64,000 nt of DNA, taken from positions 930,001-994,000 of the forward strand of contig NW_027191452.1 of assembly GCF_011745625.1 (NCBI RefSeq). Reading direction: 5' to 3'. Origin of the DNA: Cladosporium halotolerans (lineage: Eukaryota). Made by a program: the position numbers and the translations under genes. Position 1 is the stretch's first letter, and each line of letters begins with the position of its first letter. The notes beneath the pieces were generated by a model, which worked only from the letters and a program-made list of their open reading frames with translations, searched no databases and was not told the origin of the DNA. This document shows, in pieces, positions 1 to 64,000 of this stretch.

Positions 1-3000
1 GGCAACCCCGCCGATCAAGATCAAGAAGGCACACTGCTAGACCACCAGGATTTCATTGAGGGGAAGCTGAGCGATAAGTTCTTCGGCGATTGGTACCACA
101 ACACTGGAATCATCATATTTGCATGTCTGGCGTCCTGGACTGTCGCCGTGCTCGGTGGAGGCCTTGGCTGGGTCTTCCTGGTCATGGCCATCTGCGGCAC
201 GTACTACCGTACCTCGATTCGCCGCGTGAGGCGCAACTTCAGAGACGACATCCAGCGCGAGATGGCAAAGACACGCCTGGAGACTGACCACGAATCTCTC
301 GAGTGGATGAACAGCTTCCTCGCCAAGTTCTGGCCGATTTACGCCCCAGTGCTCTGCAACACGATTGTTTCCTCGGTCGACCAAGTGCTCAGCACTTCAA
401 CCCCGCCATTCCTTGACAGCATGCGCATGAAGTTTTTCACCCTCGGAACTAAGCCTCCTCGCATGGAGCACGTCAAGACCTACCCCAAGGCCGAGGATGA
501 CACCGTGCTGATGGACTGGAAGTTCAGCTTCACGCCCAACGACGTCGCCGATCTGACAGCGCGCCAGATCAAGAACAAGGTCAACCCGAAAGTCGTCTTG
601 GAGATTCGTGTCGGCAAGGCTATGATCTCCAAGGGCCTGGACATCATCGTTGAGGATATGGCTTGCAGTGGCATCATGAGAGTCAAGATGAAGCTTCAGC
701 TTCCCTTCCCGCACATTGACAGAGTTGAGATCTGCTTCCTGGAGCGACCCACCTTTGACTACGCTTGCAAGCCTATTGGAGGTGAGACCTTTGGATTTGA
801 CATCAACTTCATGCCTGGTCTGGAGAGCTTCATCCAGGAGCAGATTCACGCCAACCTTGCTCCGATGATGTATGCCCCGAATGTCTTCCCCATTGAAGTC
901 GCCAAGATGCTTTCGGGCAACCCGGTCGACCAAGCCATTGGTGTCCTGTCTCTCACTTTCCACGGCGCTCAGGGATTGAAGAACCCTGACAAGTTCTCCG
1001 GCACTCCTGATCCTTATGCTACCGTCAGTATCAACAACCGCGACGTCTTGGGCAAGACAAAAACCGTCACCGAGAACGCGAACCCCAGATGGAACGAAAC
1101 CGTGAACGTGATTCTCACCAGCCTGCGCGAGCCTTTGACTCTTCATGTGTACGACTTCAACGAATACCGCAAGGACAAGGAGCTCGGTGTCTGCACGTTC
1201 AACCTCGAGCAGCTTGAGACCGACCCTGAGCACGAGAACCAGCACCTTGAGGTTATTGCGGGGGGCCGGCCGCGTGGTATCGTCCAATGTGATATCCGCT
1301 TCTTCCCTGTGCTCGAAGGCCAGAAGTCCGCTGATGGTACCATCGAACCACCGCCCGAGTCCTCTACCGGTATCGCCAAATTTGAAGTCGAGCAAGGCAA
1401 GGATCTCGATGGAACTAAATCGCTCATCGGCCAGCTCAACCCGTATGCTGTCTTGCTGCTCAACGGCAGGGAGGTCCAGATCTCGAAGAAGCTCAAACGC
1501 ACCAACAACCCTATTTGGCCCGATGCCAGCAAGGAACTGCTCATCACTGACCGTAAGAAGGCTAAGCTGGGCTTGGTCATCAAGGACGACAGGGACCTTG
1601 CTGCCGACCCCGTGCTGGGAACTTACCAGATCAGGCTCGACGACATGATTGAGCTGATGAGCAAGGGCCAGGAGTGGTACAACCTGGCAGGCGCCAAGAG
1701 CGGTCGTGCGAAGATGAGGCTCCAGTGGAAGCCTGTCGCGCTGAAGGGCGCGCTGGGAGGCTCTGGCGGTTACATCACTCCAATCGGTGTCATGCGCATT
1801 CATGTCCACGGCGGCAAAGACCTGAAGAACCTCGACACCGTCGGCAAGTCTGATCCGTACGCTCGCGTCCTCCTGTCTGGTATCCAGAAGCGCAGGACTC
1901 CCACTTGGAAGAACAACCTCAACCCCGACTGGGACGAGATCTTCTACATTCCTGTCCACTCCACCAGGGAGAGACTGACTCTGGAGGTCATGGACGAGGA
2001 GAACGTCGGCAACGACCGTAGCATGGGCAAGGTCGAGCTCGCTGCTAGCGATTACGTCGAGCAGGGCGAAGACGGCGACTACCTTGTCCGCGACAGCAAG
2101 GACGAAATCCTCACTCGCCAGCTGCGGATCGGCAACAACGCACCCAAGGGCACGCTTACTTTCACCGCCGCGTTCTACCCCACTATTCCTACGATCGATC
2201 CGGAAGAGGAGGACGAGGAAGAGGTGAAGGGCAAGGCGAGCATGGATGGTGTCCGCAAGAGCATTGAGTCTAATGGAAACGTTGGACTGGAGCGAAGCAC
2301 AACCGCAGGGACCGCCAGCTCTGTCAAGACGGGTGAAAGCAAGAACGGCGAAGGTGACATGCAGAAGGCACTTGCGGCTGGCGAGAAGGAGCAAGTCGAG
2401 GCGGGTGAGGTCCAGGCCAAGGTTGTGCCCAAGATCCGTGTCACTGCGGAAGACCTGAACAAATATGGTAAGCCACTCTTGGGTCTGCTCGGAATTCGAG
2501 GACGCGCGCTAACTTTCCTGCAGAATCTGGTCTGCTGGTCTTCAAGATCATTGAAGGAGAATTCAGCCAAGCTCACCAGAATTGCCATCTCGAGGTCATC
2601 ATGGACGACCACCTGTTCCCAGCGTACACATCCGCGAAGACCCGTTCTGCTCACCACGTTTACAACGAAACGAGCGACGCCATGGTCCGCGAGCTTGACC
2701 TATCTCAGATCACCCTGCGACTCGTCTCCGAGGTTGACCATGAGGGCAAGGATGGCGACAAACACGTTGAAGCCAAGCTTACGGGCAACATGCTCGACGT
2801 TCTCAAGCGCGGCTTGTACACGCCGACTCAGCTGTCTCTCAAGAGCCCCAACGGTGGCGGCGAGAGCAAGGTCACTGTCAGCCTTCGCTACATTCCCCTG
2901 CGCATGCAGCTGGATCCGAGCGAGAGCTTCAACAATGCGGGCAACCTTCGTGTCGAAGTGCTCGACGCGGCCGACCTGCCTGCAGCGGACCGCAACGGCT

Positions 3001-4178
3001 ACTCGGACCCGTACTGCAAGTTCAAGCTCAACGGCGAGTCAATCTACAAGACCAAGACTCAGAAGAAGACGCTTCACCCGGCCTGGAACGAGTTCTTCGA
3101 GACTCCTGTCCGTAGTCGGACTGCGGCTAAGTTTAGAGTTGACGTTTTCGACTGGGACTTCGGAGACAAGGCTGATTTCCTCGGCGGTGCCGAGATCGAT
3201 CTCAGCATTCTCGAGCCCTTCCAGGCCCAAGAGGTCACGCTTGGTCTTGACGGCAAGAGCGGCGCCGTCCGTCTGAAGATGGTCTTCAAGCCCTCGTACG
3301 TCACCCGCTCTCGCCAAGGCTCCTCCACCTTCTCCGGAACATTCAGCGTCCCCGGCAAAGTCGTCGGCGCGCCCGTCAAGGGCGTGGGCAAAGGCGCCGT
3401 CTTCGTCGGCGGCAACGTCGCCAAGGGCGCCAGCTTCCTCTCCCGCGGCTTCAAGCGCCGCACCGCCAGCCACACCGCGACCGAAGACGCCAACGGCGGC
3501 GTTGCCGAGCTCCGCGACGCCAGCATGGACGTCCCCGACACGCCCGCCAGCCCCAACGGCAAGATGTCCGTCGACGGCATGGCCGCGCGCGACTCGCCCT
3601 CCCACCACCGCCAGCGCAGCGCCGGCGCCGCCTCCCAGGCCCCCGCGGGCGCCGCCGAAACCGGCACCGCCTCCATCACCGTCATCTCCGCCAGCGGCTT
3701 CGACGACGACACCAAGCTCGAGGTCCGCATCCTGCACGACTCCCCCGCCAAAGGCCCCACGCAGGTCGTCCGCACCAAGACCGTCAAAGCCAAGAACGGC
3801 GAGGCCTCCTGGGGCGACGACGAGGTCAAGAAGCTGCCCTGCTCCGCCAGCGACGGCTTCAAAGTCCTCGTGAAGGAGAACAAGACCTTCGGCCACGAGG
3901 ACCTCGGCGAGGCGACTTTCTTCCTCGACGACCAGGGCTCCGGCGGCGCGCCCAAGGAGGTCCGGCTCGCCGGCGACAAGGGCGTCGTGCTGCTGCGCGC
4001 GAGCTTCGCGCCCTCCGCCTCCGACGCCGCGAGCGTCATGACGGGCGCGGGTTCGGGCTCCGCGCCCAACTCCGCCGGCGGCCTGACCGTCGACGCCCCG
4101 CACAGCCCCAAGAGCAGCAAGGGCCTCGGCCGCTTTGTGAGCCGCCGCGACCGCAGCGTCACGCCCTCTGCGAATTAG
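1..4178 (+). CDS. TCB: Tricalbin / extended-synaptotagmin (SMP + multiple C2 domains), ER-PM tether; 5' end outside window
   Basis: Frame is open from base 1. Hairpin TM, then SMP start (ESLEWMNSFLAKFWP) and C2 motifs (GTPDPYA, GKSDPYA, DRNGYSDPYC). Intron 2468-2523 (GTAAGC..GCTAAC..CAG) joins ORFs 148..3276 and 2601..4178 as ..KY/ESGLLVFKI. Confidence 0.95.
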
Positions 4179-5181
4179 GAACCGCTGCCGCGCAGGGATG
4201 GCTTGAGGGGCAGCGTGAGGCGGAACAGCGCGCAGCTGGCGAGACTGGGCGCGGAGCTGCTGAGGAGGGGTGGTGGCGCGGAGAGGGCGGCGGACGCGAC
4301 GGGCGATGGCAGTGGCGTGGTCCGCGGGGAGACTTGAGTACCTTATATACGGGGATTGGGAGGGTTACGGAACTGGACGGGACGGGACTGGGTCGAGCCT
4401 TCGAGGGCTGGCGCGTGTTAGAGATACCATTATTGCCTTGCGGGTTCTGGGCTTTTTCTTTCTCTCTTTTTCTTTTGCTTCTTCTGGTCTCGTCCTCGGG
4501 ACTTTTGGCTTTTGCTTTTACTGTTTCCTTTTTTCTATTCGTCCTTTTCACTGTGTATCTACCTAATCCAACTTGGCAGAAACAACATTCACTTAACAAA
4601 GATGGGTTTCCTGTCGTGCCCTTTGCGGCCTCGTGATGTGTCGGCCCACCAGGTTTATGTGCAAAGTGCTAGCCAGGGAGGGGAGTGGTGATGACTATGC
4701 CACTCCACGAATTTAGGTTGCAAGGCGGGCTTTCCAACCGGGAGAAGGGTTGGTGACTGACGATTGATATGATCACAAGCAATATGGAATGTGCAAGTCA
4801 TACTCAACAAGCACACAACGCATCATCCGGACACAATGATCAGGTTCATCAAAGAATGGTGGGGACAGACTCGGATGGGTTTTCAAAGCATGATTACAGT
4901 ATCTATATTCACGTTCTTTGCAGTGTTCTTTTTTCCTCGCAAAAGTGAGCTTCCGGGGGAGAGGCGAGCACCTGGGCTCCTTTTGCCTTTTTTCCGCGGC
5001 TTTCGCTCCTCCGCTCTACACCTGACCCGCAGCAGTAGGAAAAGTTGCTTTCAACGCGTGTGTGCCCGCTTAATGCAAAACGTTCAAAAAAAGAGAGAAG
5101 AAACACAGAGTCTCCACTGGCGATGTGAGGCGTCGCCATTGGTTGGAAAGAGAATCTCGACGTCGAGCATCCGCGCTGAGC

Positions 5182-7297
5182 TTAGTGCTCAAGGAGGCGG
5201 AGAGAGCCCTGGACGACGACGTTCTCGAGGATGGATCCCGGAGGAATGTCGATGGTCTGGCCCTCGGTGGCAACGATGATGACAGTGCCCTTGCAGACGA
5301 CGCCACGGCCGAGGTTGACGGCACCGGTGATGGTGAGGTGGTCCAGCTCGAGGATCTTGGGGATGGACGGGATGCGGGACTGGAAGGCAGAGACCTTCTT
5401 GAAGTCGTTGCCGAGCTTGATGAGCGGGGCGGGACCGAAACGGTTCGGGTCCATGACGAGCTGGCCGTGGCGGAGGGTGTAGAGGTCAGACTTGACGAGC
5501 ATGAGGTCGGAGCAAGTCTTGACGGGGAGGAAACGGCGACGCGGGACGTTGACACCGTGGGCGTTGTTGAAGTGACGGATGGCAGCACCAACAGCGGTCT
5601 CGAGCTGGACGATGCTGACGTCGGCCTCACCCTTCTGGTCGGCAGGGATGGACTTGCCGTTGGGAATGATCTCCATGGAGAGCTCGTTGTTCTCGACAAC
5701 GCGCTTGACGGCACGGAGGTTCATCCAGATGTTGTTGGTGTTGAAGTACTTGAACTTCTTGATGGACTTGAACTCGTTGACGTGCTGCTTGGGAACCTGG
5801 GCAATCTCGAGGAGACGGGCCTGGCCCTCGTAGTCAATGATGGTGCCACCCTTGACATCGGCCTTGGTCTTGTCAGTCAGCTCCATGATGTACTCAGAGC
5901 GCGACTCGACCATGTGCTGGAGGATGTTAAGGTCGACGACAGCACCAAGGTTGTCGGCGTTGGAAAGGAAGACGATCTCGACGCCACGCTCGAGCAGCTT
6001 GTCGAGGGTGCCGGAGTTGTAGAGAGACTCGAAGACGTCACCGTGGCCCGGAGGGTACCAGTCGGAGATCTGGGAGTTGGCGTTCTTCGGGGCAGGGAGG
6101 AGAGAGTCCTTGAGCACACGGGGGTACTTGGACTGGTTGAAGGTGAGGATGTCAATGTTGTGGCCCTCGTACTTCTTGATGATGTTGGCGGTGTCCTTGT
6201 CAGTGTTGAAGGAGTTCATCAGGACGAAGGGAACGTTGACGTTGTAGGTGCGGTTGAGGAACTCGATCTGGCGGACGGAGAGGTCGAGGAAGGACATGCC
6301 GTCGCGGACCTCGATGACGGACTTGGGGCCAACGCAGCCCATGGAGGTACCGAGACCACCGTTGAGCTTGACGACGGCGAGCTTGCTCAGGAACTCGACA
6401 GAGTCGGAGTTGCCGAGGCTGTTGTAGTCGACGACCTGCTCGGGCTTGGGAGGGGAAATGCGGTCCCACTCGATCTCGTTGCCCTTGGCCTTGTCGTTGA
6501 GGTAGCGGCGGAAGAGAGCGAAGAAGTTGTCCATCTCGGTCTCGAAGCGGGCCTTCTCCTTCTCGTCGGTGACGGAGTCGGCGAGGTTGTTGAGAGCATT
6601 GCGCATCTGAGAGGCAGCAACGGAGGTCGAAGTGTTCTCAAAGGCCTGATCGTAGTAACGTGTGGTCAGCATGGTCGAAGCGTCAAAAGGCTTGTCGAGC
6701 GGCATAAGGCCCCTCTTGCTAATTTTGGGGAAGGCTGAAGGAGAGGTGGCGGCCGCCGCAAGCAGAAGGCTGGAGTCTTGAGCACTCTGTGTGATGATGT
6801 TAATGAGGTGCCTCGGAGAATTGAGGTCCAGTCCAGATTGCTTGTTGCCGTTGTGTTGGTCGTGGATGCCATTTATAGTAGCGGTGAAGCCACCTGGCAG
6901 TGGAAGGAGCCAGTGTCTGAACGGTGGTGACGTGAGACAATTGACTGTGAGCCATTGCGGACATTGACCACCGCCAGATGGTTGCACCGCAATGTCCAGG
7001 GAGCCAGACGCCGGGAGCGGAGGTCTGGCCTGGACCTCGTGCAACGATTCGTATGTGTCCGAGGAAAAGCCTCCGGTGTTTTGCTCTGCGGTGCTGCTGT
7101 GCCGCTGTGCTAGGAATGCTCTGCTCTGATACCTTGCTCCGCTTGTTCTGCTGCTGCTACCTGCCGCTCACCGGTGAGTGCAGATAAGAAAGTGGCTCAA
7201 TACATACCACGTGGCTCTGGGTCTTGCCGTGGTGACGGTCCTCGGCACCGCCGTTGCCGGCCTTGAGGTGGGAGGGAACAGCGCTCTTGGAGGCCAT
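5182..7297 (-). CDS. UGP1: UTP-glucose-1-phosphate uridylyltransferase
   Basis: Motifs [38 protein letters not shown]. Exon 1 is 7297-7208 ([16 protein letters not shown]), intron 7207-6646 (GTATGT..GCTGAC..CAG), exon 2 6645-5182. Confidence 0.97.
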
Positions 7298-7332
7298 TGT
7301 GTGCGAGTGTGGAGGTGTGTCTGGAGAGAGGA

Positions 7333-7436
7333 CTGTATGGAGGAGTGTTTGTCAGGTCGGGTGCTCGGGGAGTGAGGTGGAGCGAAGCTGGCGGGCAGGA
7401 AGTCGGCGTAGGGCAGGCACGAGCGAGCAAACTCAC
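7333..7436 (-). other. Putative 5'-UTR intron of UGP1
   Basis: Minus-strand GTGAGT donor at 7436, CTGAC branch near 7355, and ATACAG acceptor ending 7333, 36 nt before the ATG. Confidence 0.55.
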
Positions 7437-9228
7437 CGAAGTGGGGTCGACGCGGCGGGCGTCAAGGGTCAGGACGGGGCGCGGTGGCAGGTGGTGTGAG
7501 CGATGCGGGCTGAGGCAACGCGGCGGAGACGGAGGTGGTGAGTGAGGAGGAGAGAGGACGACGGGCAGGAGGGAGCAGGAGAGGTCAATGGCCGTGGTGC
7601 TGTCTGGGAGGGCAAGTTTTATGGGCGTCGGCCGCAGGCCACACGCACCGCAACCGCTGCCCGCTGCCCGCTGCCTTCGACCACTAAACCCCACCATGCA
7701 TCGCATGCCTCGCGCACGGACGCCGCCGCCGCCAGGGGAATTCAACGCAGCCCTCCGCCGCCTCTAGACGCTGCGCGCGGCACGACTGGCCTCGTCCACG
7801 CCAGCGCCTCAAAGAGTCTGCTTGGGACCCTGCCTGGTTGTGCTGGGCCTGCAGAGCCGGCTAGCCCGCGGCACACAAACTATCGTAGCAATTACTTCAC
7901 AATTGCAAGCCGTGAAGAGCCAGGCGGCATTGCGCCCACCCACTGCCTACACTACTCAGGCCATCAGCCCATTCGGGCCCCCTATCGAGCTGCCTTGATA
8001 TCGTCCATGCCCGGCGCGCAGGCTCCGTGGCCGCACCGCAACGCCAGCGCCACGCCGACCCACGCAGCACGTTCGTGCGCTGTCCGCAGCCGATCACCTC
8101 CAGATGCTGCCGGGTGTATTGTTAGTGGTGTGTGTATACGATGCCCGCCGCCCGCTGTCTTCACACCGACTCGCGCGCTTTGGGGCCAACCGTGCTGTAG
8201 CTGCATATCCGGCCTGCAGGGCTCCCGCCGTGCCACAGGGTAATGTATTCACGATATCTTCTCGAGGCGTGGCCTGCCGGTCCCGCACCGCTCTTCATCA
8301 ACCGAGACGTCGCTCCGCAAGCAATCAATCCCCTAGCGGATCGCGATGCTCTCCTGCAATCCTCCCGTCGCCGACTTCTTCCTGCCCTTCCGTGCCTTCT
8401 CCACACCCAATCTGCCACCAGCCTGCCATGCCGCAGTCGCCACCGTGCAGCCGGCTGAAGGGACGGGCGCTAGCGGCGCACATCGCCGCGGCTACCTGCA
8501 GCTCTCCCAACGCCATGCCACCCACCGCATGGCTTTCCCATGCCCGCCACGCTTCCCACAGCCCTAGCCAGCCAGACCGCACCTCCTCGGACGCCCTCAC
8601 GCCGGAGCTTCGTCCGCAACGTGTCTGCGCGCGTGGTTGTGACAGGCCCTGATCTACCCAGGAGGTGGACTGACATCTGTCAATGGGTCTCACTCTGAAC
8701 TCACCGCGTCGCACCGCACTTTCCGCCGCGCTTGCCGTTCGGTTGCTCTATTTACGTTTCCCCGGCCAAAACGCCGGCGCCGAACCATAAACATGATACC
8801 CGTTTAGAGCGCTGCTTCGGGTGCCGACAGCTGTGGCGTGGATCCATCGCCGGTGGAGGCTCATCTCAGCCAAGCACTTGGGAGTCGAGAGCTTGTAGGG
8901 CTTGAACCCTCCGACGCCATGTCCCTTGGTCTGTCTGTGGCGCAAAGTTCAAGGTCGCCTCCGCATTGGAATACAGATCTCCAGTTGAGTCAAGTTCTCT
9001 GGTTGGGACAAGCAACTTTCCATTGATGCCAGCTGGTCGACGCATTTTAAAGACATCACATGAGCAAGACCTTGGCATCCTTGTCTCCTGAAGACATGAT
9101 TCCATTCTACAGGCTTCAAGGCAGGCCCTCCAAGCCAACAACTTGCCTTGCGGTCGGCAGCCGATCGCTAACAGGGCATCATTCTGGTATTTTTCGCTTC
9201 GCTTATTTCTGTTTACATGATGTATGTC

Positions 9229-10124
9229 TCAATTCCACCGCCTGTGGACCTCAATGACTGGCGCGTCCGCAAAAGGCACGGCGCAAGGCTTCTCAAACTT
9301 CAGATGCACGACCCACGGTTTGATGCCCCTGGCCTCAAACACCGGGCGAATCTCTTTGAGCGTGTGGTCCACCAAAGTCTCCAGCGTTTCAAATTCCGTC
9401 CTCTCGACAATCTGTAAGTGGGTCAGCATACTGAACCTTCAGCATCAACAGCGCAGGAACGTACTCCGGCCAACTCCCTCTCTAGAGGGAAGAGCAGCTT
9501 CATTTCTTCCTCTGGACTGCCAGCCTCATCCGCAAAGTCAACAGCGAAATTGACCACAACCGGCTGTCTCCCCTTCCTTTCGTATGCATTGACACCAATC
9601 AGCGTAGGCACTCTGAGATCCTTGCAGACGAACGTCCGGAAGCCTCCAGTCCGCTCTCCCTTCTCACTGTACAGCCTGACTTCACTCATCGACAACCCCT
9701 CGCCGAACGCGCTCGCTTTGGGCAGAGTCAGCCTGGCCGCAATGCGCTTCGCGACAAACTTGTCACCTTCCGGCTTGGGCTTCCGGGCCATGTGCTCAGC
9801 CGCCTGGAAGATGGCGTTCAGAGCGGAGCGCTGGCCTTCTTCGTTCGAGCAAGCGGCTCGCACACGTTTCGAAAGCTCTCCGTAGTGCACAGTGCTGTCG
9901 TCCAGTGCATCCTGCGAAGCTGCGGAAGTGAAGTCGTTTCGAAGCCAGAGTGACACGGAGGCCAGAGCCGGTTGCTCTTTGGCTTCCAGCCATATGTTGG
10001 GAGCAATGGCGCCTGAAGGAAGCTGTACGTTGCGGACTGATACGATGGCTTGTAATTCTGGGCTCGACTGATTGTTTTCGGGCGTTGGCATTGAGACCGG
10101 AGGGTTGAATACGTGATCATCCAT
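9229..10124 (-). CDS. Stand-alone tandem-domain dihydroneopterin aldolase (FolB-like)
   Basis: Domain 1 has KEQPALASV..DSTVHYGELSK. Domain 2 has IGVNAYERKGRQPV..FETLETL..FEKPCAVPFADAP. Intron 9464-9412 (GTACGT..GCTGAC..CAG) joins ORFs 9423..10181 and 9229..9429. Confidence 0.85.
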
Positions 10125-10388
10125 GTTCGAGGTTCTTTTCGTGACGCTGAGTGACTTGTTAATGGGAATAGTAACTCTCAAATTGTGTAATTTTTGCTGT
10201 CAATGCGATGGATGAAGCCAAATCCTCTCTTGATCTGCTGGAGGCGATCAACGTATTCCCAATTAAATGTTTCTCATCGAATGTACTTCTTCATCCAACA
10301 TGGCTTGGCAGCCCGTTGCTCGTTCCGCTGCGGACTCATGCGCGCTTTCGCTCCTCCCCGCAAAAGTGACGCTCGGCGAACGGAGCTC

Positions 10389-10401
10389 TTCTAGAGCTTT
10401 C
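10389..10401. promoter_or_regulatory. Imperfect heat-shock element upstream of STI1
   Basis: TTC-ta-GAG-ct-TTC matches nTTCnnGAAnnTTCn with one mismatch, ~135 nt before the STI1 ATG. Confidence 0.4.
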
Positions 10402-10535
10402 TCTGATCTCGACCGCAGCCGAAACGAAACCACTAAAGTCTGCCACTGCTGCTTGTACATTGGACTCTCACTTCCCACGACCAGAGATACCCCCAAATAC
10501 CTTAATACCCGTTTACGACTTTCACGACCGCCACC

Positions 10536-12334
10536 ATGGCCGACGCTCTCAAGGCCGAAGGCAACAAGCTGTTTGCCGCTAAGGACTTCACCGGCGCTGC
10601 GTAAGTCGGCTCTAGTCGGACCTGTAAACGGAACGAACATGTTGCTAACACGACCACAGTCAAAAGTTCAGCGAAGCGATCAACCTCGAGCCCTCAAACC
10701 ACGTCCTCTACTCCAACCGATCAGGCGCCTACGCCTCGCTCAAAGACTTCGACAAGGCCCTCGAGGACGCCAACAAGACCACCGAGCTGAAGGCCGACTG
10801 GGCGAAGGGCTGGGGCCGCAAGGGCGCCGCGCTGCACGGCGTCGGAAACCTCGTCGACGCCGTCGACGCTTTCGAGCACGCGCTCAAGCTCGAGCCCACC
10901 AACGCTCAGGCTAAGTCTGGCCTAGACAGCGTACGGCGTGCGATTGACGCCGAGGCGAGGGCGGACGGCCTCTCCGGCGACCCCAGCGGCGGCCTCGGAA
11001 ACATGTTCAACGACCCCAAGATGATCGAGAAGCTCGCGGCCAACCCCAAGACGGCCAATCTGCTGGGCGACTCGGCTTTCATGAACAAGGTGCAGCAGCT
11101 GAAGAACAACCCCAACGCTATGGGCGAGATGATGGGCGACCCTCGCATGCTGCAGGTCATGAGCGTGCTGCTTGGCGTCGACATGCAGTTTGGCAACCCG
11201 GACGAAGCCGCGAAGGGCAAGGAGGCAGAGGCAGAGGAGGACGTTGAGATGAAGGACTCAAGACCCGCTCCCCAGGAGCCCAAGAAGGCACCTGAGCCTG
11301 AGCCCGAGCCCGAGCCCGAAGATGAGGAGAGCATTGCCGCGAAGAAGGCGAAGCAGGAGGCAGACGCCGAGAAGGCCCTCGGTACGACTGCGTACAAGAA
11401 GCGCTCGTTCGACGAGGCCATTGCACACTACACCAAGGCCTGGGAGACGCACAAGGACATCACCTACATGACCAACCGCAGCGCGGCGCAGTTCGAGAAG
11501 GGCGACTACGATGCGTGTATCGCAGACTGCAGGACCGCCATCGAGCACGGCCGCGAGATCATGGCCGACTTCAAGATCATCGCCAAGGCATTCGGCCGCC
11601 TCGGCAGCGCCTACGAGAAGAAGGGCGATCTGGCCAGCGCCATCGACAACTACCAGCGCTCGCTGACCGAGCACCGCACTCCCGAGGTGCTCACCAAGCT
11701 GCGCGCTGCCGAGAAGGCGAAGCGCAAGGCCGAGACCGACGCATACCTTTCCCCCGAGAAGGCTGAGGAGGCCCGCGAGCTTGGCGGCCAGAAATTCAAG
11801 GAGGCCGACTGGCCCGCCGCCGTCGAGGCGTACAGCGAGATGATCAAGCGCGCCCCCGAAGACCCCCGCGGCTACTCCAACCGCGCCGCCTGCCTGATCA
11901 AGCTGCTCACCTTCCCCTCCGCCGTCGCCGACTGCGACGAAGCCATCAAGCGCGACGTCAACTTCACCCGCGCCTACCTGCGCAAGGCGCAGGCCCTCTT
12001 CGCGATGAAGGAGTACAACAAGTGCATGGACGTGTGCGCCGAGGCGTCGCTGCACGACGAGGGCGGCAAGAACGCGCGCGAGATCGAGCAGCAGAGCCAG
12101 AAGGCGCTGCAGGCCCAGTACGAGGCGCGCGAGGGCGAGACCGAGGAGCAGACCCAGGAGCGCATCCAGCGCGACCCGGACATCATGGCCATCCTGCAGG
12201 ACCCCGTCATGCAGAGCATCCTGCAGCAGGCCAAGGGCGACCCGCGCGCCCTCCAGGACCACATGCGCAACCCGGACATCAAGAACAAGGTCCAGAAGCT
12301 GATGGCCGCGGGCGTCATCAGGATGGGCAGGTAG
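10536..12334 (+). CDS. STI1: Hsp70/Hsp90 organising co-chaperone Sti1/HOP (TPR + DP domains)
   Basis: Starts MADALKAEGNKLF. Intron 10601-10659. TPR motifs (LYSNRS, GYSNRAAC) and DP repeats (DPDIMAILQDPVM); ends LMAAGVIRMGR. Confidence 0.97.
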
Positions 12335-12893
12335 GCGGTGGATAGGCGTGTAGGGTTGGGATGAGTTCACGAAAATTGTATGGATGCAAATCGACTCGGA
12401 GTAACACTGGGTGTAATTTCTCATGGCAAGCAAGCAGCATTAGTTTGTAATTTCAAGCTTCGTTCAGCATCGTTTCTTGTTCCTTGTACTACCGAAGATT
12501 AAGTGCACCGAGTCGATCTCTTCGTCTCATTTCTTCCACATGCTTGATGTGCGGTTTAAGCGTAGCCTTATAGTATTTCGCTCATTATCGAAGCAAACCA
12601 AATCACATGATCTAGAGACCTTGAAGATAATCTGCCAGTGCTTGCAATCAGATGCCGCCCACACACATGCGCAGTGACGAAAGCCAGATCCGGCGTCCCT
12701 CGCCAGCGGAGGGAGAGAGTCCGGGGAAGGCAGCATCACCAACAAAGAGGCCACCAAAACTCCCCTGGTTGTTGCTTACTCCAGCTCACGGTTCCGAGAC
12801 AAGGTCACCAATCCTGCACATCTGCTGCTCGCGGTGTAGCGCCACGCTCGCGGCCCGACCACTCCCCCATCAATGAGCGCGTAACGCTGCCCG

Positions 12894-15800
12894 ATGCTCT
12901 TGCTCGCATGGCCACGCTTCCAGGCCGACCGTCTCGCAACATGGCCGACCGTCACGTGCCTGTTGGCTGTCCTGCTGTGGGCGACGCCAGGTCGTGGCAT
13001 GACCGATGACACGATCGCTCACCTTCGGTATGTCCTGCCAGAATGCCGTCCAGGTCGAGGGTGTAACAAAGCGACTAACCCGGTGCGCCCCGCCCCAGAC
13101 AAGACACACGCGACCTGTTCTACCACGGTTACACGAATTACATGACCCATGCCTTCCCCGAGGACGAACTGAAACCCTTGTCCTGCAAGCCGCAGACGCG
13201 CAACAAGGAAAACCTCGCAGATGTCGGACTGAACGATGTGCTGGGCAACTACAGCGTGACGCTGGTCGACTCGCTTTCAACCCTGGCCATCCTCGCGGCT
13301 GGAGACGATACGGCGGACGGGCAGTCTCCGCTGAGAGATTTTCAAGAGGGCGTCAAGGCTTTGGTGGAGCTATATGGAGACGGAGGAGAGAGGAAACGCT
13401 GCGGCACGAAGGCATGCGGGTTCGATCTGGACAGCAAGGTCCAGGTTTTTGAGACGAATATCCGCGGCGTCGGCGGACTGCTGTCCGCGCATTTGTTCGC
13501 GATTGGAGAGCTCCCCATCCGTGGGTATGAGCCCCGGTCGATATCCAGAGATGAAGCGGAAGTGGCAATCGATTGGGACGGCTGGGTATACGATGGACAA
13601 TTGTTGCGGCTTGCATATGATTTGGCTTCAAGGCTCCTGCCCGCTTTCAGCACGACCACGGGTCTGCCCTACCCGCGAGTCAATTTGAGGCACGGGATTC
13701 CTTTCTACCGTGACAGCGAGGACGGCGTCTGCAGGCTGGATGGCACGTCTTCGGATCCGCGCGAGATCACAGAGACCTGCGCCGCTGGCGCTGGAAGTCT
13801 TGTCCTGGAGTTTACCACGCTTTCGAGGCTGACGGGAGACGAGCGCTTTGAGAACCTGGCCAAGAGAGCATTCTGGGCTGTCTGGGAGCGTCGCAGCGGC
13901 ATCGGATTGATCGGAAACGGCATTGATGCTGAGAACGGGCAGTGGACTATGCCGCCTCTTGCTGGCATTGGAGCCGGCGTCGACAGCTTCTTTGAGTACG
14001 CGGTCAAATCTTCGATTTTGCTTTCGGGCCTGCCGTACGATCCTGCCGAGGACGGTGACAACGCGCCGGAGGCTTTCCTCCAGGCTTGGAATGAAGCGCA
14101 CGCCGCTGTGAGGCATCATGTTCTACGCCCTGTATCGGAGAAGCATCCTTTCTACGGCCAGGCGGATTTGGTTACTGGCGCGCCACGCTACAATTGGATC
14201 GACAACCTCAGCGCCTACTACCCTGGTCTGCTGACACTGGTTGGAGAACTTGATGAGGCGATCGAGGGCCATCTGCTATGGGCGGCCCTGTGGACTCGAT
14301 ATGCTGCATTACCGGAGCGCTGGCACACGCACAATGCGTTCATTGATCCCAATTTCAGACACTGGGCGGGTCGACCGGAATTTATCGAATCGACTTACTA
14401 TCTCTACCAAGCAACTAAGGATCCATTCTATCTTCACGTGGGCGAGATGGCTCTGCGTGACATTCGCCGGAGGTGCTGGACGCCGTGCGGATGGGCAGAC
14501 TTGGGAGACGTGATCAGTGGCGAGCAGAGGGACCGCATGGAGAGTTTCTTCCTGGGAGAGACGGCGAAGTATTTGTACCTGCTCTTCGAGGAGAGTCATC
14601 CGCTGAACCATATGGACGCGCCTGTGGTCTTCACGACGGAGGGTCACCCAATGATCATACCATCGAGGCTACGACGTGCTCCCACTCCAAACCCACCAAG
14701 AGCGACAAGGACGCAACGAGCGAACGAGCACACACTGAAAGCTCCCGCGGCAACATGCCCTTCAATCAACGCACTTCATCCATTTTCCGGCAGCAGCATT
14801 GTCGATCGTCCGGACTTCTTCCACGCTGCTGCCATGGCGCAGCTTCACCTAGTACCAGTCGAGGCTTCACGACCATCTTCCCTGCATGAGGCTGCGATCG
14901 ACTCCCCTAGGGTCACAATCGAGGATATCCGTAGTCCCACCAACTACACCTACTATCCCTGGACTCTGCCTCAGAGTCTGGTCCCAAGCAATGGTTTCAG
15001 CGCGGAAATCAATAGCCCTATCCTGAGCACCCTCACCTTCCCCAATCTGGGCTCTGGCAAGGCTGGTGAGGACAAAGGACTACTGCCCCTCGGTGCGCTT
15101 CACAAAGTCCTGGAGGGCGTTGTCATCAATTCGCTGTCCAACATGCGTCTAAGCATGGTCCAAGAGCCCAAATCCCTTCTCCTGCCGGATGGTCAAGGTG
15201 TGTTAGTAGAGATGGAGGTGGGCCCGCAGTATCGCGTGCATGGCATCGCCAACTGGCCGCTTGGAAAAGATGAGAAGGTCTTGCTAGCCAAGGAGGCTAT
15301 GGAAGGCGTGGCTCCTAGCGATCCCAACTTCAAGCGCGTGAAGGATCTCGAGTTCATTGATTTGGTCATTGACTTCTACCCGCCACCTCCTGAATCGATC
15401 ACGCTCAGTGAAGACGGCTCGATTCTGGATGAGTTCGAGGTCGACGTCCCTGAGAATGGTTCCCTCGAGACTCTTTGGGAGGAGATTGAGTCCATGCTCA
15501 CCAACATGCTCCCTGGCGAGGCAACATCGCATCCTTCAATCACCCCTGCGACCAGCACTTCGCCTGGCATCTCTCGCACAGCCATCCCCGCCATCTTGCC
15601 CACAGGCCTTGGTGCAGCCGTCCTGCCAGCGCAACTCGATACAGTGGACCCGACGACGCTCGCGACAGGCGCCCTCCCGAACAACAAGATCTATTTCCTC
15701 GACTCGACATTATGCTCCCACCGCCTCCCAGCATCTGTTGCCAAGGAACACCACATCCTGATCATCCGCCGAGGCGAATGCTCCTTCAACGAGAAGCTCG

Positions 15801-16189
15801 CCAACATCCCGGCCTACGCTCCGAGCAACCACGCGCTCCAGCTCGTAGTTGTCGTGTCCATGCCGGGCGACGAGACGCAAGCGCAGTTCGGCGATCAGCT
15901 CGTGCGGCCTTTGCTCGAGGAACGACAGATGACTCCGGCTGGGAATGAGCGCAGGCACGGAATTGCCATGACGATGGTCGAGGGGTCCGCGGATACGATA
16001 GCTGCGCTGCGCGATGCGGCGAGCGTCCTCGCTCATTTCGATGAGGCTGGAGAGGTCGTGGAGAGCGTCGTATCTCGCGCTGGTGATGGTTCTAAGGGAG
16101 GCAAGAAGCTGAGACCGGGTGTCGGGGTGAAGAGGAGATATTGGTTCGAGAGCATGGGAGTGCCGATTGCGAACCTCATTGCCTTGTAA
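12894..16189 (+). CDS. MNL1: EDEM/Mnl1(Htm1)-like GH47 ER alpha-1,2-mannosidase with C-terminal PA-like domain
   Basis: Hydrophobic leader, then intron 13028-13098 gives ..LR/QDTRDLFYHGYTNYMTHAFPEDEL. GH47 motifs FETNIR, DSFFEY, RPEFIES, MESFFLGETAKY, TTEGH; PA motif IRRGECSFNEK. Confidence 0.92.
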
Positions 16190-17283
16190 TCGTCCCAGGA
16201 GGTCTTGTGTTCTTTGTTCATAACTTATATACCCGACGATTTGATCCGTTGCATTTCCATGACCGTCGCTCTATTGAACCTGTTTCTGGCTCACTGATTT
16301 GATCTCATCGCATCCCAAGCACGCAGCAGGTCGGTAATGTTACCTAGCATGTGACACAACGATCACGACCTTCCTGTGAGTGAGCCTCAGGACCTCGCGC
16401 TTGCCTGAGGCTGTTGCCAAGCTCTGGGCCCGTGCCCTCTCCGCGCTTTCTATAAGAGCCTGGCTCCCAGCGCGATCTCTCTCCCTTTCCTTTCCTCATA
16501 CTTACCTTGGGATGTCGCGGGCGATCACGAATGCCCGTTAGGCCGCCGGAACCTCCTGCATTGCACAGCGCGGCGAGGTTCCGGCGATAGTTGGCTTCGG
16601 CCACCTATATCTCGCAATTTTTGATGTCTACCAACAAGCCACTGTTTTCATCAGCGCTTTCGTCCTTTGCCGACGGAAGCTTGGAGAAGACACTCACACC
16701 TGGCCCCAAACAAGCATGTCCGTCGTCACGTCTCGTCACTCGCACGTTATTGAACTCAATCTGCCAATGTATAATGTGTCGCGTAGGCAACTGATATACC
16801 TTACACGTGCACGGTCTGCTGTCACCAAATCATGAGTTGAAGCAGATTTCGGACCATGTTCCCAGTGATCAAGTCACAGTGGACCATGTAAGGTATCACA
16901 AGGAATCTCTAACACAAGCAAGGTACTAGATGCCGCTACCTTACATCATCGTCATGATGTTACCTTACCCCCTGCTGAGAGAGATTGGTCTCTTTAATCG
17001 TCGGAAGCGGGAAGCGAACCGGGTCCATGAGGCTAACCAAAGCGTGAACCCTGTCAACAACCGTCATCACATTGCCGCTCCCTGCTCGCGCATACGTCCC
17101 ACTCACACGCGGCACGGCGGTCTTGAGGTCACGCTCCACCCGCCTATCGAATGTCTTGTTGAGCGTGTACAGTGCACTGCTTTTTCCCTTTGTTTCCCAC
17201 GTTCCTTGCCTTCTCGTAGTTTGTGTACATATGTTTCAGTTCGATACGCGTGAACAACGACCGCCACAAACAGACACCTCGCC

Positions 17284-19534
17284 ATGCCGCGAGACATGAG
17301 CTGGCTCAGCCCCAAACGGCGGCGAACCACGACCGCCGTACCGACCGTGCAGAATGCGCGCAAAACCGCAGGTGAAGACGACGAACCCCTGAGTCCTACG
17401 CCACGATACGCAAGTCCAAAACCCGTCCTTCCACCATCGAGTCCGTCACAACGGCCATCACGGACCTTTTCGCCCGCCTCGTCAACGAGCGCGGCGCATG
17501 CGCCCAGCGGCGAAGGCAACCTATTCTATGCGTACGCGCGACGGGTATGATCGTGATAATCAAGGAACTCATTCAGCGCGCGGCTCTGACTTCGAATAGG
17601 CTGACGAGCTTCACTCCCGCTACCTCTTGACTTTCGCATCAGCGTCAGTCGCGAACGAATGGTGGTCCCTCGTGCAAACACATTTCCCCGATTCCACACG
17701 CCCCGGACCGCAACTGTTCTCGTTCAAGGCGGATGACTTGCTCAGTAAAGCTTGGAAACATGCCGCACTTGAACATCTCAGGCCGAAATGGATGTACACA
17801 TCGTTCGACGACTCTGCCGGAGGCGCAATTCAAGGAATCATTCCTGTACAGGATGCACGAGGGAGTATTCTGGGCGGCGCTGGCAGCAGCTCAGAGAACC
17901 AGAGCAAGCGAGAAGCAAAGAAACAGGTGAAGGAAGGAAGCATGCTGGAGGAAAGGTTCGAAAAGATGATGGAAGCCGTTGAGAAGAACACCGAGCAGAT
18001 CGCTGCGCTGACGGAATCGAGGCAAAACGGAGGATACATTATCACTCCTGGTAAACCTGAGCGTGCGAGCGAGCACGAGGATCAGTTCAGCACTTCTGAG
18101 TTGACAAGCCACCTTGGGCGTATATCGCAACTCTTGGAGCAAAATTCTGCGCACGTCGCAAAGCTCGCTGAGCGACAGGTGGAGAATGAGGAGAAAATGC
18201 GCACGATGCTCGAGAGCCAGCAGGCGCAGAAGGAGACGGAGCAACCGAGCATGGCGCAGTTGACTTCCCACCTAGACCGCATACAGAGGCTTATGGAACG
18301 CAACACACATGGACGGAAAGACAGCGCACGCGACATACGCACCTCGCCTCAGAGGATTGACCTGACGCCGCTCACATTCTGGTTGGAGAAGGTTCTTGGG
18401 GCTGTGGAACAGAACTCGGATCTCGTCAGAGAGTTGCTCGAGGCACGGAATGACTCTACACAAGCACTCCCTGCTCAGCAAGTTGAATTGGACCTTTCAC
18501 CACTTTCTCAACGCTTGGACGACCTGCTCGATGCGCAGGAAGCCAAGGCAGCGCGGGATCAAGAGGCAAATGTGCAGATGGCCCAACGACTCGACAAGAT
18601 TGCGGACACACATAACAAAGCCGTAGAGCGGGGCCCATTCGACGTATCTCTACTCTCGCAGAGGCTCGACGAGATTCTGAGCGTCCACCGCGATGCTGCT
18701 ACCACTCCTCTTGTCGCCAAGTTAGACGAGGTAGCAGAGGCGCACAAAGAAGCAATGGACTTTTCGCCTATAACAGATCAATTGGAGGAGCTCGGGACTG
18801 AAGTCGCGGTATTGAGAGAGGCGCTAGACTTCTCCACCCTGGTCGATCCCTTAGAGGCCATTCGCAATTCGAACGAGCAGAACAGCGAGCATCTTGTTAA
18901 CTTTGTCGAAGCGCATTACGCTCCCAGCCACGAAGCACACTCCCAACATTTCGAGACTGTTATCGAACAGCTGGAAGCCCTTCGCACGACAACCGAGCAC
19001 AACAGCGGCATCATGACTGACCTGCTCGAATCGATAGCGACGACTCGTCCCGCGTCGTCTGAGGAGAGCACGTCGGCTTTGACACCTTTCGACGATCGAT
19101 CTAACGGCACGTCTGAGCAGCAGAGCGACGGGCCCGGCTTCGGCAACACCAAATTCATCATTTCGGCCCTCACTTCGCACCTCAGCAAAATTCAAGCAGT
19201 CGCCGAATCCAATGCCAATGCTGTACGCTCCACGAGAGAAAGCAGTCAGGCTTTCCAGCGAAGCATGTCTGGTGCTATCTCCGACACGTCGCAAAGTATT
19301 CGCACTCTTGCAGCAAAGCACAAAGACTTGAGTTCGCAGGTGGCAGTGAGAGAGGGTTTGGTGAGGGAGGTGGTAAGGTCGCAAGCAGAAATGGTCGAGT
19401 GCGTGCGGGAGCTGGCGCAAACGATCAAGGGACAAGAGAGGAACACCTGTAATCATGTTGTCGTCCCTCCGCCGAGGAAGACTAACCGCAAGGTTGTTGG
19501 GTTCGTGTACGATGTGAAGGAGGGCAAGGCTTAG
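17284..19534 (+). CDS. Fungal coiled-coil protein with short amphipathic repeats and a possible PH-like N-terminal segment
   Basis: Exon 1 17284-17544, intron 17545-17599 (GTATGA..CTGAC..TAG) in frame with ORF 17627..19534. Repeats LTSHL(G/D/S)(R/K)I x3 and L(S/T)PL..(R/K)LD. Confidence 0.8.
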
Positions 19535-20377
19535 AAAAAGTCATGATGATATCACGAAGGGATAATAACATATAGCCTGTGCTATGGTATATACGATCGA
19601 TGGATATAAAAACGCGCGCATGAATAATATCGCTAGAGCTGGGGTCTTTCTGTGATGTTTGCCATGTTCATTTCCTCCTTTTCGGACAAGACACCACATG
19701 CTCCCCGCCAAATGCTGATCGCAAGTCTCTGCTCCCCACTTGCTCAACGGCTGTTGTCCGAACCGCCTCCACACGCTAGATCTAGCGCGAGAGCGTGTTG
19801 ATCATAAGCTCTCGTCGTGCATCGAGACCCTTGTGAAAGATACATTCTTGATACCGACGATCGCATCGAGTGCTCAAACATTGCTTTTTGCTCTGAGAGA
19901 TCGGCCGAAGCATCATTCTCACCGCACGTTGGCCAGACACGACATGTCACGTGCAGAAACGATGTCTCGGCGCGGTGAGCGCATCATCAAGTTATTGAAC
20001 TATACGAGCAACGTTTTATTGGTCTACCTCCGCCTGTTGTGCTCCCCTTTGCCGTGCAGCCCGACGCTCATCCTCAGCTGAGCCCGGGACTTGCAGGTTG
20101 CACCGCTTGTCTTACATGCATCTATATCGAAGCCTCCCGTGTCCCGGACCTATTCACTGCTCAATGTTTCCGCTCACCGTGAAACCTCTGCCCTTCCGCC
20201 GCTCCACGACGATAAGTCGACCGCCACTCCCACCCCGGCTTACGGCGAACTCTCGCGACCAACAATCCCTGCTCCTCGCTTCTAGTCGTTTCACCTCCAG
20301 CCAGCCGCGCGCACCCGTCTGCCGCCAGCCCCGGCGGTGATCACCTGGCAGTCGGAGGCTTCTCGAGCGACAGAGAG

Positions 20378-23300
20378 ATGCCTGTATCAACGTTCTCGCA
20401 TGGCAGCGCCGCCTTGCGCACCGAGAGTGCGCGCAGTGAGATCGTCTCTCGCTGGCAATCCACCCGCGAGCGCATACTGATAGACGAGCGCCGGGTGAGA
20501 GAGTGCGAGATCCAAGAGATGGACGGGACGGGCTTACACGAGCGGGGCGACTGGCCCATGCGGCCACCGAGTACTAGTCCGCCGATTGAGGGCAACAATG
20601 GGCAAGAGATCGCCGCTGGAATGCAGTGGTGTGAAGGCAGCCATCACATAACGGATGTCACGGCGGAGAGGGAGCCCGAAGTCCAATGGGTCGTAGAGCA
20701 GGACGAGAGCGAAGAACACCGGCGACTACAGGCACTGAGCGGAAATGGCGTTACCGAGCGTGGACGAGCAACGCTCATGCCCGTAAGAGAAGAGGAAGAA
20801 AGTCATCCACCGCGAGAGAGCAGGCTGAAAGGTCAAGACAGTGCGACGTCTGTTGCTACATCAGATGTTGGCGAGACAGCCTTGATTGATCGTCAGCAAG
20901 AACAACAACGTAATCGGGAGCAGGCAGGCAGCCGGTTATCTGTTGACGAGTACATGCAACGACATTCATCATCGCCATCACCGTCGCCCTCCGACATTTC
21001 GAACGATAACTATCAGTCCTCGCCATTTGGTCAGAGCATCCCGGCAGCAGCATCAGAACTAGGTCAAACGAACGGGAACCCAGCCGATCGATTGACGCCT
21101 GATAACAGTCAACGAACATCACCTGTGTTCAACGGCAGCAATGCGCCTTCCACTCTCCACATCAGGCAGAACTCTATCGCGAAATCGTCACCACTTGAGG
21201 GAAACTCACGAGCATCATCGGCATGCAACACATATCCTGCACTTCAGACGACCCAGAACAAAGACCGCATCAGGTACAGTTGGCAATCCTCGCAAGACGA
21301 TGAGCCTAATCGACCGCGTATCAATGTCATAAAGCTTGTTTCGAACACCGTCACCTCTAGTGCAGGATTTCCGCAAGGAGAAGCTTTCGGGTTCTCAACA
21401 TCTCCGCGTGGACGAAGAATCGCGGTCTTCAATTCGGCTAGGTTGTACATTCTGCAGACTGCGGCGTTGCCCGTCGGAATCAGTCAGGACTACGCTTTGA
21501 AAAGAAGGCCCCTAGCAGTCGAGGTCCTCGATGATGGCACTTGCCTTGCTATCCTGGCCGATCCTCACACGGTGAATGTCTACGATCTTTCTCATCATCG
21601 GCTACGCCGGTCAAAAACGATCAAGCTGGATTTTCCCACCAGCTGCATTGCTTTGGCACCTACGGGAGGCTTGATAGCAGCAGCTTACGACGGAGGTGTA
21701 GAGATCTTTTCACTTGACCCCGCTGCCTTACCTACAGACCGTCGGGCGGTGAGATCGCAGCGGATGGATCGGCTCAGCTTCTCGCAGGATGGATCGACTT
21801 TGTTGGGAACAACAACCAGGATCAATGCCTCCTCAAGTGTCGTCGTAAACGTTCCCGTGTTTCCTACTTCACCTGACGGAGTACCGACAAGCGGGGAGTT
21901 GAAGGAAGCCTGGTGCTCTGAGCTCCTGCACCCAGAAAACATTCGAAACAGCAGTCACGCTACTTTCATGAGAGACAACAAGACCACATGCAATGATCGC
22001 TTGTTCGCGTGGAATGGCATTGCGGACACATTCGGACTCCTCGATACGAACGACCTTCAATACGGCCGAGTTGACTTTCCAATCGTCGTCTCACCCCCTC
22101 TGTCCACTTGTGGTGGCCTTGGAGCTGCTATCCACTCGTGTCCAACTGTGGATGAGCAGGGCGATACTGTCGCCATGATCGTCAACGATCGAACTATCAG
22201 GCTGTACATCGTGCCGCATAAAGCCGCAGAGAGCGATGTCAGCATTGAAGCACACAGTATTGACCATGAGCTCGACGAGGGCTACGGCTGTCCCTTCAGT
22301 GAGGTTAGATGGGTTTATTCCGAAGCTGGACAGTCAACTTCGCTGGGTAATCATGCTCACGTGCAGGGTCGTCTGCTCGTGACAAGCCCGGGTAGTTTCG
22401 GAGATGCCGGCTCTCCAGAAGAGTTCACTCAGGATGTCGAAGCTGGCAGGATCATCCTATTCGATTTCGATCCACAATTTGCCGGCCGCGCTGGACAGAC
22501 CTTCTCTCTGACTCTAGGCAAATCGCCTCCGCAGATGCTGGAAGAGCCTCAGATCGACGTTGCGGATGAAGTCGCTCTGGTCCGCCGAAGGACTGTCAAT
22601 CAAAGCAAAGGCAGCATTCTCAGCCAACGTCCCGTCACTTTGGGAAGAGCTGCGACAACCTTCAATTCAACACGCAATGGTTTACGATCTGCAAGCCCTG
22701 CTCTCCTACGACGACCGAGTTCTTTCTCTTCTGGGCCTGCAAGCCACCCAGATGCCGCTCGATCTTTACCAGACCTGATGGAGACGAACGAAGCCAATGA
22801 TGCCAGAGCGGCAATGGAGGAACCCTTTTCAAATACTGCGCCACGATCTCAGGCCTCCTTACAGAGAGCAGCAAGCAATGCGCAGCGTCATCGTTTCCAG
22901 GCATTGGAGGAGCGAGTTCATGAGCGCATGAGCATCGACAGCACCAATGCATTCTTCCCTCTGCCGGAATATACTGAAGAGCCCAATGCCCCATTACCTA
23001 GCCGCTTTCGCGTTATGGCTGGCCTTGATGCTCCCGTTCGGTCAACGCCTAAGCCTGCTGTTGTGACAAGACAGAATGCAGGCCACGCCCCCGGACCTGC
23101 AAGTGCACCTGTGTCTGAGAATTTCAGTGCAGACCGCGCATTTGCTTCAGCCATGGCTCCATCCCGCAATTCGTACGAGACAAACAGGAGCTTCTACGCA
23201 GGCCATATGCCCCGTGGATTGCAGAGAGCTTATAGCAATGCAGCAAGTCGGGTTGGTGCAGGACCAGTACCCAGACTAATCGGCGACTGGGAGAATGTCA

Positions 23301-23995
23301 GCCCTGTCATTCCGCCCGCCCATCGCGGCTTTCCACCTACATCTACTGACGCCATCACTCAGTCGAACTCATCACGAGTCTCGCAAGAAGAACAGGATTA
23401 TACTGTTGCTTCTGGTCAGAATGGCCGGTATCGTTACAGCACCTCTCTCCTGAATCCGCCAGGCCACCAGCAACCTGACCGCTCTTTGGAATCCGTCCCT
23501 TTCTACGACGCTCTAAGAGCCACTCCAACCCTCCCACCTCAACAATTCACAAATTTCGCCACGAATCGCCGCCTACCACCGCATATTCAAGCTTTCCGCG
23601 AAGCAGCGGCCGCCCAGGGCTCCTCTTCCCTCTTTCCCACCACTCAGCCAACAGATCAGGTACCTCACCGCCAGATCGAGCCAGCTAGTACTGTGCCACA
23701 CCCAGTGACGGCGTGGCATCCCCCTGCTCCATCCGAGCCGGCTGCTCCGGCGCCTTCCATTCCTCGCGCTGGTGGGAGGAACCCGACCAATGGACACAAT
23801 CGTCGATCGAGCCAGAACGGCAAAATGGGCTTCCCAAGTGTGATCAAAGCAAGAAAACTCGGGCTCTTTAAACGCAAGAGGGTTGCTGGAGACGAACTGC
23901 CCCCGTACGATGCCGGTGAGGACGAATCCCATCAGAAAGTTGTGAGTTGGATGGCGGGCAGGAAGCAGAAAGAGGGCGGGTGCGTGGTGATGTAA
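20378..23995 (+). CDS. Fungal WD40-like beta-propeller protein with disordered termini and C-terminal CAAX
   Basis: 1205-aa single ORF. Beta-strand repeats (FSTSPRGRRIAVF, ALAPTGGLIAAAY, SFSQDGSTLLG); ends GRKQKEGGCVVM. Confidence 0.85.
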   Translation: MPVSTFSHGSAALRTESARSEIVSRWQSTRERILIDERRVRECEIQEMDGTGLHERGDWPMRPPSTSPPIEGNNGQEIAAGMQWCEGSHHITDVTAEREPEVQWVVEQDESEEHRRLQALSGNGVTERGRATLMPVREEEESHPPRESRLKGQDSATSVATSDVGETALIDRQQEQQRNREQAGSRLSVDEYMQRHSSSPSPSPSDISNDNYQSSPFGQSIPAAASELGQTNGNPADRLTPDNSQRTSPVFNGSNAPSTLHIRQNSIAKSSPLEGNSRASSACNTYPALQTTQNKDRIRYSWQSSQDDEPNRPRINVIKLVSNTVTSSAGFPQGEAFGFSTSPRGRRIAVFNSARLYILQTAALPVGISQDYALKRRPLAVEVLDDGTCLAILADPHTVNVYDLSHHRLRRSKTIKLDFPTSCIALAPTGGLIAAAYDGGVEIFSLDPAALPTDRRAVRSQRMDRLSFSQDGSTLLGTTTRINASSSVVVNVPVFPTSPDGVPTSGELKEAWCSELLHPENIRNSSHATFMRDNKTTCNDRLFAWNGIADTFGLLDTNDLQYGRVDFPIVVSPPLSTCGGLGAAIHSCPTVDEQGDTVAMIVNDRTIRLYIVPHKAAESDVSIEAHSIDHELDEGYGCPFSEVRWVYSEAGQSTSLGNHAHVQGRLLVTSPGSFGDAGSPEEFTQDVEAGRIILFDFDPQFAGRAGQTFSLTLGKSPPQMLEEPQIDVADEVALVRRRTVNQSKGSILSQRPVTLGRAATTFNSTRNGLRSASPALLRRPSSFSSGPASHPDAARSLPDLMETNEANDARAAMEEPFSNTAPRSQASLQRAASNAQRHRFQALEERVHERMSIDSTNAFFPLPEYTEEPNAPLPSRFRVMAGLDAPVRSTPKPAVVTRQNAGHAPGPASAPVSENFSADRAFASAMAPSRNSYETNRSFYAGHMPRGLQRAYSNAASRVGAGPVPRLIGDWENVSPVIPPAHRGFPPTSTDAITQSNSSRVSQEEQDYTVASGQNGRYRYSTSLLNPPGHQQPDRSLESVPFYDALRATPTLPPQQFTNFATNRRLPPHIQAFREAAAAQGSSSLFPTTQPTDQVPHRQIEPASTVPHPVTAWHPPAPSEPAAPAPSIPRAGGRNPTNGHNRRSSQNGKMGFPSVIKARKLGLFKRKRVAGDELPPYDAGEDESHQKVVSWMAGRKQKEGGCVVM

Positions 23996-25353
23996 AGGAT
24001 CGCTTTTGATGCTCTCGTCCCTTCATTTTTTATTTTATTTTTCTTGGTCTGTTTCGATCGTTTCCTTTGTTCGCATCGTTCGGCCGACGAGCTCTGGGTC
24101 TGCGCCCGAACCATGCATTGATCAGCAAAGCCCGTCGGCTTCATTAGAGATACCCTTGATAAATCGGCGCTGCATATCAAATTAAGACTCACAATCTTTC
24201 GAACTTTCTCAACGATCATATGTGTTAAGGCCGCATTTGACGAAGACATGATAGTGCCATCCATGTGAGAATACGTGGAAATGTTGAAGTGTTTCAACCT
24301 AATGGAGTCGTGTTCTTTTGGGATAATGAAGCATTTGGTGTTGCAATTGTCAATAGAGGAATGCTGGCGCGAGCATAGTTATGTCGTCGTCAAACTCTGA
24401 GACACTTGTGATTCCAAAGCCTAAGTGACGTCCCATGACACGAGAGTGACTGGCCAAAGCATCGACATGTTGTCGATACGATTCGAGGGTTACGCGACTC
24501 CGATGTACTGTATTTGTGACTAATGCTAAAGCCGCTGGTATGAGCACTTGACTGATAATCATTCGATAGCCTTCACAGGGAGACGGTGCTGTGTCGTGTG
24601 AAGGGAGGTCTTCGCGGCATCACAGTCATGCGATCCAGAAGCTTGGAGAGGCTGGTGATCCCAAGGCACAGATGCATTGGCACAACACTAGCATGTCTGG
24701 CGAGAGCACGGAGGCACTCTCGAACACACAGGAGGTAGCAGTTTTGTTCGTCTGGGGCGGAGCGAAATTGACTGTAACGTATGTCGTCGAAAGAAGCACA
24801 AGCAACGTGTTCGATGAGATGGAGTTTCGCTAACGCGGATTGTAAAGTGTCCCGACGCCTCGCAAGAATTCATGTCACAGGGGCCGTCGGCAGCAGCACC
24901 AGCTCACGGCGAGAAAAAATCGACTCAAGTCTGACCCAGATTAGAACAAGTGATGATTCACTGTCTGTTACCAAAAAATTGTACTGCTCACAGCGTCATT
25001 CATTACCTTATGGCTCAAGCATGCGAATGGAAGCCAACCCCAACCCTAACCCTATCAACCCCTAGATTATGGATGCCATGTGGCGGGAGGGGCTTCGACG
25101 CTAGACGCCTCGGCTGCCGGCAGTGGGTGGCGTCGCACGCTCGATGACGCGACTAACAGCTCGCATCGCAAGAGGCAGGTGGGAGCTTGATCGCAAATGA
25201 TTTGTAACGGCAAAGGGTAGATATACCTGTACGTTATTCTTGAGTCTGTTCTCAAATCACCTCCATCACACCACCACCTCATTTGTCACCGTGCCTCATA
25301 TAACACCGCGCCGTGTTCTATTGCTGCTGCTCACGCTTACCGGCGCCGCGGTA

Positions 25354-26018
25354 ATGACCTCCATCTTTCAAAAGTTGACTCGACCTTTCACATCCTCAAC
25401 ACTGCGCTTCGCGCCCGAACAAACCGCCAAAATGGACGTCCCTGAAGGCGCGCAGAAGTGCACCCTCGCCGCTGGCTGCTTCTGGGGCGTCGAGCACATG
25501 TACCGCAAGGACTTTGCCTCGAAGGGCCTGCTGGACGCTCGTGTCGGCTACATCGGCGGCGACACCAAGAGCCCCAGCTACCGCTCCGTGTGCTCAGGCA
25601 CCACTGGCCGTGAGTCGCAATCACAGTGTCTCCTTTCTCACATCATGAGCTGACTCCGCCCTTCACAGACGCCGAAGCGCTGCAGGTTGTCTTCGATCCC
25701 GCGCAAGTCTCCTACCGCAGCCTGCTCGAATATTTTTACCGCATGCACGACCCCACCACCGCCAACCGCCAGGGCCCGGATGTTGGCTCGCAATACCGCA
25801 GCGGCATTTTCTACCACGATGCCGAGCAGAAGCAGATTGCCGAGGATGTGACTAAGAAGGCGAATGACCAGTGGTACAACGGCAAGATCGCGACAGAGAT
25901 CTTGGAAGCGGGAACATGGTGGGATGCGGAGTCGTACCACCAGGAGTACCTTCACCACAACCCGAGCGGGTACGAGTGCCCGAGCCACTTCCTCAGGAAG
26001 TTCCCGCCTCTCTCGTAA
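25354..26018 (+). CDS. msrA: Peptide methionine sulfoxide reductase MsrA
   Basis: GCFWG catalytic motif. Intron 25610-25668 restores GHAEA. Also QYRSGIF, AESYHQEYL and GYECPSH. Confidence 0.97.
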
Positions 26019-26236
26019 GATCGGCCAAGAACGGACCCAGATCGCGGACATGACAATCAAAATGTAACGAACATCTTATATCCTTTTTGGAGTATGTAGC
26101 TGAATATCAAGCATTCCCTTGACCAAACCAGCGCAGTTGCTTGAGACATCTTGTGTAGATATCTGACACTTCATTATTACTTGTTACCAAAGACAGTTGA
26201 TTCCACCAGACTCTCAGCAATACTTTGCTGATCTAT

Positions 26237-28976
26237 CTACCTGACCGGCAAAGCCTTCTTCTCTTTGTAAACGTCGCCAGTCAGTCTGATTTCATACTCT
26301 TGATCCTTACCCCGGCCCTGTTTCTCCAGCGATCTGACGAGCGGCAACACCTCCCTTCCGAACTGCTCGATCTCCTCATCGTAGTGCAAAAAGGCGGTCA
26401 GGATAATATCAGCACCCAGACTCTTCAACAACAGAATCCGGTCTGCAATCTGCTCCTTGGTGCCAATCAATTTCGTCTTGAACCCGTCATTGTACTGCAC
26501 CAGGTCCTCAAATTTCGAGTTGGCCCACATGCCCGTCTTGTTGTGCGTCGACGCGCCCGCGTTCTGGACCTGCTGCCGGAAGCCTTCGACGGCTTCGGCG
26601 TCCGCTTTGCCCTGGATCTCTTGCAGCACGCGGATCGCTTCTTCCTCAGTCTCGCGGCAGATGACGAAGCCGTTGAGCGCGAACTTGACCTGGCCCTCTC
26701 GGCCTTGGTCTTTGGCGCGCTGCCGGACGTCGGCGATCTGGGTCTGGAAGCCTTCGAGGGTGTTGCCGTTCATGCTGGGAGAGCGTCAGTGATGGTCAAG
26801 GTCGCAGCAAGAGATGTGAGGCTCACAAATAGTAGTCTGATACAGCGGCGCCGTTGTTGCGAGCGTCGTCGCTGTTGCCGCCCTGGAAGATCTCGGGATA
26901 CGGGCGGTTGGGCAAGACGAGAGGCTTTGGCTGCAAAGGGTAGTCGTTGAACTGGTAGAAATCACCCTTGAAGGTGAATTTGTCTTGCGTCCAGATGCCC
27001 TTCAGACATTGGATGAACTCGCGGCTTCGGCGGTAGCGCTCGGAGTGATCAAGCCACCATTGGCCGATTGATGTGAACTGTCTTCTGATTAGTACAACGC
27101 ATTTGGATAATCAATTGTGATGCCATGGGCCTACCTCAGCCTTGAACCAGCCAGAGACCACATTGACGGCGATGCGGCCATCGCAGTAATTGTCAATCGA
27201 GGCGATTTGCTTAGCTGCCACCGCAGGATTCCAGGGACCAGGTAGCAAGGCAGCGATGAGCTTGATGCGTTCTGTCTTGGCCAGGAGCGCTTGAGAGAAT
27301 GTGACGGGCTCATGTTGACTTGCGGCACCATAGCCAGACATGAAACGAATCTGCGAAAGCGCATACTCGAAACCGACCTGTTCGGCAGTACGAGCGTATC
27401 GGACGTTCGACTTGAGGTCCCAGTTCGTACGCTGTGGAATCTTACTGACGACAAGACCACCGGAAACATTTGGCACCCAGTAAGCGAACTTGACCCTGTC
27501 CGGGTCGGCATTGATCTTATCGTGATAGCTCAGGTCAGCATCGGCCTGACTGTAGCCATTGATACCGTTGAGGGTGCCGTTGCCGTTCAAAGGTGGCGAT
27601 AGAGGTGCGGGCGTGCTGGTGCCGCTGTTGCTGGGGCTTCGTCCACCCACCGAGACGACAATGCGCTTGCCACTAACGGTGCCTGCGCGTAGTCGGTCCA
27701 AAGCATCGTTGATACCAGCCAAGCCACCTTCGGCGACTTCGACCTCGGGCAGCTTCAACGACTTAGCAATGAGTAGCTTCTCGAGCCATTCAACAACAGC
27801 GTCACCGTACACCGAAGCCTCGTGGAACAGCTTGATTGGCACTTTGTGAATCGTGACACCCGGCGCAGCTTCTTTGGGAGTGCCAGTCAATCCGAGCAGA
27901 TGAGACTGCGGGCCAGAAGTCGACTTCTGAAGGGCGTCCTGCAGTGCGGATGCAGTCTCTGCACCGACGACGTCAACGCCAAAGCGAAGCTTGCCGCCCG
28001 TGACTGCCTTCAAGACCTCCACGGCCCGTTTGTGGTCATGCCTGTCGATCTGGAAGTCGGCGCCAATCTCTACCAGCCGGTGGCTTCCCTTTGCGAGATC
28101 TGCAATCGCCACGACCCTGAGGCCAGCTAGTTTGGCAAGTTGAATCGCCAGTTGTCCGGTCGTGGTGTTGGCTCCCCATACTGCGATCCAATCCCCAGGC
28201 TTGGGCCTCTCTGACTGGGAGATGCTACCAAAGACTTCTCCTCGGATGTCATCAGGCACGTGGAGCGGGTTCAGACTACGCGCAATCTGAAGGAAGTCAG
28301 GACCGTTTGGCCCTTGAACTGGTCGAGAGAAGTCGAGGCCGAAGCTGATACCCAGCGCAATCTGTGCGGCGACGAACGCGACACCGAGAGCTGCGCCCTC
28401 CTTCACTTGAACGCCCTGAGGGATGCGAGCGACGTTGCTGGGGGTTGTGACGACGTACTCTTGATACGCTGCCTTGCGCACATCGCGGTAGTCTGTCGAA
28501 GGACCGAATACAACATCCCCTTGTTTGATTCGGCTTTCCTTGCGAGATCCCTTGACGACAATACCGGCAAAGTCGCGACCATTGACCCACGGGTAGCTAG
28601 GCTGGCTGAAGCCGTAGTCGGCGCCCTTCCAGTCTACTGGGTTGAGGCCAATGGCAAGGGTCTGGACGAGGATCTCGTCATCACCGTGGAGTTCTGGGAT
28701 TTCCTTGGACTTCTCAAGAGTGTACTTTTGGCGAGGGCCATGCAAAAGTAGCAGGTCCTGCTGAGGCTTTTCGAGGCGTAGAAATTCGTCTTCGTCGTGA
28801 ACCGCGCTCGCCTCGACTTTTGCTAGGCCATTGCTTCTAGGAGAGTCGTGATTGCCGATGCCGTTCGGTTTTAGACCGAGGTTGCTGAAAGGGGCCGAAG
28901 GCGGCGATTTGGCGTGGCCGTTGACGCCATTCTGCTTCAGCGAGAGAAACTGCGTAGAATCATCGACGGAAGGCAT
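26237..28976 (-). CDS. Fusion: zinc-free MDR/enoyl-reductase-like oxidoreductase + SfnG-type (dimethylsulfone) luciferase-like flavin monooxygenase
   Basis: Exon 1 28976-27135 carries the MDR domain (IGLNPVDWK, GRDFAGIV, WGANTTTG) then KFAYWVPNVSGGLVVSKIPQRT..VNVVSGWFKAE. Intron 27134-27078. Exon 2 FTSIGQWWLDHSERYRRSREF..EIFQGG. Intron ~26827-26775 (GTGAGC..CTGAC..CAG). Exon 3 ..FEDLVQYNDGFKTKLIGT..FLHYDEE. Confidence 0.92.
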
Positions 28977-31464
28977 GTTTGCTATCGCTTGAGGAAAGAT
29001 GAAAAAGAAATGGACAGAGCTCCAGAAAGCTCCAAAAAACATCTGAAAGCGACAGGCATTTACCTTAGCGCCATGTACCTACGTATGAACCTTAGGCATG
29101 AGGAATCTCGCGCTACGATCACAACATCGTAGCTAGTCGAGTGTTTCAATGGTGATGTATGGCCATTGAAGGCCATGATATGGCGTGCGTGCTGCTCGGG
29201 GGAGAGGATGGGGGTTTAGTACGATGGCGTGCTCTTACCCCACCTGACAGCACCAGCAAGTATGTTGTCGCAATCGCAACCAGCCACCGTTTTGAAAGTC
29301 GTCTGTCCATTCGGTTGCTTTTGCACTAATGTTGTGCTTCCCTTGAAGGTGCTGCGGATTTTCGAATCTCCGGTTAGGTGATGGCGCAGAATGCTGTGTT
29401 GTGTGGCTGGCTTTTGGTGATAAACCGGCAGCTTCGTGGTTAGGAACCATATATTGGCCAGCAACTTCTAGGAAGGCGTTCTCTGGTTGCCGAGACAGAC
29501 ATCGCCGTTCGCTTTGGGTTGAATTTTGGCTGACGCGAAGACATGATGGGTGATACGATTGAGTATCGAATCCGAATCTCTCGCCAGCATGGCCTACCCA
29601 AGGATGCGTAGCCACATGGAAGGAGCGTCAGCCCTGGTTAGCCTCGTAGCGATTGAGTTTCTCAGCCGCGCAGGCACCTTTGCGATCGGTGACGAGATGA
29701 TTTCCGATACTGCTCGGGCGCATGTGGTTCAAATCGAAGGAATCCGAGCCGCTCGAGGGCCTCAAGACCTTCGCTTCGCAGCTCCAGATCGTAGAGGTGT
29801 CCTTCCTCACCGAATGATTCGGACCTGGATTATGCGTTACTTAACCTCAAAATGGCCACCATCCGTACCCACTCGTTGAAGAGCGTTCGTTGAGCGTCCT
29901 TCCGCACACATCGGACGGCACCCATCGAGTCGCCTCCTCTTCACATCTTTGAGTTGCGCGGCTGCCATCAGAATTCTCGCTTTCCATATAGTGCTGCCAT
30001 TGAAAGGCTTTGTTCCGAAACCTGCGATCATTGCCACTTGCTCACCTTGCCTAGAGGAGGTGATAGTCTCGTCCTCGTCTTCAGCCTCATTATCCGTCGA
30101 CTTGACTGTTCGTACGCTTCGTGGTCCTCGCCGACGACAGCGAGATTGTCTATCAAGATTGTGAATACGCGCGTACTTGGTCACAATCCTAGGTTGGGGG
30201 AGAGAGGGCCACCCGCCAAGTTGAACCTCCAGGCAGAGCGGCTCGGGCGGCAAGCCTGTTCTCAGGCCTTCCAAATTGATGCCATTCGCCGCAGGCTCTA
30301 TCCTGCACCCGTCAGCTCTGATCACGAGCTCTACCACGGGATAATCCTTGCAAGGCCTAGAACATGCAGACCTTCAGGCTCCTCTGCTCCACTCAGGTTC
30401 TGCTTTGTACGCTGATTTCGCAAACGCGAGAAAACATCTCCGTGCGCACGGTCTGGCACACCCTTCTCCGCAAAGGCGCCTGCGCGCCGCTCGTCGCCAA
30501 GGGTACCATGATATCTTTCAGTGCTAATCACGCATAAGCATGAATGCTAAAAAACGCCACCCACGCAATGAGGCTTCGAGGGCCGTACATCACGGCTTCG
30601 GCATTGGCCGATTGCAATCGCCCTGCGTTCGGGGACGCCGTGATTGCCGGAGACACTCCCGCCGCCGGAGTCTGGGGTGTCGCACTGCGAGCGAGGCTAC
30701 GGCCTCAGTCATGGGAACCCGAGGGGTACGGCACTGACGGCCACATGGCGGACCATTGAGACTGGTGCAATTGAGCTTGACATAGACGGCGCAACTCTGG
30801 TAGTCATCCAATGCGGACGCGGAATGCTGAACAACCGACCCCACTGTCGCTGTGTCTCATACACCATGTGGAGAGGGTGTGAGACGATAGGATCCTGCAC
30901 TAACCATACGAGGCTATACAAAGGTCAGATCGCAAGCCACGGCGCGGATGCGGCTGCAGATATGCCTGTCCGGTGGACGCTATTCTGCCGACAAAGTGAG
31001 GGGCCGCTTGGCAACCCTAGTCGCACAGTGTCGCGTGGCAGAGCTACTAATCGACTTGAAGATGAAGTCGCGAGACCGCTAGCAGGTGTTGATATCCCCT
31101 TCGAGCTGGTCGTCAGATATGGCCCTGCCAGGGTATCTGTATATCCGTATCAATACGCTATCGTTGCAAAATGATTACAGTAACGCCTTGAAAACCTCGT
31201 GGCATCTGACACACCGAAAGCCGAGGGTTGCAGCACTAAGACGCGGCTCGTGGCCAGCCCCGCCAGGAAGGATCATCCGTGCTACGACAAGGTTGGATTG
31301 TCATTCTCCAAGACCCACCTCCAGCTGAAGCCGCTGGGGCCCCAGACCTTGGCGTGGAGATTCCCATATATCAAGCATGGTGCCAGCGTGCTTGGGGCGG
31401 GTGCCGGTCGTGCTTGTCCCTTGCAAACTTCCGCCTTTCAAGCTGCCCAGAAGCCGGTTCCAAG

Positions 31465-33804
31465 ATGTCTGACAAACTGTCTGCGGAGATAGACAACGGC
31501 GATTCTCACAATGAGAAGGCCGTTCTGGCCGACACAACCAAAGGCGATGATCTGATCGAGACAGCTGGTCGTCGTTCCTCCGTCGCCCTCAACATCGTTG
31601 AAAATCCACTGAAGGTAAGCAATTCACCAACGGCCGCCACGGACCCTTTGCCAAGCCTCTCATTGCCAGAAACATGCTGATCGCCACATTTGCAGCGTGG
31701 CAGCCGTGAGGAAAATGTCGCCAAAGCCGCCGAATTCGCAACTTTGAACGGCATGCCTGAGCATGCAGAGCTTTTTGGCCGAGCTGCTCTGGTTGCTCGT
31801 GACCCACAGCACTTTGCTTCAGTGCCCGGACTTTCAGACGATGAACGCCACGCCTTGCAGTATGAGCACGACCATAAGTGGCACGGCCCGAAGATGCTGT
31901 GGTACTCTATCGGTCTATGTGCCATTGGCGCAGCGACACAGGGCTGGGATCAGACCGGTGCGAACGGTGCAAACTTGTCTTTTCCCCAAGAGTTCGGCAT
32001 CGACAGTGGTCAAGGAAGGGATGCGTGGATTGTTGGTTTGGTGAACTCAATCATCTTCTTGACTGCAGGTCTGATCGGCGCCTTTATTGTTGATCCTCTC
32101 AACAAGTACCTTGGTCGCAGGGGTGAAATCTTCTTCACCGCCCTCATTCTGACAGCTACTCCCATTGGATCTGGTTTTGCTCAATCTTGGGAGGGTCTGT
32201 TCGCTGCTCGATTCATCATGGGCATTGGAATCGGCGCGAAGAACGCCACGGTACCTATCTTTTCTGCTGAGATGGCACCGGCTCGCGTTAGAGGAGCTCT
32301 GGTAATGTTCTGGCAGCTATGGGTGGTGATTGGTAAGCTTGTCGAACGATCGGTTACATGCAAATGCCTTCTGACCGTCTTCTAGGCATCTTCCTTGGAT
32401 TCTGCGCCAACGTGATTGTCAAGGATACCGGAGACATTGCGTGGCGTTTGCAGCTCGGCTCTGCCTTCATCCCGTCCTTTGTCCTCGGTGTAGGAATTTT
32501 CTTCTGCCCGGAGTCTCCTCGTTGGCTCATGAAGCATGGCAAAGTTGCCAAAGGATTTCGGTCCATGGATCGCTTGAGAGCACACCCCATCATCGCCGCC
32601 AGGGACTACTACTACTCGTACATCATCTATCAAGAAGAGCTCAAGGCCGCTGGAGGTGCAGGATACTTTGCTCGTCTCAGGGACTGTTTCACAGTTCCTC
32701 GCATCAGGCGTGCCAACTACGGTGCTTCGACAGTCATGATCGCGCAGCAGATGTGCGGTATCAACAGTAAGTTCTTCATCCTGCATGTGCCAATTGATAA
32801 AACTGACGTTAGCCTAGTCATTTCTTTCTACAGCTCGAGCATTTTCGTGAACGCAGGTTACACCGACGAACAGGCCTTGTATGCATCTCTGGGCTACGGT
32901 GCGATCCAGGTTTTGTCCACTATTCCGACGCTGTTCTTGATCGACACCAAAGGCCGTAGAAGACTATGTCTTATCGTAAGTAATTCCGCGATCCGCGATC
33001 AGGAAATTCTGAAACGATGCTAATCTCCCCCCAGACGTTTCCCCTGATGTGTATCTTCCTTCTGGCCGCAGGTCTCTCGCTGCTCAAGACTACTGGGAGC
33101 ACGGCATCCCAAATCGGGCCCGTTGTTTTGTAAGAACCACCCAGCGATGCTCTCGTATTGAGCTCAATCCACTAATGCGTCGATCTTTGTAGATTCGTCT
33201 ACCTCTTCACGATATGTTACGGTCTCGGAGAAGGACCTGTGGCCTTCCAATACTCCGCAGAAGTCTTCCCCACCATCCAGAGAGAGCAAGGAATGGCCTG
33301 GGCTGTCTGCATCAACAACACGTTTGGTAAGCTGACTGCGATCACTGTGAAATGGGCTTGACTGGTCACTGACAGCCGCTCGCAGCTGGTATTCTCAGTC
33401 TCACCTTCCCCGAGATGGAGCATGCAATGACTCAGGTCGGAGCTTGTACGTATCCAACCAAGAACTCCCCATCCGTGGCGTTCAATTTGCTAACAAGGAC
33501 GAAGTCGGATTCTACGCTGGTCTCAATTTGATCGCTTGGTTCTTGGTCTTCTGCTTCGTCAGAGAGACCAAGCAGCTGACCCTGGAAGAACTCGACCGTA
33601 AGTTGATGAAGTACTGCTTCAAAGCAACACACGCTAACAATTCCTAAAGAGGTGTTCTCCGTCCCAACGAAGAAGTTCATCACCCACGAGTTGACGGTGA
33701 TGACGCCCTACTTCTTCAAGCGTCACTTCCTCAGGCGAAAGATCCCGAAGCCGCCGATGATCATCGAGAGCGAAGACAAGGTCATCGACGCCGTTGGAGA
33801 GTGA
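31465..33804 (+). CDS. MFS sugar/polyol porter, about 8 introns
   Basis: Motifs QGWDQ, LGRRG, SAEMAPARVRG, PESPRWL, QQMCGIN, IDTKGRR, ETKQLTLEELD. The GT-AG introns splice in frame to a TGA at 33802-33804. Confidence 0.93.
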
Positions 33805-33965
33805 TCGAGTCAAAGAGTTGGACACAAGCGACGGACTTTCGCTCATCGCGTGTGGTATAACGGTGTTGGGGTTTGCGATTATCGCCACTTGGTTGTTTGA
33901 TGCGTTCTGATGTAGATGAATGTAACACGTTGCTACGACCTGTCCAAGTACGCTGGTCGAAGATG

Positions 33966-35200
33966 TCACATGAAACTTGCCCGCGCATGAATTGATATCT
34001 GGTCATGTATCGTCGTGGCTGGGGAATCTAACAGCTGTGCTTGTTCTTCACCACCTGGCACGACCTTTCGAGGCAATTCGTTTCGTTCCACCTCTTCCAT
34101 CTCCAGGTATTCCAGCGAGAAATCATCGCGGTATTCCACCTCAGCTGAGTCTTGCGTCATGTATTTCATCACATCTAGGCGCATGTGGTGCCTCCTACAG
34201 CCAATTCAACGTCGTCGATTGCCGAAAAGGCGGTCTGTTGGGTCAACCCATGCACACCGAGAGGAACGAACTCTGATTCTTACTGCTTCAGCCAATCTTC
34301 CTAGTAGGGGATTGATCCGACGTGCTGCTTGCTCTGTTCTGGCAACGGTTGTGCTAGCAAGTACTTCACCATTGGGGATGCTTGCTCATGGTCGTGAGTA
34401 GCAGCTCAATGCGCGCCTCCACCAACGAGATGCATCGCATCCGCGTCTGCAACCTCGCCTCATCATCTCATCGGATACGTGCCCTACTGTAGATATACTA
34501 CTGCTGATACTACCTCACGAATCGACATATTATACACGTCTTTGTCGCAACATAGGCGTTACATCTAATTGGCAGTACGCCCTGTCCAAATCACGTCGTT
34601 TCCGAGAGTAGCTCGATATGCGGCTTCCTTCAGTGAAATATGTTTCCGATGCGACACCAGATACTAGACCAGTGACTTTGATTTCATTGTCCAAAGCGTC
34701 CATACAATGTTCCATCATGTCTTTTCGACTTTATCAGGCAAGACTCACCTGTCTGCAATGATCGTCAAAAGCTCAACGTTGTCTTGCGCACGATTGCTCT
34801 CACGTCATTGGTCATTGGCTTCAGCTTGACACGGCTAGGCAGCATACCACCTGCTGAGCAAGCCAGACGAAGTAGCTTCACAGCCTTTGACGCTGAATTA
34901 ACCATTTGTGAGGAATTCATGAGTGAAGGCCTGCGACCTCTCAATTATCATGTTTGTTCAGTGCCTTGATGATCACACGTCCGACTACAAAAGACCCAAT
35001 TCACTGCCACTGCCGGTCATAGGCGACATACCGTCTCTAGGCACTATTGCCGAGGCGTCATTCTGCCTTTTCTGGTATAGATCTTGCAAGGGTAACATCA
35101 CTCTGAGCGGTCCGCTTCTGACATGCACGCTCCCAGTCAATAATGAGCTACCAGACACGACTCTGGCGTTGTCAATCTCGGTCACACTCTTCTCGCCATC
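33966..35200. pseudogene. Probable degenerate gene fragments left of the AT island
   Basis: Protein-like minus frames broken by stops at probable Gln codons (MVKYLLAQPLPEQSKQHVGSIPY*EDWLKQ*ESEFVPLG..). No family recognised. Confidence 0.35.
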
Positions 35201-35349
35201 TTAGTCTCTGATATATCTGTTGGTGTGTTCGAACTAATATACGTAATACCTAGTCTGCGGTCTACTATATAAAGTTATTGAAAACTTTCCTATTGATTAA
35301 AGATATTTTATTGATCTTAATATTCCGATCTATACTAGAAATCATTCTA

Positions 35350-37075
35350 AATAATCTATAGCTTAAATTCATATTTCTAGCTTTCTTAAAGATATATCTC
35401 GATAATTTTATTCTTAGAGATTAAGTTCGACTATTAAGTCTACTAATATAAAGTTTATATATTTCTATACTTATTAATAATATCTTTAGTTAAAATTTAT
35501 ATTTTAGACTCTTTTAAATAAGAAAAACTGAAAAAGCTCTATTATTAAGTATATATCTTAACTATTTAGTATTTTAATATTAATTCTATATATTTCTATA
35601 CTTAGAAATAATACCTCTAGTTAAAATCCATATTTCTAACTTTTCTAAATTTAAAAAATTTAAATAGCTTTATCAATATATTAAAATTTTAACTATATAT
35701 TCTTTTAATATAGATTCTTTATACTCTTATATCTATTAGTAATATCTCTAGTTAAGATTTATTCTTCTAATCTTTCTAAATTTCAAAAAAATCTAATATT
35801 TATATTACTAGTCTTATATTTTAACTACTTAATCTTTTAATATAAACCTTATATACCTTTATACTTATTACGAATATCTCTAGTTAAGATTTATATTCCT
35901 AATTCTTATAAATATAAAAAATCTAAATAGTTCTATTATTAAATATAAATTTTAACTACTTAACCTTTTAGTATAGATCTTATATACTTTTATATCTATT
36001 AATAGTATCTCTAGTTAAAATTTATATCTCTAATTTTTAATAATTAAAAAAATTAAATTAACTTTATTATTATCTATAGATTTTAACTATTTAATCTTTT
36101 GATATAAACCTTATATACCTTTATACTTATTAAGAATATCTCTAGTTCAAATTTATATTCCTAACTTTTATAAATAATAAAAAATCTATATAGTTTCATT
36201 ATTAAATATAAATTTTAACTACTAAGTCTTTTAATATAAATCTTTTATATCCTTATATCTATTAATAATATCTCTAGTTAAAATATATATTTATAATCTA
36301 TTTAAATAAGATTTTTTAAAATAATTCTATTATTCTATATGAATTTTAACTATTAATTCTTTTATTATATTTCTTATATACTCTTCTATATACGAGTAGT
36401 ATCTCTAGTTAAAATTTATATCTCTAATTTCTAAAAATGAAAGAAATTTAAATTAATTCTATTATTAACTATAAACTTTAACTCCTAATCTACTTAGTAT
36501 AAATCTTATATACTCCTCTATCTATTAATAATATCTCTAGTTAAAATTTATTATTATATTTTTTTTAAATTAAGAAAATTTGAATATCTTTATTATTATA
36601 TATAAATCTTAACTACTAAGTTTTTTAATATAAATCTTATATATTATTATATATATTAATAGTATCTCTAAATAAAATTTATATTCTTAACTTTTCTAAA
36701 TAAAAAAAATCTAAATAATTCTATTCTTAGATATAAATTTTAACTACTTATTCTTTTAGTATAGATCTTATATATATTTATACCTATTAATAGTATCTCT
36801 AGTTAATATTTATATACCTAGCTCTTATAAATTAAAAAAACTAAAATAACTTTCTTATTATTATTAAATTTTAACTGCTTAGTTTTTTAATATAAATCTT
36901 ATATACTCTTATATCTATTAATATTATTTCTAGTTAAAATTTATATTTCTATCTTTTTAAAATATCAAATTTTCAAATAGCTCTATTATTATATATAAAT
37001 TTCAACTATTTATTTATCTTATATGATTCTCTAGCTAGCTATAATCTAAATATAGTATTTCTAGTTAAGATATCT
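35350..37075. repeat. AT-rich tandem array, ~131-bp unit, ~14 copies, RIP-like erosion
   Basis: The (C)TAGTT core of the anchor ATCTCTAGTTAA begins at 35486, 35617, 35748, 35880, 36011, 36142, 36274, 36405, 36537, 36668, 36799, 36930 and 37061 (spacing 131-132). TpA is abundant; CpA/TpG are nearly absent. Confidence 0.95.
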
Positions 37076-37426
37076 TAACATAGTACTATATACTCTGATG
37101 TTAGATAGACTTATTATGAACTATCATGAATATCATTAGGTATCAGATTCCAAATTCTTACTCATTTACCATATCCTATATACTATTTTCTTACTCATAA
37201 CATATTCACTAGCTATTCAAGTCTAGCTACTGTTCTTTTGGGTTGATTAATACTGTCTGAGACTACCGACGACCAGCTTTTCGGAGTCCCCTCAATAGCT
37301 TTACGAAATCAACTAAATCTCATTGTTCTTCTCCATGCCTTTTTCCCTTGTCTTACTCTAGCACAAATTACTTGATTCGGCGGAATCTGGCGAAATCTGG
37401 ACTCACTCTCGATGTGGCGCATCCAA

Positions 37427-37505
37427 GCTTGGGTTAAGGCGCATAGGCGTATGGTACGAGATCGTACGTCTTATGGACCATACGCTTGTGCCTTTGAACC
37501 CAAGC
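37427..37505. repeat. Imperfect 79-nt inverted repeat (fold-back)
   Basis: Left arm GCTTGGGTTAAGGCGCATAGGCGTATGGT; the reverse complement of the right arm is GCTTGGGTTCAAAGGCACAAGCGTATGGT. Confidence 0.8.
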
Positions 37506-39373
37506 CGATAATGTTGTCATATCAATCGCAGAAATTCAACTAAATAGATATCTTAGCGAGTCCGATCGTCTCCAGTCTGTATTTGCGGACAGCAAAGAGC
37601 GGACCGTCACTCCTCCGTTGCCAGCATTTTCATCTACTGTTTTTGGAAAAAGTTTCATTTCCCCGATGACTGTAGACCAGAAGAGAGTCGCGGTCCATGA
37701 TGCTTTTGTTGGATTGTGTATCGACCACTGGAAAGCGAATTCCCCCATGCTCAAAAGCCAGCACCAACGATAGTTTCTTGACAGAACTTCGGCGCTCTAA
37801 TTATCCCTTTACACTCGCTTGCGACTAATTCAACGTCGCCAAGCGAGAGGCAATATCAGAACAAAGGTTCCTAGCTCGCAATCTCGTGTTGTTATCATGT
37901 GTTGCGGCCTTCGCGCGGGTTATTCTGGATCAGGGTCAGCCGACTGAGAAGACTCTGACCGTTCATTGCTCTTCAATCATTGGTCAATAGGACCGATGCA
38001 CTGCGCACCGAAACAGGGAAGTGGCGACCCAGTTGCTCGCGCCTTCCTACAACCACGTTTCTCAAAACGATGTGTATTACCTCAATGTTCGAAAGCTATC
38101 GACTAATAAAATTAAACGTCGTCTGAAAGATCGGTGGCGGAACGACATCCGCTGTGCGTCGTCGAATCATGTTGAAGCCATTCTTGACGTGGTCCGCTCG
38201 TTAAACTTTAGTCTCAAGTTCCTGCGGATCCATCGCTCGCTTGGGCAACGCGAAGATCATTCTTTGATAATTCAGCAGCTAAACGTTGGTCGCTCTTTGA
38301 TCGAGATGCACTCTTTGGCCGTCAAGCCTTTTTCTGAGCGATGGATTACCTCGAGTGCAGCTGCAAACTATCTTTTGGCTCACATTGAGAAATTCTCGTC
38401 GCAAATTCATACTTATGTGCGCGGCGAGCAGAGCGAAGCCGGCCGTTCACATGCTTCTCTTCTTGAATCACATCACCCACCGAAAACCCATATCAATAGT
38501 AATCTTTTTGTCTCGCACAGAGCTTGGGTCATTGTGTGATCATCCTCCGATCTCGAGTTGTTCGAAAGTTCAGACTCAGTGTAGATCGAACTGTTTCGCA
38601 CTGCACGCGAGCAAGCCCCGAACGTGAGTCTTGCACCTCGTCATTTGCTGATCTTGCATTCTGCTCGGGATCGAGAAATAGGCTCATTTCCTCGCAACGT
38701 GTGACGCCAATTGCGGATGGGTACTTCAGCACCTTTTTACAAGTGGCACCCTTTTCAAGATGAATCAGTTCAAGCACAAGAAGAACTTCCAGATACCACT
38801 TTTGATATCGGCCTGAGACTGGTCGGATGCAACATCCGGTTGGTCCTCGCGATCGATTGTGTCGAACCGCCATTTGCATGTTGATTGTGACACGGCAGGT
38901 ACTTGCTTCTACATCCTCGATGTGGCTTCTTCTCATATCTGAGACGATCTGCGCAATTGGTGTTTACGACCTTGCCGTAATTGCTGTACTGGTTTTTGAA
39001 TGCACTGAGCGACTGCATTTGCACCAATCAAAAGCGCGCCACATGTGTCGCACCCCCATGTTCTCCTCATCGACCCACATGGCAATGGGACGCGACAACA
39101 AGATCCAGACACACCACAAGCAAGTTCAGCCAATGACTGCTGCACATGATCGATGTCGGAGCAAGCATCAAAGCCCGGAACGTTCATATCACCATCGTAT
39201 ATGTAGAATCCGGCTTACATCTCCATATGTTTGGCCAAACAAATTTGATCAACGCCTGCACTTCGACGATGTAATTCCAAAAAGCAAGTCGAAACGTTCA
39301 TGTCATTAACATACATGTAGAACCTGCATACATCCATCATGTCCAAGAAAGCCTATCTACCCAAAAGCTCTCA

Positions 39374-41524
39374 TCATCGCCATGGAGGCTCCCCAGGATA
39401 CCTCCTCCCATCAACCCCACTGACCGGCTCGTTCGCAAACCTCGTCACTTTGGGCCTACCCGGGCCCCTTCGATCCCCTGGGCCCTCGGGCGCCGAGTAG
39501 AACGCATCGACATCACTGCCGCGTCCAAAGTCGTCCGGCCCAGCACCCCTGCTCTTGCGTCGGCTGTTGCGCCTCGCACGCCTGTCGTCAGGGCTTGGAG
39601 GCGGGCTTTCTTCTCCTGAGAAATACGGGTCGTCGCGCGGGTCATTGTAGCGAGGGTCAGGTCCTGGAGGCGGACGAGACCTTCGGCGTCGAGGTTCAGG
39701 CGGCGGTGGCGGCCCTCGTGGTGGGCTGGGATACCGGTCGTCGTACGGAGGAGGACGCGGCCTTGAGGCAGGGCGTGAGCCGCGACGCCGCGGAGGACTT
39801 CTCGAGTACGGACGGGGAGGGCCGCGGGGCGGAGGACCGTCGTAATCGGGATGACGAGGAGGGCGGGGACGACGATTTGGTGGACCGGGGTACTGCCGAG
39901 GGTCGTAGTTCATTTGCGGCGGCGGCGGTGGGCCTGGGGGAGGGCCATCTCTCCCGAAAGCATTGGGCGGTGGCGGCTGGCGGGCGACGTGAGATGCAAA
40001 GAGCGGGGCGGCTGAAGGTCCGAAGGATGGCCCGAAACCTGGCTGGCGAGGAGGCGGCGGCGCCTCAGGGGAATCATCATGGGTCGAAGCACGCCGGCGT
40101 CTGGAAGGTTCTTCAGAGGTGAAGTAGTCATCGCCGTCACGCTGCGAGGATGGGGTAGGCTCGTGGCTTCTCGAGTGTCGAACGTGTGGGTCGTTGAAGT
40201 CGCGAGGGACAGGACGGGATCGATGCATGGATCCTGGTCGAGGGCTGGGCTCGCGGCTGTATGCGGGATTGTCATCTGCTTCCCAGTCCTCGTCTGGACG
40301 GTTGACCATCGGACGAGGCTCAAGGCGGGAGCTGCGGCGACGTGAATGGCGACGAGGCTGTACAGGTGCTGGTGAGGGCAATCGCTCGTCATAGGGATCC
40401 CTCTCAGGTGGAGGGTCGCCAGGCAAGTGATGAGGCAGACTGCCTCTCCTTCTGCGCTCCCGGTCAGGATCACGACTACGGCGCCTGCTTCCATGTCGGT
40501 GTTGGTGATCAGGACTGGGACCATGACCATCCCACAGATGAGGACTAGCGACATTTCGCATGACATGCCCAAACCGTGACGCAGCTTCTCTGCTCTTCCC
40601 TCGCAGCGAGGAGGACCTGGGACTAAGACCTGGCCGCTTTGAGCCATTGGGCACCACCGTCGACTTGCCATCCACATGCCTGTACAGTGGATTGCGGAAG
40701 TATGCCAGTGCCGGACCCCTGGAGTCTACGCTCTCTTCATCGTCGGTGTCATGGCCTCTGACGGCAACTCTCGAGCGATCCACTTCTTTCTCGTCCTCGA
40801 TCTTGCGAATTTCTTCTTCCGCCTCTGTCCGCAGTCTTTCGGAGACACCTTCGTACCATGCCACCATATGCTTGTCGGGTTGTGCTGGAAAACAGCTTCG
40901 AGGGAGTATCTTGGGTAGGACCTCACCCGTGCTAGGGTCTTTGATATCATACCGCTTGACGGCTTCCATGAGAAACACGGAGTGCTCTTCTGGACCGAGC
41001 AAGACCTGGATGGTCTGCCACATGATCCATCCTTCGGTCTTGAGTGCCGGCACAGTTGGATCCGTGAAGGTGGCCGAGTGCGGCAGTGGCTGCAGGCTGT
41101 GGAGACATCCAAGCGATTTGTAGATGAACGCGATGCTTGCACCTGGTGTCCCTAGGAAGAGCTGATCGTAGTTACCGTTCAGATCCCTGTAGAAGTTTGC
41201 CAGTTGCGAAGGCGTCAAATCGGGGTTGTCGGAGGGCTCGTAATGTTCATTCTTGTGATGATTAGCACCTGTCCACACAGTCCGAGCATAGCTTCAGATA
41301 TGAGCATTTCCCGGATGGCGCGAACATACGATCATGTCTTTCACACCTCTGAGTAGGGCCTTGAACTTGTCCGTGCCTGTCTTATCCGGCTTGAATAGAT
41401 ATCCCCAAGCCTCGTGTGCTTCTCTGTCCTCGACGTCGCGCTCATGATCATCCGCCGGTGTCGATTTCACGTCTTCCACGGGAGTCTCAGCACTGTCATG
41501 CGCTGCTGGGGTGTCTGGATCCAT
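39374..41524 (-). CDS. Conserved fungal protein: globular N-terminal domain (DUF7514-like) + long Pro/Arg-rich tail
   Basis: Exon 1 41524-41330 (WGYLFKPDKTGTDKFKALLRG), intron 41329-41252 (GTATGT..GCTAAT..AAG), exon 2 with motifs IYKSLGCLHSLQP, PALKTEGWIMWQTIQVLLGPEEH, LPRSCFP. Confidence 0.8.
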
Positions 41525-42277
41525 ATCGCGGGATGGTTGGGCGGCTGAGCGGCGGTGACCGCTTACGGTGTCGAGCTGTCGCGCCAGAGGAGTGAGAGTC
41601 GTCAAGCTAAGCGCTGCGTGCTGGCATGCTGGGAGAATCACAGGGGACTAGGAGACATAAGAGTGCATGAAGGAAGAATACTTGAGAAGACGCTGCAGCC
41701 GCACGTCGACGCGACTCGGGCTCGTCGGTGTGGGCATGTCGTGTCTCGCATGTGAAGCGGGCGGGCAACGACGTCAGACGGCTCGGAGAGAGAGGCTGGC
41801 GCTGCTGGTCGGCGCTGCTGGCTGCCTCACGGGCGACGATCAGCGGCGGTGGGAAACAGCCCCGCGCCACGTGAGCGCCGGGCTGCAGGCTCAGGTTGCT
41901 TCCATCCGAGCCATCCACCACCAGCGCGTTTGCAGCCACTCCCCGCTCGCATGTCGCTGGTGCATGGAGACACACACGCCTTTGCACGCAACGACCACGA
42001 AACGCTTCTCTGAGCTTAAACTTTAAGCACGTGCCTGGCTCCCACATAAAGTCAAAGTAAATATGACACTCGTCACATCCTCCATAGCGACTTCGGCGTG
42101 TGCCAGCGTTATCTTGCTGCCAAGATCGCTCGTGCTTCCCAGGGCTGGAAAGGCGTGAGCCTTGACCCAATGGTCGAAGTTTGAATCGTTGCAGCAGATC
42201 GGCAGGTTTCGTATAAATTCAGTCCTCAAAGATTTTCCAGATTCCTTTCGCATCGTGCCTTACTACACATTTTGACC

Positions 42278-43395
42278 ATGAGATTCTCCAACTGCTCAGT
42301 CTCCGCGGCGCTATGCCTTGCCAGTGCTTCGCAATTGGCATCTGCATCCTCGCGCCTTCAACACTGGCCGAAGGATGCTGCCGCTACTTTGGACAAAATG
42401 ATCACAGCCAATGCGAACCAGAGTAATTATGCTGTTTTTGACATGGATGTCCGTGACTATCTCCATTTGCTAGCCGATCGCAGCATCTGACATACCTCAA
42501 ACAGAACACCAGCTATCGATTCGATCTGGAAGAGTCACTACTGCCGTTCCTCGAGAACCGCGGAATCTTAACCCGGTGGAACCTCCCTTCCGAACTGCAC
42601 CTAGTCGAATTCAAAGATTCCGCCAACTTCACCGAGACACTGTACAGTTACTACAGCCGTCTCTGCGAGATAGACGACCTCATTTGCTACCCATGGGTGG
42701 CACAAGTCTGGGCAGGCTTCACTCTGGGCGAGCTGAAAAGTTTCGTGGATGAGCTCATGGCGTACAACCAGACCATCCCCACCAAATACTGGGATGGAGA
42801 TGAGGTGGTAGATCACGAAGTCAACCCTCCCAAGATCTTTACCGGTCAAGTCGAGCTGTACAATGCTCTCATGGCAAGCGGCATCGAAGTTTATGTGATC
42901 ACCGCTGCTGCAGAGGAGCTCGTCCGTTTCGTTGCATCGGACCCGAAGTACGGCTACAACGTCAAGCCCGAGAACGTCATTGGCGTCACGACCATGCTGC
43001 GAAACGCCTCCTCCGGTGAGCTCACCAACTCGAGGATCCAGATTGAGAACGGCGTCTACGACGAGCAGTCAAACCTCGACTTGATCTTCGGCACATACCT
43101 ATACACTCCGGCGACCTGGTTCTCCGGCAAATGGGCTGCCATCCTGACCTACATCGACCAGTGGAAGAAGCCTGTGCTGGCGGGTGGCGACTCGCCAGGC
43201 AGCGACGGGTTCATGCTCTTCCATGGCGTCGATGTCGCCAAAGGTGGTGTCCACCTCTTCGTCAACAAGTCGATGTCGGCATACGAAGAGTTGAGCGAGA
43301 TGATTGAGGAGAACGCCGCCGGCCAGGCTGCCAATAACCTGACTGTGACTGCGGACAAAAATTGGGTCGTTGTTCTACCTGAGGAAATCTTGTAG
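42278..43395 (+). CDS. Secreted HAD-family phosphorylcholine phosphatase (Pseudomonas PchP-like)
   Basis: Signal peptide. Intron 42449-42504 restores [18 protein letters not shown]. Also [14 protein letters not shown](WAAI) and GDSPGSD, matching PchP motifs I-III as recalled. Confidence 0.88.
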
Positions 43396-43707
43396 TATGC
43401 TGTGATGTACACAATGATCGGGTATGGGAATCGAAATTGCAGCATGTTCCTCCGTATCACGATTCCGTCGAGTTGGGTATGCTGGATAGAGAGTGGTGGA
43501 AGAAGTATGGGGCTAAAGCAGAAGAGAGCAGTGACTATCAGCTATGACCTGTTGAGGGTAATCTTGAGACGTAATTCTGCATTCTTGAGATAATGCATCT
43601 GCAACATGAATTGATTGCATATATATCATCGGTTTCAAGCGTCTGAGGGTCGAACGACTCGTCAGAGAAGCCGAGTCTCAATTGAAGACTGTCCATTCGA
43701 GCTTCAT

Positions 43708-46702
43708 TTAAGCGATCGTAGCTTCGTACTTGCCAGTCAATGGTACATCGACATGGAGCACGAGTTTCTTGTTCTCCGCGTCGTAGTCCGCATCTTCCGC
43801 GCCATCAGGCTTGGAGTCAACACCAAGAAGTGTGATGGTCTCAACATTGACGCCAGCATCGTAATCAAACGATCCGTCCATGCTGAATTTGCCGTCCTCG
43901 TACTTGAAGTCGATCTCAGAGATGGCGTCTTGCTCCACGGAGATGCCATCGTCGAGGTACAAAGATCCCTCTGCCGATCCGTCGAGACCTGGAGCAATGA
44001 CGATGTTGAAGCCCTTGGTACGAAGCGCGGTGGTTGTGTTGGCGCTCTCGACGCGCTGAGGGTAGACGACTCCTCCCTTGTAGTGGACAGTGATATCGGT
44101 GAAATCAACTTCGGCAGTGACGTACTCGCCCTGGCCACGGACAGGCTTGCCAGTGCCCCATTCGTAAAAAATGTCATCCGGCAGGTAGTAGTTGACTGTT
44201 GTGCTGTTCTCCTCCGTCACAGGGCTGACAAGGATACCGTCGCCAAGGAAGAGCTGCAGGTCGATTGGGTAGGTGTTGGCATCCTCCGGGTAATTGAAGA
44301 ACAAGGGGTTGAGGGTCGGCAGGCCTGTCTGGTTCTGCCTGTACACGGCAGTGTACATGTAATCCAACAGCTGATACCTGATCGACATTGCCCTTCTAGC
44401 GGCCTCCGCAACTGTGGGCCAGCGGTACGCTTCCTGCGAGTTGGCGCTGATCTCTGCGTGGTTCCTGTAGAAAGGATATGCGAGGGCACCGAGAGTGAAC
44501 CATCTGGCACACAGAGTCTCAGTGACATTGCCGCCAAAGCCGCAGACGTCTGGGCCAACGACCGGGATCTGATAGAGACTGGCCATCTGCAGGATCTGAG
44601 AGATGGACAATCGATATTGGAACCATTCAGAAAGGTTGTCGCCGAGCCAGTGAGAGACATCCTTGCCAGAGCCCGCGAAAGTGCTTCTGGTGATGACAAG
44701 CGCGCGATCATCCGGACGCCTTGCTCGCATGGCGTTGTGGGAGTGGGTCGACATCATGGCGCCGTATAGGTTGTGAGTATCGTATTGCGTCAAACCTCCA
44801 GATTGAACGATGTCTGTGTCAGCAGTGCTATCGGCGAGAGTAGGCCCGGCACCGTTCTGAATCATGTATGGAGGACGAATGAGCTCGCGGTTGGGTAAAC
44901 CCTTGCACTCGTTGGGTCCGCAGCCAGAGCCCGTTTGACCACCATTTTGCCAGGAATCGCCGCGTCGTCCTTGACGGCCTTGACCCCAATGTTTCCTCAT
45001 CGAGTTCCATCGTCCTGACTTGTTTCCATGTTGCTTCTTGCTCTCAGATCGTTTGGTGTTGGTGATTGAGCGCCTGCCAGAGCCTCCAGAGGCAAAATTT
45101 GGTTGCAGGCTGTCTGGGAAACCAGGAATTGGAGCATCAGGACCCTCTCTGACAGGAGGAGGCTCAGGAGGATCACCATCGGCTTCTGCGAATGCTTCTG
45201 GAGTCGTGTTGTTGCCGGGGTAGGGGCGGTTGTAGAAGTTGGCTGGCTCTGGAAAGTCGTCAGCAAAACCTCCTCATTTCTCCCCCATTCCTCTTCTATT
45301 ATCTCTACTTCTTCTCCTCTATTTCTTACCGTTCATATCAATCCACAATCCATCTATATTCGGCCCATTAACACCATCAAAAAAGTTCAGGAACTGTTCG
45401 TCCCAGTATTGCTGCGAATTCGGGTGGAACCAGTCCGGGAAGTAAGAAGGCCCCGCCCAGACGACGCCTTGGTAGTTTGAGCCGTTCAGCTCCTTCATAA
45501 AGGTATCGTAACGAAGGCCCTCGTCGAGAGCCGGGTTGGACTCCTTGTAATAGACTGCAGGGTCGACCATGACGATGTACTTCTGGTCACGTGAGTGAAT
45601 GGTGTCAACGAGGTCCTTGACGAGATTAGGCGGAAATCTCTCGGGATCAAGCGTAAAGATACGACGACGATCCATATAATCGACTATTGTATCGTTAGTA
45701 GTTGCGTGGTGAGGCATAATGGTGGCAAGCCGACTTACTATCCGTCCACATCGTCTCCAGCGGGACGCCAGCTTCGGAATAGTTCGCCACCACAGCAGCG
45801 ACTTCGTAAACATCTTGATATCCGTATTTGCATTGATGAAAACCAAGGCCCCAGTATGGCGTCATAAGAGGGTGTTGCGCGATTTCAGCGTACTGTGTCG
45901 CGACGTCGCGAGGCGATGGTCCAGCAATGAAGTAGAAATCGAGTACGCCACCAATGAGATTGTACTCAAGCGCTCCATCGTTGATGTAGATATCCATGCC
46001 ATTGGAGTTCAGCAGGAACACACCATGAGTCGCGTTGCCTCTGTGGTCAAAGTAGATCGGGTGAGCCCCGTAGAGGTTCTCTCCTTGGGGCGTGCCATAC
46101 GAATCTCTGGTGTAGATGGTACGAGTGTAATTTGTCGTGTTCAACTGGAAATTGTCACTGTGCTCCCCGAGACCAAACAGATGAGGCTCCTCGGCCAATC
46201 GGGTCTTGAGGTAGACGTACTGGCTCTCGAACACCAGTTTCTCGCCTGTCGTATCGAAAAGAACCTCACCCGTATCGGAACGGGACACCGAGAAGGAGAA
46301 AGGGTCTGCCTGGAAGTCGAACTGGAGATTCGAATCCTTCGATGAGCACCATTGTCCATAGCCTGGGCGAGGAAAGACTTCGTCCGGAACCTGGTAGACA
46401 GTGTTGTTGCTGTCCTTGATCTTGACGTGCAAACGATCGTTGGTCTGGTACTCGACTTCCAGCTTCAATTCTGGAAGATCGGTGCCAAAGACATTGCAAG
46501 CTGGACCGGCAAGGGAGAGGTCGGCATAGAATCCGGAGTCTGTTTTATGTTGGTTTTTGGCGACGTAACCAGGACATGCCGAAAGGTCTTTCTCATACAA
46601 GTCACGACCAGGGCCATCTAGGTCCTCGACGCCAGCGGCGCTTTGAGCGATGGCGGTACCGCCAAAGGCTGCCGCCGAAGCAAGTATTTTTTTAACGATC
46701 AT
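43708..46702 (-). CDS. Secreted GH31 alpha-glucosidase
   Basis: Signal peptide; [25 protein letters not shown] (intron 45738-45684), WIDMN/EP (intron 45329-45249), HWLGDN, GPDVCGF, PFYRNH. Confidence 0.95.
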
Positions 46703-47647
46703 AATGATACCAGGCAGCTTGAACTCGCCGAGTGGCTTATTGTTTTGTTCAATGTCTCGATTACTGCACTTTATATAGCGATCACCTGCCCTCGCCAAGC
46801 TGGATCATCGGATGGCGGTCACGATGTCATTACAGGAACACAGAGCATGAAGCGGAGACTCCGCCCGGGGCAAATCATTACCGAGACCGCAATATTGTCC
46901 AACATTACTCCTTTCGTCGCCGCAATGGCACGCGGCTAGCTCTTCCGAATGATGTCGGCGGTATTGTCGGTGACTCGCCCCGCTTTCATGTCTTCGATCC
47001 CCACGCAGCTCCCGCATCATCCCCACAACAGATCCAGATGAAGAGGGGAAGACAAAGTATAAACAACCGACGCATGGCTTCAGATGCTTGGCTTCGAAGT
47101 CAAGCAAGTTTGCAACGATAATCTTGCCGGTAATAGCACCGAATACCTACTGGAAACTCATGCGTTCAGATTGCTCTCGCTGGAAGGCATCCACACTTCG
47201 GGACGCCTCTGTCAGTGGCAATGCGTCTACCCTCCAGAATGGAGCTATGCTCGTATCAACGTCTTCATGCCTTGAGAATTCTGATAGCTCCCGGAACGAA
47301 CGAGTCGAATTGAGTTAACAACAGCTGATCGCTGAGACGCGAGCATTTATTAGCCCTCAATGCTGACAAGTGGAACAATGGAACGAGAGCAGCATTTACG
47401 GTATGCGGTAATTCATGCGCTGAGATCGGCCACGTCGTCGTTAGACAACTGCAAGGCAGGGGTGGGAACCGATGGACCCTCCGTGGATCACCGTTGCAAC
47501 ACGCTAGAACACCTTTCAGGTCGCATTCGCTACTGCTGAGCACCGTGCATATCGGTTGTGTTCGCCTCGCGAAGGCTAGTACCCGCGTCCCCCGTCTCGA
47601 AAGAGACTTCTTCAATCTATGAGAAAATCTAGCGTGCTTTCCCCCAA

Positions 47648-48030
47648 CCCAGCTTCGTCAGCATTGCTGCGCTCGTACCAGAGATCGTAAAGTTACCGGG
47701 CGCCTTCACGTCGAGAAAAGTGCCCGCGTTATAGTCAGGGGTCAGGTGGCCTACTGTACCATATAAAAAAGCCAACGTGCGCTTTCGCCTACCCAGCTTC
47801 GCTGTGCTCGTATCAGAGATCCTAGAATCACCCGGCGTCTTCACGTCGTGGGATGTGCTCGCGTCATGGTCAGGTACTAGGTTGCCTACTTTATGAAATA
47901 GCCACCGTCCTCTCCGCCTACCCAGCTTCGCTAGCTTCACTACGCTCGTATCAGAGATCCTAGAATCACCAGGTGTCTTCACGTCGTGGAATGTCCCCGC
48001 GTCATAGTCAGGTGTCGGGTGGCTAACAAC
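47648..48030. repeat. Triple diverged direct repeat (units 144, 129, ~110+ bp)
   Basis: CCCAGCTTCG at 47648, 47792 and 47921; shared core CTCGTAYCAGAGATC..CTTCACGTCG..GTCAGG. Confidence 0.9.
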
Positions 48031-48111
48031 ATATGAGGGGAAATGAAATGATTTATGTGAATACAGACCTAGAATGTGTTTGGCAATGTGATGATGCACT
48101 GTATATACATC

Positions 48112-50056
48112 TTACCACTCCTGGATTTCGCCCTGCTTCGGCCTCTGCATACGCACAATCTTGTCGCAGTTGAGCAGACACAGTGGATCGAAAGCCTGCT
48201 TCATCTGTTTCCGTATGTCAGCACTCGTTCCTGGATGTGAAGCGTAGCGGGATTTTCAGAAAGTAGCTTACCTTCCTCATCAGATCAACAGAGCTCTGAC
48301 CAACTTCATGCGGTAGATAGTCTCTCTTGACGAGCCCTACGCCGTGTTCGCCGGTAGCAGTTCCCTCCATTTCGATCGCGCGCTTCACCATGCGGTGCAC
48401 GAGCTCTTCGGCAACAGCATGCTGCGATTTGTTGTATAAGATGATAGAATGAAAGTTGCCATCACCCACGTGGCCGACAATGCTGCCCAGCAGGCCGGAG
48501 CGTGCGATGTCCCGCTTGGTCTCATCGATGATGTCGGGCAACCTGCTCATGGGGACCGCGACGTCGGTCGTCCAGACGCTGTCCTCGGAGTTCTTCTTCT
48601 TCGCCATGACGGACCAGAGGGCTTCCTTGCGTGCTTGCCACAACTCGTCGGCCTCGTCGGTAGAGCGAGCAAACTCAAACGATGTCGACTTGGCCTTCTT
48701 GGCCATTTGCTGTACGATGGAGACGTGTTCTTTGACTGCAGATGGCGTACCAGCAAACTTGAAGAAGAGCGTCGGAGACTCTTTCCAAGAACGGGAAGTA
48801 GATCCAGCGTCATTGATGCACTTCATCTGCACATCATCGAGAATCTCAACAGCAGCAACAGGTACGCTGGCGCCTACGACGTTGAAGACACAGTTGGCAG
48901 CATCGCGGATAGTCGGGAAAGTGGTGACGGCAACAGAAGTACTGACGGGGACGGGGGTGACCTTGAGAGTAGCTTCAGTGACGAGACCGAGAGTACCCTC
49001 GCTGCCAATGAAAGTGCGGGTGAGATCATAGCCAGCGGAGGACTTGCGAGGGCGTTGCTTGGTCTTGATAATGGTACCATCAGCGAGGACGACCGTCAGA
49101 CCGAGCACCCAATCTTTCATAGTGCCATAACGGTAGGCGTTCGTGCCACTGCAACCAGTTCCGATCATGCCACCGATCATAGCGCCAGGACCAGGGTCGG
49201 GAGGGAAGAAGAGGCCATCTTGCTTAAGATCTTCGTTGAGGTTCTCCCAGCCGACGGCCGGTTGAACAACAACGTCGAGGTCGTCTTTGTGCAATGCGAT
49301 TATCTTATCCATCCTGCTGAAGTCGATGCAAATGCCGCCGCGAGTCGCCGCGAAATGTCCCTCCAGAGAAGTACCGCCAGAGTAACCCGTGACAGGAATC
49401 TTTCTTCTGTGACACACTTTCATGATCTCGCTGACTTCCTCTGTGTTTCCAGGCTTGACAATCGCGAACGGAACATCTCCAGGGTGACTGGGGTGGCTGC
49501 TCCACTCGCTTCCAGAATGCGATGCAAGCTCCGACGGCTGCGTTGAAATGTTTTCCTCGCCAATGATGGCCTTGAACTCACCCCATGCAGACTGCAATGT
49601 TGCTGGCGACGTATCATGCTTCGGTCCCTCCAGATTATTCAAGGGCTTGGTCGAGGCTGTGTCCGGGTCATTGGGAACTTGCTTGCCGTAGAAGTATCCT
49701 CCAATGGCGCCAACAGTCAACACTATAGCTTATCAGTCGCCTTTCCAGTAGGTACCATGGGCATCATCTCTTGTCAACATACCCAGCGGCACTAACCACG
49801 GAGGGCTGCCTCCCCGTGCCTTCTCAGCTTCCCTATGGGTAGCGAATCGAGCTTGCTCCGCCTTGTCCCTCTTCAGCCGCTCACCGGTGCTCTGATATAG
49901 CTGGGCCTTGAATGATTCCGTCTCTTCCTGCTTCGGGTCGGTAGCGTAACACCGTCTAGCGCTGAGTTGCTGCACAGCTCCGTTGCGCGAACGCGGCGCA
50001 CAGGATTGGAGCAGCGTCCGGCGGAGAGCTCGACTTGAAGCCGCGGTGCACGACAT
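48112..50056 (-). CDS. DLD1: Mitochondrial D-lactate dehydrogenase (cytochrome), FAD-linked
   Basis: Arg-rich presequence; GGTSLEGH, FPPDPGPGA, RKSSAGYDLT, GHVGDGNFH, GEHGVG. Introns 49782-49723 and 48271-48205; ends ..EIQEW*. Confidence 0.95.
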
Positions 50057-50585
50057 GACTGCCGTGTTGGAGAATGCAACTGCTATTCTCACTCGAATAC
50101 CCCAATTTGAAAGAAGAAAACGTTCAAGCCATTGATCCAACGGCGCAAATGGGTCAGTCGATCGTTCGTCCTCAAATGCACATCATGAACCGAGCTGTTC
50201 GCGACTTCTCCGCACGCAATCCGCAATCCGGCGGCGGCCCGCTTCACAAGCTTACATAAGGTAGCCTCGGCGGGTGAGCATCACGGAACTTTCAACACGC
50301 CGTGCGTGCTTAGCATCCGTCGGTTCGGCTCCTCCGTCAATACCTCTATGAGCTCGTGCCGCCAGTCTCATCAGTCCATCACTGCAACGACGGAATGTGG
50401 TCGCATTGCCAAGGTAGAGTGGCGCATCTCAACTATCGTTTGTATTCCACACGGAAGCTTCCTCCTCACTTACAACAAGACCACTGCAGTATATAAGATG
50501 CATAGATTTTGGGGAGGAGCTTTCATTATCGTAGTCTGATTTATCTCAAGTCTCATGTGTTTGGCAGAAATCTCAGGGCGACAAC

Positions 50586-52234
50586 TCAGCCTCCTCTTCG
50601 GCCCTTGACGAACCCAACCAAGTTCTCTATTACACCCTCGAGCGCCTCTTTCTCTTTGACACCCTCATCTCTTCGCATTAACCAGTACTCAAGCACACCG
50701 CTTGCGCGTCCATTCAATCCATCCAAAGTCCCGACGTGCTCTCGCAGCTCCGCGTCAAGCATGTTCGCCAGCGCCTCCACTGTTGTTGAGCACAACAGCG
50801 CGGCAGCATTAAGGTCAAACTCAGGTGGTGGCGGCGGACCTTTGAGTGTGGTCGGTCGTTTTTGCTTGGGCTTAGCTGCGCCTCTCGAATCGAGGGATGT
50901 GCTGCTATTGTTGGCTGATCCTTGCTTCAAACGCTCAACGGCGCTGCTGTGTCGGGGAGACGCGGTGGAGGAGAGATTGATATTGGGAAGGACGAGGCGT
51001 TTCTGCTTGGAAGGAGGCAGGATCTCATCCAAATCCACAGGTACTCCGAGCGAAACAAGAAAAAGGCGACGGATACGACTTCGGGTCCAATTCGGGGGGG
51101 CCATTGGTGGTGGTTGAAGGAGCTGCTGCCAGAGGGAAAGCGAGCGGTCTGAAAGGAAGGCAGCGCCGGTCACATCGGATGGGCGTGGCCCGTCAGGTGC
51201 TGATTTGGATTCGGGAAATATTGAGTCGAGATAAGGGCCAATTGATGAGTCAATGTCTGAGGCGGTAGCGAGATTCAGCGGGGACTGAAGTGAACGGGCA
51301 AGTTAGTATATGGATACACAAGATTGGGAATGAAGATCGCTTTGCACGCTACTTACAAGGCCAGCTAACAAATCGGGCTGCTGCGTTTGTGCTGGTGGTG
51401 CAGGCTCCGAGGCCATTGGGGTTTCATCGGCATCGTCAAAGTCACCGAAGTCATCGTCTGCCTCTTGCCCCTCTGCGAAATCGTCGAAGTCGTCACCAAA
51501 ATCGTCGTCATCTTCGTTAGTCTCGTCCTCCTCAATTGCTGCTGGCTCTGGCTCTGGCTCTGTTGTTTGCTGCTTCTCCGCTTCTCCGCCCTCCCACATA
51601 CTTCGAAACCAAGTTTGTTGCTCGTCATCGCTTAGGGGCTGGCTTTCTGTGTTGCTCTCTTCTCTGTAGGGCTCGTCAGTAATTGCCTTCTCTATCGCAC
51701 ACCGACCAACTCACCTACCCTCGCTCTGCGGAACCAACTTGATCTCGTCCGGTTCCGCGTCTGCCAAGCGCATTTCCCTCGCAGCTGTACCTTCGACCTC
51801 GCCATGCGCCGGGCGGTCGTCGACTCGCTCCACGACAGTGCGAGGAATGGGACTGCCGGCGCCGCTGTTTGTGCTAAGATTGCTAGCAGCCCTACTGCGG
51901 GTTGTGTTTGATCGCGAACGTTGACCGTCGGGAACGACCTCCATTTCATCGGGAACGGCGTCGAGCATGCGTTGCCGGTATGCCTCGGTACCAGGGACTT
52001 CGCCATGCGCGGGCCTGTCGTCCACACGCTCGACACGCATGATAGGGTTGGAGCTAGCACTTGTCGGACGCTGTTCGTCGCCTTCAGAGGCCGACGAGAA
52101 GTGGTCGTCGGAAGATTCTACCAAACGAGTGAGCACGGCATTCCATGAGCAGGTTGAGTGAGTGCCTTTGTACCTTCGAGCTCGCGCGCACCAGGGTCCT
52201 CGGGTTTCTGTGAGGGCGGTTGTAGGTCGGCCAT
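50586..52234 (-). CDS. LAA2/YBL010C-like (DUF5102) AP-1 clathrin-adaptor accessory protein
   Basis: Probably four exons. Acidic DDDFGDDFDDF / DDDFGDF motifs, a duplicated VERVDDRPAHGEV(P/E)GT motif, and core PPNWTRSRIRRLFLVSLGVPVDLDEILP. Confidence 0.75.
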
Positions 52235-52737
52235 GGTAATAGATAGGTTCCGGGTCGCAAGAGGACGGCTGGTGAAGTGTATGGTGGACAGAGGGAAAAG
52301 ACAGAGGAGGGGAGCGCCTAGGGAAGACGATGCGGGCTGTGCAGCTCAGCAATGCCCTGCGACGTTGGTCTGGCCCCATCTCCACCGCGTCGCTCACCGC
52401 GCCAGCCGACGTCAGTCTCGGGCGACGCTGAGCGCCTCAGGCCGCAAACGCTCAAGCTTTCACGTCGGAGCGCGCGCGTTCTCCAGTAGCAGCTGCAATG
52501 GGTGCAAGTTTCTAGTGAAAGACCGCAGCCTCCTGTCAACGCATCCCCATAACCACCCATTGCTCGTTACGGCGCGGACAGACTGCGATGGTCCGCTGAG
52601 CTCCTGACTGCACAAATCACTGCTCTTCGTGCACGCCGCTCCGCCGCGTTCCACCGCATCGACGCGCATTCCGTCGCATTGCATAGCACGGCATAGCATT
52701 CCCACGGCACGCCAGACGCGCCACACCCCCCATAATC

Positions 52738-55044
52738 ATGGCTTTCAACTTCGGCTCCACCACGCCCAGCTCCAGCGGCGCTGCTGGAGGATCGCTCTTT
52801 GGCACCGCAGGCTCAAGCAACAATCAACAACAGTCGAAGCCGCTGTTCGGCGGCGCGAGCACACCTTCAGGCAGCGGCGGCGGTGGTCTCTTCGGAGGCG
52901 GCAGCACTACACCAACGACGGGAGGCGGAGGCGGAGGTCTTTTTGGCAACGCCGCTTCGAGCGGAGGGCAACAGAACAGCTTGTTTGGCAGCGGCAGCGC
53001 CAGCGGTACCTCGACGCCCCAGCCTTCCGGAGGCGGCCTCTTCGGCGCGAAACCTCCAGCGCCCAGTGGAGGAGAGCAGAAGGGCCTATTCGGAAGCGGC
53101 GCATCTACCCCGAAGCCGGCGGGCGGGAGCCTTTTTGGAGGAGCAGCACCTGCAGCAAGCGGTGGGGAACAGAAGTCTGGCGGCGGCCTTTTTGGAAGCG
53201 CTGCTGCCGGTCAGAGCGGTACCAGCACTCCGCTTGGTGGTGGATTCAGCTTTGGGCAAAAGAAGGACGAAAGTCAACCTGCACAAACACCCGCTACTAC
53301 TGGTGCTTCATCTGGCTCGACGCTTTTTGGCGGCACCAGCGCTACATCGAACCCTCAACAAACATCGACGACGGGCACATCAGGAGGCAGCAGCCTTTTT
53401 GGCAACAACACATCTTCTAGCGGAGGCGGGATGTTTGGACAAAACAAGCCCCAGACCGCAAGTGCCGGCACCGGCAGCAGCTTGTTCGGTGGCTCACAGA
53501 CGCCCGCAAGCACCACTGGCTCATCTAACACTCTTTTCGGCCAAACTCCTGGAGCAACAGCTGGGCAGCCAAGCAAGCCACCTACAAGCAACCTGTTCGG
53601 CGGAGGAAGCAGCAACACCACTTCCACCCCGGCGGCAGCTCCTGCTGGAGGTCTTTTTGGTGCCAAAGATGCATCTAAGGAAGGCAGTGGCGCCAGCACG
53701 CCGCAGGCGACCAAGACAGCGGCTCCGAGTTTCACCCCAGCGGGCAACCCCCCGAGCGCCAGTCTTTTCGGAGGAGGAGCTGCCGCAGCGAAACCTACCT
53801 CAAACCTCTTCGGCCAAACATCCAAACCGGACGAGAACAAAGCTTCCGCTCCATCTTCTGGAGAATCGCAAGCCAAGCCTGCCACGCAATTTGGCTTTGG
53901 CAACCTAGGTGGAGGGGCCACTACTGGTGATGCATCAAAGTCCCTTTTCAGCGAGAAGAAGCCCGAAGCGAGCAAAGAAGCGCAGCCGTCCACTGAGAAG
54001 CCAGCGGAGGCCCCGAAGCCTGACCTTTTTGGAGGCGCGTTTGGCAAGAAGCCGGAGGGTACCCCGGCAAGCTCAGCCCCCGGTACGTCTGCTACTCCCA
54101 GCTTGTTTGGTGGGGCTGGTGCTACGTCTTCGTCTCAACCTACCACGACTACTGCCACTTCTGGCGCGACAACAGGCTCCACACTGTTTGGCGGCGGTGC
54201 AGCCAGCACTTCTAAGCCAGCTGATACATCCTCAAGCGAAAAGCCAGCTGCGACTTCCGGAACCACTGGCGGAGCATCTCTGTTTGGCGCTTCCACGGCT
54301 CAGCAACCTTCGCAAGCTTCACAGCCAACTCAGCCGGCCTCGCGTCTTGCAGGCAAATCCCTAGACGAGATTCTGACGGCGTGGTCCACCTCTCTCGCTA
54401 CTCACCAGTCTCGCTTTGCCAAGCTTGCAACTCAGGTGGGCACCTGGGACCGTGAACTCACGAACAACAGCACATCCATTTCCAAACTGTATTCCCGCTG
54501 CTTCCAAGCGGAGCGGGACGTTGCTGAAGTGGAGCGCCAGCTCTCGACAGTCGAGCAGGGCCAACGGGAGCTCGAGGCTCGTCTTGACAAATACGAGGCT
54601 GATGTCGATGGCCTCCTCGAGCAAGCTGGACTCAGCGACGCTGGCGGTGTTGACCGCGAGCGCGAGACCACCTACAAGGCTGCCGAGGCCTGCTCCGACC
54701 GCTTGATGGAAATGAACCAGAGCCTGACGGCTATGATCGAAGGGATCAACGACGCTTCGGCTAAGCTCTCTTCTTCGTCTGCGTCGAGCGGCAAGGCTTC
54801 GAAAGAATCGGGCGAGGACCCGCTCAGCCAGATCGTGCGCGTGCTTAATTCTCATCTGGCGCAATTGCAAGTGATCGACTCTGGTGCGGCGGATCTGAGC
54901 AAGCGCGTCGAGGCGGCGCAAGTCGATGCCGGTGTTGCGGGTAACCGGCTTGGTGCTAGTATGAGAGGCTCGATGATGGGTGGAAACGGCAATGGCGGGG
55001 GCGAGGTCGCGGAAGGATTCAAGAGAAGCTTCTTCAGGAGCTAA
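52738..55044 (+). CDS. NSP1: FG-nucleoporin Nsp1/Nup62
   Basis: Long LFG/FG-repeat N-terminus, then coiled coil (SLDEILTAWS..QVGTWDREL..DPLSQIVRVLNSHLAQLQ). Confidence 0.93.
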   Translation: MAFNFGSTTPSSSGAAGGSLFGTAGSSNNQQQSKPLFGGASTPSGSGGGGLFGGGSTTPTTGGGGGGLFGNAASSGGQQNSLFGSGSASGTSTPQPSGGGLFGAKPPAPSGGEQKGLFGSGASTPKPAGGSLFGGAAPAASGGEQKSGGGLFGSAAAGQSGTSTPLGGGFSFGQKKDESQPAQTPATTGASSGSTLFGGTSATSNPQQTSTTGTSGGSSLFGNNTSSSGGGMFGQNKPQTASAGTGSSLFGGSQTPASTTGSSNTLFGQTPGATAGQPSKPPTSNLFGGGSSNTTSTPAAAPAGGLFGAKDASKEGSGASTPQATKTAAPSFTPAGNPPSASLFGGGAAAAKPTSNLFGQTSKPDENKASAPSSGESQAKPATQFGFGNLGGGATTGDASKSLFSEKKPEASKEAQPSTEKPAEAPKPDLFGGAFGKKPEGTPASSAPGTSATPSLFGGAGATSSSQPTTTTATSGATTGSTLFGGGAASTSKPADTSSSEKPAATSGTTGGASLFGASTAQQPSQASQPTQPASRLAGKSLDEILTAWSTSLATHQSRFAKLATQVGTWDRELTNNSTSISKLYSRCFQAERDVAEVERQLSTVEQGQRELEARLDKYEADVDGLLEQAGLSDAGGVDRERETTYKAAEACSDRLMEMNQSLTAMIEGINDASAKLSSSSASSGKASKESGEDPLSQIVRVLNSHLAQLQVIDSGAADLSKRVEAAQVDAGVAGNRLGASMRGSMMGGNGNGGGEVAEGFKRSFFRS

Positions 55045-55603
55045 ACAAACCCTTGCTACCGATAGCGATTGATACATGGAAAACTGATTGTACGATGCAG
55101 AGTTGGAGAAAAAAATGATGTCCGGGGCAACGGCGCGTCAACCCTGGAGTTTGTACTTGAACTACACTAGCATGAATATCTTTTCTTCGGTTCACTCTCC
55201 TACATGTCATTCGTATCTGTGGATCGTTCATTTTCGTTCAGCCTTAAGCAAGCATTAGGGTGTTTGGTTTCATTGTGGCAGGGCGAGACTGACAGGTCTC
55301 ATCCATTTCCATATCCACATTCCTATAGCTAAAAGGCTACACGACTCGTAAGAGAACGCCTGATGGCATAGATGCATCCTGAACCAGTACCGACGTCGAC
55401 TAGCATCTAATCCGGCCTGATACTCCTTAGAAACCGGGCACCACCATTAGCACCCTTGTTCCCCTCGGCCTTTCATCTCCCGAGGGCATAATCGCAATAG
55501 AGTAACGAAAACCGCAACCATCGGCAAAAGAGAACGCCTATCAAACACCGTCCGGGTTTATCGTCTCCAAAATCAAAAGCAACGGCCGCCTTCCGTCATC
55601 TTC

Positions 55604-57247
55604 TCAGTCGCTACCCCCAGAGCTCTGCTTCGTGGGTAGTCCAGGCGGCACGCCGAACCCGGCACTACCCTGCGTGCCCACGGGACTCTCACCAGCGCCG
55701 ACATCAACACCCGATCGTTTCTTCTCTTTCTTTGCCCACCTCAAGCCACAGGCGTTGCACAAGGTCTTCGGGCCCTTCGGGCCTTTCCGCCATTCGGGCG
55801 AGTCCAGCGTGCCGCAATCGGCGCACACGTACTCGTCGGCGACCTTGGTCTTCTTTTTCTCTTTCTTGCTGCTGTCGCGTTCTCGGTCACGGTCAAGCAG
55901 GATCGCAATGCCGGCATCGCCGCGGATGAGAGCGGGCGAAGTGTCTCCAGTAGAGATGCCGTGGCTGCGTTCGCCGTCCCGATACCGCAGTCCGGTTAGG
56001 AGCTCGATTGATTCGAGGTGCGTAGAATTTGACTCATATCGAGACATTTTGTCGGCGATGGAATCGCTTTTCTGGCCACTGAGCGCTTGGCTGAGGTTCT
56101 GTCGAGTGAGGGCGGTATTCGATATCGTCGGCTTCGCGGGCGGCGGCATGCCTTGGTAGTTCGGACTGGGTTCTTTGCGGGAACCCTCGGGTGTCTGTTC
56201 GGGGCTCGTTTTCTGAGCTTTGTTCATCTGCTCTGAAGGCGTGGCTGCTGTGGTTGAGAGCTGATCGCGGTAAATGCGCTCTTGCTCGGCCGTCTCATCG
56301 CGCTCCTCACGTTTGAGCTCGTCGATCCGTTTCATCAACCGCTCGTTCTCAATCTTGTGTTCGAGAAAGGAGTCCAACAAAGCCGCGTTCTTGGTGGGGT
56401 ATGGTCTTGCCATCATGAAGAAACCCCTACAGACTCCAGCTATGTGCGCTTGTTCAGGTGGACCTTGCTCCAGCATTTGCGCTTGTTGGGTGCCGGGCTC
56501 GGGGGGACTGATATGTGGGTGACCGTGGCATTCAAATATCAGGTACGTGCCATCGTCTTTCTTGAATCGGTAGAAGAAGCGCAGCACGTTGCCGCTCGCG
56601 ATACTTTCGTTGAACTCGCGCATGAAGATCCCCGTGTCGTCAGGATGTACATACTCGCCGATGAACTTGCCAATAAGATGTCGCGGCTCGTATCCTGTTA
56701 TCGCTTGGCAGGACGGGGAGACATACAGTATGCGGCCGTCTGGTGTAAGGATATGCAGAAAATCTCGTAGCTCTTCAATGACCCGTTGCGACCAGTTCCT
56801 TCTCTTTGTAAACTCCGTGAGTGTGGTGTGAGACGGCTGATGCATCCCATGTGTTGTTGGCAGAGGTCCCGCGCCCGCACCCGACATTGTCGCTTCACTC
56901 TGGTCTTGGAGCTGCTGCTGGCCTTGCTGGCTCTGCTCATTTTCCAGCATTCCGAACGGTATGTTTCCAGCTCCCGCGGCCATGCTCTGCAATCGTGAAT
57001 CCAATTGTTGCGTGCCCATTCCATTCTCAATAGAAGGCGCAGCAGAAGCCTTGAAATTTGACGGATCTCCGACAGCGCCGCTCAGGTCCACGTCCAGATC
57101 CATGGGCAGCGACATGTCCAGGTCCAGGTTGCCTCCCATCAAGTCGGTCGGGTCTAAGAGCGGCATTTCGGACGCAGGACCGGACAACGGGACCTGCCCC
57201 AGGCCGCTGCCCTGCTGAGAGGCGCCCAGAGGATTGTACATGGACAT
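55604..57247 (-). CDS. wc-2: White collar-2 blue-light regulator (PAS + GATA zinc finger)
   Basis: [12 protein letters not shown], a PAS domain (ILYVSPS..YVHPDD), [21 protein letters not shown], and [26 protein letters not shown]. Confidence 0.96.
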
Positions 57248-57954
57248 GGCGGTCGCGCTGGCGCGGTCAGCTTCCCCGACGCGGTCAGTTTACGGCGCGC
57301 AGGGGTCGCATCGACGATGCGACTCGCGATCAAGAGGGAGGCTTTGCGGAGCACGCGACGCGGCGTCTGCGGGTCGGCACCGGGCGGGCAGGAGATGACA
57401 GTCGGCGCAAATGCAGGAGTTTTCTGGTTCCGGCGTGTGGGCTTCAGCAGCAGGGACGTGAGTGTGTCTGAGCCGAGAAATGTGATACGCGGTACGAGAC
57501 CGAATTTGCGAGAATGGGGAAAGTGAAGTCGCATGGCAATCCGCACGCCGCTGACCGTCTTCTCCCACCACCCTCCCCAGACTCGACTTGCGCCTGCGCG
57601 CCACTGGTGACGCACAGCCTTAGCGCCTCAGCCTGGGACCGAGCGTGGTGAATTGCGCTCACGTGATCGCGCGCCTGCATAAGGCCCCTGCTGCGCGACT
57701 GCCTACGCCGGACGCGACCGTTTGGTACTTCACTTGCGCCACCAGCTCCTAACAAAGCAAAAGTCTCCGGCTGCTCTGCCAGCTTTCTTGCTCACACACG
57801 AGCGTGCAAGGCTTTCAGTATGAGCTCCGCGCAGCACCAGTAAATACAAATCTCTGCACCGCCCTGCTTCCCGTCCAAAACCCATCTCCTCTTCTGCGCC
57901 CACGGGCATCCATCGCCTGCTTCCACAGCCAGACCCTCTTGCCGGTCGCCCACC

Positions 57955-60900
57955 ATGTCTCGCATAGACAAACTGTCCATCCTGGGCGTTCGCTCCTTCG
58001 ACAACACCCGGTCCGAAACCATGCAATTCACGCCGCCACTCACGCTCATCGTTGGCACGAACGGGTCCGGCAAAACCACCATTATCGAATGTCTCAAGTA
58101 CGCGACAACCGGAGAGCTGCCACCAAACGGTAAGCTGGGAGGCGCCTTCATCCACGACCCCAACCTCGCCCAGGACAAGGAAGTCATGGCGCAGGTGAAG
58201 GTCAGCTTCAGGAATACCGAGGGCAACCGAATGATCTGCACCCGGAATCTCCAGCTCACCGTGAAAAAGAATGCACGTAGCATGAAAGCTCTAGAATCTA
58301 ACATCAACGTCTGGAAGAACGGTGAGAAGAGGTCGATCTCCTCTAGGGTGGCGGAGGTCAACGAGGTCCTACCGAAGTACCTCGGAACCAGCAAAGCCGT
58401 GCTTGACTATGTGATCTTTTGCCATCAGGACGAGTCCCTCTGGCCTCTCTCTACTCCGAAGGACCTGAAGGAGCGTTTCGACAAGATTTTCGAGGCCCAG
58501 AAATATTCTCAGGCCATCGACAACATCAAAGTCATGCGCAAAGGGCAGAATGAAAAGCTGATCGGCTACAAGAAAGACTATGAGCACAGCAAATCCGACA
58601 AGCAAAAGGCTGAGAAGTCCGAGAAACGCAGTATGGATCTATCTCAGGAAATCGAGGAGCATCGGGCCAGGAGCGAGGAACTCGGCGACCAGATCCGTGC
58701 CGCGACTGAGAAAGCCGAGCATGCTTGGAGTCTGGTTGAAGAAGCTGGAGTCATTGTTGGAAAGCTTACTGGCAAGCGCATCGAAGAAAAGACCAAGGAA
58801 GAGAGTGTGCAGTCCTTGAGAATGAATCTGTCTGAGATGTCGGAGAGTGACGAAGAGCTACGGCAAATGCTTGACGATTATGAAGGGCGTGTGGATACCC
58901 TCAAACGCGATCTCGCGTCGAGCACGGGTCGCTACGGAGACCTGAACAGAGATATCAACGAGGTCAGGAGCAAAGTCGTGACGAAGGAACGCGAGTATGG
59001 CTCCTATGAAGCGCAACATCAGAGCTACGAGCGTCAACTGGTGAATCGTGAAACCCTGGTCAAGGAAACTGCACGACGCCACAATATCCGCGGTTACGAT
59101 CTTGAGGTCAATGATGACCAAGCCAGGGCCTTCATGGATCGCATCGCTAAAATGGCTCGCGATCAAAATGCTGCTTTCGAGCGCGCTCGCCGTGAGACCG
59201 CCGAGGAGCTCCAAAACGCTCAGAAAGTCATTACCAATCTCAATGAGAAGAAGTCAGCTCTGAACTCGCGCAAAGAAAGTGCCAAGCAGACCATTGCTTC
59301 CAACGACCAAAAGATCGGCTCTTTACAAGATAAACTGGATCAAATCAGCGTCGATGAGGGTGGCAAGGCGGCCATTGAATCATCCTTGCGGGATGTTGAA
59401 GGACGTCTGGGATCGAACAAAACTACTTTCGAGAACGCCGCATGGGACCAGCAGATCCAGGCTGCTGACACGAAGCTTCGCGATCTTGACGAACAGAAGG
59501 AGAAGCTGGACACGGAGCTTGTCCAAGGCACACGCCAGGCCGGCGACTCTGCTCGGCTGGACTTCGTGCAGAAGGAGCTCAAAGAACGCCAACAGAGCTT
59601 GAAGACAATGTCAGGAGCGCATGGCGACAAGATCGTTTCTGTTCTTGGCGGGGGATGGCAACCATCTTCCGTAGAGACTGCTTTCCTGCGTGCCGTGGAA
59701 GAGAGGCAAAGCAGCGTGGTCGAAGCGGAAAACCAGCGCGACGGTACAGGGCGAGAGCTGGAGCAGCTCGATTTCAAAATCAACAACCTTCGGTCAGATC
59801 TCAAGAACAAGCGCCTCGAAGTACAAGCCGCGGCCAAGGCAATCAGAGATGCTTTAGAATGCGAGCCAAAAGATTACAACGATGAGCTCAGCGAGATCGA
59901 ACGCAGTTACAGCATTTCCAAGACCGACGCAGACTCTGCGAAGCTCATCCGTCAGTATTTTGAACAGTGTCTGAAAGTTGCGAATGAGCACAAGGCTTGC
60001 AACACGTGCAAAAGAGGGTTCAAGAGCGACAGGGAGGCTGACAACATGCGTACTGCTGTTCAGAGGCAACTCAGTCACGTGGAAGATGTTGACACCAAGC
60101 AACTGGAAGAGCTGGAGGAGCAGTTGAAGGCTGCCAGGGCTGTCGGATCCGACTTCGATACTTGGGAAAGGCTCACGCAAAAGGACATCCCAACGATGGA
60201 GGCTGAGGAGAGGAAGCTGACAGACAAGAGAGAAAAGTTGAACATGCAACTGGAACACCAAGATGGTGAGGTCGATGATCGTAAAGCTGCGAAGCGTGAC
60301 GTCGATGCCATGGCTCGCACCGTGCAGAACATCGCGAAGTACAGCAACGAAATCGGAGCCTTTGAGGGCCAGATTGAGGAGCTGCTTGCTAAGCAGAAGG
60401 CTTCTGGAGGATCCCGCGGTCTGGAAGCCGTTCAAGATGACATCAGGAAGGTCAATGAAGAAGCGAGGAACGCGAAAGCCCATCTCGCTAAACTCACCAC
60501 CGAAAAAGACCGCACGAAGAGCCTAATCAACGCCTTGGAACTCGAAGTCCGGGACATCAAGGGCAGGTTGAGCACTGCAGACTACCAATTGAAGGAAAAG
60601 CTTTCGCTCGAGGGCCACATTGAAGAGCTCAAAGGTGCCAACAACGCCCAGCGTGAAGCTATGCGTGCAGTTGATGAAGATGTTCAAGCCCTTGGGCCAC
60701 AGCTTTCCCAGGCACAAGCCAAGTACGACGATATTTCAACTCGCGGCGCAGACAAGGACCGCGAGTTGCAGGCAGAGACGAGCAAGCTCAATACTAGTCT
60801 CAACCAGCTCAAGATGGCGAGCCAGGAGATCGAGTCGTATATCGAGCGCGGAGGTGAGAACCAGATGAAACGCGCCCAGCGTGAGATTGATGGTTTAAAG

Positions 60901-61860
60901 GCCGAAGTCGATCGTCTCGAACAGGACCAGCATGTTGTCGTCCGCGAAGTGAAGCGTCTTGAAGGAGCATTGCGCAACGTAGATGAAACCAAACGGGCAG
61001 TTTCAGACAACCAGCGCTACCGACGTGATCTTCGGGGGTTGAATACAGTCCGCGCCGAAATTGAGGAGCTCGAGCGTACGAATGCGGAAGCTGACAAGCT
61101 TCGTAACGAACGCGAAGGTGCACGATGGCAGTTGGAGCGCAACAAGCTTGCCGGTGAACAGGCTACCATCGTTGGTGAGATGAAGTCGAAGGATGTGCAG
61201 CTGCAGCAACTGCTGGCCGATTATGACATTGAATACAAGAATGCTGCGCACCAGTATCGGCTCGCGCACGTTCAAGTCGAGACGACAAAGGCCTGCATTG
61301 AGGACCTGGGACGCTACATTGGCGCCCTCGACAAAGCTGTCATGAAGTATCACACATTGAAGATGGAAGAGATCAACCGCATCATCGACGAGCTCTGGCG
61401 AAAGACCTACCAGGGAACCGATGTCGACACTATCCTCATCAAGTCCGAGAGCGAAAACGCGAGAGCCAACAAGAGCTACAATTATCGTGTGTGCATGATC
61501 AAGTCCGATGCCGAAATGGACATGCGCGGACGCTGTTCCGCCGGTCAAAGGGTATTGGCTTCAATTATTATTCGCCTTGCTTTGGCCGAGTGCTTCGGTG
61601 TCAACTGCGGGCTGATCGCGCTGGATGAGCCGACGACCAACCTCGACCGCGACAACATTCGTGCTCTGGCTGAAAGCTTGTCTGAGATCATCCGTGTGCG
61701 TCGTGCGCAGAAGAACTTCCAATTGATCGTCATCACGCACGACGAGGATTTCCTGCGCGCTATGCAGTGTGGAGACTACGCCGACAACTACTGGAGAGTC
61801 TCGAGGAACGAAAGGCAGAAAAGCCAAATCGAGAGGCAGAGTATTGCGGAGGTCTTGTAA
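57955..61860 (+). CDS. RAD50: DNA repair protein Rad50 (single exon)
   Basis: Walker A GTNGSGKT, FCHQDES, zinc hook CNTC, signature RGRCSAGQ, Walker B ALDEPTTNLD, ITHD. Confidence 0.98.
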   Translation: MSRIDKLSILGVRSFDNTRSETMQFTPPLTLIVGTNGSGKTTIIECLKYATTGELPPNGKLGGAFIHDPNLAQDKEVMAQVKVSFRNTEGNRMICTRNLQLTVKKNARSMKALESNINVWKNGEKRSISSRVAEVNEVLPKYLGTSKAVLDYVIFCHQDESLWPLSTPKDLKERFDKIFEAQKYSQAIDNIKVMRKGQNEKLIGYKKDYEHSKSDKQKAEKSEKRSMDLSQEIEEHRARSEELGDQIRAATEKAEHAWSLVEEAGVIVGKLTGKRIEEKTKEESVQSLRMNLSEMSESDEELRQMLDDYEGRVDTLKRDLASSTGRYGDLNRDINEVRSKVVTKEREYGSYEAQHQSYERQLVNRETLVKETARRHNIRGYDLEVNDDQARAFMDRIAKMARDQNAAFERARRETAEELQNAQKVITNLNEKKSALNSRKESAKQTIASNDQKIGSLQDKLDQISVDEGGKAAIESSLRDVEGRLGSNKTTFENAAWDQQIQAADTKLRDLDEQKEKLDTELVQGTRQAGDSARLDFVQKELKERQQSLKTMSGAHGDKIVSVLGGGWQPSSVETAFLRAVEERQSSVVEAENQRDGTGRELEQLDFKINNLRSDLKNKRLEVQAAAKAIRDALECEPKDYNDELSEIERSYSISKTDADSAKLIRQYFEQCLKVANEHKACNTCKRGFKSDREADNMRTAVQRQLSHVEDVDTKQLEELEEQLKAARAVGSDFDTWERLTQKDIPTMEAEERKLTDKREKLNMQLEHQDGEVDDRKAAKRDVDAMARTVQNIAKYSNEIGAFEGQIEELLAKQKASGGSRGLEAVQDDIRKVNEEARNAKAHLAKLTTEKDRTKSLINALELEVRDIKGRLSTADYQLKEKLSLEGHIEELKGANNAQREAMRAVDEDVQALGPQLSQAQAKYDDISTRGADKDRELQAETSKLNTSLNQLKMASQEIESYIERGGENQMKRAQREIDGLKAEVDRLEQDQHVVVREVKRLEGALRNVDETKRAVSDNQRYRRDLRGLNTVRAEIEELERTNAEADKLRNEREGARWQLERNKLAGEQATIVGEMKSKDVQLQQLLADYDIEYKNAAHQYRLAHVQVETTKACIEDLGRYIGALDKAVMKYHTLKMEEINRIIDELWRKTYQGTDVDTILIKSESENARANKSYNYRVCMIKSDAEMDMRGRCSAGQRVLASIIIRLALAECFGVNCGLIALDEPTTNLDRDNIRALAESLSEIIRVRRAQKNFQLIVITHDEDFLRAMQCGDYADNYWRVSRNERQKSQIERQSIAEVL

Positions 61861-62180
61861 GAACGCGGTGACCGGTTGGTCGTTTCAGCGATCGCCTTAT
61901 CAGATTCCATTCAGCAAGTGTCACAATTGACTTTGCTTTAAATTGGTGGCGTAGCTTTAGCTAGGGAGTACACTTCTAATTCCCACAAAGAGGAGACACA
62001 AAATCCAACAGCTCCTCAGGAGAGCTTTCCCATGGCACACTATTTGATGCTCATCAGAGATCATGCATCCTACAAATTTCTAGGCCAACGATTAATCTGT
62101 GCTGCCAAGCAGTGATCCGCTTTCCTGATTGTACGTTGTCAGCACCGGCATACAAATATTGCTTCCTATTCTCAACATAT

Positions 62181-62204
62181 GGCGATCAATTAAAATTGAT
62201 CGCC
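62181..62204. repeat. Perfect 11-bp inverted repeat
   Basis: GGCGATCAATT-AA-AATTGATCGCC. Confidence 0.85.
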
Positions 62205-62489
62205 CGCGCCGTTACGTCCACGTGGTGATAAGGCGCCCCAATAAGCACAGACTCAGCGAACTCGAATCCTTATTCGAACGCCATTATCTCGAATGGTGCC
62301 TGGAGGCTGGCGGCTGGCTTCGCGACTGCTTTTTGTTATCCTGAGGAACGCGCTGGAGAAGGCAATATTGCCGCGCGGCGTGGCGCTCCAACAGAGACGA
62401 GGCTGCGATTGTGCAGAAAAGCTTATTGCAGCCGCCAGATGCCCAGCAATCTGTGCGCCCGGTGGACTGCTTGAGACCGCGTCGATCGG

Positions 62490-62522
62490 AAACTGACCGC
62501 AAACTGACCGCAAACTGACCGC
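62490..62522 (-). promoter_or_regulatory. (AAACTGACCGC)3, giving two overlapping CGG-N8-CGG AmyR-type sites
   Basis: The minus strand reads CGG-TCAGTTTG-CGG-TCAGTTTG-CGG, ~870 bp upstream of the alpha-amylase ATG. Confidence 0.5.
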
Positions 62523-63393
62523 CTCACGCGAATGTCACTTCATGGCCCTCCCTCCCTCCCTCTCTCTCTCTGATCCTCTTGCCGCTCAGGCGTTCAGGCA
62601 CACGCGCTGCAAAGGGTACGGAGTAGCGGAGCTCAACAGGCTGGGGTTGGGCTCCTGAGTTCCTGACTCGTCTGATGCACCCACTCTCGCCGACCACTCG
62701 CGTCGAGCTGTCACATGTACATGCCAATAAATGTGAGGCGGCTCGCTTCCGTGTGGAGTCGAAAACCACACAAGCCTCACGCGGTTTCCGTGCCCAGCCG
62801 CCGCATCCGACTCCGGTCGGATAGTAGCAAAGAGGATTGAGCGGCTCGGACTGCACATGCCGGAATGACAGCGCAAGGGCGTCTCGACCAAAGCCACCGT
62901 CGAGACAGGAATCCCACAGGCACCGCCGTCGTGCGTGCACGCAGCCGTTCAAGTGACGGGGACAAGGCGCTCGGGGAGATTGCCGAGTCGAAACGGCCAT
63001 CCCGACAGGCCAGGACACCCCAGCCGGGCGTTCGAAGTCTGTCGCCTTGCCCCAGTCATTCTCGCCACCAGCCAGTCTGTGCGCGGAAGGCGAGATCGGG
63101 ACCAAACGGCAGACTCTGCCACCACCCTTGGAGCCGCATGTACTTAATCACGGCGCAATTCGACCAATTGTTCTAGCGAGGGTCAATAAATTGCCGACTG
63201 CCCGCGGCCCTATCCAGTCCCCGAGCCGAGCTTCTTTGCTACACGACAGTTGTGCCTGGCGCGCGCCTTAAGGCCGGACTAGCCCCAGCACTTAATTTTG
63301 ACAAGCCGTCTAAGAATAGTTCCGAGAGGCATGCTTAAACGTCACTCTTCCCTCTGTTTGCTGCAACTCTAGTCGCCAGCTCTCACCGCGACA

Positions 63394-64000
63394 ATGTTAC
63401 GCCCGGCGTCGTTCTGCCTCGCGGCAGTGCTCCTCTCGGTCTTCACCCTCACACATGCAGCACACGAGGACGTATGGCGGGGCCGCACAATCTACCAGGT
63501 CTTGACCGACCGCTTCGGTCTCGCCAATGGCACAGAGGTGGCGAAATGCGACCCGACTTTGGGTGTGCATTGCGGTGGAACGTGGAAGGGAATCACGGAA
63601 CATCTGGATTATATTCAGGGCATGAACTTCGACGCTATCTGGATCTCGCCTATCGTCGCACAGATGTCGGCATGGACAGGTGACGGTGATGCGTACGCTG
63701 GATACTGGCAAAACGACATCTACGAAATCAACCTGTCTTTTGGCAGTGAAGAAGACCTCCGTGAGCTCATCGATGAGATTCACCGCCGCGGCATGCTGCT
63801 CATGCTTGACGTCGTGGTAAACCACATGGCTGCTCAAGGGCCTTTGGAGGATCTGGACTATTCCAAGCTGCGTCCCTTTAACGATCCGAAGTATTACCAC
63901 TCATACTGCCCGAATCACTACCAATGGACGGAGCTCCAGAACAGCCAAGATTGCTGGCTTGGCAGCAACGAAACGATGTTAGTGGATTTGGACACCGAGA
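63394..64000 (+). CDS. Secreted GH13 (Taka-type) alpha-amylase, 3'-truncated
   Basis: Own translation: MLRPASFCLAAVLLSV..IYQVLTDRF..CGGTWKGI..LDYIQGMNFDAIWISP..YAGYW..MLDVVVNH..DLDTE; open to the window end. Confidence 0.95.
   Translation, partial: MLRPASFCLAAVLLSVFTLTHAAHEDVWRGRTIYQVLTDRFGLANGTEVAKCDPTLGVHCGGTWKGITEHLDYIQGMNFDAIWISPIVAQMSAWTGDGDAYAGYWQNDIYEINLSFGSEEDLRELIDEIHRRGMLLMLDVVVNHMAAQGPLEDLDYSKLRPFNDPKYYHSYCPNHYQWTELQNSQDCWLGSNETMLVDLDTE

Follow-up and report, generated by a model that had tools for sequence, protein, structure and literature searches.

Background

The use of sulfones and sulfonates by fungi is poorly understood. In his 2018 review, Linder describes the fungal FMNH2-dependent monooxygenases as uncharacterised both genetically and biochemically, with no reductase tied to them, and notes the existence of classical fungal flavin reductases (PMC5857272). 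Table 1 of PMC11778650 gives a Flavin_Reduct protein for Exophiala, and for Exophiala spinifera an SfnG (KIW15895) and a DszC-like protein (KIW15893) that lie two accession numbers apart. PMC8550094 reports for Neurospora that sulfur starvation induces mox-7 and a DszC-like gene and that CYS-3 binds both, and in bacteria MsuE alone powers every monooxygenase of the pathway (PMC13352529).

The gene presented here joins an MDR domain to an SfnG domain. A sequence-only reading of the locus had stated that no characterised example of such a fusion was known, and our literature search agrees with this, as it returned neither a characterised MDR-SfnG fusion nor a paper on one. The search for an MDR acting as flavin reductase gave general reviews only and no example. 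To our knowledge, no protein of the MDR family is known to act as a flavin reductase.

Gene model and transcript

Read from the sequence, positions 28976-26237 on the minus strand of the window (the whole 64-kb stretch of DNA analysed) form one three-exon gene. Its product of 876 aa starts with a low-complexity N-terminus, continues with a zinc-free, LovC-like MDR reductase and leads through a Ser/Pro/Asn/Gly linker to a complete SfnG domain. The joined CDS of 2631 nt (876 aa plus stop) begins with the ATG at 28976 and contains a single stop codon. All features below are on the minus strand.

Exon 1 (27135..28976, 1842 nt) is open for 614 codons without a stop, ends in ...SGWFKAE, has Pfam and NCBIfam matches, and encodes everything up to and including the first ~120 residues of the SfnG domain. 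Its N-terminal low-complexity region, residues 1-69 (28770..28976), was delimited by an alignment of 29 sequences and by composition; it is rich in Ser, Leu, Gly, Asn and Pro and varies among the homologues, which have the MPS start in common. The MDR domain covers residues ~70-446 (27639..28769), as judged by Pfam, PDB matches by sequence, alignments, an AlphaFold model and Foldseek. The inter-domain linker, residues ~447-485 (27522..27638), was placed by alignment and composition; it is Ser/Pro/Asn/Gly-rich, contains no Met and differs in length and sequence among homologues. Intron 1 (27078..27134; 57 nt, GTAGGC...CAG, branch site tactaat) separates exon 1 from exon 2 (26827..27077, 251 nt), which encodes the middle of the SfnG domain with H136/Y140 and the GGNS phosphate motif. 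After intron 2 (26775..26826; 52 nt, GTGAGC...CAG, branch site cactgac), exon 3 (26237..26774) encodes the lid and the C-terminal part of the SfnG domain (F267, W285, Y296, N297) and ends with the TAG stop at 26239-26237.

The gene is transcribed as one spliced RNA spanning both halves. RNA contigs of public runs skip both predicted introns exactly: the joint from 27077 to 27135 (57 nt skipped, GT..AG, minus strand) was found in all four runs, and the joint from 26774 to 26827 (52 nt skipped) in runs X1 and X2. The two further runs, X14 and X18, represent a relative ~96% alike, in which the second joint is a 3-nt variant, 26774 to 26830, with AAG between. Exon 1 is covered by one contig reaching 28988. 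In X14, which is recorded as a metatranscriptome, a single spliced contig of 2592 nt (26289-26774, 26830-27077 and 27135-28988) begins 12 nt ahead of the ATG, passes through MDR, linker and SfnG, and ends ~50 nt short of the stop. It should be noted that this evidence consists of contigs, not reads, and is silent on transcript ends and minor internal starts; the positions 26100-26203 and 29012-29200 have no contig cover. The splice model is independently supported by the TIGR04021 match, which is contiguous over the exon joints. Thus the contigs, the profile matches and the frame open through the linker bear out what had been read from the letters, namely one spliced gene with a complete MDR continuous with an SfnG-type domain and with both introns within the SfnG half.

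Matches to a CYS3-type motif (consensus ATGRYRYCAT) occur at 1334, 45856 and 49071 of the window. None of the three is upstream of the gene, and shuffled sequence does equally well in 6 of 100 cases.

The SfnG domain

Judged by its sequence, the C-terminal domain is a true monooxygenase of SfnG type. The TIGR04021 model for SfnG (NCBIfam) aligns with its positions 1-120, 121-200 and 202-349 on exons 1, 2 and 3, and the Pfam Bac_luciferase profile with positions 2-112, 116-186 and 192-313. The TIGR04021 score of 526.9 bits, being the sum of the per-exon scores (194.9 + 116.1 + 215.9) and not that of the spliced protein as one sequence, compares with a curated cut-off of 382.95. An intact homologue, P0043, scores 557.1 bits and the true SfnG of three bacterial genomes 586-601 bits, the next paralogue there reaching at most 184, while SsuD models give at most 37 bits per exon. 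The SfnG structure 8t0u is the best PDB match of every exon (E 9.1e-51, 1.7e-27 and 3.1e-45), with chain residues 149-226 on exon 2 and 229-379 on exon 3. Further, a tree of 61 rows sets all SfnG rows, that of the window among them, apart from three neighbouring LLM paralogues (support 98). The motifs that the sequence-only reading had quoted in favour of SfnG (KFAYWVPNVSGGLVVS, LPGPW, VSGWF, ERYRRS, FEDLVQYNDGFKTKLIGT and FLHYDEE) are all present, and the grouping with SsuD or other LLMs that would have spoken against it was not seen.

The residues contacting DMSO2 in the solved Pseudomonas enzyme are listed in section 7 of PMC11588060, whose numbering plus 23 gives that of the 8t0u chain. 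All eight (W11, R55, Y60, W121, F267, W285, Y296 and N297) are identical between the window and 8t0u. At the FMN site 9 of 12 residues are identical (T52, Q53, I54, R55, G120, W121, H136, Y140, G186, S188, S189 and N284 were compared), and the three differences, T52S, S188N and N284M, are common to the fungal homologues. The C-terminal domain is predicted to cleave dimethylsulfone or similar small dialkyl sulfones, in a reaction dependent on FMNH2 and O2, to methanesulfinate and formaldehyde; that dimethylsulfone is the substrate we infer.

The MDR domain

From sequence comparison and a structure model, the N-terminal domain appears to be a catalytically intact, zinc-free, LovC-like and NAD(P)H-binding MDR oxidoreductase. 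Pfam ADH_N (residues 98-186, 43.8 bits) and ADH_zinc_N (residues 274-394, 41.8 bits) both exceed their cut-offs, so that with TIGR04021 and Bac_luciferase every profile proposed for checking the two halves gave a match. Flavin-reductase Pfam families match nowhere in the protein. The landmarks of the domain are GRDFAG where GHE is expected, Lys117, WGANTTTG and the terminal SGKRIVV. The catalytic zinc ligands of the zinc-dependent alcohol dehydrogenases are a Cys, the His-Glu of GHE and a further Cys, a pattern that the domain does not follow, with GRDFAG for GHE and NPVDWK at the place of the first Cys. Lys117 aligns with K54 of LovC, presumably its proton donor, which is mutated in the PDB entry 3gqv (LovC K54S). 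It is invariant in 36/36 aligned family members, in which the other MDR motifs are conserved as well, and two invariant motifs, NPVDWKG...GRDFAG and STDYRD-x-RKAAYQEY, are specific to the family. Fused and stand-alone members conserve the cofactor motif, Lys117 and the motifs of the substrate loop to the same degree.

By sequence, the best PDB matches of the domain are 1yb5 and 3b6z. The AlphaFold model (pLDDT 86.2, pTM 0.88) gave at least 500 PDB matches in Foldseek, all of them MDRs, with LovC first (3b70, with NADP; E 5.4e-26, TM 0.73/0.79).

Distribution and origin of the fusion

The fusion is a single derived clade. Both the MDR and the luciferase Pfam domains are found in 105 of the best 120 homologues of exon 1. 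In a tree of 75 fungal and 11 bacterial SfnG rows the fused rows form one clade (36/36, support 98), and in the MDR tree the fused rows likewise form one group (14/14, support 94). Members of the fused lineage are Dothideomycetes of Mycosphaerellales type and Botryosphaeriales type, some lichen fungi and, through transfer or contamination, Mycena. The architecture is already annotated publicly under automatic names, e.g. 'FMNH(2)-dependent dimethylsulfone monooxygenase [Fulvia fulva]'. Public models of Polychaeton, Saccharata, Phyllosticta, Mycena and a Lecanoromycetidae species split the gene; as these start within the last MDR strand (MR.G.VSGKRIVV...), we regard them as truncations and not as separate genes. 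The protein search with exon 3 gave mostly fragments, of which P0133, P0134 and P0265 were kept, and P0248 was dropped for its odd composition.

Stand-alone SfnG proteins of ~370-445 aa are widespread in Ascomycota, in Chaetothyriales, Pleosporales, Sordariomycetes, Leotiomycetes, Aureobasidium and several lichen fungi. Stand-alone MDR orthologues are common in Aspergillus, Penicillium, Talaromyces and Onygenales; SfnG proteins of these four were not among the best 120 SfnG matches, which extend down to ~72% identity. The 75 fungal SfnG rows together make up a single clade, set against the 11 bacterial ones (support 99). In the 61-row tree the relation of fungal to bacterial SfnG is a polytomy; the bacterial search patterns favoured Actinomycetota, and the first bacterial sample and the trees, that of 61 rows included, contain no Pseudomonadota. 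The sequence-only reading took the gene, with two introns in its SfnG half, for a domesticated gene of bacterial type. With stand-alone SfnG so widespread in Ascomycota, the SfnG half is no recent or lineage-private import.

Neighbourhood of MDR and SfnG genes

Outside the fused clade, four lineages have a gene of the same MDR subfamily standing separately, immediately upstream of SfnG. Chaenotheca gracillima has a stand-alone MDR (M4579_002652) and a stand-alone SfnG (M4579_002651) with consecutive locus tags, each on a contig of equal length. In the metagenome loci L095, L096 and L137 an MDR 36-54% identical to that of the window lies on the same strand as SfnG, its stop codon 0.65-0.9 kb upstream, and in L095 and L137 the SfnG begins with its own Met. 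These four tandem cases are spread over three fungal groups in the SfnG tree. A separate MDR-then-SfnG gene pair preceded, or co-exists with, the fusion; in one lineage the loss of the stop codon and of the intergenic spacer would have made one polypeptide out of the two.

The three metagenome loci also hold a gene for a DszC/SfnB-type ACAD-fold oxygenase nearby, and in L094 an LLM of the NtaA/DmoA family (341.6 bits) adjoins the fused gene. The neighbours of the MDR are therefore three kinds of FMNH2-dependent oxygenase, and since the need for FMNH2 is their common feature, a reductase role of the MDR is favoured. Searched with PF03358/PF01613 seeds, 21 of the 80 bacterial genome loci and 41 of the 68 bacterial-like metagenome loci have a classical flavin reductase within 5 kb of SfnG, compared to none of the 12 fungal-like loci; tblastn with three seeds found none in the window either. 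Conversely, an MDR beside SfnG was seen as one weak match among the 80 bacterial genome loci and not at all among the 68 bacterial-like ones. Four fungal-like loci, L091, L093, L100 and L134, have SfnG and the ACAD-fold gene and no MDR within their 10-kb flanks, so some fungi either do without the MDR or encode it at another place. Of the four loci, L091 and L093 seem to come from one organism. The fungal sample of DNA flanks is small, with 8 usable metagenome loci and the locus tags of one genome.

The convergent MsrA gene of the window (25.2-26.0 kb) was considered as a methyl-sulfur link and set aside as coincidence, an MsrA homologue being found at 0/160 SfnG loci. The remaining genes of the window are housekeeping genes.

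Function of the pairing

The recurrent adjacency of MDR and SfnG, along with the absence of a classical reductase from the 12 fungal-like loci, makes the MDR very likely the working partner of SfnG. What it does for SfnG is less clear, and we tentatively put forward as the best reading that it supplies FMNH2. The gene product would then be a two-domain sulfur-scavenging enzyme, in which the MDR domain would reduce FMN with NAD(P)H and pass the FMNH2 on to the SfnG domain, in place of the flavin reductases of SsuE/MsuE or HpaC type of the bacterial sfn/msu clusters. The flavin-reductase activity is something we infer, and several observations speak against it. The MDR fold and the conserved Lys fit enoyl or quinone reduction and no known flavin reductase, and the protein has no Pfam flavin-reductase match. 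The stand-alone MDRs of Eurotiomycete type may indicate a job independent of SfnG, L091, L093, L100 and L134 have SfnG without the MDR, and fungi own classical flavin reductases elsewhere in the genome.

Some of these observations would also fit an MDR that performs a reduction of its own, acting on an organosulfur compound or another substrate within the same regulon (a C=C bond by a sulfonyl or carbonyl group, or a quinone), and that is linked to SfnG only via shared regulation and pathway. The LovC-like fold with its matching Lys points this way, as do the abundant stand-alone orthologues in Eurotiomycetes and the language-model neighbours, which are fungal trans-enoyl reductase clusters; the invariant STDYRD-x-RK motif suggests a defined, possibly anionic, substrate. 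We nevertheless find this rather unlikely, as the neighbours point to no candidate substrate and the small aromatic DMSO2 cage of SfnG, with 8/8 residues kept, leaves no space for a larger pre-reduced substrate. Further, a fusion by a short flexible linker kept throughout a clade would be more typical of partners exchanging a metabolite or cofactor.

The MDR might also handle the product, by reducing formaldehyde or another aldehyde or by processing an intermediate, so that the fusion detoxifies or channels while FMNH2 comes from a general cellular reductase. The MDR superfamily contains aldehyde and alcohol dehydrogenases, some zinc-free yeast MDRs reduce aldehydes, and the four fungal-like loci without an adjacent MDR would agree with such a role. 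The formaldehyde release by SfnG described in PMC13352529 and the separate classical reductases of fungi mentioned in PMC11778650 and PMC5857272 add to this. Still, we consider it unlikely: the zinc ligands of the aldehyde-active alcohol dehydrogenases are missing (GRDFAG for GHE), the closest structures are enoyl and quinone reductases, the S-oxygenation by the DszC/SfnB-type neighbours yields no aldehyde, and an MDR/ADH gene was not seen beside SfnG in the bacterial loci beyond the weak match given above. The small cellular demand for sulfur would also imply a low formaldehyde flux.

MDRs are usually dimers, and a non-catalytic MDR could serve as scaffold for SfnG oligomerisation or as a sensor regulating SfnG by the NAD(P)H level. 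The dependence of the SfnG tetramer on ligand binding (PMC11588060) would suit this, but cofactor, Lys117 and substrate-loop motifs as well conserved in the fused as in the stand-alone members, and the very existence of a separate MDR gene, argue for an enzyme in its own right and make the proposal improbable. That the halves are functionally unrelated, expressed apart and joined by an accident of gene order or gene calling, as the split public models and the compatibility of the RNA contigs with internal starts might suggest, is scarcely credible given the continuous frame, a linker with neither stop nor Met, the one spliced contig over both halves, the truncation of the split models within the last MDR strand, the fusion in 36/36 rows of a clade spanning several fungal classes, and the recurrence of the adjacency outside that clade.

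Returning to the supply of FMNH2 by the MDR, we speculate, with somewhat more reserve, on a wider scheme. The zinc-free LovC-like MDR subfamily may be an unrecognised class of NAD(P)H:FMN reductases that drives the fungal SfnG, DszC/SfnB-like and DszA/DmoA-like oxygenases instead of SsuE, MsuE or HpaC types. Its fusion with SfnG in a lineage of surface-dwelling fungi (rock, leaf and lichen fungi) would have given the first self-sufficient eukaryotic luciferase-like monooxygenase, suited to a life on dimethylsulfone deposited from the atmosphere.

The gene and its unfused relatives name a candidate reductase partner and a small conserved cluster of DszC/SfnB-like, MDR and SfnG genes; the MDR adjoining SfnG as a separate gene outside the fused clade is new here. 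If the MDR reduces FMN, it would represent a new fold among flavin reductases, and the fused protein would be a natural self-sufficient C-S-cleaving monooxygenase of biocatalytic interest. It would then also be easier to understand how oligotrophic fungi of rock, leaf surfaces and lichens draw sulfur from the dimethylsulfone that arises from dimethylsulfide in the atmosphere. Should the MDR act otherwise, the conserved pairing still indicates an unknown step in fungal organosulfur metabolism.

Comparison with known systems

Compared with bacterial SfnG and its reductase (Pseudomonas SfnFG, MsuE; 8t0u/8t0w), the C-terminal domain aligns end to end, scores at the level of true SfnG with TIGR04021 and is 52-62% identical to SfnG of 80/80 bacterial loci. 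The window gene differs in being eukaryotic, with two spliceosomal introns, in the N-terminal extension that all fungal SfnGs examined carry (...DPDR before KFAYW), in T52S, S188N and N284M, which are fixed in the fungal group, and in having a fused MDR domain and no SsuE/MsuE-type or HpaC-type reductase nearby. With the stand-alone fungal SfnG (e.g. 'dimethyl sulfone monooxygenase SfnG [Cladophialophora immunda]') it shares the clade with support 99, 72-88% identity over exon 3 among the matches listed and the N-terminal motif. Unlike the fusion, these proteins of 370-445 aa have merely a short low-complexity leader, and some of their lineages encode the MDR separately upstream, while others do not have it within 10 kb.

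LovC and the other trans-acting enoyl reductases, together with the quinone oxidoreductases zeta-crystallin and Zta1, share the zinc-free MDR fold (best match 3b70), and LovC also the aligned Lys (K54) and a similar GxxTxTx cofactor motif. The window MDR is, however, only ~21% identical to LovC, has invariant motifs of its own and lies outside a polyketide cluster, its genomic partners being FMNH2-dependent oxygenases for sulfur scavenging. As to the bacterial dsz/sfn/msu clusters, L095, L096 and L137 hold the same SfnG-type LLM and DszC/SfnB-type ACAD-fold gene, the latter ~48-52% identical to that beside SfnG in Nocardioides, but the third member of the fungal set is an MDR and not a PF03358/PF01613 reductase. 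Fusions of the StyA2B type likewise combine, in one polypeptide, an oxygenase in need of free reduced flavin with a domain that uses NAD(P)H (PMC6017014, PMC4460183). The reductase part of StyA2B comes from an established flavin-reductase family, and its oxygenase depends on FAD and has a different fold, whereas in the window gene the fused domain is an MDR and stands at the N-terminus.

Gene structure and transcript

The fused gene reads from the sequence as one three-exon gene on the minus strand (28976-26237). Exon 1 (28976-27135) holds 614 stop-free codons and is followed by a 57 nt intron (27134-27078, GTAGGC...CAG), exon 2 (27077-26827), a 52 nt intron (26826-26775, GTGAGC...CAG) and exon 3 (26774-26237), which ends in TAG; the joined reading frame of 2631 nt encodes 876 residues. 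Pfam places ADH_N at residues 98-186 and ADH_zinc_N at residues 274-394 and, beyond a Met-free linker rich in Ser, Pro, Asn and Gly (residues about 447-492), a Bac_luciferase domain continuous over exons 1, 2 and 3 (profile positions 2-112, 116-186 and 192-313). The exons match positions 1-120, 121-200 and 202-349 of the NCBIfam SfnG (dimethylsulfone monooxygenase) profile TIGR04021, and against the SfnG chain 8t0u exon 1 runs up to chain residue 148, exon 2 spans 149-226 and exon 3 begins at 229. As all these matches are contiguous over the three exons, the predicted splice sites restore an unbroken SfnG domain. Every motif quoted in the sequence-only reading is present in the protein.

Contigs holding this stretch were compared from four public sequencing runs (X1, X2, X14 and X18). 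The joint removing 27078-27134 was found in all four and the joint removing 26775-26826 in X1 and X2; in X14 and X18, from a relative about 96% alike, the second joint is moved by three bases, with AAG in between. X14, recorded as a metatranscriptome, gave a single 2592-nt contig on 26289-26774, 26830-27077 and 27135-28988, which starts 12 nt upstream of the ATG and crosses both domains. A 1548-nt contig of X1, a run whose RNA status is guessed, has both exact joints and extends out of the SfnG half as far as 27909, within the MDR half. Contigs devoid of introns cannot come from DNA, hence the spliced form is RNA. The fused gene is transcribed as one spliced RNA, just as had been proposed, in contig-level data that leave room for minor internal starts.

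Identity of the C-terminal domain

The exon scores on TIGR04021 add up to 526.9 bits, the curated cut-off being 382.95, and the intact Fulvia fulva homologue P0043 reaches 557.1 bits. True SfnG in three bacterial genomes scored 586-601 bits, with the next luciferase-like paralogue reaching no more than 184; the fungal domain falls in the upper score mode. The structural study PMC11588060 gives W11, R55, Y60, W121, F267, W285, Y296 and N297 as the DMSO2-binding residues of Pseudomonas fluorescens SfnG, and the window protein is identical at all eight in alignments to 8t0u (chain number = paper number + 23). Nine of the 12 FMN contacts are also identical; at the other three (T52S, S188N and N284M) the fungal homologues have the same changes. 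Over its full length the domain is 52-62% identical to each of the 80 bacterial SfnG genes fetched.

A 61-row tree was built from 23 fused fungal proteins, 32 bacterial loci chosen from the 80 with a limit of two per genus, three cluster representatives and three luciferase-like monooxygenase (LLM) paralogues, leaving out P0087 and P0248 as truncated or odd. All SfnG rows stood apart from the three other LLM genes, which adjoin bacterial SfnGs (support 98). Profile and tree agree with the earlier assignment of this domain to SfnG rather than to other LLMs; by sequence it is an SfnG. P0248 itself, a 367-aa SfnG-like representative scoring 364 bits on TIGR04021, has an odd surplus of Val, Cys, Tyr and Phe at positions otherwise conserved. 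It may represent a pseudogene with mutations, or else a sequence that was mis-translated.

Fused and stand-alone SfnG among fungi

Luciferase and MDR Pfam domains occur together in 105 of the best 120 matches listed for an exon 1 query. The fused architecture is found in rock, leaf and sooty-mould Dothideomycetes, Mycosphaerellales-type and others (Friedmanniomyces, Cryoendolithus, Elasticomyces, Peltaster, Fulvia, Pseudocercospora etc.), and also in Botryosphaeriales and in lichen-forming Lecanoromycetes and Arthoniomycetes. With exon 3 as query (longer proteins), 77 of the best 120 matches listed had the luciferase domain alone, many of them 370-445 aa long and from Chaetothyriales, Pleosporales, Sordariomycetes, Leotiomycetes, Aureobasidium and lichen fungi. 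Of 26 N-termini examined, 19 consist of Met and 15-70 low-complexity residues, followed by the fungal motif DP.R..FAYWVPNVSGGL, and these we read as real stand-alone SfnGs. Four others (Polychaeton, Saccharata, Phyllosticta citricarpa and Mycena maculata), and likewise the protein P0307, start inside the last strand of the MDR (MR.G.VSGKRIVV...), hence we take them as truncated models of fused genes.

An 86-row tree, from which P0308, P0319 and P0311 had been left out as their start was not matched by the motif pattern, separates a single clade of all 75 fungal rows from 11 bacterial rows (support 99). Within the fungal clade the stand-alone forms enclose the fused proteins, whose 36 rows all come together in a clade of their own (support 98), and the fused MDR domains are one group in the MDR tree (14/14 rows, support 94). 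The stand-alone SfnGs and the single fused clade make SfnG, by these trees, an old and widespread fungal gene of bacterial type and give the fusion a single origin. The sequence-only reading was right about the bacterial type, but the gene is not particular to this fusion, which is nested among widespread stand-alone forms.

P0025, a 977-aa fused protein 70-85% identical to that of the window, bears the name 'alkanesulfonate monooxygenase 1' and the species label Quercus suber, and is probably fungal DNA in a plant assembly. Two Mycena species (Basidiomycota; P0111 and P0354) have split models that correspond to the halves of the fused gene; as these nest inside the Botryosphaeriales group in both the SfnG and MDR trees (support 97 and 100), the sequences were either acquired from an ascomycete or are contaminants. 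Zymoseptoria, Cercospora, Lecanosticta, Zasmidium and Elsinoe have models of 1200-1507 aa (P0276, P0273, P0277, P0278 and P0310) that comprise the fused protein and 300-600 extra residues lacking a Pfam match, and these are probably merged with a neighbouring gene.

Genes adjacent to SfnG

A fungal SfnG alignment was used to fetch 80 metagenome loci, of which 12 were classed as fungal-like and 68 as bacterial-like; to count as fungal-like, a locus had to have introns and be at least about 60-66% identical to the window, or to have eukaryotic neighbours. A relative of the window's MDR was present in four of the former and none of the latter. One of the four, L094, is a fused gene whose contig begins inside the MDR. 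The other three (L095, L096 and L137) have an intron-bearing MDR gene on the same strand, its stop codon 0.65-0.9 kb upstream of SfnG (C-termini ...RIVVPLRT*, ...LVVQCEAIC* and ...RIVVPLRS*, respectively), and in L095 and L137 the SfnG has its own Met and leader. Likewise, in Chaenotheca gracillima an MDR (P0471, M4579_002652) and a stand-alone SfnG (P0341, M4579_002651), both complete proteins, have consecutive tags on a contig of the same size. In the 86-row tree the tandem cases are all outside the fused clade and belong to three different fungal groups, one with Pleosporales, one with Leotiomycetes (L137 beside Lachnellula) and one with Chaenotheca. The MDR is hence a neighbour of SfnG in these lineages, where the two are unfused, and this is our main new evidence. 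Other fungal-like loci speak against it: no MDR was found within 10 kb in the near-identical, Sordariales-like L091 and L093, the Leotiomycete-like L100 or the Chaetothyriales-like L134; L092, L131, L146 and L151 had flanks too short for an MDR call. The stand-alone MDR subfamily (59-68% identical to P0112) is common in Eurotiomycetes.

All seven unfused fungal-like loci with flanks also have a gene for a DszC/SfnB-type FMNH2-dependent oxygenase (ACAD-fold), on the other strand upstream of the MDR in L095, L096 and L137 and 0.8-2 kb from SfnG in L091, L093, L100 and L134; it is about 48-52% identical to the one beside SfnG in Nocardioides. Next downstream of the fused gene in L094 lies a gene (2410-3991, plus strand) of the NtaA/DmoA family of FMN-dependent monooxygenases (TIGR03860, 341.6 bits, cut-off 279.7). 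This neighbour is another FMNH2-dependent enzyme without its own reductase, and the nearest relative of the L094 fused gene is that of Saxophila.

Within the 64 kb of the window neither an ACAD-fold gene, a second LLM nor a classical flavin reductase (PF03358 or PF01613 seeds) was found. An MsrA gene (peptide methionine sulfoxide reductase, PF01625; 25201-26018, plus strand, two exon pieces) is convergent with the fused gene, the 3' ends being about 220 bp apart. As none of 160 SfnG loci from elsewhere held an MsrA homologue, the adjacency looks accidental and we rejected it as a functional link. The window further contains an AT-rich island at 34000-38000 (GC 0.37 and 0.28 against about 0.55 elsewhere), which holds no ORF of at least 130 aa with a Pfam match and is akin to the AT-rich, repeat-degraded blocks of many Dothideomycete genomes. 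An ORF at 55607-57289 (minus strand) combines PAS with GATA zinc-finger domains, as white-collar-2-type light regulators do, and adjoins a Rad50-type gene at 57844-61857.

The MDR domain

The N-terminal MDR is an intact domain of the LovC kind. Its best PDB sequence matches are zeta-crystallin (1yb5) and LovC (3b6z), and GRDFAG replaces the alcohol-dehydrogenase zinc-ligand motif GHE. An AlphaFold model of residues 66-450 (mean pLDDT 86.2, pTM 0.88) matched LovC with NADP best (3b70, E 5.4e-26, TM 0.73/0.79), with Zta1, RTN4IP1, the CurK enoyl reductase and bacterial quinone oxidoreductases coming next. By language model, the neighbours of the domain are fungal clusters that go by the names enoyl reductase or trans-enoyl reductase. 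The likeness to LovC lies in the fold, in Lys117, which aligns with LovC K54 and is the same in all 36 aligned family members, and in the cofactor motif (WGANTTTG, aligned with LovC YGGSTATA). In the alignments, NP.DWKG, GRDFAG and STDYRD.RKAA.QEY are invariant and particular to this family.

Residues 114-131 (DWKGADYGFSQPSYPWV) are among the most conserved parts of the family and have the lowest confidence in the model (pLDDT 38-49), as a mobile loop covering the active site might. A nearly invariant Asp closes the strand that follows the glycine-rich motif (RVVAIAD, residues about 300-306); an Asp at this place in a Rossmann fold usually points to NADH rather than NADPH, and LovC has no acidic residue at this position.

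Possible role of the fusion

From the residue-for-residue match, the SfnG domain would bind FMNH2, O2 and dimethylsulfone and yield methanesulfinate and formaldehyde. The MDR is the sole NAD(P)H-type enzyme in these fungal clusters, and its neighbours are three unrelated kinds of oxygenase having in common only their need for FMNH2. It is also found at the position of the bacterial flavin reductase. In the simplest reading the MDR would reduce FMN, passing on a hydride from NAD(P)H, and the fusion would shorten the path of the autoxidisable FMNH2. We hold this reading tentatively, at slightly less than an even chance; some functional coupling of the MDR to SfnG seems to us quite likely.

To our knowledge no MDR acts as a flavin reductase, and the literature on this point yielded general reviews only. 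The modelled fold and Lys117 suggest C=C or quinone reduction, which speaks against FMN reduction, and a separate reductive step on another substrate may be considered, unlikely as we find it. Also against FMN reduction, stand-alone MDR orthologues abound in Eurotiales, with no Eurotiales SfnG among the best 120 matches listed for the exon 3 query, and some fungi have SfnG without an adjacent MDR. That the MDR handles the product, formaldehyde, we consider rather doubtful. A non-catalytic role appears improbable, as the family motifs are equally strongly kept in fused and stand-alone proteins and the domain is for that reason most likely an active enzyme. With the two genes side by side even where unfused, it is very hard to believe that they have no functional link.

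Comparison with known systems

The domain combination can already be seen in public annotation, where some fused proteins are automatically called, for instance, 'FMNH(2)-dependent dimethylsulfone monooxygenase'; the enzyme type of the SfnG half is known as well. In a literature search at the level of the articles themselves we found no characterisation of the fused protein, which accords with the earlier statement that no characterised example was known, and no description of this MDR subfamily as a conserved fungal SfnG partner clustered with a DszC/SfnB-like gene. Fungal FMNH2-dependent enzymes are called uncharacterised in Linder's review (PMC5857272). If FMN reduction by the MDR is true, it would constitute a new class of flavin reductase. 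Further, as the fused clade is largely one of rock, leaf-surface and lichen fungi, we speculate that atmospheric dimethylsulfone might be a substrate of these fungi.

In bacteria a classical flavin reductase lies within 5 kb of SfnG in 21 of 80 genome loci and 41 of 68 bacterial-like metagenome loci; an ACAD-fold gene is present in 34 of the 80 and 39 of the 68. In Acinetobacter baylyi, according to PMC13352529, one reductase, MsuE, drives every monooxygenase from dimethylsulfide to sulfite. An MDR was seen at one of the 80 bacterial genome loci, as a weak match 6 kb away, and at none of the 68. In contrast, none of the 12 fungal-like loci had a classical flavin reductase, and in four of them the MDR is fused or adjacent to SfnG.
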